From NCBI GenBank assembly GCA_030704615.1, contig CM060732.1:82150001-82214000 (forward strand): a stretch of 64,000 bases of DNA. Reading direction: 5' to 3'. Both the position numbers and the translations under genes were made by a program. Each line of letters opens with the position of its first letter. The stretch's first letter is position 1. This document shows, one piece after another, positions 1 through 64,000 of this stretch. The notes under the pieces were generated by a model. It was not told where the DNA came from and did no database searches. It saw only the letters and a program-made list of their open reading frames with translations. Source of the stretch: Takakia lepidozioides (lineage: Eukaryota; Plantae; Bryophyta).

Positions 1-1120
1 CAAACGGATGTCGTAGTATACAGGGCAAGTAGTAGAAGAAGAAGTGTTCTTCAGTTTCAATTTCCTTGCTGCGCCCTATGCAAGCTGGACATAGGCGGTC
101 CTCCCGTTGCAGGTTTTCCCATCTGCCAGTCTCTATCCGTAGGTTGTGGGAACCCACCCTGAACCGCCCCAATGCCCTCAAGAGGGAAGGAGGTAAGGGT
201 GCTGAAAGGTAATTTGGTCTGAAGATTCTATCATCGCGGAGCACCAAGAATGTCTCTCGATAGAAGTGGAGCTTTGTTGTGAGATTGGGTAGCATCCAAG
301 TTCTCTTGACATGTAATTCCATAAGCTCTCTCCGAATGAGTCTGTTGCGGTCATGTCTGGATGTGATGTCCACCTCATGTGGGTTCATTGGTAATAGAAA
401 GCAGTAGAAAGTCCGTTACGTTTCAATAAACTGTCCACTCGAGCATACCAGGAGTTCCCGAAACCTGCAGCTTTGAGCCTCATAGATGTTGTGAGGGCCC
501 TTGCCACTAGCCCTTTGGGTGGAAGGGCCTGCAATCTATGGAGAAAGATTGTAAGCCTGAACTGTGCCTCGGATTGCAATGGTACACATGCGAACGCTGC
601 ACCTAGGATCTGAGATGGAGTTGTGCTTCTGGCGCCAAGCATTGCTTGGAGAAAAGATGACTGTAATGGTTCCAAATTCTTTTCCCACCAGGAGATAGGG
701 ACACCAGGTGCCCAAAACTCACAACCATTGATGGTAGCAGGGCTGACGACGGTGTCAAACAACCACTTTTTGGTCGGGGGATGCCGCAGATGTATTTGCT
801 TGCATTTGGCGTGAAGGCGGACGGAGGCCGCCTTACCTTTAGTCAATCTGTCCAAGGCAGTGGCTGCAAAGTGAAACTTGGGGGAGTGGATAACCAGACC
901 TAGGTACCGGTATGATTTGACAATCTCAATTTCCTGCTGGTTGAAGATGAATCTATGACCAGCCTGGCCATTGAAGACCATGATCTTGGTCTTGCTAAGA
1001 TTGACTTGCATCCCATAGTCTTTGCAGAACTGTTCCAAAATTTTGATATGGCGTTGCAGAAAGACCGGGGATTGTGCCAAAAGGGCAACATCATCAGCGT
1101 AGAGGAGATCTGATTGGGCA
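1..1120 (-). mobile_element. 5'-truncated non-LTR retrotransposon (LINE, RTEX/CR1-like): RT C-terminal half plus C-terminal Zn-finger
   Basis: ORF 385-1374 contains LLYADDVALL...GMQVNLSKTKIMVF...YRYLG (RT domains 5-7). The reverse complement of 1-150 reads RIETGRWENLQREDRLCPAC...ETEEHFFF, the typical LINE C-terminal CCHC-like motif. Frameshifted. Confidence 0.85.
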
Positions 1121-1995
1121 GAAAATGAAGTTAGGCAGAAAACATCCCTGAACATGTTTTCAATTTGTGTCATGGGGGAGGACATCGTGGAAAAACCTTT
1201 AGGTCTACCACTGTGTGCAGAGGGACTAGTTTTTAGGTCAAGGAAATGTTGCTTTGTCACGTCATTGCACCTGCGTTGGAGTACGCATTTGCTATATGCG
1301 TTGATAACTCCAACGAGGCTAGGTCTGCAATATCCTTTCAATTGAATTGTGTCTGCACCTGTGTTTACCAACATTGAGAGTCTTTAGGCCTTTTGGGGCT
1401 CCGTTGCTGGGCTCCGCCATACAGCCATTTGCTGATTGTGTGAATAGATGTCCACTGGATATGTGCAAAACCCGAATGGATGTTCTGTTTCCTGGTAAGT
1501 TTCATGCGGTACTGATGTGAACCCGCCCACATTCTGTTTCTTCACCAATGAATGGGCTTACATGTTATGAGGACATTCTGTCCCTCTCCTTTTCAGTTTT
1601 TGGCACTTTGCGCTGCAGGGGAGTGGGTTTGAGGTCAGCCAATCCATAGTTGTGGTTGTGGGATGGTTTGTGCTCTGTGACTTGTGTTCAGTAGGACTAC
1701 ACAGCTGATGCACCTTGTGTGTGGGATGTTTTTGGCAGCGGAAGGGGAGTGAAGCTGCAGCAAAGCACTCACAGCCACCACACAATGCCAACCAACACCA
1801 ACCTTGGCATCCACCCCAAGTTATGAGAATAAGGGAATGGATGCCTAGAGCAATCGTTATTATTTTCTACTTCATCTGCCATGCACGACATAAACAAGTA
1901 AGTTACCAACATTATTCCCGTTCCAGTCTGCGTTTCCACAATTTGAAATCATCTTATGAGTTGAAGGTTTTTCCAGGTCCAATGAAACCTCCCAT

Positions 1996-4900
1996 GTGAC
2001 GACCAATCTCTGCCACACACTATTCCGTATCCAGAAGATAGGGTTGATGCCACTGGAGTCATTCACGAACGTGCTCAGTCCTCAGCAGATGAAGAGGTGT
2101 GCTGAAAAGAAGACAAGCACATGGTACAGCCTGACAAGGGAGGCTTTTCTTGACTACATGTACATGGTAAGCTTGTTGACATCTGTTTGTTTGTTGTTAG
2201 TGTAAATTTTATCAAGAAACGCCAGTGTTTGATTCTTTTTCCCTGTAATGTATGCAGCAAGAAATAGCAGAAATTGGTTTGAAGGCGAAAGCAAAGTACT
2301 ATGCTTCCCACACAGAAGAGCAGAGGTCTGCAACTGGGCTTGAGGACATTATGAGATTCGAGATGAACAATCAAAGGATGAACCTCATGAGTGCATTTGA
2401 CAAACAAATCCGCATAGCAGATCCAAGTCTTGGCACGGAATTTCTGGAGCAGGTGAAAGCACATTATGACAAGTATGGCTCCAAGCCAAAAATGACCCAA
2501 GAGAAACTGTATCACCTTTCCATTTCAATGGTGGACAATGCAACCAAAATCAGGTGGCTGGAGATCTGGAATTCGGATCCACTTGTGAGAGACACCAACA
2601 TGTTCCCAACTCATGAGAGGAACTCGAAGACACAAGCAATAAAAGTTGTTAGCGACCACACATTTGACCAGTGGCTACACAAAGCAACCTTCTGGAGCCA
2701 GGTAAGGTTTCCACAAAACCATTTTCCAATGATTGTGCACATTCGTACTCTCTCCCAAATTCTGATGATCTTTCTTGCTGCTGTTGGAAAAACGAGCGGT
2801 GGCTGCATTTGGGGAGTCAATGGCAGACTACAAAATCCAGATGGCTTGCCCCCGGATCACACTGGAGGCTTATATAGGAGATGGAAGCTCGCTGTCTGGA
2901 AATACTGCTTCTTCAGGGAGTTTGAGAGAGACAAAGGAATCTCCAGGTCCTACGAATTCAAAAACCAGTACAACAGCGAGCAAGCAATGAAACGAGTGTT
3001 GTACAGGTGTGACCTCCAAGAAACAAATCTGGTACTAGATGTGTATGTTTCTGTATTCATGTGTCGTCTTTTCCATGTAGAATTGCGAATTTGAAGGTTT
3101 TGAGGGAGCTCTGAGGGCTCTGGACGTGCAGCCGAGCAACATTGCGGTAACGCAAGCTAGTATCCCGTTGTTTTGGTTTCACTTTCCTGTACCTGGGGTA
3201 TCCAATGATGTCGTTTTTTGCATGTGAAAGGGCAAAAACTGACAGGCAAATCAACCTTGCGTCAACGCAAGGTTGATGAAGGGCCAGGCTATGTAGGTTT
3301 TCATGTGTTCTTGGGCTGTTGTTTGCTGTCGTTTCCAGTTCTAATGCTGCCATGATTCTTGGGCTGTCTGTTTGGAGTCTGTTTGAAATGCTGTTTAGAG
3401 CTTACACTGTACCAACAAACAGCCTTGCGTTGACGCAACGTTGTTTGACGGTATGGATTGCTAGAAATGTCCCGCAGAAAATACCCCGATTTCCATACAA
3501 TTGTAGGAAAGTTAAGGTTATCAAATACCATGGACAGGTGTTTCAGTAGAGGAATTCAACCTTGCGTCAACGCAAGGTTGAATCTCCATACCAGCAGATC
3601 TTCGGATGCTTGTTTTCAAGCACTGTTTTCCATTTCCTCTGTTAATGAAAACAACCTTGTGTTGACGCAATGTTGAATTCCGCTTGTCAATCACTGTCTC
3701 TTCAATGCAACATTATCATATGTGTATCCGCCAATTCTACTTTGCGTCAACGCAAGGTTGATTGGGGATTCCATGTTGTGCATGCGATGGTTTAGGATAA
3801 TGGGCTTTCCCTCTCGTAAGTGCTCGTTGAAAGTACAGTTCTCCACATTTGGTATTTTCCATTTCAGCTCGAATCAACATTTCGTCAACGCAAGGTTGAT
3901 TCGGGCTGGCAAAAGTTAGTTTCTCAGTGTTACTGACCTGCATTCCAATACCCTTTTCGTGATGTGTGATCTGTGTCCTGTTCAGATCGAATGACTGTCT
4001 GGATTTTGGGTGTGTGTGATTTAGGTACATGTATCATGTCCTCATACCGGGAAAGTACCTTAGCGATGACCCAGACTTCATCTACTCATGGGCTGACCCC
4101 TCCAATGACAAGACAATGTACACGGCTGGTATTGCCAGAGACTGGAGCAGGGCGCACTTCAGAGACTGTGGGTAGTACCTCGATCTGCCAAAACAGGGAC
4201 ACACCATTCGATGAAGTTGTTTGAGAAACCTTAATGACAACGTCGCGGCACTTGCCCAGCTGGCTGACAAAGACATTGAGGACATAATCATTGCTGCTCT
4301 GGCTGCAAAAGAGCCTGAGAGATCTGCTACTCCAAAACGGAAGGGGAAGATTGCCGGGGATCCGAAGGGAAGGGAAGAGTGCAGCCCGCAGGAACAGGGC
4401 CCGTCAGAGGTCGTTGAAAGACAACCTTCTCCAACTAGGAGGGATAGGAGAACAACAAAGTCGAGGGAGCAGCCTTTCGAGGCGAGAGAACATCCATCCA
4501 GGGTTTTGGGCCAATTCCATCGTAAGGTGGTGAATGAAAGTTTTTCTGGCAATGATGGAATCCAGGAAGTCCACATTCAAAGGGGTACCCTCGAAATCAT
4601 GGGACATGCTTGTTTCGTTCCTCACTCAGGTAAGCACATATGTCTTAACTGTGGTATGAATAATTTTGTTTTGGCAACTCATTCTGGCTTGTCAACGGGA
4701 TTGATTTCGTGTTGGATTTGGATTGGGCTTGTGACACTGTCTCTTGTTTTTTTGCTGTAGGTCACAAAAAGGCCAGATTGGGTGAATGGAGTTCAGCAGG
4801 CATACGCGACTGACCTTGTGGTGCTGGACATTCCTGACGGTTTTCCTGTCCCTGATGTGTTGTTGCCTTCCAATTCAACCCCCACTTGGAACAAATCGGA

Positions 4901-5040
4901 TTCTCATTACTAGCAGTGGGCTTTCTCATTCAGCAACAAATTCCTTTCTGACTCGGGGGCTCTTCTTCTCATGCAGTCAAACACTACAACAAATTGCGGC
5001 TTTTACGTCTCTGTGTTATGACTGCAAATGCAGTCATGGA
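1996..5040 (+). pseudogene. Degenerate intron-containing transposon accessory gene; its last exon resembles the N-terminal half of an N6/N4 (amino) DNA methyltransferase fold
   Basis: Exon-like ORFs 2252-3094 and 4221-4630 have GTAAG donors (~2167, ~2702, ~4630). After the acceptor at 4760 one frame reads TDLVVLDIPDGFPVP...TWNKSDSHY*QWAFSFSNKFLSDSGALLLM. Contains stops and frameshifts. Confidence 0.45.
3252..3902. repeat. Cluster of ~6 copies of the 24-bp near-perfect palindrome CAACCTTGCGT-NN-ACGCAAGGTTG
   Basis: Copies at ~3252, 3420, 3557, 3652, 3737 and 3875, several with extended flanking inverted repeats. Confidence 0.9.
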
Positions 5041-6325
5041 AGCCATTTACGACTTCCTGACTCTGCAGACGTAAAGACCTAGTCAGTTGTGACATGGCAG
5101 ATATGACTCTCCAGGCTGGCTGTCACGTGGCGCCAGAGCAGCTGGGGGTAGTCATACACGCTGGCTTTACTGAATGACTGAACGGACAGTGTAGTCCATG
5201 TCAGCGGCTGTGCAAGAGTGGCACTTGCTCGATGCAGGAAATGACACGTGGCAGAGTGTTTAGCTCTCCATGACTGCGAACTATGACTACGGGTGTGCTA
5301 ATCCGGTTGCAACACGTGGCGTTTCAGTTTTTACACGTGGTCCATCAGCAGATTGACATGTATCATGATGGGTTTTGGGGTGTATTGCTATTTTTTTTAC
5401 ATATTTGTATTTCTGCCACGTGGTGTAGTACTATTGGAGAGTGAAAATAGATGTAGTCATTATTATGACTATGATAGCAGTCATGTACATGTCTATTACA
5501 ACAATGAAATATAATATATAATACAAAGAGAACAAGGCAGCAAGACATAACTGCAAAAAGCTGAGCAAAACCAAGAGATTGCATACCATCTCTATTTACC
5601 AATCTATTTATCATTATCATTTTGTTGCGATCTAAAAATACATTAAATAGTCGCATGTTCTCATGTGAATTATTTTGTCTAACTATAACACTTTGAAAAG
5701 TGTTCCCCAGAATCTTCTAACTACTCATGTATTCCATCAATCTGCAACCCATCAAAAACGGCTTGCATGGCTTTAAGAATTACTACAGCAAGGACATTTG
5801 TTTGTTTTCCAAGTTCTTGCATAAGATGCACCAACCAATATTGCATTGTGAGACACTCACTCGCGCTATACTCAAGGCGTCCAGGGAAGGTCATTGAGCA
5901 ACCTGCCAAGGCGGAAACAATTAAAGAGATTATCTAATACCATATATGAAAAACCAATGCCAGTGTTGTTTATGGTAACTTCTATCCCATGTCCTAAACA
6001 AACCAAAGCAAAAAGGTTGGTGTGTATTGGCGAAGTCGTCAGATACTTCACAAAGAAACATGCACTAAAAATGAAACCCAGGATGATAGGAAGGTCACTC
6101 ACGTTTATACAAAGACATCTTGCCCATTGCCCAGCACCCCGCGTCACCCACACTCTATCTCTATTCCTTCAGCTATCCTGCCTCTGCACAAATCAAGCAT
6201 TCATCCTTGCCTTGCTGCTAGCAGCTGACAATGACAGCCTACATCTGTTCTAGGAAACACCCAACTCAGCGTAGCACACTGCACGGGACTTCGGATGCTG
6301 GGAGTGAACAGAAGAGGCATCAAAA

Positions 6326-6830
6326 TCAGCCTCGCGTAAACACAAGGTTGATTCGAGTGCTGCATCTGCTTCGTTTCACCTTCATAAACATACACTTTGG
6401 AGGTCGACATCAACCTTGCGTTGACGCAAGGTTGATGTCGAGCTCTCAGATTGGTGTTCAACAAACAAAAAAACCAAATGGAAAAGGAGATTGCAACCTA
6501 TGGTTTCTTGTTGGCACTTGATGATGCATCGGGAGCATTCATCTTTTCCATGGCTGCCAAGCGGATACGGGAGGTGGGAATGAACAAAAAAGGCACACGA
6601 ATCAACCTCGCGTCAACGCAAGGTTGATTCGAGTGCAGCATCTGCACTCGTTTCATGCCCAAAACATCCACTTTGGAGGTCGTTGACGCAAGGTTGATGT
6701 CGACCTCTGTGTTTAGCATGGAACAGACCCAAAAAAAAAAAAAAAAAAAAAAAAAAAGGTTGATAGCCACCTCCGGTTTCTTCTTTACACTTGATGATGC
6801 TCCTGAGGCATTCATCTTTTCCATGAGGTC
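6326..6830. repeat. Same palindrome (3 full copies plus 1 half) within a ~270-bp tandem duplication
   Basis: Copies at ~6326, 6411 and 6603, half copy at 6681. The minus-strand peptide MEKMNA(P/S)..SSS..KKP is encoded twice (~6490-6555 and ~6770-6830). Confidence 0.8.
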
Positions 6831-7221
6831 TGGAGGCAGCATGTTTCCAATGAGGTCCCGGTGGTGCGAAAAAGCGGTAGACGACAGCATTTCCACGTCC
6901 ATCTCTCCTCCTTGCTCTCTCAAGACCTGGTTCTCCACTTGCAGCGCTTCCTCCCGAGCCCAGCTGACTTCCTCATCTTCCCCCCCCTTCTACTGGAGGT
7001 TGCTCTTCGGTCGCCTCCGGGATCACTTCAAGACCTTCCTCTCCAAACTGTGGTTGCAGAATCGGGTTTTGCCCTTCGTCCTCATCTTCGACGGAGGTTT
7101 CTTCTCCCATTCTAAGTTCCCGTCTCACCTTCCTCATCCTCTCCTTAGCGCGTGCCCTTTGCTTGTTTGATGTGAAATAAAGTGTTCTTCGACGCTTTCT
7201 TCTCCCTCGGGATGGGGTCAC
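6498..7221 (-). pseudogene. Acidic low-complexity N-terminal exon(s) of a transposon accessory gene, divergent from the transposase
   Basis: ORFs 6973-7221 and 6498-6938 join across a frameshift into an E-rich peptide; the region is flanked by the element's palindromes. Confidence 0.35.
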
Positions 7222-8652
7222 CGTGTCTGCAGAATCCAGGGTTGCAAGGAGAATAAAGAGAAGTAGGAAAAAAGGGGGCTACGGGAGGTTCACCGCAAGG
7301 CCTTCCACGCCAAGATGATCGCTTGGAACAACCTGTGCCGGTGAATGCAAGGTTGACTCGACCAAACTGGACGTTACCAGCACAATTTTAGATGACTGCA
7401 ATTGATGGTGTCATCAATTGAAACTGAATTAACTCATTAAAACCATCAAATATATATGTCATTGGATTCCTAGCTTCAATACGCACCCATAGCAACTCTC
7501 CAATCATGAATCTGATAAGAAATGACTCCGCTATGGACTTTTGAACACAATCATTGTGGACTGTTACCGCAATGAATGAAATTACAATGGATTCAAGTTC
7601 TCCTATGTGCCATTTGTGAATTCCATTGAAATTTGGAAATAAGGTGGTCATTTTGGTCCACATCATAGGTATGGATTTGAAGTGGCAAAATTATTTGTCA
7701 TTTGACTCATATGTCAAAAAAATAGGCATTTTTTGAAAAGTCCATAGCTCATCTTGTTTTTTGGATTTTGGGTGTAACTGTTTTTCTAGAAGTATAAAAA
7801 CCTATAATCTTCAATGGCTAGGTGTCATATTGAAATGTTTTTGTAAACTCTAATTTTTTGTTTTTCATATTTTCTCTAAATAATAGACTAAAATGTTTAA
7901 TGAATTATATCTTTAATATTTGGGGTAGGACTCTTTACTAAATATGTTCAGTATACCATTATCTATCACTAAACAAATATTTTGGGATAGTATCCTCAAC
8001 TTTTTGTTTTTGGTCATGGACTTTCATGGAGCAAGATCTGCCGTTTTTGGTCCACTCAACCCTGCAACTGCCCGTGCGCCACATGCTCATTCCACACGCA
8101 TGGCGAACACGTGTCCATCTAACCGTTATGAATATCTCCGGAAATCATTTGTTTCTCATCCACCGAAATTCGTTTGGGTCCACCTCTCATCCGAAAAAGT
8201 TTATTATTGGGTAATAGCTTTTGGGATGTTTCAGAGGAATGTGCAGTATGTACAGTTGTACAGCGGTGCAGGTGCCGTTAACATTGAATGGAAATGGGCA
8301 CCTCATCTGGACTCTTTGACATGACAGCCAAATGACGGCTCTGTCAGTCAATCTTGCGGAATTCGTTGTCCAATGCACTGGTGGGGCACCTGTGAAAAAA
8401 CAGTTGGATTCTTTAATTAGGGCTGACATTATTCACTCCGCATTTGGGCACTCTGTGACCATCCACTTGGTTCACATGGGGACACATTTCTTTGATGTGC
8501 CGAACCGCGTTAGGAGACCTGCATGCGGGAGCGACACCTGCAATTGTGTGTAAGGACGTCTTCTATACAGCCAAAAAACTCCGCTCTAGTACAACCTGCA
8601 ATCAGAAGCAACATTGGATTGTGAACTGTTCGTTTTGAAGCAACATTGACAG

Positions 8653-10680
8653 ATGGCCTCCCAGGCCATAGGCTCCCTTGACGCGGACTTCTTCAGTGAG
8701 GACCACCCTGTGCCATTTTCTTACGAGGTGGAAGATGACGGTTTTGCGGTGGTGCATGAACACGTGCTCGCAACGCAGTTTCGGTTGGAAAATGGAACTC
8801 TATTCCTTGAGAGGGAAGTGTACGATGCCAATGGAAAACTGCTCAATGAAGCGTTCCAGAAACCTTCGCATACTGCAACAACCACACAATGGAGAGTGCC
8901 TCCAGGCAGATACAGGGTGCTCAGTGCTCCTCGGAGACAGTATGCAGGATCGTTCCTTACTCCTGGCACGGCAGCATCAGTGGCCCAGAAAAAAACACCC
9001 GTGGTTGTCAAGAAGGAGTCAAGTACCGTTTAACACTGTAGTTGAGCTTTCGGACTCATTCTCCAATGACGCCTGTGAAATACCACCCGTGGATCAGCCA
9101 TGTCCATATCAAGAAGCAGATGTGGAGGAGATCACCGGTGTCATTCCTAAACTGAAAGCCATGGGTGGGATGGCCGGATTCAAGAGTGAGTTGAGGGGGA
9201 TTGACTGGGAGCACTTTCAAATGTTCAGGTGGCATTCTTGCCGGTATCTTTTGATAGTAATACTATTTTCGAGCTACCTCCTCCTGGTCGCGTGGGGGGC
9301 ATTTCCAGTCTCATGGAAGGAATGGACAAAAAGCACGATGGGCACCCTTGGTGCCGCACAAAAACCTCCAATATTCACAACCATGACAACCTCATATTCA
9401 GGCGAACGGTCTATAATGGGCACCTGAAATGCGAGAACATGAAATGCAGACACTTCGCACTGTCAGGTGTGCAAAACCAAAGCGAATGGGATGGTGTCAC
9501 TGAGAATCCATTCAAGCCTGGGGTGACACCACCATACTATAACACTTTTGTGTGCAAGTTCTGTAGGGTACCACCTTGCTGCCTTGCATTGTGTGGCGCC
9601 CAGAATGTACTCTGTGGTGCATCGATTCAAAACCCTGACTAGAGCCTGTGTCCATTTCGGTTTTCACAACCACCCTGTGTCCAAGGGGGATTACAGGGAG
9701 AGCGTTGAGACAATCTCGCGTCTGATAAGGCAAGAGTTGGATACCAATCCAACTTAAACCACATCTGCAATTGCCATGGGGGTGAGCAAGTCCTTTCTAG
9801 AAAGCCGTATTCTGTGTGCATCGGATTCGGTTGGAGGAAAACTGGAGGGACCAGCTTTGGACATTGTTATGGACCATTTCTCAACTTTGACTTCTCCAAA
9901 CATTAGGAATCAGGTGAACGCTTTAAGAATGGGCTCTGGGAGCCGAGGTTATATGGACAATATTATGGATTTGAAGAAAATGAGCATGTACGACTACATC
10001 CAAGACAACGTTTTTCCGGGACAAGGAGCTAGGAAAGTAATCCTGTTCAAAATGTCCACAAAAGGTGAGGACAGCGGACTCAGCCTAGTTAAACGTATGC
10101 AGAAGGGTGGCGATCTTGGCAACTACTTCCTTATGTTCGATCACGTCAAGAGGGTTAAAGACTGGACCACAATGGCATGTCATGTTTACGACCCTGTGTA
10201 CCAGCGTGTCATGACAATTGCAGTGTGTGACATGCAGTCAGAGGACACAAATTCACAGCAGCTCATGTGAGAAGCTCTCATTCGTGTTCCAATGGTCTCC
10301 CATCTCCCAATTTTTTTGGTTTCATGGCCGACAGTGCTCAAGCTAACTTCAACGCTGTCCGCATTGTGTTCGGGACGGGAGATCCAAAAGTGTCAATGCC
10401 TGGAAGAGAATGTACGTGTCTTTTCCATTGGACACAATCCCTGGACAAACACACAAAGGCAGACATCAAGCCAGATATGCAGAGTATGCATCGTCAACTG
10501 TACAAACAGTACAAAGACGCCAAAACTATGGGGGAAGCGAATACATTGTTCCAGACAATTCGTGTATGGTGGTACTCATGTGGAGCGGCATCGGAGGACA
10601 ACATGAGGGCACTGGAAGACTGGTTTGCATTTTGGCACTTCCGTTACCGACAGTGGGGATCGGCCATGACAACGATAAGC
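8653..10680 (+). mobile_element. MULE-like DDE transposase, N-terminal/central part (GCM-like Zn finger plus MULE domain), degenerate
   Basis: DGHPWCRTKTSNI...GHLKCENMKC...CKFC (GCM/WRKY-like); FLMFDHVKRVKDWTTMACHVYD...FMADSAQANFNAVR...CLFHW (MULE D...D and CxxH). Frameshifts and stops are present. Confidence 0.75.
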
Positions 10681-10756
10681 GGTTTGCATTCACCTTCCTT
10701 CGGGTGCTTCGGATATATCTTTCAGGGTCCCATCCTAATATCGGTTTTGTTTCTTT

Positions 10757-11257
10757 TGGCATAGGACTCACCATGGGGGCGGAGACCTCGTGGTGGGAGT
10801 CGTGGGGAGTCTTGGGACTCATCACGGTCCATAGGGGCCGTGGTGAGTGGGCCAAGACTCACCGCGACTCATCACCGGGAGTCGAGGGTTTCGTGGTGGT
10901 TCGCCATAAAATGGCAATGGTGGTTGTGAACCCCGCGGACAGCTACAGAAGTATATATAGGGAGTAGAACCCCGAGAACGGTGCAAGCCCGTTGGTGACC
11001 AAAAACTAGTGAGTAAGCGAGCGAGCCGGAAAGCGACCAAAGAGTGGGGAGCTGTTCCGGACTGCCAACTACCAAGGGAATCCCCTAGTTCCAAATAGGT
11101 GGAGGGTTCTTTGGAAAGCGAAGGGGGACCGTTATGTCCCGGTGAGCATAGCCGAGAGCTCCAAGTTGGCCCGGCGGCCAGGTTGGGAGTCAGGCGCGCG
11201 CATCAAAGCGAGTAACTATGACTTGAAGGGGAGCTTACCGAAGTGAGGTGCGCGACA
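10757..11257 (+). repeat. 5' LTR (possibly a 5'-truncated remnant)
   Basis: Begins TGGCATAGGACTC and ends GGTGCGCGACA, just before the PBS; TATATATA at ~10952. Confidence 0.85.
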
Positions 11258-11259
11258 CT

Positions 11260-11271
11260 TGGTATCAGAGC
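11260..11271 (+). promoter_or_regulatory. Primer binding site complementary to initiator tRNA-Met
   Basis: TGGTATCAGAGC, 2 nt after the LTR-terminal CA. Confidence 0.95.
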
Positions 11272-11311
11272 TTAGAGTTCAGTACGCGATCGTCCTTGGG
11301 ATTGGCCTCAT

Positions 11312-14300
11312 CATGGGGTCGGGCAAGCCGAAGCGAAAGCGGAACGGCCCAAAAGATGATGATCCCGGTGAGCCCGATGGGGGCGACGTGTCACCGAGGC
11401 GGCCGTTTGAGGAAGCGATGCATGTTTCCAAAACGAGGCCGCCAAGAGCGGGAGGAATCCGAGGAGTCGGAGCCCGAGGAATCCTTGAGAGCTCCGACAA
11501 ACCAAGAGATGCCTCCCATGCCGGCAGCCTTTTGGGAAGGGTTGTTGGCGCAGTTTGGCGGGACGTTGAAAGACGTGTTGAAGGCGGCTAATGCCACTTC
11601 CACTAAGGCAAAGTTTAAGGTGAAGCCTAAGGAACCCGACCTTCGAGGGCGTCCAAAATCGGAAGGCACTCAACACCTGGCTCTTGGAGCTAGAGCAGTA
11701 CTTTCGGGCGGCCAAGTTGAGTGACGAGGATCGGGTGGAAGTGGCTCCCACCTATTTGAGGGGCTATGCTCAACAATGGTGGCAGAAACGCCTTCACGAC
11801 CGAGGTCCAAGCCCGGAAACCTTGAACTGGAGTGGGTTCAAGGAATTGATGAAGAGACAGTTTGTGCCCTCAACGCGTCCTGGCTTGCCCGGACAAGATG
11901 AGGAATTTGAAGCAAACAGATGACATTCGGGGGTATGTCCAGGCTTTCAATGTGCTGTTGCTCGAAGTCGCGGACATGGCAGAACCAGAAATGGTCTTCA
12001 ACTTTGTGGCGGGACTGGCCCATGGGCCAGGCGGAAGTTGGAGGAGAAGCCACCTAAGACTTTGAACGAGGCAATTGAGAGGGCTGAATGTTTCTCGGAT
12101 GTCCCTAGGGGTGAGAGACAAGGCCGTACGGAGCTGAACCACAAGAAGACCCGGCGGGAAGGTGACTCCTTCCGACCGGAAAAGAAGTGGGATAGGCCAC
12201 GCGGCGACAATGGCACGTGGAAATCGAAGGGAGGGCCTTCACACGTCAAGGCGGCACCCGGTGCTTCGAAAGGAAAAGCGGGTGGAGCGGCTATGGCGGA
12301 CAGAAGGCGACCTTTGATGGAGTGTGTTTTCAATTGCGGGGAGCCCGGGCACATGGCCAAGAAGTGCACGAAGCCCCGACAATTGAACATGACTCGGGCG
12401 AACCACGGAGCTGTCGGAAGATACCATCAGTCGCTTGGTGGAAGCGGTGGTCGCCAGGACTTGCAAGGTAGGCAAATTTTCTTGTGAGTTGTATCAGGAA
12501 ACTGGCGCCTTACGAAAAGGAGTCAGTTATTGTTCGTGGATGGGATAATATCCGGAACTAATGTGTCGTTGTTGGTGGACACAGGAGCGTCGCACTCCTT
12601 CATGACACCGGCAACGGCACAAAAGCTGGGACTCCCGACAAGTGACGTGGGGCCTCTATTGAGGTGCGTTCTGCCAAAGGAGAACCACAGTTGGCGACAA
12701 GGTTGGCGTTTGATGTTCCTCTTCAACTGGGGAGTTGGGAGGGACGTGAGAACTTCACCATCTGCGAGATCGATGGAGTGATCTCATTTTGGGGATGACC
12801 TTTTTGAGCAAATCCGGAGCGGTCATAGATGGCCGCAAGAGAGTAGTCACGCTGCCATGTGGGAATGGTGGCGAGGTCTTTACGAGTGTCGAAAACGCCC
12901 AAATCCCGTGGGAGGGCGAATAAACCTTCTGTCAGCAAGGGAGTGGGCCGTGGAGGAGGCACACGAGCCCCAGTTTTTGCTTTACATTAGAGAAGTGAAG
13001 GGAGAAGGCGATGGGGAGCCGAGCCCAGATTGGATCAAGGGGATTTTGGAGAAATACCAAGATGTGATGCCGGAGGATTTACCAAGCGGCTTGCCACCCG
13101 CGAAGAGGAGTTGACCACAAGATTGAGGTGATACCGGGATCGGAACCGCCTGCCAAGGCGCCCTACACGGTTGAGCCACAGAGAGTTGGTCGAGCTGAAG
13201 ACTCAGCTCAAGGATCTAATGTCAAAGGGGTACATCCGGCCGAGTAAGTCACCTTACGGAGCCCCGGTGCTATTCGCAGACAAAAAGGATGGGACGCTGC
13301 GGATGTGTGTCGATTACAGGGCTTTGAATAAGGTGACTATAAAAACCGGTACCCTTTGCCAAGGATCGACGACCTCTTTCGATCGGTTGGGGAGCGAAGT
13401 ATTTCAGCCGGATCGACTTGCGCTCCGGCTATCATCAAATTCGGGTGGCGGAAGGAGATGAGGAGAAGACCGCGTGCAGGACAAGGTATGGTTCATATGA
13501 GTTCTTGTGATGCCTTGGGCTCACCAATGCACCGGCGACCTTTAGCACGCTGATGAACAGCCTTTTTCAGGAGTGGTTGGATGACTTTGTGATCGTGTAC
13601 ATCGACGACATCTTGGTGTACTCGAAAACAAAGGAGGAGCACCTGGAGCACCTCAAAAGGGTGTTCCAAAATTGCGAGAAGGGAAGCTGTATGCCAAAGC
13701 TTCAAAGTGCGAATTCGGGGTCACGAAAGTGGAGTTCTTGGGCATGTGATTACACAGGATGGGATCAAAATGGATGACAGAAAGGTGAGGGCGATCTTGG
13801 ACTGGGAGCCTCCGACTTCGGTCCCGGGAGTGCGATCCTTCCTAGGACTCGCCTCCTATTACCGAGAAGTATGTGAGAAATTTCGCCAAGATCGCAGGGC
13901 CGCTGTCGACCTTCTGTGTAAATCTAAAGTCTGGGCATGGAACACCTTTTGTGGCCAAGCTTTTGCTGAATTGAAGCAGCGGATGGCGGAAGCTCCAGTC
14001 TTGAAAATCCCGGAGTTCGATCGTCCATTCGAGATACATACAGATGCGTCGGACTTCGCGATTGGGGGTGTACTGATGCAAGATGGACGTCCAGTGGCTT
14101 ACGAAAGTAAGAAATTGAATGAAGTGGAGCGACGGTGGCCGACGCACGAGAAAGAGATGAAGGCGGTGGTGCACTGTCTTGAGCTTTGGCACCACTATGT
14201 TGGTTCCAACCCAGTGAAGGTGTTCACGGACAATTCAGTCACGGTGAAGTATTTTGCCACGCAGCCCAAGTTGTCCCCAAAACAACTTAGGTGGCAAGAT

Positions 14301-15872
14301 ACTTTGGCGGTGTTCGACGTGGATATCCAGTACAAACCGGGACGAGACAACGTGGTGGCCGATGCTTTAAGTAGAAAGCAGCAGCTCTTGTTGGTGTACA
14401 AGGGCGAGACGGCGCTCCAAAGGAAGATCCGGAAAGCTTGCCGGAAGGATGAGCTGGCAAAGTCCGTGATGCAGGACTTGAGAATGGGGGTTAAATCGCA
14501 GTTCCACTTGCAAAATGGGTGCTGCCGGTATAAGCAAAAGCGTCTCTACGTGCCGAAGGGAGGGATCAGAGATAGCCTCTTGAGAGAATGCCATGATAGC
14601 CCGCTTGCGGGCCACGGCGGAGCCAAGCGCACTGCGGCACTCTTGAAGAAAGAGTATTTCTGGCCCAAACTGAGGGAGGAGGCAGAGGAGTATGTCAAGA
14701 CATGCACCACATGCCAACAAAACCGGAGCGAGTACAAAAAGCAAGCGGGGCTGTTACAACCCTTGCCGATTCCAGACGGGGATTTGGGAAAGCGTCTCGA
14801 TGGATTTCATGACTGCTATGCCGCTGTCAAAAGGATTCGATGCAATCATGGTGGTGGTGGATAGGTTCAGTAAAATGGGCCATTTCATCCCACCAAGGAG
14901 ACGGCAACGGCGCAGGAGACAGGGCGACTTTACTTCGCCCACGTCTTAAAGCATCATGGAGTCCCGAAGGATATTGTCTCGGACTGCGATCCAAAGTTTA
15001 CGAGTAATTTCTGGAGAGCACTTTGGAAGAAGATGGGGTGCCCATCATTTGGGCTGAAGATGAGCACCGCCTTCCGACCTACGACCGACGGCCAAACAGA
15101 AAGAGTGAATTCCGTAGTGAAGCAGATCTTGCGGAATTACGTGTCGGCAGACCAAACAGACTGGGTGGAACACTTAGACGCGGTAGAGTTCTGTTATAAT
15201 AACACAGAACACTCCGCAACGGGAGTTTCCCCTTTCGTATTGGTCTATGGAAAAGCACCTCTGGTGCCGACAAGTTGGGCCGCCCAGGACGTTGAGGAAC
15301 CGGCAGTAGCGGCGGTACTGGAAGAACGCGAGCGTTTGTTGAAGCTCGCAAAGTACAACATTGCCAAAGCTAGGAAACGGTATGAAAGGCAGGCGAATCG
15401 GAAGCGGAGGGAAGTGAAGTTTGAGGCAGGCACGGAGGTCTGGTTGAACATCAAGAATTTCCGACTACCTCCGGAAGTGAGTCCGAAGTTTGTACCTCCG
15501 TATGCGGGACCTTTTCGCATTCGGAAGGTTATGAATGAGGATGTGTATGAATTGGAGCTGCCGGCAAACAGCAAGGTGCACCCAGTATTCCATGTCTCCC
15601 TTTTGAAGCCTTACTTCAAAGATGAAGCGCGCCCGAATCGGCATCAAGTGTTGCGTCCGCCACCTATGCTGTTGGATCATGAAAATGAACCTGAGTACGA
15701 GGTGGAAATACTTAAGTCGAGGAGGTTCAAGAACCGAGAAACGGAGTATCTCGTCAAATGGAAGGGCTATCATCTTGTGGAGGCATCTTGGGTGCGTGCC
15801 TCAGAAATGGGAAACGCATCCGAGGCGGTTGCAGCTTTCGAAGGGCGACCTAAAAAGCGGAAGAAGCGTTGA
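11312..15872 (+). pseudogene. gag-pol of the chromovirus (frameshifted): CCHC knuckle, protease, RT, RNase H, integrase, chromodomain
   Basis: CFNCGEPGHMAKKC; LLVDTGASHSF; YIDDILVY; TDASDFAIGGVL; HDSPLAGH...CTTC; DGQTER; EYEVE...YLVKWKGY...SW followed by PKKRKKR. Confidence 0.93.
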
Positions 15873-15906
15873 TGGGGACATCAACCTTGGAGCGTGGGGG
15901 AGGAAA

Positions 15907-17125
15907 TGCATGCTTAGCCCGGCTTAGCTAGCTTAGGAATCCGATTGCAAAAACTTGTATTGTACAAAAATTTGTTATAAAGGAAATGGGTTCCAAATTC
16001 TGTGCGTCCTATTTTGTTTGGAATGGTGATGCATGGTGTGGTTGGCTAGTGTGTAGAATGCATGCTAGCTTACAAAAGTGGGAGAGGTAAATTGGGTTAA
16101 TCGTGTGTTTGCGTAGTGCCGAAATCGGGTGACCCCCCATCCAAGGGGCAAGGAAACTTGCGCCTTCTTTGGGAGTTCACGTGCTAGTGCGCACCTGGCG
16201 CGTGCGCGTACTATAACTGCGCTACCGAGGGGGTTGCTTTGTAGTGCGGGTTAACGCGGAAGCTACGTGCTTCCGTTCACGTACTATAATCGTGTAGCCT
16301 CGGGACGAAGCCGTAGTGCGGCTTCGGCGTGTTCCCGTACCTCAGGCCAGCATTCCAAGGCGGACCCAATTGTAGTGATTGGGGCGCACGGTTTGTTCAA
16401 GGTTATCTTCCTAGTCAAAGAGGGTTCCAGGTGAACCCTTGCTCAAGGTGATGCCAAAAGCGGCATCATGAGCGGTCGCAAGCAATGTTGTTGCAGTAAG
16501 GCGATTCGATCCTCGGGGAGGATCGTTCCTTGGCCTTGAAGTAGGCCAAGAAGAGTGCACTGGGAGGAGCTGGAGAGGCTCCACCCTTGGCCGGGACTTG
16601 GAGGAAGTCGGCCGAACTAGCTAGTGGAGAGTAGAGTCAAGTGTGGGGTTTGGTTCTTTGCCATGGGACGCCATGGTACGGAAACAAACTCCTTGATGTG
16701 GGACGCCACAACTTGGATGTTCGTTTCTACAAAATGGACAAGTCGATGAGGACATCGACTCCCTGTTGGTAGGGGTGTGTGTCGCGGCCCTTTGCCTTGA
16801 GGGCAGGGGGTCAGGACACATGAGGGGCTGCCCTTGTGGTGGGGGCAGCGGCAGCGATAGGTATGGGGGGCTGAAGCACCCTTGAGTGCCCAAGGCACTC
16901 AGGGAAGCGGAGGCGCTCACTAGGTGGAGCCCCGCACACCGGGTTGCGGTGGGGGTGGCTCCACAAGGGGTGGTGGTAGCTTAGCGGGACTTAGTGGGGG
17001 TGGCATAGGACTCACCATGGGGGCGGAGACCTCGTGGTGGGAGTCGTGGGGAGTCTTGGGACTCATCACGGTCCATAGGGGCCGTGGTGAGCGGGCCAAG
17101 ACTCACCGAAGTGAGGTGCGCGACA
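15907..17125 (+). repeat. 3' LTR region: the part matching the 5' LTR is 17001-17125 (with a 376-bp internal deletion); the true start may be 15907
   Basis: 17001-17125 equals the 5' LTR minus the segment between two ACCG microhomologies. A pure purine tract GGGGGAGGAAA (15896-15906) followed by TG lies right after the pol stop. Confidence 0.6.
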
Positions 17126-17819
17126 TATCCGGAGGGAAAGAACGCACTGCAGCTCCTACATTCACTGGTTTGTTTCTCCCTTACGAACAAGGAGAGGCAA
17201 AGAACCACAAGTTCTGGTTCTGCGCTGACGATTGCGGCAGATGTGTGCGTGGGACAGTGAGGCCCTCCGTGGTGAGGAAGCCTACTCCACCAACCGTGTG
17301 GCCTGTGAAGATGGGCACAGGTCTCACTCACCAAGCGATCGCAATGCTGGAAGAGGCGGGTTTCTCCCTAGCCAGACATTCCATTGCACGTGAAGGTGCT
17401 TCAAGTACAGTTCACGAGTACCTCCGCTTGACGCTCACTTGTGGCCAACCAGACGGAATGGGAAGCTGGTTCGACGATTCCCTCCAACCGCATAATACAA
17501 CGGCAAAATCGAGTCCGCGAGAATGCTTCACGCTCGTGTTGCGGGAACAATGGAAGTGCCTAATCCAGGATATGGTCGGGTCTTCACCATGATCTCATCC
17601 ACATTTGCGCTGCAGGACAAGACGTACGACATCACTGTTTCCAATTTTCCCAATTGTACCTATCCTGATTTTGTTGGTATGCTTTCAAGTAGTTTGGGAA
17701 AGAGAAGGAAGTTTATACCGTGCAAAAACCTTGATCCAAAGCGCGACTTCTTCATTCACCAAGCCACTATGAGTTTCAACGAAGTCAACACACTTCTACA
17801 GCGGGATACAAGCCCATAG
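17126..17819 (+). mobile_element. C-terminal part of the MULE-like transposase with degenerate SWIM zinc finger
   Basis: APTFTG...FWFCADDCGRCVRG...WPVKMGT; YDITVSNFPNCTYPDF...CK...FIHQATMSFNEV. Confidence 0.7.
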
Positions 17820-18013
17820 AAAGCATGCACTTGACATGAAGAAATATGTGTTTTCCTTGACTACTACTTGTAATGGAATGACTGTTCAAGTCCAGTGTCT
17901 CTCAATGTATGTTGTCTAACATCTTTGCTATGCGTGGGTCAATTCATTTGTCGCATTGGTTTGTCATTTTGTTTCACACACAAGAAACTACCTTCAGATA
18001 GACAGATGATCAA

Positions 18014-18210
18014 ATCAACCTTGTGTTAACACGAGGTTCACTTGAAGTTCTCCAAATCCCCCTTGTGTCGAAACAAGGTTGATTTTAGTTCTAAGAAAAC
18101 AACATCGTGTCAACACGAGGTTGATTCGGAGAACTTCATATCAACCTCGTGTTGACACGATGTTGATTTTTGTTCCAGGAAAACAACCTCGTGTTAACAC
18201 AACGCATTTC
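18014..18210. repeat. Diverged copies (~5) of the CAACC...GGTTG palindrome downstream of the transposase
   Basis: For example TCAACCTCGTGTTGACACGATGTTGA at 18141; differences from the 3.2-6.7 kb copies are mainly C>T/G>A. Confidence 0.75.
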
Positions 18211-18514
18211 GTTTAAAAAGCTTGTTAACAGAAGGTTGAACTGCGGAAAGCCCGAAACCCTTCATCCGTTTCACCTTCATGTGGTGAAATCAACAGTTGG
18301 GGGCCCCACGGTTATAGGCCCACCTTCTTTGTGGTGATGTGGCATGACCTCGACCAGGCTCATGTCACGTCAGCTGCATGAGCGTAGGCTCACGCCATGT
18401 CATCGTTGTGTGAGCGTACGCTCACACGCTCACGCGCCACGTTCACGCGGTAGCGTTGTTGATGTTGCAGGCTTGGGTGACATCTATCATGGAAGCCCCC
18501 CCCCCCTGGATTTG

Positions 18515-18802
18515 GTCGTGTGTAGACAATGGTCACTTCCGGTTCGCTTCTTCAAGATAAGGCGTATCAGGTTACAATTGGCACCTGTCCGGACTGCACT
18601 TGCCCGAATTTCATTTGCATGCGTGACGGCAGCCTGGGAAAGAAGAGGAAGTGTGTTCTTTGCAAGCACCTGTACTACATTTTTGTGCGCAGGATGTATT
18701 GTAAGTCGTGACCCCAAAAGAGACCAGTACATTCACCAGGCCACACTATCACCTGATGAAGTCCATACTCTTCTGCAACGTGACAAGTCCGAGACCGGTT
18801 AA
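18515..18802 (+). mobile_element. Second, related SWIM-finger transposase 3' fragment
   Basis: YQVTIGTCPDCTCPNF...CKHLYYIF...DPKRDQYIHQATLSPDEV is an intact CxCx(n)CKH SWIM motif, paralogous to 17600-17819. Confidence 0.75.
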
Positions 18803-19959
18803 GTAGTAGAAATACTGCTTATCTGCATTTCATATTATGCGCGGAAATTGAGTAACAATGAAGCAATAACATAGTGGTGCCTCAGTACATGTCTTCATTC
18901 AATCACTTACTCATGTGCCGGTTCTATGCAACTCATATAATACATAGTGATATTCTATCATTGCATAGGCATGGATTGTGCTGTCGTTCGTTTCCCAAAA
19001 GTGCTCTTGGATTCTCTTATTGCGCTGTGTAGTTGAAGTAGTGTTGGCCATGGGAATAGGTTGGTGGGAATAGGTGTCGTTTCTAATACATCCTAGACCC
19101 TGGGCTCATGCTTATGAAGCGTGAGCCTAGGCTCACGCTTACTGTGCTAAACGTGAGCCCAGCTCCCAGGCTCATGGGGCTGAGCTCATGACCTAGCTGC
19201 CCTCCACATGTCATCCCTAAACATGTCTGCGCATCCCATTTCAACTAAATTTTTGGCAAGAAGTACAAACCAAGTTCATGGCTAGGCAGCCAATATCCAC
19301 GCAAATTTTCCATAGATTAGGCTCTATAGGAGAAGTAGGATTAGCTCTTATTTCCTCCTGATCCGGATGAAATTAGAATCCGAATCATCATAGTTTGATC
19401 CCTCACTGTCCAAATTCATGCAGCCACAAGCATCCACCCCTAACATGTTTTCCACTGAACAAGACAATGCGGCATCTATGTCTATCAACTAATACAAGTG
19501 GGGAGGATATTGAGTGCATGCTCACGGCAGAGAAAAAGAACACAAACCATAACTCTGTCTCTGCCACAATGTCCCATGTGTTTCAATTACAGTGCCATAC
19601 ACCCAAAAAGGGGGGGGGGCAAAAAGATGCTGCATCAAAGAATTACAAATCCCAAAATCGAATTTTTACAGTTTGCTCCATCACCCCCAATTCTTCAAGG
19701 CTTTGGCTATGACCAGCCAAATCTGGTGCAACCTGAGAGCTTCTCAACAAATAATATAAGGCAGGGGATTGGTCATCTGGTCCCCCTTCAAAATGATTTG
19801 CAGATGAGGAATTGACTTACCCAGTGACCTTGCCAGACTTTCGAGCCTCATCTTGGTTAAGTTTGTAGACGACGTGCAGCAAAGTCGGGCCACACAGACT
19901 CACTCAGCAGCTCATTGATGTCGGAAAAGAACAAGTTCTAGGATGACCCTCCTTCTTCC

Positions 19960-20310
19960 GTTCAATCGGGGACATCTCGTAACACCATCCAGTATTGTGT
20001 GTACATGAAATCTGGTCTATCAAGATTCTTCACTTGATAAAGCTCTAAAGCCCTTCACAAATTATCATCTGCACTAGCTGAGCCAGACTCACGCACGGTA
20101 AGAACTCGCTGATACACACCCGAGAACTTGCTCACATCGTGCTTGATGTGGCCCCATTTCACCTCCAATGATCGTGCAGGCCTTGCAGTGCAACCATGAG
20201 GAATTTGTGAATTGTAATGTGCAGTTACTCGCTCCCAAAAGGCTGCCGATTTTTGCCCGCTGCCTGTGCAAGGAGGGTGAGAGATGGCCAAGTAACTGCG
20301 ACATAATTGT
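19960..20310 (-). pseudogene. Myb/SANT-like 'NAM-associated' protein fragment (PIF/Harbinger ORF1-type)
   Basis: GSGQKSAAFWERVTAHYN...RPARSLEVKWGHIKHDVSKFSGVY...RESG...ALELY; degenerate. Confidence 0.65.
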
Positions 20311-20923
20311 CATTCTTCATTATCTATGAAATTTGTTTCATTTTCGTGTGCGCGATCTGCCTTGAGCGGATGGAACAGCAAAGGTTGGGGGGAAGAGAGG
20401 GTGAGACCTGTTGCACCTTGGGTCGCAACGATGGACGGGCGGGCCGAGACTGTAGCAAGAAGAGACTCCCAGTCCATTTGACCTGGGAGTTGTTGTTAGG
20501 GGCAGCGGATCTTGTGGTTGTGCGGGAGAATGTCATTCTCTATAGATAGTGCAGGAGTGTGACAAAATTCGGTGAGGGTCACTATTTTGAAGTGCGGGAA
20601 TGTGATGTGAGGTCTTATGAGCCTAAGTGGGGAGTGTGCTTGAGTTGTATATTGAAGGAGTATATCCCAAATAGTGTTTATGAGTAGTATTGAGGAAAAT
20701 AAGTTTATCAAGATAGTATATAAACATACTTTACAAGCTAAATTGTACCACAAACCCTATTCATTCTACAAATTGTGTTTGGATGGGGAATAAGAAGAAT
20801 TCCCAAGGCGCAAAGGAGAGGTAGGAGCTGGGCCAGCTAGGGAAAGGGGCGCTAAATGAAAGACGTAATGCTGATTAGAGATAATCTAATGAGTGAAATA
20901 CCAAAAGATGAAGCTCGTAGAGT

Positions 20924-21008
20924 TGTCGTGCGCATACGTATCGCTACACAACTACATCGCTGTCCAAACCACACCACACATATATGCACAATAAAGTAGT
21001 CTGCCACA
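20924..21008. repeat. Repeat Y (85 bp, TG...CA), terminal copy
   Basis: Identical to 21361-21445. Confidence 0.95.
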
Positions 21009-21009
21009 A

Positions 21010-21358
21010 TGATAGAAAAGCTAAGTACACACTGTTGACACAAAACATGACAACCAAAACCATCACTCTTTAAAACAGAAGTCGAGCCAGGGGCACCCCA
21101 AGCTATGGGGACTCCACCCCACAACAACCTACACTCCCATCATAAGCACACTCAGTCCTAAACGATGCAGGAGCTCGGTCACGCAGGCTCAACTCGAGAG
21201 AGATGAGCCGCGCGACTGCCGCTCTCGTGAAGATAAGACGGTTCAGGTGTCAAACTAAACTTGACACCTGATTTAACACTTGACCTAAATCCAAGTGTTA
21301 AATACAAATAACTAGCTTTATTCTAGCTAGTTTCACACTGTGCTTATTTAACTTGACA
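21010..21358. repeat. Repeat X (349 bp, TG...CA), internal copy
   Basis: Matches 34939-35287 with one visible mismatch (21242 vs 35171). Confidence 0.95.
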
Positions 21359-21360
21359 GC

Positions 21361-21445
21361 TGTCGTGCGCATACGTATCGCTACACAACTACATCGCTGT
21401 CCAAACCACACCACACATATATGCACAATAAAGTAGTCTGCCACA
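21361..21445. repeat. Repeat Y, internal copy, preceded on the element strand by the PPT-like AGCTAGGGGGCGAT
   Basis: Identical to 20924-21008; its junction with X is GACA-gc-TGTC. Confidence 0.95.
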
Positions 21446-21705
21446 ATCGCCCCCCTAGCTGGTGGATAGGTCCCTCTAACTCCAGATAGCTACAAGATGT
21501 AATAGCCACAGCCGTACTAAGTCCTCTATCACTGTCCCTATTGCACTCAAACCCTATAGACCAAGAGGCCGGGTACAAGAGTAGCCCCATCGTTAGTCGC
21601 CGTCTTGCAATCTGTGAACTTGAGCCAGGACCTCGTGTGTTCAAGGTCTCCTAGTAGCTGGGCCTTGCGTTTCTTGTTAGCCTTCCATGGTTGTATCCAC
21701 TCCCA

Positions 21706-23818
21706 CTATCCAATGCAATGTGGACATAACCAATCCCCATCCGGAACCATCTCAAGAGGTGGAGTCAAGCATCCCATATGCCAACCTCTAGAGCATCGAT
21801 CACACACCAGCATGGTGGCTACTCCTTTAGCAGACCCACACAACATGCACCTCAAACCTGCAGATACCACTGCCAGGTTTGGGTCAATCCTGCCATCGAC
21901 ATTCGGAAGGTGACATGGCGCACAATTACGCACATGGTCCTTCCAAGTTATGCCATCCCGACCCTCCAAGACCAAGACGCCTGAGGGCAAGACCTCTCGA
22001 ACCCTCAAAATAACACATCCTGCAGTCACATCCAAGGTCGTAGGAGCAGTCTGCTGCAGATAGACATAGTCACCAGGGTTGAATCTCCGAACCCCAGGAC
22101 GATAGCCCCCACCACGTATGGTAGCATACCTCAACGTATCACGGTGTTGTGCAATGGCAAGGTTCTCGAAAGCCATGGGCATGACTCTCTTGAACAACTC
22201 TGCACGCTGCTCACATGCACGTGCCCACACGTCCGGATCGTCAAGGTTAAGAACTGTAGCAGCTTCTCTGCGAATGGATGTAGGCAAATCCGGCTCTCGG
22301 CCAAAGAGAAGAAAGTATGGTGAGAAGGAGGCAAGTGATGCTTGCTTGCTGAACCTGTAGCCCATGGCTAACCAGGGTAACTGAAGGTCCCAATCTCCTA
22401 GGTGTCCCTTCTGCAAGCCATACTTGCGCAAACCCCTCTTTACTGTCTGAACAACTCTCTCTGCCAAGCCATCGGCCTCAGGATGATCCCGAGAAGTGGT
22501 GCGGTGGTCTATCAAGGCCTTGTCACACAACGCCTGAAACTCCCCCCAAGAACTCTCTCCCTTGGTCCGTGAGTACCTCAGCTGGAGCACCGAATCGGCT
22601 AAGCACACAATCCAAGAATGCATACGCAGCTCCCTCACTAGCCTTATCAGGCAATGGAACCAATTCAATCCACTTGGAGAAGTGCTCCACCATCACCAAC
22701 ACGTACTTGTTGTGGCGCATGGTCAGTGGCAACGGCCCTGCGAAGTCAAGACTCCACCTGTAGCCCAATCCCATGATCGGAAGAGGGTGCAATTGTGGAG
22801 TAGGGGCGTTGAATGAAGCACGCACCCTGTCACACACCATGCACCTAGCCACAAATTGTTGCACCTCTGTGTGCATACCACGCCACCAATACTGCCCCTG
22901 CAGTAGACTATGAGTGCGTCGCACCCCAAAATGCCCCAACTCCTCATGGGCATGGCGCACTAACCGTGCCCGCTGTGTTGGGCGAGGCACAATCCTCACT
23001 CGACCATCCTCCCACACTCGGAGCAGGTGTGTCCCCTCCCACTTGAACCTCTTGGCTCGTTGTAGGATCCGATCCCTCTCCTTGGCAGTCACAGTGGCTG
23101 CCGTGTCTCCAGTGCGGAGGTAATCCAACACAACTGAATCCTCATGTATATCTTTGGCACCACCTTGCTCATTGCTGGCCTCAGGGTCCTCAGACACTTG
23201 ATCTACAGTCATCCCTGTTGCAGGTCCAACCTGGCCTTCCGCTGCCAAGATACACAGAAATGCAGATGCATGCCATCCGGGCACCATCTCCTCGTCCGTC
23301 TCACCATGCCACCGAGCTCCAGTGTCATCCTGTTGGCTCGTGCATGGATTGCGACTCAACCCATCTGCATTGCGATTGACCAAACCCGGTCGATGCACCA
23401 CCTGAAAGTCATACTCTTGAAGGATGAGTGCCCACCGTGCAAGCTTCCCCGTAAGCTTGTCTGACTCCATCAACCACTTGAGTGGTTGGTGATCCGTGAC
23501 AAGGGTGAAGAGATTGCCGTATAGATAGCACCTGAAGTGTGCCACGGCCCACACTGCAGCTAAGCATTCTCCCTCATATGAGCTATACTTAGACTCTGCA
23601 GCATTGTTCGAGCGACTAGCATAAGCCACTACGAACTCTCTTCCCTCATCATCCACCTGTGTGAGCACCGCTCCAAGCCCCAGCATGCTCCAATCTGTAT
23701 GCAGCTGAAAAGGACGCCCCCTGATAGGTCGTCTCAAGATGGGCGCCGAGGTCAACCTCGCCTTGAGCTCTTGAAAAGCTTGTTCTTGCTCATCTTCCCA
23801 CTGCCACTCCTGGTCCAC
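21706..23818 (-). CDS. RNase H plus DDE integrase with C-terminal PHD finger (one frameshift near 22545)
   Basis: LHTDWS...YEGECLAAVWA...TDH (RNase H); HEELGH...CMVC (HHCC); SLDF, LTDQG, GLAER (D,D,E); CMLC...MLVCDRCSRGWHMGCLTPPLEMVPDGDWLCPHC (C4HC3 PHD). Confidence 0.92.
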
Positions 23819-23832
23819 CTTGGTCAGCTTGG

Positions 23833-24760
23833 TTAGAGCCTTTGCAATGGCACTGAATCCCTTAACCGTCTGTAATAGTTTGCTAACCCCATGAAAGCTC
23901 GAACTCGGCTCACATCCGTGGGGCGTGGAACCTGTGCAATGGACTCTACCTTAGTCTGCTGTACCCCCAATCCTCCAGGATATATCATGTGACCCAGATA
24001 CTCAATCTGGTTGTGGAAAAACTTGCACTTGCCCGGATGTAACTTCAATCCGTGCGTCCTTAAGCGCTCAAATACCCCCTGAAGGTGTCTCTCATGCTCC
24101 TCCACCGTAGCACTAAAGATGATGATGTCATCTATGTAGCACCGAGCAAACTCCACCCCTGCTAGAATCCTGTCCATGACTCTTTGAAACTCAGCGGGAG
24201 CGTTTTTAAGCCCAAATGGTAAGAACCGCCACTGGTATAGGCAATCCTTCCCGTGCTCATTGATCCCCCAGAATGCCGTCTTTTGCTTATCCGCCTCCTT
24301 GATCGGCAACTGGTGATATCCGGATCGTAAATCCAACGTGCTAAAGACCTTGGAATGCCCAATGGCATCAAAGATCTCCTCTGGTGTTGGCATGGCATAC
24401 CTATCGGACTTGGTCTGACGATTTACAGGCCGGTAATCACCGCACATACGTCTCTCCGTCCAATTGCCATAGACATCCTTCTTAGCTGGCATCACTGTGG
24501 CTGAAGCATACTCTCCACCAGAGAGCTCCACCAAAACCTGCCTCCCAGAGATCTTGAGTCCTCATCTGAATCAAAGACCTCTCCATGTCACTGTATCTAT
24601 AGGGTCTCCGAAAGATTGGCGTGTCAGTGGCCAACTCAATACAGATCTCTTGACCCTTCAGTGCTCCCAAGTCCTTCAAACTGAAGGCAAAGCAATTCCT
24701 GTAAGCCCTCAGGAACCGCCGTATACGTCGTCTCTCTCCTCCGGTGACAATGGGTCCAAT
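23833..24760 (-). CDS. Ty3/gypsy-type reverse transcriptase (frameshifted at both ends)
   Basis: [43 protein letters not shown]...YLGH. Confidence 0.95.
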
Positions 24761-25159
24761 GTCAGGCTCCCAATTGTCCTCCGTAACTGCAACCTTAAGT
24801 CCAGTGGGCTTAGAGGTAGAGGACGCGTCCCGTGGTTGCTATGCTGCAACCTCTTGAGCAGTACTCCCTTCCTGCTCAGTCAATGACAAGGCCTCATCCT
24901 GCCCCATCATCTCATCATTGAGAACCTCCTCAACCCGAGAAGAATCCCCAACCTCATCCATCACAGCTGCCTTGGCTGCCAACTCCCTCTGAACCTCGAG
25001 CACCTCCCACGTGTGCCATGGATGTCTACACCCCGTGGTCCTCACCGGCTCGCCCCCACTCGCTGCCTGTACCGTCTCGGTAGGCAGAGAGACCATGAAG
25101 GGGAGTGCACTCCGCACTCTACGTTGCTCAGCCATAGCCAAGCTGATAATCCAGGTCAA

Positions 25160-26090
25160 GCAATTGAGATCCATTGCTTGCCCCAACACCTGACACCGTG
25201 ATGCCTCAGAAAGAGAAGGCACCGCCGTGGTCCCAGTGGAAAACCCCATAGCCCGCTCTCGCTCGTCGGCATTAGGCTCCACTAACTGCTGCAACTGAGC
25301 ATCCCACAGGAGGCCAGGTCCACCATCCCGAAAAGCATGGGATCCTGGGAAGCTGAGCAGTGTAGGTAATGTTGCTCGTGGTTGACCCAACCTGTTGACC
25401 ACTGCCAAAGGCGAACGGTCATCGTGTCTCACACGTTGAGACTGCCTTCCTGTGTCCAAAATGCCATCCACGGTGAGGTGTGCTGGCCGCTGCACCCCAT
25501 CAAATGCACGCTTGAGCAGTGCGGGTGGCATCAAGTTAGTCCACCATAGCCGTGGACGATGAGCCCGTGATCCCACTACAGCTGCATCCAGCAGCACTGC
25601 TGACCCAAGCCACGACCGGACTTGATGCACACTGGCCATCACCCTGGCCCGAGAATCGCCCATTAGTGGCACATTCTCCAAGATGTATGCTGGCGATACA
25701 TCTTGTGAAGCTGCAAGTGGCGCAAAATCCGCACCATCTCCCAAAACAAACCCGTCCTCGAGTCTCGCAATCCATTGCCATGCCCGGCTGATGAATGCCC
25801 TTGGCAGGGCCAACCTGCCACTACCAGATCAATGGAGCCAACCTGCTCCAAAATCCGGCGCCCCCAGCAACGAAATGTCTACTGGCAAGGCTTGTTGGTA
25901 TCCACGAACTGCAGACACTGGCAACAAAGCAGGGTACCAACTGAGCAACATGGCAGTGAGACGCGTCGTGCAGTCTCATCATCCTCTCCACATACAGGTA
26001 ACGCCTTTACCCGCACACCTGCCTGTAGCACAGCAGCCAATCGGTGCTGATCCCGCCAAACAAGTCCAGAAGGCAAATGCCTTCATCCGA
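25160..26090 (-). CDS. C5-cytosine DNA methyltransferase domain (DNMT3-like, unpermuted motif order) embedded in pol; frameshifted
   Basis: Across frames: motif I LLDLFGGIST (~26043-26072), IV IDLVVAGWPCQG, VI YILENV, VIII AHRPRLWW, IX ERERAMGF, X QVLGQAMD. Confidence 0.9.
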
Positions 26091-26461
26091 TACTGCCACA
26101 CAATAGGTGTGGTATCCATGGTGACAACTGAGGTGGTCCTGGTTGCAATACCCGCACTCTCCTCCTCTCTTGACGTATACAAAAGCCTCTACCCAGCTTG
26201 TTGCACCCGTCGATCAGCAACCTGCTGCAAATCCTTGCTCGTACCCCACAATGGAGTGTGAGCAACCATGGCAGGCAACTCCGCCATACCATGCATGTCA
26301 TTGCTGGGGTGGTGCAATCCTCTGCATGGGCATTGCCTTTCCAGCAACTCTCCAGGCCAACTAACTGCAGCTGTAAAGGCGGCTAGTGTTGGCATCTTGC
26401 CCCGTTGGGCAGCCACTATACCCCCAATGAATGTCACAGGGAGCTTTGCACGGCAACCATC

Positions 26462-27193
26462 TGTAGTGTGAAAAGAAGGGGCGTGAATCCCCTTCTGTAT
26501 AATTCTAATTGTGCTCCCCTCCATTGATTGCGGAGCAAGAGGAAAGAAGCGTTCTTTCTAATCTGTCCAACTGTCGTCACTTGGCTGTGGGTTTCCCTCA
26601 GCTCCTCCGTGATCAGAGTTCAAGCAATCCTCATCCACGCCGCAGCGGAAGGGAAGACATGGATGGGGAGTCAATTTGTTGTTCACTCTGGTTCTACCTT
26701 TTACACAACATCCCCTATCAGCAGGTACAGCACCAGCTATGCTGGTGCGATGTATTCAGTGATGCAAATCAGCCCAATGGCAGCGGTAAACACGATCCTT
26801 TATGTGAAGCCCACTTGAGCAGTGACAGGTCGGAAATCCCCTTTTTGTAGTGGTGACACAGATTTAGGAGGATGCAGCTCAGATCTTCATGGTCTGCAGG
26901 GGCACTGGTTTCCTTCAGGTTTTCTTCATCTCATCTCCCCAAATTGGCCAAACCCCCCCCCTAACAGCCCCTTAGAATTTGCAGCTCTCTCCTTGCCCAA
27001 ATCCCATTTTTCACTCTCTCTCTCTTTCTTTTCCCTTTTTGTCTGTTTCACTATCTGGTTTATGTCCCCAGGTTCCCCACTATTTCACAGCAGCAGATCT
27101 GTCATGTAATGTGAATGCACACGCTGCTAGGCATCCAGTGCGGCCAGCCTTGAAGTCATCCTCGGTCTCTCAAGACACAGCCATCCCATCCAT

Positions 27194-27246
<53 letters not shown>

Positions 27247-28671
27247 CCCTTTTTTCAATGACCCATCGCTCAAACAGCTCTCATCTCTTTTGTCAGACTT
27301 CAACCCAAATACCCCAACATCCCTCTTTTCCCTTCAACTGTGGAACGCAGTTGTTCAGATCCTGATCCCATAGTGAAATCACCTTATCCTTTCCATGTTT
27401 TTTTGCAACTCCAGCTAACTATCATTGATCTCTGCAAACAAACAAGCCAGATCTACATTGGTTCCAGGTTATCACTACACACGGCAGCATGGTGTTCAGG
27501 TTTATGACACTGAATCAAAATGCAAGAATGAAGACAACAGTGACCATTCTGAATTCAGTGACGAACAGGCTCTCTCTTTCTCTCTCTCTTCACTTATTTC
27601 TCTCACTGTCATCACAACATCAGGTGCATCCATCCTTTCCACGTTCTGGTCTGAAGTTCAGAGTCTCCATTCCCATTTCAAAACTTTTTCTTGTCACATG
27701 TCTCTACCTTTTCTCTTCTGCCAAGATGGCAGTCCTAAATCTACCAAAGCAATTTCTAAGTCCTAGCCAAAAAGACCTTTTGTTCATCGACTTATCTGTT
27801 TTTATCCACTAGTGAAGCGGCGGGTCTGCCTGTCAAGGTGGCACCTTGCCATCGCCCGTCAGCAGCCACTTCAACCCTTTCTCTTTGTCTTGATTCCAGA
27901 CCTTATGACGCCATGATGGCTCCCCTTCTTCACTTGGACCATCCTGTGGCCTGACAACCAGATTACACTATGCAATTCTTCCTCTCGAATTGGCCTGGTC
28001 CTATAACAAGGAGACACAAAGCAGCTAGAAGCTTAATGACAGAGAACCTGAGATACCATGCAGCCAGAACTCCACATGCTTTACCTCCCCCCCATTGATT
28101 GTGCCCAGACCCTCTTCCCTGTGCTTTCAGCAGCTGGCCTTTTCCTTGCTTGCTCATCTGCCCATAACTATCATCTTCAAGGCACTGGCGGCAGTGGTGG
28201 TGCGCCGCTTTCCTTAGATGCTTCTATCTCTTGGAATTGATCATCACTACGAGAGAGGCGGCACCGCTTCTTTCTACACAGAATACCAAGCAGAGGCCTC
28301 TTAATGCCGCTTCCTAAGCCAAGCAAGATCCCACCGCGCAGGTACAACCTCCTAACACAGGCTGCCCTGCCGACACCACTGCTTGCAACAGCCGCTACGA
28401 GCCATCCGTCATCTTCCTCTTCGTTTTTCTCAACCCGCGATCTTTTAGGTCAAGAACCAGTGATGAAAACGTTCATCGCATGGATGAAAATGTGTACCGT
28501 CATGACTTAGCCATTTTCTCCTGGCAAAGCATAAGTTCAGTGTGCTCATGAAATTACCTACATGAAGGGATACATCCTTTCTGCAGTTTGGGATGACGGG
28601 CACTCCGTCATAGTGATGTAGGTCGTAATGGTAAACATATGTAATGTTCTGTCCCCTGCATTCACACTACA
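26462..28671. mobile_element. 2,210-bp non-coding insertion with TGT...ACA ends, 11-bp TIR and 4-bp TSD (Ginger-like or solo-LTR-like)
   Basis: Ends TGTAGTGTGAA...TTCACACTACA, flanked by CATC on both sides. Removing it restores the frame WQSGD|GCRAKLP between the protease and the DNMT linker. Confidence 0.85.
27197..27243. repeat. (CT)n microsatellite
   Basis: Uninterrupted CT run of ~46 bp. Confidence 0.95.
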
Positions 28672-29329
28672 CATCGCCTGACTGCCATCCAGGCCTGTAG
28701 GATGCTGACTCCTCCCAAAAGTCCAGGGTGAAGCCCATGGGGTATAACACTGCCCCACCAACGAGGACATCGTAAGAGACCGCGTCTGTCACAATGGCCT
28801 TGGCTCGCATTACTGAGCCATCGATAGGATGATCCGGCTGCAGTCTAATGGCCAACTGATGCCGTGTCATGCCCCGAGCCTGCTCTGATCCTCCCAGAGA
28901 TGTCTGTATCTGGAAAGGACAAGGCTCCATATCCGCCTCCATGAGGCCCAAACCTTCAATAGCAGCTCTGCCCAACATCAGTGGCTGAGCTCCCGAGTCC
29001 AACAAGACCCGCAGTGGCCGGTACTTCTTGCCTGCCGGTCCACTCTGGTTGTCTAACAAGACAACTCCAGGTGTCACCATGGCGCGCTCAAAGGCTGGCC
29101 TAGCTGGCAGCTCCGTCAACCTGGCAGCTGCAGCTTGCCAGGGCGCATCCGTGGCAGTCTTGACCCTCAAATCCGAGGATCCCTCTGCCACTACACCTTC
29201 CACTAACTCCGCAAAAGATGAAGTGACCTCCCCACTCTCACAGAGTGTTGCTGCTAGTCTGAACACTGCAGCTGGCCTTACCCCCGGCGTCGCAATCATG
29301 GTTGCCAAGAACAGTGGGGCTTGACACAC
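28672..29329 (-). CDS. Aspartic protease region of pol
   Basis: RVLLDSGAQPLML...YDVLVG. Confidence 0.85.
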
Positions 29330-31221
29330 AGAGGTGGCTGCCCCAATAACACACCGGCTGCACTAGCCTTGGTAGCAGGTGTCAGTGCTGCACGTGTAGC
29401 TCTCCCCAATGGCATAGTAACCTCCGCCTCGGTAACAGTCGGGCGAGAACTAGGTGCCATGGATGGCGTCGACACAGTCTCCGCCAATGTGAATGACTGA
29501 GGAAGCCTCGCCTGACGGCTTGCCTCCCCACGCTGTGGATCCAATTCCACCTCTGCACCTCGTGGCTCAGGAACTCGTGCTGCTCCTCGAGTCACGGCTG
29601 CAGCAGACTCCACCTGCTCTAGTGGTAGTGCTGCTCCGCACATGAATCCCATGCCTCCCATATCTCCTCCCTCAGGAGCAGGAGGTGGACCATCCCGCCT
29701 GGGAGCCGGTACCGCCTGAGCTATAGCCATGGCAGCGAGCCTCTGCTCTAGCTGCTGAAGCCGATTGGCCATGCCTTGGTCAACACCCTGACTTCCGCGT
29801 CCTTGGCCATGTGGAGCTTGCCCTTGGCCTGCACCTCGTGCCCGACCACCTCGTCCTCTTTGGGCTGGTCCACCTCGCCCCCGGCCACCATTGTTCCCTT
29901 GGAACTGGCCTGGGCGCAACTCAGGATGCAAGTCATAACACTGGGCATCTCCATGCCCATACTTGCCACAATGCCCACACTGCAACTGTGCAGGCTGTGC
30001 TTGTGCCGGCCTTTTGCCACTCTCTGGGCAATCTCTCTTGACATGGGGTCCTCCACATGTCCAACATATCACCCCTGGTTGCTGTTGGCCTGCAAAAGAT
30101 GCCACGGGCCTCTGCACCTGAGGTCCCCTGTAAGCTCCATGGAACTTGGGCTGGGCAACCTTGCCCCCCTGACCACGCTGTTGGGCAGTCCCTTGTGCCT
30201 GTGGGCTGATAGCTGTGCCCCGTGCAGGCATGTCCTTGCCAAATCCAATTGTAACAACTCGCTCCTCCACCATGTTGAGCTCAATCCGCTCAGCCAGCAG
30301 AAACACATCTGCTAATGTGGGTTGGGCTGCTTGTAACAGGGTTGCATCTCGCACCCTTCTCTTGAGCTCCTTGTCCAGAATTCCATACCAAAACTGGATT
30401 GCCTGAGCTTCAGTAACCCCTTGGGTCACACTTATCAAGCGCCTCATACGAGTGTACGCCTCTCGCAGGCTCTCACTGGGTTTGCGCTGGAAGTCTTGCA
30501 AACTTCGCAGCTTCTCTGTCCGTACACCTTGGTAGTTCCTCCGCAACTCCTGGAAGAACTCCACCACCGGGTTGAATCTAGGCACATGTGTTGTAGTCGT
30601 GGCAGGAGGAATAGTAGCACCTTTTGAACTGGTACCACCTGCAGAAGTACCAGCACTACTTGCTCCACTACTAGTGCTGGCAGTGGGAGCTATTGGTACT
30701 GATGCAGCTACTGGTCGCTTCGTGCCTCGAGTAATGGAGACGTAGTCAGGTGACCAATACATCCTCCACTCCTCAATCTCTGCTTCATGTCCTCGCCTGA
30801 ACTCGTGGTAATCGTCCATAGGCGGGCCTTCCAAATGCTGGAACAGTCCCTTCCACGCCATGAATGGGGTGAATAGCTGTGGATTGCGCATCTGCTGCAA
30901 ATCACACCAGCTGTCGAACTCCTGGATAAAGTCATCCAACTCGATTGTGCCCACAGCTCCAGAGTACCTACGAGGCCCCTTGGTAGCTCCATACATCTCC
31001 TCCATGTCGTCCCACAACAATGGCGAATGAAAGTGCACACCTGTTGATGAAGCCTCCGAGTCTGTGTCTGACTCTACAGTAATTGAGGGTGGCGGTGAAG
31101 GTGGTCTGAACCGAATACCTCGTCTTGTGAACCCACTCTCACTGTTACTGCCTGTAGCCGTACTCCCCTCAAAACCCTTGGGTAACTCCGTAATGACACT
31201 CACAATGTGCACCTCCTCCAC
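29296..31221 (-). CDS. Gag with two CCHC-type zinc knuckles and an RGG-rich segment
   Basis: 641-aa open frame; retrotransposon-gag-like FQRKPSESLREAYTRM; CWTCGGPHVKRDC and CGHCGKYGHGDAQC. Confidence 0.9.
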   Translation of the reverse strand: MEEVHIVSVITELPKGFEGSTATGSNSESGFTRRGIRFRPPSPPPSITVESDTDSEASSTGVHFHSPLLWDDMEEMYGATKGPRRYSGAVGTIELDDFIQEFDSWCDLQQMRNPQLFTPFMAWKGLFQHLEGPPMDDYHEFRRGHEAEIEEWRMYWSPDYVSITRGTKRPVAASVPIAPTASTSSGASSAGTSAGGTSSKGATIPPATTTTHVPRFNPVVEFFQELRRNYQGVRTEKLRSLQDFQRKPSESLREAYTRMRRLISVTQGVTEAQAIQFWYGILDKELKRRVRDATLLQAAQPTLADVFLLAERIELNMVEERVVTIGFGKDMPARGTAISPQAQGTAQQRGQGGKVAQPKFHGAYRGPQVQRPVASFAGQQQPGVICWTCGGPHVKRDCPESGKRPAQAQPAQLQCGHCGKYGHGDAQCYDLHPELRPGQFQGNNGGRGRGGPAQRGRGGRARGAGQGQAPHGQGRGSQGVDQGMANRLQQLEQRLAAMAIAQAVPAPRRDGPPPAPEGGDMGGMGFMCGAALPLEQVESAAAVTRGAARVPEPRGAEVELDPQRGEASRQARLPQSFTLAETVSTPSMAPSSRPTVTEAEVTMPLGRATRAALTPATKASAAGVLLGQPPLCVKPHCSWQP

Positions 31222-31740
31222 GTGACACTATAAGGCTCTAGTACTAATCTAATAGTGACACGGGTGGGCACCTGTTGCAGTTTAAGGGTCATATCCCAAT
31301 GGCTCAGGGCACCTGCACCTGCATCCACCGCAAGAACTCCTATGGTTGGCTGGTCATCAACCCAGCCTCACCATAGAAGAAACACTGGTGGTCTTGCTGG
31401 TCATCACTCCAGCCTCACCACCGACAGCATACTCTAGGATTGACCGGTGATCAAATCCGGCCTAATCCCTATGAAAGCAAGCGCCCACACAAAACCAACA
31501 TGGCGCACAGTCAAGCATGCAGGTGTTGGGGGGGATCCAAACACAAGAAATCAAAACATCAACACCCCCACACCAAAATCCAGCTGCAATGCTGATCCTG
31601 CAGAATAGCCCAGCCCAAAACCCCGGACTGACTGGCCTCCACCAAGAGAGGCTTTGGCAACTACAAGTACAAGGTAATGAAAATAGTACAGAGATGGAGG
31701 GGAAGAATAGAAGCCCGACCAAGCAAGATCTAATCCTGAT

Positions 31741-32490
31741 CTATGCTATCAACTGCCAGACTTCTCTCAAAGTGCCTCGCTCTGCATGATGGTAAGGTGT
31801 AGGAGGTATATCTATGTCCAGAAACCTGCCACTAACCTTGTCCCAAGCTACAGTAGCTCGCTCTAACCAACCCTCCTCCTCTTTCTGCCAGGTAGAGACA
31901 AAGCAATACTCCCCTATCTCCCGCTCACTGAACACTAAGGAAAACAAAGGTAGGGTCTGATAGTCTCTCAACTCGAAAGCTTTGAGACGGTTGCGGGTGT
32001 CCTCATTGCGAATGACTGCATCTCCTTCACGCACAACAAACATGTCATTGCTAATGAACCCCCGCTCGTGGTTGCCCTGTGCAGAGCGTATCCGGCTGCA
32101 ACCATGTCTGATTGCACAAACTTGTGTAGCTCCTGCTCCTCTGCTCCAGTACACCACGGCCTTGTGGCTGAACACCTTGGTCCCCGGGGCTGTCTTTGGC
32201 TGTGTTCCAAGCCTAGCTTTCACCCACTTTGGTATTTCACCTACAGCTGCAGAACTGCTGGCTCCAACAGAGTTCTGACTGTCCAAGGCGATATTGAGGC
32301 CCTCAATGCCAATTACAGCAGTCTGTTGTCTACTGCTAATGCCTGACTCCCAGTATGCAATCAACTCGTCCAACTGTTCTCCCCTCAAATCAGTCTGAGT
32401 TCCTTGGGAAACATAAATCCTGTCCCCTTGTGTGCACAGGCTAAGAGAAGAGACTTGCCCTTCAATTACGTCCTCATTTCCCCCAGCCAT
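31741..32490 (-). CDS. Orphan ORF (249 aa) upstream of gag on the element's sense strand; function unknown
   Basis: ATG start, uninterrupted, globular-looking composition; no motif recognised. Confidence 0.6.
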   Translation of the reverse strand: MAGGNEDVIEGQVSSLSLCTQGDRIYVSQGTQTDLRGEQLDELIAYWESGISSRQQTAVIGIEGLNIALDSQNSVGASSSAAVGEIPKWVKARLGTQPKTAPGTKVFSHKAVVYWSRGAGATQVCAIRHGCSRIRSAQGNHERGFISNDMFVVREGDAVIRNEDTRNRLKAFELRDYQTLPLFSLVFSEREIGEYCFVSTWQKEEEGWLERATVAWDKVSGRFLDIDIPPTPYHHAERGTLREVWQLIA

Positions 32491-33039
32491 ACAAGGAATA
32501 CATCCCCAGATTTATCTCTCATGTAGACCAGAACAGGTTCTAGAAACAGGATTGTGGATCTTTCATGGCACACTCACACTCTAAAAATTCCATAGATTTC
32601 TAGCAGAGTCCCAAAAACAAAAACCAGGTCTAGATAGGTAGATATCCCCTTTCTGCAGCTATCCCCCCAAAAACTGGGTCAAACAGAGTCCATTTGACAA
32701 AGATATGACCAATTTGGCTTTAAATCATTTAAATTAGATCAAAATGCCCTGTTTTTTTTTTTTTTTTTTTTTTTTAAGGTTTTCAAATTTAAAAATTTAA
32801 AGTTACACCCAAACTATCTGGTAACTGGTTCCCGGTTCCCTATGTTCTATATGGTTTCCTAGGTTCCTTGGCCACGTGCCCTATAATTCACACCTTGCTC
32901 CAGTCTTCTGCATACCGAGAGTGAGAGAGAGAGAGGGAGGGAACTGTGGCACTCAGTAGTGTCTTGCTGTGAGAGAGAGTGGTGTCAACATTCCGTGATT
33001 GCTTGCAGGCTTGCGCACCAAGAGAGGGGGAGGAAAGAC

Positions 33040-33335
33040 ATGTTTATGGACGCCATGTACAGGCGAGGGGTCACTCACAGTCTGTTCGAGGCCTTGGTGG
33101 CTAACGATAAACTCACTGAGGAGGATTACCAGCGGGAAGCACTGGACTTTGTGCTGGAGCTTGCGGGTCCCCGGCCCATTCCAGTTACGGGGGAGAAAGC
33201 CCTCGGCACTGATGCGTTTGTCTATGTCGATGAGCTGCCGGTTCCTGCGTTTGCTGTTGATTGTAACATGCGATGTGTGTTGTGGAACAAGCGCGCTGCT
33301 GATCTCAGTGGCTGGCTTGAGTCTGATGTTGCCAC
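33040..33335 (+). pseudogene. Captured fragment with a PAS-domain N-terminal half (phytochrome/sensor-kinase-like)
   Basis: VDELPVPAFAVDCNMRCVLWNKRAADLSGW resembles the PAS consensus (P.FAVD..G....WN...A.LTG). Confidence 0.55.
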
Positions 33336-33722
33336 CATCTCTTTTTTAGATTCAGCATCAAATTCTAGTTGGTCTCCTTTTTCTGAAAGTCTTTCGTCAT
33401 TGCACCCTCTCTGTCTCGCAGGAAGATTACACGGCATTGTCCGCCCTTTCTCTCTTGACACGGCCTGCAGCCTCGTACTCTCCTTGCGGTCTTCACCTTT
33501 ACTTTTGCTTCCCCTAATATTAGTCAAATGGTACGGACACCCCCTTTGGTCTCCGATTCCGCAGCTTTCTCCTCTCCTCCAGCTTTAGCTTCGCAGCCTG
33601 TCTCAGGGTTGTCTTCTCTTGATCCGTCAATGTCTTTCTCTAACTTGCTTCGGTCGGAAATAGCAGCCTCATTAGGTGAATCTTCCGATGGTCTGTCAGC
33701 CTTGCAACCAGGCTCGACAAGT

Positions 33723-33972
33723 CTTGCCGTGCAGAGGATGGCTCACCCTGACGGTGAGCTGGCCACTGCAAGAGCAGTATCTGCTGCTGGCACAGTCATG
33801 ACCCTGTCATCATGGGCAACCAGCAGTGTTGAAGAGGTTGCATCAGTAGGTCCTGGCATCCGCTTCTTCCAGCTTTACGTATACAAGGGCAGAAATGTGG
33901 TTGCACAATTGGTACGCCGAGCAGAGCGTGCAGGTTTTAAGGCCATTGCCCTCATTGTGGACACCCCTCGTA
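33723..33972 (+). pseudogene. GOX: Captured intronless glycolate oxidase fragment
   Basis: [80 protein letters not shown] is near-diagnostic for plant GOX. Confidence 0.93.
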
Positions 33973-34400
33973 CTCGAATGTCATAGGGCAGAATGCCATT
34001 CAGGGATGTATGCGAGAATTGTAACTGGTCAAAGCAATATGGAGTCACAAAATGAGCCACCTGACCCCAGGCATGAACACCAGCATCTGTGCGGCCTGCA
34101 GCGCAAAGAAGCAGCTGATCACGTGTGCATCTGGTCACCTTGGCCAGTGCATCCTCTACCAAGTACTGCACTGTCACACCGTTTGCCCTTGACTACAGTC
34201 GCCACCCTGAGTAATTGGTGCCTTCACAGGAGATCACCAACCTCCATTTCCATGTGGGTTTGCTCTCCACGCCGACTTCAGTTTGAGTGAGCTCAACGCC
34301 ACTGTGAGGAGTCTCGAAGGTTGAAAGCCCGTTGTCTGGCTTCGCACTCTTAGCACGATTCATCTGACCACTGCGACAGCTATAGGGAGTTCTAAGTTCC
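33968..34400 (-). pseudogene. Captured intronless tRNA pseudouridine synthase A (TruA family) N-terminal fragment
   Basis: KWRLVISCEGTNYSGW...TVQYLVEDAL...AGRTDAGVHAWGQVAHF...[12 protein letters not shown]. Confidence 0.9.
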
Positions 34401-34424
34401 TTGTAAACCCAACCCCCATCGTTG

Positions 34425-34515
34425 TGCCTTATCACGATGGGCCCGTTCTTGTAGGGACAAATGGAACTCTTAACATTTATACCATCTACTACGGTACTTT
34501 CACTGCTGCCCAGCT
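34425..34515 (+). pseudogene. Captured EXORDIUM/Phi-1 family N-terminal fragment
   Basis: YHDGPVLVG...LNIYTIYYGTFTAAQ matches the YH.GP.L...I..IWYG.F...Q motif. Confidence 0.65.
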
Positions 34516-34924
34516 AGTACCCCTTATGCACAGCCCACATAATCCTTCTCCCCCAACAAGCCCACTGGCCTGCTCAACACAAAGCCCAGCGAAGGCCCTC
34601 AACGAGAAGACCCCCGGCGCCACTGACACCACGCCCCCGCAGCCTCTCCATACGCCTGGGCCAGTTACCGGATCACCACACGCACCTCGCACCTCGCAAG
34701 TAGCTTCACTGGCGCGACTCCTCAAGCTTCTCCAACATGCTGTGATTCTGGATGGGCTACTCTTTATTTGAGCAGCATGCTGTGGACGCCGAGCTACCAC
34801 TCATTGAAGAAGAACGCTCCGGATTCGAACTGCAAAGCATTGGCCTCTGGCGACCATCTCTACTATAATAGTGCTTAAAAACAAAAACATCATATCTAGC
34901 TTAGCACTGGCAAACTAGATAGAG

Positions 34925-34939
34925 TCATCTCTCTCGAGT
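34925..34939 (-). promoter_or_regulatory. Putative self-priming primer binding site
   Basis: Exact 15-bp reverse complement of 35121-35135 inside repeat X; there is no tRNA-type TGG PBS. Confidence 0.7.
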
Positions 34940-35287
34940 GATAGAAAAGCTAAGTACACACTGTTGACACAAAACATGACAACCAAAACCATCACTCTTT
35001 AAAACAGAAGTCGAGCCAGGGGCACCCCAAGCTATGGGGACTCCACCCCACAACAACCTACACTCCCATCATAAGCACACTCAGTCCTAAACGATGCAGG
35101 AGCTCGGTCACGCAGGCTCAACTCGAGAGAGATGAGCCGCGCGACTGCCGCTCTCGTGAAGATAAGACGGGTCAGGTGTCAAACTAAACTTGACACCTGA
35201 TTTAACACTTGACCTAAATCCAAGTGTTAAATACAAATAACTAGCTTTATTCTAGCTAGTTTCACACTGTGCTTATTTAACTTGACA
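34939..35287. repeat. Repeat X (349 bp), 5'-terminal copy of the element
   Basis: Matches 21010-21358; followed by the TSD GAGT. Confidence 0.95.
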
Positions 35288-35532
35288 GAGTAGCTCGGAA
35301 CGTTTGAAAGGAAAATTCTAGGGAAAGACTATAAACTTTAAAGGTTGTCACCTAAGCATGTTTCGGGAGAGGATGGCATATTTTTCATGTCCATCATTAT
35401 CTATATTCAATCAATATTGTTGAAGTCAAATCACATTTATTATATTATATTGTTTGCAATATCTCATTTAATCTCCCCTCACTTTTGTCATAACAATTGA
35501 CAAAACCCTTCATAGTTTGCACTTTATCATTA

Positions 35533-40964
<5,432 letters not shown>

Positions 40965-41504
40965 TTTTATTTACCGTTACCCTTAGTCCCTTCATACTAG
41001 TAAATTGTCCAACTTGGCAGAACTTGTTGGTACTAATCCACTTCGATGACCCAATACAAAATAATTCTTCATCTTGCCAAGATATGAATATTATGTGGAT
41101 GTAAATGAAATGTTATATCTCCGCTTGAAATGGAGTGTCTCAGTCCCTAAGCCAAATGTCCGCTCCCCAACTCTCCAGTATAGCATGTTTTGTATACCAT
41201 AGCAGCCCCGAGGTTGGATAGCGCGTGAGCTCGCTCACGCCACTGTGCGCAAGCTCGCGTGAGCAAAAGACAAAATGCCCGAAAATTTGAGAATATTCTC
41301 GGAAAAGATGCTACAGTGAAACTAAAATTCCTGGTTATCAGCGTCACGTCCGTCCGTCAGCGTCAGGTCACGTTAGACCTGACGCTGATGGGATCTCCGT
41401 CACGTCAGGTTTGGGGAATATTCTGGTAAAAATAGTACCAGATAAAATACTGTCATTTAAGCAGCCACGTCGCCGACACGGTGGCGGTGGCAAATATATA
41501 GAAA

Positions 41505-41940
41505 AACAAGCGACATATGAAAATAAAAGCGACCGCAACACCAGTGGTCGCTTATTTTAAAATAAAACAATATTTACAACCGTCAAACTGGCGGTCGCTT
41601 AAATTTAATAATATATAAAATAAAAGCGACCGCCAGCCTAGAGGTCGCTTAAACTTGAAAATATAAAGATTAAAAGCGACCCCCTCATGGCGGTCGCATT
41701 TTTTTTAAGAATATTAAGAATAAAAGCGACCACCATATTGGCGGTCGTTTTATTTTAAATATATAAACAAAGGAAGCGACCGCCATACGGGCGGTCGCTT
41801 AAATTTAAAAATATACAAAATAGAAGTAACTGCAATATTGCACAAAATGAAAGGAAATAAAAGCGACCGCAATAGTGGCGGTCGCTTGTTTTTCATAAAA
41901 ATTAAAAATAGCGACCGCAGTATTAGCGGTCGCTTAATTT
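41505..41940. repeat. Array of ~9 hairpin units AAGCGACCGC-N6/7-GCGGTCGCTT with AT-rich spacers, ~50-bp period
   Basis: Units at ~41527, 41578, 41624, 41674, 41724, 41774, (41824), 41861 and 41910, upstream of the hAT transposase. Confidence 0.9.
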
Positions 41941-42379
41941 CAAAATTATAACAAATATGGTTGTACCGCCTTTTTCGGGTGGGCCCTATTGGTTCGTCAT
42001 TTATTCATTTCACTTTCATTTCACTTTCATTTCACTTCCATCATTCTTGGATCATATATAAGGGAGCAGGGTCACCAAGCTCCTCACTTTTTTTGGCGCA
42101 AACACTTGAGGTTGCTTTGGATGTTCTCTTCCATTGAACGAGAGTGTAGCCCAAGAGGAGGGTGTGCACCTCTTGCCGTTGTGGCTTCCACCAAATCCAC
42201 TTCAGCAGATTGTGTATAAGCTCAACACTACAACCCACATCGACCCACTTGGGTTGCTAACAGGTGTAGAAGTGTTGGGCTATCGCATTGCACCCTACAT
42301 TCACAACACGTTCATTTATAGGTGACTGTTTTTTGTTGTTTACATCGCTAGGGCCCAGGGGAGTGGATATTGGGTGAAG

Positions 42380-44330
42380 ATGAGGAGGAATAGAGCCTTT
42401 GGTATACACCAATCCCGAATACTGTCAGTGCCACTGGTAGTGTTGAGTGCAACCTATGTGAATTAAAACTTTCTTATCGTAAAGATCGGTTGATCGTTCA
42501 TCTCGGCTATAGAGGTGTGAAGAGCGTTGGGGTGGGTTTATGCCCTAAAGCATCTATGTGGGTAAAAAGCCACTTTGCCCAGTATGGAGGCAATATTCCA
42601 ATGTCTCTGGATCTGGACATGACCTCTGAGCACAACACTTCATCTTCCCGTCAGGATGCCTCGATTAGTACCCAAGACGACTCTTGTGAGGCTTCTGATA
42701 TTCTTGGACAAGTGGGTTGTGCCGGAGCAACATCTGCTTCAACACCTCTTTGTACCCCTACACTTCAACGGAGTAGATGATTACGGCAACAATCCATGCA
42801 GGAAGGTCTTAACTTATCTGCGAAAAGATAGTTGGATAAAAAATGGGCGCGGTTTTTTTTCGAGGCCAACATACCATTTAATGTGGCAATGCTTCCGGCA
42901 TTTGATTCTGCCGTTAGAGCAACCTCGGAGTCCAGATCCACGTACGTGCCTCCGACTTATCACAATCTTCGCACATGATTGCTAAAAGACGTCATGACCA
43001 AACTTACCCAGAAGGTCAACGATAGGACGGGCGAGTGCATCAGAAAATATGGAAGCACTATATGTGCCGATGGTTGGAATTCTGTTACAGACAGACCATT
43101 GTTCAATGTCATGCTCGTATGTCCAGCTGGGGAATAATTCTTGGGATCGGTCGACACTAGCAGCGAGAAGAAAGATGGACGTTATCAATGCCAACTATTG
43201 ACGGACTTCATCGAACAAGTCGGAAGTGATAGAATTATGCAAATATGCATAGATAATGCCGTTAACATGAGAAACACTGCAGACATGTTGTTGGCACGTT
43301 ATCCCCATATGTACTATCAAGGTTGTGCTGCTCATATCCTTGATCTCCTTTTGGAAGATTGGGGAAAAGAACAGTGGGGGGAACAACTTGTCAAGCGAGC
43401 GAAGACCGTTGTGTCATTCATCTGCACACACCACATCCCTTTGGCAATATATAGGAGGCACGAACCCAAATACAGCCTCCGGAATCCAGACGAAACTCGT
43501 TTTGCCACTAACTTCTTGATGGTGGATCGGTTGGTGACGGTGAAGAGCAGTTTGGAGCACACCATCATCGATCTTCAATGGGATGCGTACACACGGATAT
43601 TGCGGGACTCCAGAAAAGCCAAGTCATTGGGCAAAAGTCGAAAAATTCGGAATAACATTCGCAGCGATGATTCTGGAAGATATGTGAAAACTTTGTTTAT
43701 ATGGTAGAGCCGGTGTTAATCATCTTGCGGGAGTTTGATGGAAAACAACCAGTAATGGGCAAGGCATGGTTACTAATGCAAAATCTTGAGAAGCACATCC
43801 AATCCTTGAGACATCATCCCTTTTCCTTGGAACCTGAACTTGTGGACAGTGCTGAGGATGCATTTTACGACCGTCGTTTGATGGTTCGAACGGACTTGCA
43901 ATATACGGGGGCTTTGCTCAATCCATTCTTGCTTGACAATACCATGCTCCGAGATGACGCTAATGCCAAGGCCGGCCTCGTGCGAGTGCTCATGCAACTG
44001 GCTTCGCTGAACATGACAGAGAGAGCTATATCCGAGTATCAATGCTTCTCAGATCGCCGCGACCCTTTTGAGGACATGCCGGATCCAAAAAAACTCAATA
44101 TGTTGCCAGTACATGAATGGTGGGATTTGATTGGAGCAAGAACATTGGCTCCCATTGTGAAGCATATTCTTGCCCAAGTATGTTCTGCCTCATCTTGCAA
44201 ACGCAATTGGAGCAGTTACTCATTTGTTCACAACAAGATTCGCAACAGGTTGAATCTCGCAAGGGCTGACAAATTGGTGTATGTGTATATCAATTGCCGA
44301 TTGCAGCGTGGTTTCCATGGTACTCGACCA
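42380..44330 (+). mobile_element. hAT-family transposase (BED finger, DUF659-type core, hAT C-terminal dimerisation domain), degenerate; element ends not resolved (~41.2-46.3 kb)
   Basis: CNLC...HL...C; FFEANIPFNVA; ADGW...PLFNVM; QICIDNA; CAAHILDLLLED; ETRFATNF; EWW...ILAQVCSASSCKRNWS...RNRL...KLVYV. Confidence 0.88.
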
Positions 44331-46538
44331 CAAAAGACGTGTCACGCAGCTCCGCGGCAGCATTCCGGATTCCCCCCCCCGGCATGAGGAGGCAGCGCCC
44401 AAGGTATGGTAGTTCCCAGCCCCTCTCCGCAAACCTACTTGGTTGGTTTCCTTTATGGATACACTTCCTGAAGCGTTGCAATGTGTATTCATTGCAGGTG
44501 AGCAAGAGGAGTGGGCTGTCCCCGGCACCATCATCGCAGCAGGATGTGGTTCCCCAGGCATGCATTCATGGCTCCTTGCTTTGCCTGGCTGGTTTTTAGT
44601 AGGGTTATTTTTGCCAGGAAGTTGTAGTGTGCAGGGTCTGAGCAGGGTGTTTGTTAGCTTGCTCCGTGGAGGTGTGTTTATACCATTGCAACCACCAGAG
44701 TTCATGTTATTCTTATCCGTCTGACTAAACCTCTTTTTGCTGCTGCAGTTGAAGACACGTGGGCAGCTTTCCTCAGTTGCCACCCTCAGCGACGAGCTTC
44801 GCTTCAAGGTACGTTGGTATACCGTGAATTGGCTGTTGATTCAGTATTGTGGCAACCAAGATCGTTTCCATGCCCAGCTGCGCTTGACTTTCACCCTGTC
44901 ATTGCTATGTTTGTTGCTGAGTGGACCCTGATGTTGGTGTCTGCAGATATCAGATCCTGTGTTTCTCCTGAACCCCCATGACAAGCGGTCAAAGACAGCC
45001 GCCGCCAAGGCGGAAGTGGTGGGAATAGCCGGGGTTGACAAGTTCCACTGCAAGGACATTCGATCCGGGTGGTACAAGGTGAAAGTCCACAAGATCATGC
45101 TTCCAAGTGTTACATTGCCTTGCCCAAATGTGGACGATGCCCCCCCCCTAGACCACACTAGCGCACGTGAAAGGCACGGTGACTCTGTGGCCAGAGAAGA
45201 GTATGAGGAAAGGTGAAAGTATCAAGTGACATTTCATGTTTGTAGTCCCTGTTGGGTGTGTAATGATACTCATAGAAGTGTGTATGATACTCACGTTACC
45301 AGTTTTGAACATTTGGGCCATGACAGTTTAAATGATGTCCGGCAACCATGTATGTTGGCATTTAGTCTTGCTCATATGCAGGTGTGCCGTGACGGTCTCT
45401 AATTTGAATGTAATATCACATTTCCTGACTTGTCGTCGTGTCCGTCCACCTTCTATGTGTATGTGTGATGGTCTTTGGTCTCCCTGTTGCCTCGTCTATT
45501 TGGTTCATTAGCGTGATGTTGTGCATGCATCGTGGTCTGTGTTCTCAGTCTCGCCCAGTATCATTGCTTCTCAATTCCCCTTGCATATGTGTGAACCACT
45601 AAAACCAGTAGAATGCACCAGAACCATATTTTCAGCTTAGAATGCAGGTCAGTTGGAAATCACACAAACCACTACGAGTGCTCATTTTTCGTGCTTTCCT
45701 ACTGTAGTGCAACCAACTAGCACAGTGGCAGCGGAGTTGGCCAAAGCAGTCCCGAGATGGCACAAGCACTCTGCGTCTTTCCACTAGCAGTCGTACCCGT
45801 CACTGCCATTGCGTGGGGACGACGCCACGCGTCGACCCACACACTCTCCACGTGGTCCCCGTGGATTCGTCTGCCGGAAGTTGTGCAGTTGATTTCGCCA
45901 GTGGCTGTTGCGACGTCACATGCAACACTCCAAGTGAAGTGGCTGACTACGATGTGGCGTCTTGGGCCCATGGCCACGCGGCAGCATTGCCGCTCGTCGC
46001 GGCGCCGCCACATCCGCATCCACGTCCGCATCCACGTCCGCGTCCACGTGTCACCGCGCCCCGGGTGAGTCAGTCCACTCATCCGGAGGGAAAAGTCAAA
46101 GTCAGCCCAAAAGGTCAGACACACGGGCGGCCCGCCTGGTTACGCCACGTGGTTCTTCAGCATTAATCGCATTAATCGCTGAGCAGTTGTTCGCGCGTTT
46201 GCGTCCTTTACCACTCCAATCATTGGATGTCCAACCCAACTACCACGTCTGTTGTAACTAGTCTGTTGTAACTTCCAGTCGGTCCCAATTTTTTGACTTT
46301 TACGACTCAAAATGAGTCGTTACCCCAGTGGTAAATGACACGAATGCTTCTAGTGATAATTTCATGCATTAACCAAGCAAACACATTTCAGGTTTGTGCA
46401 TGGCCAGAATTACATGAAGGCCACACAAGATTTTAGATTACATCGCCAGTGTGTAATATAAAGACTTGTGTGACCCTATGTAACTATTTGGCTGCACCTA
46501 GAAATGTCCCGTAATGAAGACGCAACCCCACCTACCAT

Positions 46539-47393
46539 CTACGGTTTGCTAGAATCTACATCAAGAAATTGCCCTATAGTCACACCACAATGCATTGGGC
46601 TATCTAGCCATTTCTGATATGCGTTGCGGATCTCTTCTCTTAGTTTCTCTTGCTTTGGATCCCTTCGAGGTGTTGCTGGAGAGTATCCAGGATTCCAAGA
46701 GTCGCTATTCGAAACCCAATCAGGGAATATCTTGGAGATTTCGTCGGTTTCCATTGAGTTCGACGCCTGTGCACCCTGGTAATTTGATCCGGGAGGATAC
46801 ACATGTGCATCCAGGGCGTGCTCTTGTGGAGTGTACAGTCCTGGAGTGTATTCTGGTGAATCTGCTAGTATGTACACTGGGTGGACAACTACTGGTATGT
46901 AAGTGTACTCTGCAGGGGTGTATATTGGTGAATCTAAAGGTACATATGAGTCCTCTAAAGGGGTGTATTCTGGTGAAGCTGCTGGTATATACACTGGGTG
47001 GACAGCTGATGGTATGTAAGTGTCCTCTGAAGGGGTGTATACTGGTGAATCTGCTGGGACATACGTGTCCTCTAAAGGGGTGTATTCTGGTGAATCTGCT
47101 GGTATGTACGAGTCCTCTGCAGGGGTGTAGACTGGTGAATCTGTCGGTGAATACGTGTCCTCTGCAGGGGTGTATTCTAGTGAATGTGCTGGTATGTTCT
47201 CTGGGGCGACAACATTTACTTTGCTTCCTCTGCAATGGCTTAGCTCGGATACCTTGCCGTCCTCCTCCACTAATTTCTGGATAGCGGACATCAGCTCCTC
47301 ATCTTCTAGGTAATGACATCTTGGCCAACGCTTTGGCTGACATCCTGACCGACCCTCAGCGTGTGCAGTGCCTGATTCCAGACTCCTTTTCAA
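46539..47393 (-). repeat. ORF containing a 45-bp (15-aa) tandem repeat, (E/V)YTP.ED(T/S)Y.P.DSP, ~8 units
   Basis: Frame-preserving minisatellite at ~46840-47190 within a 284-codon open frame. Confidence 0.75.
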
Positions 47394-47499
47394 ACTTAAA
47401 ATAATAGGTCAATGAAAGGGAAGTTACTTACTCTTTGACGGATGACCTCATTCCCGGTCGACATTATACACTCTATTACGCTCTTGGATACTACGTCTT

Positions 47500-50400
47500 A
47501 AATATCACGGGAGGTCTCCCGTGACATAAACCTACCACGACAATGGGTTTTATCACGGGAGACCTCCCCTGAGAGAACAAACTGGGAGGTCCCCTGAGTA
47601 GCACGGGAGACCTCCCCTGAGAGAACAAACTGGAGAGGTCCCCTGAGTAGCACGGGAGACCTCCCTTGAGAAAATTCACGGGAGAGGTCGCCAGATTAGC
47701 ATGGGAGACCTCCCCTGAGAAAATGCTTGGGTCACCTGATGCAATCCTAATGCAATCAGTTGTGGGAAGATACGAAAGTACATACCGTGAGCTTGATCCT
47801 GCCATGGTGGTTGAAGAATAATCGCAGCAGCAATGCACCAATCAAATTACACCACAACACCAGCACGGGCTCGCCAGCAGCTCTCCTGATCACCCTCCTG
47901 AACGACGACCGCACCACACAGCTGAAACTAACAAACGAAATCCTGAATACTGCTAGATGCAACAGACAACAGATGCAGAACGCAGATCAGATGCAGATCA
48001 CCGACCCTCCTTCACTCCCTCTCAAGCTCTCAAAACTCGTGGCTCTAAGTTTCAGGAGGGCTTCGCCGTCATGAAAGTGTGAGAGGGAGAATGAACCAGG
48101 GAGCCTCCCCTTTTATACCCAGGGAGGTAGACCCATGTGATACCTTGCCATGGGTATGCGACAGCAGGCATGCCCGGTGCATGTCCCAAGAACTGCCACG
48201 CGCCCGCCATGTGCGAAAAACAAGCGGCGGCTGCCACAGGGGCCAATTATTAGGGGAGGGCTCCCGTGAAACGGCACCTGTCACGCGCCCGCCATGCATG
48301 AGATTCAAATGGCGGCGGCCGCATTGCCCGCAAACCTGTCCAATCATAATTATTAGGGGAGGGCTCCCGTGAAACGGCGCCTGCCACGCGCCAACCATGC
48401 GCGAGATTCAAGTGGCGGCGCGCGTAGGGCCTGCAAACGTGGCCAATCATATTTATTAGGGGAGGGCTCCCGTGAAACGGTGCTTTTGAGCATGCATGTG
48501 AAGGCATTTCCATAGTTAGTATTCCAGCACGTGGCAAGTAGGCAGGCTACGCATGTGTTGGAACGTCAGAGTACGAGACGCCGCCGGCCATAATGCGGCG
48601 GCGGCGCTGCGGTACGCTACGACGAATCTTACCTTCCATGAATGCTGCAAGGGGAGAGCTCCCGTGGCGCGGCACAGCATCATCATGGTCATGCGACATC
48701 CATCGAATCCGACAGCTCAGATTATATCTAGGATCTGCTTGGACGGTACCGATGACATTGATGTCGTCGTGCAGGTACATCATATATAGATGATATCCAT
48801 CCACGTGCGGCCATGCAGAAGTCATACTGTCGGGTACGGGAGGCCCCCCGTCACAGTCATTATGGCAAGTAATTAATGAAACGATTCCCCTTGCTGTACA
48901 AGCCTCATGTATGGGTGCGGTTGGCCTCATGCCCCAGCATGCAAATGCGTCTATATAAGGGCAAGAGCTTTCCTCTCATTTCATTCAGTCTCGGCAAAGC
49001 CTTGCCGAATTGTGGAGTGCAGGTGCTGGATTGACTGAAGAGTGGTGGAAGGGTGGTGGAAGGACGGAGAGTGGTGTTTCATCTCTGCATGTTTGTTAGT
49101 CATTCTCTATCAATATATTCTAGAAGAGTTACACACTGAACTCACGCAGTATCTGCTTTTTTAGCCTGGCACAGCAAAGATGTGCTGTTCCATTAGACTT
49201 TCTCTTTTGTTTTGTCGCTCTTTTCTGAATCTCATTTATCTGTCTTCGTCTTCTCCAGTTATACCATTGAATGTGACGGGAGATCTCCCGTCATCTTGAG
49301 CATATCCTTTCCAATTTGTCTGGAACTCTATTTTCTGTTTATCTTTTTCTGCCCATAGGAGATCACAGAACGGGAGACCTCTCGTGATCCCTTAGTGTTA
49401 TTTGCATCTATGGTGTGCATAGATTCTATCTTGCACAATCCATAATTTTTTTGTGGATTCTAACTTAAGGGTGAGGCGACTATAAGGGGAGATCTCCCGT
49501 CATCCTGCGGAATGTTGCCGCATTTGATATATTCATCTTTTCTATTTCTTTTGCTTGCCATTTTTTACTCAATGGCATAGCAAGGGAGATCTCCCGTGGT
49601 TGAAAATGGTTACCACCTGTGGACAGTTTTCTGTCGGAGAAGCCGTGAATTTAATCCAACTTGTCGGCTCTCCAGTTCCCAGAATTGTCGTTGAGGGTAC
49701 ATGTCTGAATACGTCTAGAGAGGGATTTTGTCATGGCAGACGTCTCTCTAATAGTTTAGTGAGCGTCATATTGAAACCCGTGATACATGGAATGAAGTCA
49801 ATTAGCTTGTCATATTCACATCCAGACGCGGAGACTCTTGGAGAAGCCCTGGGGACACCGATTGTCTGGAAAGTTAGTGAAGTTGAGAAACGTGTGCGAA
49901 TGGAGGGTGAGGTGTGCTTGTCCGATGCTGGAGTGAGCACGAATGTTTTGGAGGATACAATACAGAATGACAATACAGATGGTGTTGAAGGCATAGGAAC
50001 AAAAGTTTCACAAGAGAAAACAAAAAAGAAGAGTGCCGAGTGTCAGAAAGGCGTACATCATATATTAGGAAGAGATACTTGGCGTAATCAGATGTGCAAT
50101 CTTCTCAATGACGAGATGGACGTCATTGCTGAGGGCTGGATTGTGGCGTGTCTACCTGACAAAGTTATTCTCGGTGAAAACCTCTGGGTCAGCTCAGGAT
50201 ATGACAATATGCTAATGACAAGTACGAAATGGCGGCTTACACATACAAAACTTCGAGATGGCCGAAAACTATCAGAGTTGCTCACAAAGTTTTATGAAGA
50301 GCACAAGTCAGACACGGACGATGACCACCTCGAAGGAGTTAAGAAATCGCAGTATAAATGTTTGAAACGAGTTCGAAAGGGAGATGAGAACTCTAGGGGG

Positions 50401-53400
50401 AAGAAATTGATCCGACTCTTAAATTCGGAGTCAATTCAAGCAGTAAGCTCTGTGAGCTGTTGTGCTCAAAACTGTTGTCAACACTTCAGCTGGGAAAAAA
50501 CTAAAGCTATCCGGCATCTTCTTTTGATGCAAAGAGAGAGTTAGGATTTGACATCCCACAACGACTACACCGACTACCAGGTTGTGGTTGTCATGCCTAC
50601 CTTACAATGGAAGGAGTTGAGGTCTGTGAGAAGGCGTGGTGGACAATCCATGGGATCGGAAGGTCGACGTACCATGGATACAAGAGGAAGAGTAATGATG
50701 GATACATCTCGTCAATGCATGGAAACAAAGGAATGAAGAAACCCCGAGCAAAAACCCTGCAGGCCGAGGCGAATTTGTTATCGCTGATTTCCAGAAACAA
50801 TGACCTCATGCCTCATAAAATGAGAGGTATCGGAGAAGGAAGACAAGATGTTCTGAAGTTGCTTCCGGTGGAGATGAATTGGAAGGAGCTGAACCGACTG
50901 TCCAATGAGGTTGGATACTACTTTCCAACCCAATCCGATTCTGCCTCTATAAATATTTTTCTACTTTCAAGGAGCGTATGTCACGGGAGACCTCCCGTAA
51001 TCATTTTGCTACGCGTGCTAATAGTCGATATCAAATCGTCAGCATAATAACCGATAGTCCATTGATGGATCGTTCGGAGCGATTTTGTCCATCTATTTAA
51101 GAACAAAATTTTGTGTCTATCAAATTTTCATATCTCTTGGATGTAGATGTTGGAATATTCGATCTCAATTTCAATCTCCACGGGAGGTCTCCCGTCCCTA
51201 ATAGAATACCAACTCTATATATTGTTCACAATTGGATCAGGCGAACAAACGAATGGGCTTGAAGGAATTGTCGAAGTCTGGAATTAGCCGAATTCAAACG
51301 AAACGAATTCCTTGGTTCGTTGGCTCGTTGGCTCGTTGTCTTCGCGTTCTTGAGAAGCCCACGTGTCAAGACTCAAGAGAAATTTTCGATCGTCCAATGC
51401 AGAACTCCTTTTTCGAAACTCTAATGAGGGGAAAGTCTCGATGTGAGAAAGTACTAAAGCCTAGGGTATCCCAAGGCCCTGTTCGAGCCAAGCCATTACC
51501 CCGTCGACTATACCTGCAAATGGACAATTCTTCAAGAGAGAACAAAAATCGTTGGATGCTTGCTTTTTTATTACTCTTGACGGCAAGAGGTGTTTTTGAA
51601 GAGATCCAGCTTGGAGTCTTGATGGTTGGTCACACCCACGAGGATATTGATGCATACTTTAGTTATTTGTCGTAGAAGTTGAAACATAAGAGCACATATA
51701 TCCTTTCGGATTTCATGCGCCTCTTAATGGAGTCTCAAAACCTGTCATTTTCCCTCAACTGATACAGGAGGTCGCAGACTTCAAGAAGTTTGTGGATGGA
51801 TATATTATTGATGGGAGCGATGCGCTAATCGGCACATCTGAAATGCACATATTCAAGTTCTATGTGGATTGTGACGGTTGGCCTGTAATGAAGTATAAGA
51901 AATTATCAACAACCAACGATGACTGGCTTCCGAAGCAGGGTGCAGTCAAAATGTGGAAGGTTGATGAGGACGGGAGGTCTCCCCTACTACCCCAGGGGAT
52001 CCCGGAACCTGTTCCACTGCAGCCTATTTGGGGAATAAAGCCAGACGCCAGGGAAAAAAATGCCAGTATTGTAATTAACCTTTCGAAGTACCGCGAATTC
52101 TGGAGACTTGGGATGGATCTCGACAAGAACTACGAAAACATCATGAAGAACTACGATGAGTATTGGAAGGATGTTCTTATTGAACTTGGTAAGCCATTGC
52201 CTGAGCCAAAGGACAAGCTGGAGGAGGGGTTTTGGCCTTCGACTCTGTGGAAAGATGACCATGACAAAGATGGGATTAGGGTTGAATGTGAGAGTCAGGA
52301 GGAGTCAGAGGAGGAAGATCGCAACCAATTGGATCCCTATTGTGGGCCAAAGAGTCAAAGACCTAAAGAGCCGATGAACCCATTCAAAGATATTGAAATT
52401 GGAAACTTTGTACTTGTTCGACCACCAGACACAGAGATATATCCAGTTTGGATGGGTGTGGCAATCTCTGATGTTGTTCGTGACCATTCAAATGTGAGAT
52501 ATCGGCAAGTCCTTCTGGAGTGGTGGAGACCTAAAGGTGCTGCAGCGGAGGACATGGACATGTATAAAAACTGCTGGGACAAAGCTTGGGAGTTCAATGA
52601 ATCTGATCCACCAAAGTGGATACATACGAACAGTGTGGTGTAGACAATGCAACCTTGGAAGAACACCTCCAAGTGGAGCTCTAGACGTATTGGAAAGGCC
52701 GAAGCAGTTAAAGCAAAAGCAAATCTATATGCTGCGAACGATCAAAGTGAGTCTGATTAAGCACAGTGTAGAGAGGTGCACGGGAGATCTCCCCTGCTAA
52801 TTTGACGACAATATGTGTTAATGTTGGTCTTACTGGTGATTGCCAGGATTTTGTGGGAGCTCCTTTGACAATCGGAGATTGACCTTGAATTCTCTATGTT
52901 GACCATTTGAAACTTTCAATTTCTGAACATCTATATCTCTAGCGATTTGAACCCTGACTGCCTGCATCTCAGTGAAAGTTTAGTTCTGGTTGATTGTATT
53001 TTAGGCACATCTCCAGGCATCTGCCAGGGAACGAAAAAACGAAAAAAAAAAACAAAAAATGTGTGTGGGATGTGCATCTGCAGTTGCTACATATTCTTGA
53101 CTATTGCAGACTGACATGATTAATATTCTCATTTACCATAGCGCTCGTTGAGTCCCAATTTGGTTCGTTATCTGATAAAGATATGTCGGGGTCCGAATAT
53201 CGTATTTTCTTCCCTAGTGGAATGTACTTTTATATGTCTATTTCAACGGTGGCCCCTTCTTAATCTGACTTTGTAAACTGTATCCTCGCGATGTTGTTAC
53301 TGATTTTCAGGTGTAACATGAGAGATCTCCCGTGGTATGTCATGTTGTTTTTTTAATATTATTTTATTGGATTTGTTTTTTATCTGCGGACAAATAGCTT

Positions 53401-55090
53401 TTGTTCTTATCTCCAAAATTTTGAATGTTTGAATGGCCAGTGGATGTGAATGGTTGTACATTTTTATTTGTTTCCGTCTGACGGTTCCACGCATTTCGTA
53501 TGTCGGACTGCCGATTTCCCATGGTGGTTGATGGTTTTCTCCCTTACACATAGTGCTCGGGAGATGTCCCATGCTACAGTGACTTGACTATTTCCAGTGA
53601 CTTGACTATTTCCGATCATGATTATTATATTTTTCTTAGAGTTCATTGTTGAATATAGTAAGGATTCGCAAATATTTTCATTTTGTGAAGATGATGAGGA
53701 TTTTGTCTAGTCCAAAACCTTCATATCTTCCCTTGCCGAATGTCGTTCACTACTCTGATTTTAACGGTGGCGCCTATTGCTTTTAGTTGTAGCACGGGAG
53801 GTCTCCCCTTCTATGTCTCGACGTCTGTTCGGCATTTCCTGGATTCTTATTTGGTATTCGGAGGGTGACTGTTGTCTTACCTTACAATTTTAATTTCTGG
53901 ATGACGAGTTCATATGAATGTTTCTAGATCTTATTTTCTTTTGATTTGACGGCTCGACGCTTCTCGTATTGAGCACGGGAGATCTCCCCTGGTGGGGGGA
54001 GGTCTCAAAGCACCTGTAGCAAGCTGACATTGTACTTGAAATTGTATTTGACATGGTATCTGACCTTGTATTTGTTGGTTCAATGCATTTCGTTTGTTAT
54101 TTCTTGTCCTCAATGTGACAAAGATTTTTCTATCCCTTAAGTTTCAATAATTCAAAACATTATTCCAATGTTTCTACCAATAATTTTGAGTCACGACCAA
54201 TGTTGGGCGGTTATCAGTTTTTTACTATAACCGTCGGTTCCGGATATTACAAATTTTGGAAATCTAATACCCGCCGGTTCAGGTTATTAAACAAATTTTA
54301 ATATTTTCATACCCGTCGGTTATCAATAGTGTAAGAAATTTTGAACTTACAGGTTATCAATAGCTCTGGTTATTCTATAGTCAATACCCGGCGGTTATTG
54401 AGTAATCCGGTTATTGGATTTATTTATTTACAAGTGTTTTATTTTGTACTAATTTATTTTCAAAAATAAAATCTATAAGTTTTTAAGGTAGCACCTTTTG
54501 CATTTCATTAAGCCAAACATGATTTCCATGCTAATGCTTTTCAATGCTACTACATTGCATTAATGGACAGCTCATAATGACAACATGTACTAATCCGGCT
54601 GTTCTGATGAGAGTACAATCTGGATTTTATGAGAGGATACGTGTTGACCAATTTAAGAGGTGTGGCCCACAAAGGTTTGCCGTATTGATAACCGGTTCCC
54701 AAAATTTTATCTCATATTGGGTCTCTATCCGGTTATCTAGGAACTTCTAACCTCCAGTTATCAATAGGAGCCGGATCTTATAATTTACATAACCACCGGT
54801 TATGTATATCATTTTTTTTGAAAAACAATCCAGTTCCGGTTATCAATATTTTGATAACCGGTTTTGATACCCTGATTACTCAATACCCGCCCAACACTTG
54901 TCACGACCCATTGTGGTTTTAAAGCTCTTACTTTGTTTCCTATATGATATTGACATGCATTTGTTACGTTTTCACGGGAAAGCTCATCTCATCTTCTCTC
55001 ACCATTGACATGTAGTAATCGAGAAATTCGTTTCGCGTAAGATGCGAGAAACTACCTATCGAGTGCACGGGAGATCTCCCCTCCGTGAAT
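47500..55090 (+). mobile_element. Sola-like (DUF7869-type) DNA transposon relic marked throughout by a CACGGGAGA(C/T)CTCCCGTG palindrome; ends not resolved
   Basis: Transposase pieces at 49555-52643: CCAQNCC, VCEKAWWTIHGI...HGNKG, LYLQMDNSSRENKN...VGHTHEDIDAYFS. More than 20 motif copies lie between 47506 and 55080, with ~49-bp (47550-47720) and ~103-bp (48246-48480) tandem units. Confidence 0.72.
54198..54899. mobile_element. Non-autonomous hAT-type MITE (702 bp)
   Basis: 8-bp TSD GTCACGAC (54190-54197, 54900-54907); ends CAATGTTGGGCGG...CCGCCCAACACTT; many internal CCGGTTAT subterminal motifs. Confidence 0.85.
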
Positions 55091-58000
55091 ATACTCATGA
55101 GCGATCAGATTCTCCTCAAATTCAATATAGGTGTCTTGTTTGTCATTTATTTTGCAAAGGACGATGCTACTTTTCGGACCAATCCGGGAAAATCCAAAAT
55201 TGTGAGCTTTAATGCATTGTTAATACTGAATATAGTTTTTTCCGTATTTATTAATTATTTAACAGATGTCCAGATTTCATCCTTTTGTCCATATTTACTT
55301 AAAATGGTGTTCTATCTCCAGAAGGTTCTCCAGAAATATTTGCTTGAAATGAAGAAATCTCGCACCGTTCTAGTTATCTCAGGGAAAAGAGGATAGGACT
55401 TAAGCCTTATCAGAATGTTTCCACCGATCCCAAGATTAAGCCTCTCTTGGATTATATTGATGATTCTAATTACTGAAATCTTCGATATGATGCTTCAAAA
55501 TAAAGATTTCATTGATCAACCACGTCTATGATGCAATCTCAATTTTTGGTTGGTTTTTCTCTAGGTTGTATTGTATTTCTATAAGAACTGTTCTCTATTG
55601 TGCTTTCCGTTTCAATGTGAATTGACATGGAATTGTTTGCTATCTCCTTGTCTCATCCTTGCGTTTCTCCACCCTATACAATCCCGATTCTCTGGGATAC
55701 AGGCCTTTTTGAAATCTCGTCGCAGGGGGGTTTTCAAATCTGACATCCTCTACTGTGCAGTGGAGGTTATCCTTTGTCTGTAAAATGACCATGTAAGTTC
55801 GTTTGGGCAGGTTCGTGGAGATGTTGCCGATGCCAACTTCTCGTCGGGACCTCCATATTAGAAATTCATCGACAGAGGGACAATATTCACACTACTGTTG
55901 AGATTTCTGTCATCGACGGTGAAGCATCATCTAGGCACTTGGCTTCCCTTCAATTGCACGACCCTCTTCTTCAGTCCATTCCTGAAAATGATGTTCCGTC
56001 GCATGATTGTTTAGGATTGAATGTCGAAAGTGGAAGCCAACATGACAAATGTGCAGAGGATTTCGTGGACCTTACTCTACAATCCTCACCTTCCTTGTTA
56101 AGTGTCTAGGTCTGAAATCTACCTCGAGAATGTCAGCCATTGAGGATGCGGCTGAGGTTGCGGCTCCGTAGCATACTGTTGCATCTCTTCCCTCTTTCTC
56201 TCCCCAGCATGAGGGTTGGACAGCCCAAATCAGAAGGAGTAAGGTAAAATTACTTATATCGGAATTCTTACTTGTCCTTTTGTTTTCCTTAGTACTGGGT
56301 CTGATGTTCTTGTTCTACTCCAGGCTAGAAAATCTGCAGATTATGACCTTCCTGTCAAACGACGTCTTCATTGGAATTCTGTTCCGAGGTAATCCCTTCA
56401 TTACGTGTGAATTCCATTCAGGATGTGGAGTGCTCAAGGGACAATTTCCATTCCGTTCCCCTTCTCCACAATTCTTTGGACAAGGACAATGACGAAACAA
56501 TTGCAACTTATTGGCTTCCCGACCCTGCAGTGTTGGCGCAATGTTATGCATCGAGGAAGCGGAATAGAGCCCCCAAACCATTTCCATCTCTTTTACAAAT
56601 CGGTGCCACTGGAGAGAAGTATGTCTTTAGAGACAAAGTAGACTCGAGAAAGAAAATGTATACCTCGGACATACCGGGGTCTCGTCAAAACACGTCCGTT
56701 GGGATCCCAAGTTCGCCAGCGAGACTCTCCAATAAGGCGACATCGGTATTATTCGATACCATTTCTCCTCTTTCTTCTCTTTTGTGTTCGTTTGGTTCTG
56801 CACTAATTTGCTTCATCTTTTCTCAACAGGCGGGGATGCAGCACGATACCCTCATCAATTTCCCTCCGTACAAGGTACTTTCTTGACGTTCCTCTTCTTT
56901 CCAATATTAACCCTCATCTCAAAACATTCCAAGCCCCCATCACATACAGTTTTTTTCCACTTTTTGCACAATCGTGTTGATCTTCCATACACTCAATCAT
57001 TCTGGGTCATGGGTATTTTCATGGCAGAAACACTAATGTCATTGTGTGATTAACTTGCTCAGGATAACTTTGTCTCTCATCCTTTACATGCAACAGCAGG
57101 AAAGTGAAAACATATGTTGTTAATTTTGAGTGTCAACGGACTCCTCTGCTACCGGCCACCCCCAACCGGCGGTGAACTATTTAAGGAGAAATTTCGTTTC
57201 AGGAATGTTACACTTCAAGTTCCTGACAGACCGTTTGTGGTGCCTCGCGTGGAGTCTTGGAGTTTCTGTACCTTGCATTGAAGCATTTTCACGTGGCCAT
57301 TTGGTCATGTGCTGATAGAGGTGTTCTTTGTAGGATGTTGGAGAGCTTCATCCCCATGAAAATAACGAAGAAGTTTTGCTTCATATGGTGATCAGCTGAG
57401 GATTGCAAGGATACCACCGGTTATATCAGGCTCGTGACGAAATATCTCGTGAAGGATATTCGCAGTGTTATTGCCAAGTACCCTGGTAGACCGTTTGCTA
57501 CACAGGGGCAAATACTTCATGTAGATGATGAGCTATCAAGGGGCCTGTGAAACCCATAAAATACTGGATTCTTCCCTTTCTCATTCAAGCCATCACCAAA
57601 CGGCTTCTGTGACCAGGATGATATGACAAAGGTAGTGTGGCCATATATATCGGAGATGGCTGGAGCTTCAACAGTCATTGATTAAATTAGCGAGAACCGG
57701 ACGAAGTGTTCTCATAAGCCTATTGGTCGAGACCTTGCCTACTGGGCCTGACATGGAAGATATCTTGATCCTCGTGTTTGGATCCCACAACAAAAGAAAC
57801 CTGATTACCTTGGTAGGCACATGGATCCCACTGTTCTGTTGTTTGTTCAGAATTTGATTTTTCAATTCTTTTGCATTTGCATTTGCATTTGCACTCTTAC
57901 ATCAACAAATCCTCATTATGCAAAACTTCCATTTTAGGCCTAATATTTGTCATTTCAACCGCGTGTCCCCAGTTACATTCAAGGAACGAATTGTAAAAGA

Positions 58001-59255
58001 GGAACAAGAGCTGCGTGATTGAGAAGAATGGCGGGCGTGCCGGGAGGCTTCAAGGGCATCAAATAGAGTTGGCAGCAACATTTCAGATGACAATGTCAGC
58101 CGGTTTCACCTTCTGAAAGTATCTCTGTTTCCTCTGGTGCGGAGACCGTTGCAAGTGGTTGTGGTAACCGGAGGCGTCTTCGGACACATGCCTTGACTGC
58201 GAGCTGTTTGGGAGGAGGCTCAGTATTATTAATGAGTTAGTATAAGCCGTAACGGTTCTATGGCTTCAGAGTGTATGGCTTGTATGGCATTAAGTCCATG
58301 AATGGATGGACAATTGACGTTCATTTTTCTATTGGTCCATCGCCTTGAACGATACAATCTCAAATAAAATATGAATGTTTCATATCATCAATCAGGTCCC
58401 GACAGACTCGTTTTTTCATGTTGTCATCTTCATCACATGCCATCATTGTTTCATATTTGGTTCTGCCATTGTTCTATGTTTGTTTGTGTATGTCATTTTG
58501 GATATCAGAGCTATCATCATTGTTTGATTCATTGCATCATCCTATTTCTTTTAATGAACATCAACTTGGCAGTGGATGTTTATCTAAGACCACAATACAT
58601 ACTTGTATTTTTGCGTAGAATGTGTGGAGGATTATATAATTTGTTGTTATATAGAGGTTATACAGTGCACAAATAGCCAAATAATTATAGATATATCTCT
58701 TTATTTCTATGATAGATTATATTTATTCATATATCTTATATTATTTCTGGACCAAACAAAAGTCCAAAAGTAGTTAAAATAGTGTTAACTTGTCATCTGC
58801 ACTTGAAATATCTACGGAAATGTCTGGAACATCAGGAACCTCACGGATTGGTTGCGCACAGACTGATCGCTCGGGTAGTAGGATCTTTGACATGTATTGT
58901 GAAATCCCGAGATAAAATGGATCAGAACAATCCACCTCGGCTTTCTCGACTGACTTCCGCTTCCGAGCTTTTGTCCGCTCAAAGGACTCGTGCACATTAG
59001 TATTATCCTTCATGGAAAATAGATGGCCGGCTTAACAAAAATAGAAAGCTCTAAGCAAGCTAGCACCTAATCACATTGCTACATCAACATCTAACGATAA
59101 GCTGGAACAAAAACTTCGTCCAGAAACCTGTGTGAAACAAAAAAACAAATGATGATCGACCATGGAAAGAACTGCAATGCCAAAGAGATCTCACCCGTCG
59201 AATGTTGAGCGATCTGAGCCGTCCACAGCGAAAGAAACCTTACGTCTTTATGTTA

Positions 59256-59380
59256 TGTATAGGGTAAGTTCCTCACCCTCGGGCAAGTACCTTGGTATTC
59301 GTGTCGTGACCTCGGGGTAGGCCCTTGGTCACTTCCCTCACACCGTGGTACACCCTTGGGTGGGGGACTTACCTTATACA
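59256..59380. mobile_element. Small foldback MITE with TA flanks
   Basis: TGTATAGGGTAAGTTCCTCACCC...GGGTGGGGGACTTACCTTATACA imperfect TIRs, with TA on each side. Confidence 0.6.
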
Positions 59381-62300
59381 TAATGATGCACATATGTATC
59401 CCAATCGTTCAAAAAATAAAATGAAGCAAAGGGGCCGAGACATCTAGCATGTTGTCTGAATTACGTTGGTTATTTGCATGGGGCCCACATGGCTATTGCA
59501 AGTCCTTCAAAGTGGCTATTGCATGTGGGGCCCACATGGAGTCCATGCAATAGCCACGCGGAGGTTCTAGATTGTAGGATAGTGCCCAAGTGCCACAAAC
59601 GACGACTTGGGGAAGCTGGCTAGCCAAGAGAAAGTGGTGTGAGAGAGAAAGCGCACCTAGGAGGACGAGGGCAAGGGCTGGCGGCACTGCGGCAAAAAGA
59701 GCATAACAGAGGCCTTGCGAGCACTATGGCTATATTGCCACTCCAGCAAAACGAGCAAAATGGACGCCTTGGTCAACACTATGACGATACTCTGGAAAGG
59801 GCAAAGGGTGGGGAAGAGGAGGAGGGACTTGACGACAGGGAGCGGTGGTAATGGTTAAGGTGGATGGCTTTGCATCCTTCCGTATTTCATTTTATTGGCA
59901 TGTCAATGTGATGTTTGTTTTTAAGTGCCAGGATCTGAATGGTGTGCAGGAACAACAAGATGTTAACTTATTTTATATGTACCCCAATGGTTTGAAGAAG
60001 CTTATTCCTCACGAGTTATACATTGCCAGCGGTGTTTGAACTGAGAAATGTGTCTCTCTTCAGTACCTTCTCTGTCTCCGTATACTTCTGCCTACAAAGA
60101 TCCACGACTTGTTACTGGACCATTTCTCCATGTGAACTTGGCAGGGAAACAATTATCATGCAATGACATAAACAAGAAACAATGTCCGATTTCCGAAATC
60201 AGCATTGACAACGAGGGGACCTGTAGCCATAGGATGTACAGATCAACATATTTTCATGTGAATGTTGGCGTTGAATTGTCAATCAAGTCTATGTGTTCCG
60301 AATTTGGAAATCAATGAGCACCCAGAGTACAAGAAGTCCGGAAGACCTACTCACTCAGCAGCTCATTGATGTTGGAAAAGAACATGTGCTAGGATGACCC
60401 TCCATCTTCCGTTCAACCCACCCAACACTTCAGCTGCTTGGCGATGCCACAAGTAGCGGAAATCATACATTTATTTGCAAGTACATTTTCTTCTCATCTC
60501 TAACACTTATGCTGTTTTTTGGTTTTCAGGTTACAGGGATTTTCTACAATATTGTGGAAGTTGCCATTGATATGAGTTATTATAGACTACAGTTTTCAGT
60601 TATACAAAGTTTTCAGTTTTACAGACTTTGGTTTTCAGTTTTCAGTAAGATTTTCAGCCAGCCAGTCATTCAGACATCTCAGTTAATTTTTCAGCTAACA
60701 TTCCTTTCTCTTTCAGTTTTACAGACTTCAGTTTTTAGTTTTGCAAACTTCATTGATCTAAGCATATAGTTTACTATTACTATTAATATGGATATAGATA
60801 TAAACTTAATATTATTCAGAATTTGCAACGTGTACACAATTATCATTATATTGTCGGAGACTGTTTATTTGATTCGGTTGCTTATTTGTTCTATTATGAA
60901 ATATTATCCAAGGTGAAATATTTTGTACAAACTTTACAATCGCCTACAATCGAAGAAAAAAAAGTCCAATAGTGTTGTTTGTGGAGGTTTGGAAGATGAT
61001 AATCGTGCCATTTTTTGCTTAGCAAATTATTTGCAAAGACCAATTTGGTTATGGTCTCGAGTAAATAAAATAGTAATGTTTTCTGTGGGTGATCAATTTG
61101 TTACCTTGAGATTTATTCCTTCAGTTCTATTATATTCCATTGACTTCCATTATATGCAGCACTAGCATTTAGGTTTTGCAATTAGGGTGGAGCCATTACG
61201 CGACTGGCCGCTTGTTTTTCATAAGTTACTAAATACTAACACATGTCACCTAATGTAGGTGTTACCTAGAAAAAGGCATGCCTATCATGGGAAGTAGTTT
61301 TCAACGAAGGAGAGGAGGTGACACCTGGAGAAGGCTCAAGAAGGGTTTAGTGATTTTTGACGCTGATGCATAGTCCCCCCCCTCTTTAGAACAAGCCTCA
61401 AATGCAATGGGCTTTCTTGCTTTGGCAAAACATCGGGGAGGTGAGAGTAAGGGCCATGACTCAACGCAACACACCATTCGGAGCCTTGACACGGTGTAAG
61501 GTCCTTTGACCACATTTTCTCCGTCGACTTCAACATGATGCATGGTCTCTCTTCTACAGAAGAGAACCAATAAAGATGAGCCTCTCAAAAATTGTACCAA
61601 TCATTGGATTGCTAGATTGGTGTACGCATCCATCCATGCTGTCACTGGACCTTGCTTCCAACTGTTGGAAGTCAATTCTAACATTCATCAAGTCATATGA
61701 TGAATCTTGAAGGGACACAACTGTTAGACAAAGAGTTGTGATCTGTGTGAGTTAGACCTATTGGCTGTATCAATAGTCACAACTGTTCATATGTCTTAAA
61801 GTGAGCACACGCTCACTATTGTAATATCTTCTTCATTATCAATTACAAGTCACTCTCTCTCTCTCCATAAATGTTACACCAACTGTCCACAGGCTTATCG
61901 AAAAGAATATCTCGATGATCACTGAATACAAAGTCCCACCATATAAGAGGAAACAATGAAACCCAAGCGAGACTATATCCACATAAATTACGGGACCTGA
62001 TTCACCCTCTGCTGATGCGATGCACCTGGGTAGCCCTCAGCCTTGTGCCCACGGAGGGTGCGAGGATTAGACTAGCTTGAGAGAGCAGGAAAGCGGAGGA
62101 GGAACTGATTGAACTGGACGGAATGGTCTTGGTTACTTCAAGATTGGATTTTGCCATGAAGCTCAAGGGTACTTAGGTACAAAACTACTATCTTATTGGA
62201 AACAGCTCAATTGGAGATGACTGAGTTCAACATGTTATATTCATATATAGTGAAAAGATGCCGGGCCTCTGTGCAACATGCCGGGGGGCCTCTGTTCTGT

Positions 62301-62687
62301 CCTCTATCATAGAACCATGCCTAGCTGCATCTCTCTCAATTGCCAATGAAGATGTGTTGGAGTCTACCTTCCCTCAGTTCATTGTTGGCAACTTAACTCT
62401 CTGCTAGCGATTTTGCTATTTATGAGTGTCTTACCATGAAACATAGACTCTCTGGCTGTTCCACCTTGCTGCTAACTTTAGCCTACCTCTGTGCAGCTGC
62501 CTACTAGAGTGTAGGGCCTTCAATTTACGTCAGTTATCTTTCTGTCTATCACCGTCTCAATGCATAAACCAAGTCAAATGTTTGATCGTCCATCCCTTCC
62601 CCCTACAATCTCCATATCTCAATGCAACCCATTAGAGGTGAACATCCATCCAGGAACCGTCACTGCTTACGGGTCTGCTGTCAGAGC

Positions 62688-64000
62688 CTAGGTCTCCCTA
62701 TTCAGAGCAGATTGATCAGAATCAATTTGCTGGCGTTCCAGTGCATCGACACTCATGTCCGCAGGGTACTCCAAGCCTCTCACATGAACCGCATAGCATG
62801 CTGCACGCATTTCCACCAGTTGCGTCAAAACAACTGCCTGTAAATTAGTGCATCCTTGACTAACAATAAGAATACTTCAGAAGCGCAACAAGACTGCAGG
62901 GCCAGACACCATATTCTTACTGCAAATACAGATTACCTCAGGACTTGCTGTGGCATGCAAACATAGACATTGTCAAAGTATTATGCAGATGGGTAAGTAT
63001 GTGCACTACATCCTTTTCCTTCTCTCTTCGTCACACCTTTCAAGCATTTACGTATTTCAAAGAAGACTTACTGTTCTCAATCTTGATCAAGCTCTGAAGC
63101 ATGATGTCCATCTTTTTCGTCAACTCGCGTGCATTGTCTACAGTGTTGGGTAGCTGGCTGAAGCCTTCGTATAGAGCTCGCACAAAGTCACACACTTCAG
63201 TCGCTGATTGCCACTGCCCAGCAGCCGCAGCTGTGACTGCCAAACGCATGAGCTCCCCTGTCAAGTCTCCCACCTAACCCCACCATCAGGTCTTCCCTCC
63301 CTGTATCTGCCTCTCTGGCCCTCCTTTTGACTACATCTCTATTCAAAATTACCTCAGTCATGGATATGGCTATTTTAGTCTTTTGCCATGCAATCTATGC
63401 AAGCCAAAAGAGAGCAGAGGACAGACTGACAATCCAACAACCATTCATACTCCTTCTGATACAACACTTTTTGTGTTCAACAGCGTGACAGTAACATGAT
63501 CGAGACAAATCATGAGTTATACCCCAAGAAGATAGTCAGGAAGGCTGATGCTGAATGGAACATCAGAGGCGTCCGTCAAGTGGGAAAGACTTGCATTGAG
63601 CTGCTGCAGTGTCAACAATTTCCCACTCTTACAGAATTCCACTACTGTTGCTGCCTCAACAAACTCCTGCATCTGTGCCCGCCATAAATAATGAGTTAAA
63701 CAGTTGAACTTCATAAATCGTTGAGTTACACATGGAAGTCTTAAGAATTCCCAGAAAAAGGTGTATAATTGGTCAACCAATCACCTGAACGGATCTATAT
63801 GTCTTTGTTACTCTCAGAGCATCTCCCCTCAAAGCTAATCAATGGGAAGAGGTTGGAGTCAGAAAAGCTACCCCTGGAGAGAATGCTTTCCTATACTTCC
63901 AAATCTCGTGGGCTTGCACTTCCAGAGCAATGCGTCCAACATACTTGGTCCTGACTTCCTCTAAGAGTGTCTCCGCTTGCTCCAAAGCTGCTTCCTTGTT
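62688..64000 (-). CDS. TSNAX: Translin-associated protein X (TRAX), last four exons; the 5' end lies outside the window
   Basis: Exons: ...EIWKYRKAFSPG; MQEFVEAAT...DYLLG; VGDLTGELMRLAV...KKMDIMLQSLIKIEN; CYAVHVRGLEY...stop at 62688. GT-AG boundaries. Confidence 0.88.

Follow-up and report, generated by a model that had tools for sequence, protein, structure and literature searches.

Is the C5 cytosine methyltransferase (DNMT) recognizable in a retrotransposon copy of Takakia lepidozioides the property of a family or of this copy alone, and what might such an enzyme, together with a PHD finger at the end of the integrase, do in the life cycle of the element? The window, i.e., the whole 64,000-nucleotide stretch of DNA that was analyzed, holds this copy at 20924..35287 (14,364 bp) on the minus strand, as are all features given below unless they are marked as unstranded. 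The element is a Ty3/Gypsy retrotransposon copy from an abundant family with a DNMT3-like domain and a PHD finger: the order gag, protease, reverse transcriptase (RT), RNase H, integrase and a DDE integrase are present, as are a primer-binding site (PBS), a polypurine tract (PPT) and a short target-site duplication. Two complete terminal LTRs were not found in the element; instead, it has the layout A1-body-B1-GC-A2-B2 with the ends TGTC...GACA, and the complete LTR unit is internal. The host is a land plant, as the preliminary description had supposed, the flanking subtilase being nearest to that of the moss Ceratodon.

The window copy is dead, as indels and a nested insertion break its coding region, and it is therefore not active on its own. 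Since its repeats are near-identical (A, 348/349; B, 86/86), the insertion is young; thus, of the earlier view of a recently active element, the recent insertion stands while the autonomy of this copy does not. The nested insertion (26462..28671, unstranded; 2,210 bp), which has terminal inverted repeats of 11 bp and a 4-bp duplication of its own, lies between protease and DNMT in the window copy only, and siblings join 26457 to 28672 (4/4 runs). A low-copy 5' segment (32900..34925, unstranded), recognized by Pfam and by a summed contig depth far under that of the element core, carries host gene fragments: a tRNA pseudouridine synthase fragment in sense, and FMN-dependent dehydrogenase/glycolate-oxidase-like and PAS-domain pieces in antisense (Pfam). 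Upstream of gag, a 256-codon open frame (31741..32511) is probably not a conserved gene; it has no Pfam family, no matches in 80 metagenome loci and Atlas matches below 0.9. Rfam matches are absent from 20500-36000. For profiles, folding and trees, intact natural relatives replaced the broken window copy.

Gag (29340..31005, with a frame break near 29340) contains two CCHC knuckles (30066-30028 and 29979-29938) and is followed by an aspartic protease (28672..29359; LLDSGA at 29005), which is weak in Pfam and matches Marchantia P0008 at 52%. The DNMT3-like C5 cytosine methyltransferase (25121..26085) lies downstream of the protease motif and upstream of the YIDD of RT (24138). Its motifs I (26072-26043), IV (GWPCQG, 25815-25798, with the catalytic cysteine at 25806-25804), VI (ILENV, 25684-25670), VIII (25561-25541), IX (25264-25241) and X (25186-25169) are canonically ordered and lie between protease and RT, just as had been described; they are scattered over several reading frames, and the stretch from about 25700 to 26090 holds several indels. 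A DRM enzyme was rejected, the circular permutation that puts VI-X before I-V being absent. The profile searches that had been proposed as a check passed the curated cut-offs for both domains: PF00145 matches the motif IV piece (3.6e-11), and PF00628 the C-terminal 45 residues of the integrase frame (2e-10).

Named proteins with the DNMT in the same position are found in Marchantia, Calypogeia, Sphagnum, Closterium and Klebsormidium, the relatives in Marchantia polymorpha being 72-74% identical in the DNMT. Of the 80 metagenome loci, 55 have a protease ahead of the DNMT (less than 600 nt away in 54), 57 have RT after it, and 40 have both. In three runs typed as DNA, the summed contig depth of the DNMT, which is not a copy number, is like that of RT and integrase. 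The DNMT is thus a family trait across loci and named proteins rather than, as the earlier description had allowed, a segment missing from sibling copies, and a private capture is rejected. Private host fragments, the nested insertion and many indels, some of them possibly assembly errors, might have pointed to a captured host gene or an assembly artefact in the window copy, but given 40 loci with both neighbors in place and proteins from five genera, we regard this as extremely improbable.

The best matches among sequences with solved structures were DNMT3A (6e-17), HaeIII (4e-6) and DRM2 (0.01), and a predicted model of the intact relative P0002 (pLDDT 78) matched DNMT3A at 7e-19, the Foldseek matches listed all being DNMT3A, DNMT3B or DNMT3C. 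As judged by sequence and predicted fold, the methyltransferase is DNMT3-like, nearer to these enzymes than to DRM, DNMT2 or bacterial enzymes. Its dN/dS was 0.12-0.24 in the eight between-lineage pairs with measurable dS; within the decayed main subfamily, to which most loci belong, repeat assemblies of a single insertion included, values were 0.33-0.53 for the DNMT and 0.36-0.60 for RT. The catalytic Cys is found in 46/46 single-frame DNMT domains, and E and N in 45/46 each (domains with stops: 41/46). Hence neither the dN/dS near 1 nor the loss of catalytic residues that had been named as grounds for dismissing the enzyme was observed, and these ratios indicate purifying selection on the DNMT between subfamilies. 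In chlorophyte relatives, motif IV has EC for PC in 59 of 174 domains (PC in 67, unmatched in 42). A quick, midpoint-rooted tree of element DNMTs only, computed without bootstrap and with the chlorophyte-type rows randomly thinned, separates 41 DNMT-before-RT rows, including the K. nitens element, from the rest at a branch with an SH-aLRT of 95. None of 127 pattern matches in viral contigs was confirmed as a relative. The family has relatives in liverworts, peat moss and green algae, and may be an old one of the green lineage.

The DNMT and the PHD finger had both been assigned to pol. Both are in the element, but the Gag-protease frame has the DNMT as its last domain, after which comes a conserved stop, so that writer and reader are not simply encoded in one pol frame. 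At the DNMT/RT boundary of the window copy, an in-frame TAG (24841-24839) is followed by CAA CCA (24833..24841), an exact match to UAG-CAR-YYA, the tobamovirus-type readthrough motif (PMC3542737). A stop is present in 44 of 47 loci with a recognizable linker (33 TAG, 11 TAA), a pattern that left out 34 of 81 rows, the window row among these, as uncovered or unmatched; the next codon is CAA in 41 of the 44 and CAG in 2. Positions 24832-24843 have no variants at a frequency of at least 5% in four runs, while neighboring sites vary, and neither the window copy nor the relative L079 has an in-frame Met between the stop and the start of RT. We consider it likely that this stop is read through. The strict CARYYA context follows only 6 of the 44 stops and CAACCC follows 36; in the CAACCC subfamily an ATG lies two codons after this context, which makes reinitiation possible there. 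In P0058, P0090, P0059 and P0064, DNMT and RT are fused without a stop.

Beyond the stop lie the linker and RT (23854..24799, with a frame break near 24533), then RNase H, an H2C2 zinc finger and the DDE integrase (21850..23866; D 22747, D 22567, E 22461; frame break near 22542), and finally, at the integrase C-terminus, a C4HC3 PHD finger (21706..21849; stop at 21708-21706). The PF00628 match confirms the earlier reading of this domain as a PHD finger in the position of a chromodomain; no chromodomain was found at the integrase C-terminus. A PHD follows the integrase in 22 of 23 metagenome loci with room for it. A neighboring element in the window (14874-15869) has a genuine chromodomain. In a quick and weak integrase tree without bootstrap, in which the second half of the window row is out of frame and the outgroup sits on a long branch, K. 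nitens groups with streptophyte-type rows (93).

The nearest solved PHD fingers are those of CHD4, PHF12, KDM5A/B, PHF21A, BAZ2 and UHRF1, which we take to fit a preference for unmethylated H3K4. PHD readers of unmethylated H3K4 are not known to have an aromatic cage, and in H3-binding PHD fingers the Asp after the third Cys touches the tail. This Asp is kept in 131 of 140 PHD sequences of the family, and 133 of 140 have Gly two positions ahead of the zinc-binding His. We hold it somewhat more likely than not that the PHD finger binds an H3 tail unmethylated at K4.

The PBS (34925..34938) directly follows A1 and is not tRNA-like. A predicted self-primer (35122..35135), likely at the RNA 5' end, is complementary to it over 14 nt, whereas 13 nt was reached in none of 10,000 shuffles. 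Primer and PBS vary among three subfamilies (L051, L045, L056) while their complementarity is kept (14, 15 and up to 16 nt); decayed copies show a match of at least 9 nt in 9/19 only. Priming by tRNA was rejected, as a PBS starting with TGG occurs in 0/19 relatives. Tf1-like self-priming is thus very likely.

Repeats A1 (34939..35287) and A2 (21010..21358) are 349 nt long and differ at one position, and B1 (21361..21446) and B2 (20924..21009), of 86 nt, are identical. The PPT (21450..21460) directly precedes B1, with the same motif in seven relatives with an intact junction; hence, PPT adjoins B and PBS adjoins A. At the B1/A2 junction lies a perfect 10-bp palindrome, GACA-GC-TGTC (21355..21364, unstranded), whose 2-nt spacer is missing from the element ends; relatives keep the palindrome with its 2-nt spacer. 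The window copy is flanked by the 4-bp target-site duplication ACTC (35288..35291, 5' copy; 20920-20923, 3' copy). Of 10 two-ended copies, 8, the window copy included, have a perfect 4-bp duplication, and the other 2 have one with a single mismatch. Membership in the tyrosine-recombinase elements DIRS, PAT and Ngaro, which are not known to make target-site duplications, was rejected on account of the rve integrase and the 4-bp duplications.

The explanation that we favor overall, and hold to be reasonably probable, is a dead but young copy of an element with a Gag-protease-DNMT product, CG self-methylation and a readthrough pol. The Gag-protease frame ending in the DNMT would bring the enzyme into the particle at coat-protein abundance, where it would likely methylate CG in the cDNA of the element itself; occasional readthrough of the conserved UAG would supply RT, RNase H, integrase and PHD. 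Reverse transcription would yield a normal cDNA, with B-GC-A as its LTR, whose two ends are then joined; the integrase would open the left-hand GACA-GC-TGTC palindrome, lose the 2-nt spacer and insert A-body-B-GC-A-B. For this integration route, we think the balance of evidence is favorable. Spumavirus integrase cuts palindromic 2-LTR junctions (PMC1180852), and an HIV-1 counterpart has been described (PMC1905944).

This route has to be weighed against a DIRS/PAT-like one, in which the RNA extends to the end of B2 and a linear cDNA, from the start of A to the end of B, comes straight from reverse transcription with 2-nt GC extensions, which the integrase trims in the conventional way. As it needs no internal cleavage, it would explain an asymmetry in the ends: the form A-B-A-body-B is found at 0 of 21 distinct 5' ends, B-A at 9 of 22 3' ends (p 0.0014). 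It also agrees with an A/B joint that is precise in most copies, and with the description of this layout as DIRS-like repeats (PMC5890265). PPT and PBS, however, set the cDNA ends at the start of B and the end of A, not at the start of A and the end of B, and the aberrant A/B joints in L042 and L023, which retain PBS or filler letters, resemble end joining; together with L036 and L040, where B is joined directly to internal sequence, they are as expected of free DNA ends. Furthermore, B1 and B2 have no fixed difference, and minority letters common to both number 8 over 6 pairs within copies versus 13 over 30 pairs between copies, mostly from L067. We therefore consider the DIRS/PAT-like route unlikely. 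Symmetric cutting of either palindrome was rejected, given the 0/21 A-B-A 5' ends. The joining of cDNA ends into a circle does not account for the asymmetry, as a cut at the right-hand palindrome would give A-B-A-body-B.

As to the enzyme, methylation of particle cDNA at CG seems to us marginally favored. The DNMT might instead be kept for nucleic-acid binding, as a decoy of host DNMT3, or to methylate host loci or the insertion after integration, and the isolated Klebsormidium domain was inactive in yeast (PMC5890265). The chlorophyte EC variants of motif IV point the same way, as does CG loss, which is not specific to the family. A comparison of CG depletion did give a codon-boundary CG odds ratio of 0.16 for the element and 0.65 (not significant) for the window's DNMT-less chromovirus, but other TE-like ORFs in the window are depleted too (0.35), and the family member L050 is not (0.67, p 0.17); CpG observed/expected is 0.41 in the nested insert and 0.59 in the captured 5' segment. 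Catalytic Cys, Glu and Asn are, on the other hand, almost invariant, related SymbioDIRS-Dnmt3 domains are de novo CG methylators (PMC5890265), and fusion to Gag would put the enzyme inside the particle, so that a role apart from cDNA is rather improbable. Whether the PHD finger steers integration is more doubtful than what it binds, and we advance steering tentatively. It is quite conceivable that the PHD aids integrase folding or binds another protein and that insertion is not guided by histone marks: target duplications are without sequence preference, and a conserved acidic residue is missing immediately ahead of the first PHD Cys. Against this, a PHD has been kept in the place of the chromodomain across chlorophytes and land plants, and the Asp is conserved. 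A scheme in which a de novo DNMT3 is packaged at the abundance of Gag, the cDNA ends are joined, the DDE integrase opens the circle at one of two identical internal palindromes, the choice perhaps set by self-methylation of the CG next to the cut, and the PHD delivers pre-methylated DNA to H3K4-unmethylated chromatin would be a replication cycle new to LTR elements, but is, as a whole, a long shot.

The question of self-methylation of cDNA by transposon-borne DNMTs dates from 2018, and the sole Gypsy enzyme tested, from a little-used alga, was the one inactive in yeast (PMC5890265). Since Marchantia polymorpha, a genetic model, has close relatives of the element, the question can be tested there on single domains and on natural cDNA. 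Linkage to Gag offers a reason for the enzyme to reach high levels in particles. The repeat anatomy points to a DDE integrase that routinely works on an internal palindrome, and among LTR elements such a habit would be unusual. LTR finders may miss such elements, as paired terminal LTRs are absent, and in Marchantia and Sphagnum, where annotations list family ORFs among the host genes, DNMT counts can be inflated.

Dnmt3-bearing Gypsy elements with DIRS-like split repeats are known from Klebsormidium (de Mendoza 2018, PMC5890265, Fig. 4c legend). KnitGypsy-Dnmt3 of K. nitens shares with the window element the Gypsy domains, a non-permuted Dnmt3 under purifying selection (Ka/Ks under 0.2) and the repeats; its isolated domain gave no methylation in yeast, a result its authors deem inconclusive (PMC5890265). 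In K. nitens, GAQ93235, a partial protein, has the order CCHC-protease-DNMT, and KFL_015960010 is an integrase-PHD, both like the window element. Because Klebsormidium thus has both the split-repeat Dnmt3 Gypsy and the integrase PHD, the window element is a land-plant member of the KnitGypsy-Dnmt3 lineage. It differs in its land-plant host and, the K. nitens protein being partial, may also differ in the stop that separates DNMT from RT. The DNMT is placed in Pol in PMC5890265; the parts of that paper covered here contain no match for PHD or Marchantia, although its Fig. 4c may already show the PHD, and no self-priming, stop or integration mechanism. Therefore, of the combination of DNMT, split repeats and self-priming that had been thought undescribed, the split repeats were known, while the co-varying self-primer was not found in print. 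Nor, in literature that covered few subscription papers and Repbase reports, were the bryophyte and chlorophyte range, the stop, or the opening of a primer-defined LTR (B-GC-A) at an internal palindrome with a 4-bp target duplication.

SymbioDIRS-Dnmt3 of Symbiodinium shares the Dnmt3 domain, which methylates CG de novo in yeast, and the A-body-B-A-B repeats; two domain orders occur side by side, and self-methylation of cDNA has been proposed (PMC5890265). It has a tyrosine recombinase, in contrast to the DDE integrase here, and represents a separate capture according to that paper. EpiLTRs/DAM-LTRs are likewise LTR elements with both a methyltransferase writer and a chromatin reader but have a DNMT4-related enzyme, DAM and a chromodomain (bioRxiv 10.64898/2026.05.21.726589); the same preprint, in whose accessible text neither Marchantia nor PHD fingers were found, regards 'streptophyte Gypsy-DNMT3' as an acquisition already known and distinct. 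Tf1/Sushi and Tcn1 chromoviruses share self-priming, a chromatin reader at the integrase C-terminus and occurrence in mosses (Neumann et al. 2019, PMC6317226), but have ordinary terminal LTRs and a chromodomain and are without a DNMT; PHD, methyltransferase and Marchantia have no matches in the available portion of that survey. In tobamovirus-type systems (PMC3542737), readthrough acts at the same motif; in the window element it would govern how much Gag-protease-DNMT is made relative to RT-integrase, and most peat-moss-type copies have CAACCC. The spumavirus integrase (PMC1180852) is, like that of the window element, a DDE enzyme facing an internal palindrome of two abutted ends. There, the palindrome is the end-to-end junction itself, whereas in the proposed route it is a part of U3, and the junction of the two ends is retained within the inserted element.

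The minus strand of the window encodes a Ty3/Gypsy element (35287–20924) in which, by six-frame translation, C5 methyltransferase motifs I, IV, VI, VIII, IX and X occupy 26072–25169 in their canonical order, 3' of the protease motif (29005) and 5' of the RT YIDD motif (24138). Pfam recognised a DNA_methylase domain (3.6e-11, on the motif IV piece) and a PHD finger at the C-terminal end of the integrase frame (2e-10), as well as RVT_1, RT_RNaseH, Integrase_H2C2 and rve. These results bear out the preliminary description, which had placed a canonically ordered DNMT between protease and RT and a PHD at the end of the integrase. It had also considered that the DNMT might be missing from sibling copies; no such absence was found, since among the best 80 of 153 metagenome loci the DNMT keeps its place, with protease 5' of it in 55, RT 3' of it in 57, and a PHD after integrase in 22 of the 23 loci where this could be tested.

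The window copy itself is dead: it carries at least 12 best-supported indels relative to siblings (114 further rows), its protease and DNMT are separated by an insert of 2,210 bp that has a 4-bp duplication of its own and across whose site siblings join in four of four runs, and its 5' region contains low-copy fragments of host genes. Its near-identical repeats, combined with this broken coding region, fit either a defective copy mobilised in trans or errors of assembly. The nested insert (26462–28671) has 11-bp terminal inverted repeats, TG...CA ends, a GA microsatellite and medium copy depth, and is possibly a solo LTR or a non-autonomous element from another family. Pieces of three host genes (pseudouridine synthase, glycolate-oxidase-like and PAS protein) lie at 32900–34925, adjoining an A-run at 32748–32780; they appear to be free of introns and look like mRNA capture. 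The subtilase flanking the element is closest to that of the moss Ceratodon (49%), which points to a land-plant host, and probably to a bryophyte.

One search returned 65 longer DNMT relatives, led by Calypogeia (77%), Marchantia (72–74%) and Sphagnum; 945 cluster representatives matched at E ≤0.001, 150 of them being listed. Gag, protease and DNMT precede RT in bryophytes, Closterium and Klebsormidium, while the order is RT-RH-DNMT-INT-PHD in Scenedesmus and Pleodorina, and in partial proteins of Monoraphidium, Volvox and Tetrabaena. A quickly built tree of 79 DNMT rows has one branch that divides the two orders (SH-aLRT 95), and it places the window DNMT in a 17-row set with Calypogeia and Marchantia (99). 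The DNMT sits in the protease/RT interval in streptophyte-type elements and in the RNase H/integrase interval in the chlorophyte type, groups that also split in the DNMT tree; a single relocation of the DNMT and two separate captures are the alternative explanations.

Among the relatives' proteins, 56 of 332, of chlorophyte type (P0050, P0113, P0260 and others), have a second methyltransferase-like domain C-terminal to the PHD. Many of the 56 show DPWxGxG and SP[PW]F motifs, many appear degenerate, and the nearest Atlas clusters (0.95) consist of phage class I SAM-dependent methyltransferases; such a chlorophyte-type element would combine DNMT3, an amino-methyltransferase and a PHD. In Marchantia, element ORFs carry host-gene annotation (P0004, P0005, P0008, P0221), and Mp_8g17980, an element ORF, bears the UniRef label DNA cytosine-5 methyltransferase; such annotation may muddle DNMT inventories.

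A profile of 19 DNMT sequences matched DNMT3A best (6e-17), followed by DNMT3B/C, with HaeIII (4e-6) and DRM2 (0.01) far behind, and an AlphaFold model of the intact relative P0002 (pLDDT 78) matched DNMT3A at 7e-19. All 46 single-frame DNMT domains retain the catalytic Cys, and 45 keep the motif VI E and N; stops are present in 41. DNMT dN/dS is 0.12–0.24 between lineages (pairs with measurable dS) and, among decayed copies, 0.33–0.53, similar to RT. The element strongly avoids CG at codon boundaries (OR 0.16), compared with 0.65 (not significant) for the control, a chromovirus at about 11200–15870 on the plus strand, and 0.35 for other TE-like ORFs (difference p 0.001); no such avoidance was seen in the relative L050. 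The avoidance fits long-term CG self-methylation by the element. It could also be due to host enzymes; moss DNMT3b is described as methylating CG and CHH sites de novo (PMC6453930).

Between DNMT and RT, the window element has an in-frame TAG CAA CCA. A stop occupies the same place in 44 of the 47 loci with a recognised linker (next codon CAA in 41, CAG in 2), spanning the window subfamily and at least three others; siblings in four runs showed no variants at ≥5% over the stop and its context, and many database proteins terminate 66–190 residues past the DNMT. We infer that most of the product would be Gag-protease-DNMT, with readthrough yielding RT, RNase H, integrase and PHD. UAG-CAR-YYA is a tobamovirus readthrough motif (PMC3542737). 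Against readthrough, however, only 6 of the 44 stops match this motif strictly, the main subfamily has CAACCC after the stop and then an ATG, and the stop is absent in four more distant relatives.

The solved PHDs nearest to that of the element are CHD4, PHF12, KDM5B/A, ATXR5, DPF3, PHF21A, BAZ2 and UHRF1, and no ING or BPTF domain occurs among the best 60 of 82 matches. H3K4me3 readers typically have Trp two residues before the zinc His, a position held by Gly in 133 of the 140 family PHDs with a full core. As most of the nearest solved PHDs presumably bind the unmethylated H3 tail, the element PHD is predicted, from this and the Gly substitution, to read unmethylated H3K4.

The element spans 14,364 bp with the layout A1-body-B1-GC-A2-B2, the copies of repeat A (349 nt) differing at one position and those of B (86 nt) being identical; ACTC is common to both flanks. 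In ten two-ended copies, the window's included, 4-bp duplications are exact in eight (the window's among them) and have one mismatch in two. A PPT lies 5' of B1, and peat-moss-type relatives share the arrangement PPT, B, two bases, A, B. Directly after A1 is a 14-nt PBS complementary to 35135–35122 within A (≥13 nt in 0 of 10,000 shuffles), and the self-primer region folds (z -3.9). Since primer and PBS vary among three subfamilies yet remain complementary, there is good evidence for self-priming in the manner described for Tf1/Tcn1 (PMC6317226).

PPT and PBS mark B-GC-A as the LTR expected at both cDNA ends. The inserted element's ends, however, correspond to a GACA-GC-TGTC palindrome inside B-GC-A, minus its two middle bases. 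Aberrant A/B joints retain letters of the PBS or of filler, and internal sequence sometimes abuts B; the A/B joint therefore has the look of DNA ends that were joined together. On the simplest reading, reverse transcription would leave a B-GC-A LTR at each cDNA end, these ends would be joined to each other, and integrase would then cut the internal palindrome. Circle junctions of IS3/IS30 offer one precedent. Another, for palindrome cleavage, is spumavirus integrase (PMC1180852). With repeat assemblies of one insertion merged and L030, L042, L051, L008 and L011 left out, none of 21 distinct 5' ends begins A-B-A and 9 of 22 3' ends have B-A (p 0.0014); by these counts the left palindrome alone seems to be used, an asymmetry outside the model's explanation. 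Thirteen 3' ends terminate at B1, which fits B-B recombination as well as cleavage at both palindromes. At metagenome locus L051 (8541–9030), a PPT is followed by B-GT-A and a second PBS, as in a tandem copy, a one-LTR circle or a collapsed assembly.

Elsewhere in the window, the control chromovirus is a separate, frameshifted element with SH3 and chromodomain, depleted in CWG and not in CG; a direct repeat of 108 nt, present at 10757 and 17001, may be part of its ends. At 3134–3904, 6310–6720 and 17999–18169, a short palindromic repeat (about 25–30 nt) occurs in clusters, probably as the subterminal repeat of a DNA transposon. A palindromic tandem array (48–50-nt unit) occupies 41528–41957, a 45/117-nt array lies inside an SP-repeat-rich ORF (46843–47211), and a dispersed palindromic repeat surrounds transposase-like ORFs (47500–53813).

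Our literature search returned no description of the family's bryophyte range, stop, self-priming or integration route. KnitGypsy-Dnmt3 (De Mendoza et al. 2018, PMC5890265) is reported as a non-permuted Dnmt3 inside a Gypsy element, with DIRS-like repeats, purifying selection and no activity in yeast; the same paper proposes self-methylation of cDNA for DIRS elements. One K. nitens integrase protein likewise carries a PHD, a term not found in the accessible text or supplements of that paper. A 2026 preprint (bioRxiv 10.64898/2026.05.21.726589) treats 'streptophyte Gypsy-DNMT3' as already known and reports EpiLTRs in addition; these combine DNMT, DAM and chromodomain, and the chlorophyte-type combination is parallel to them, yet distinct. 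The feature is real: the element belongs to a lineage that is known but has hardly been studied, and represents it in a land plant. Its mode of expression is a variant one, and the anatomy of its integration is unusual and open to testing.
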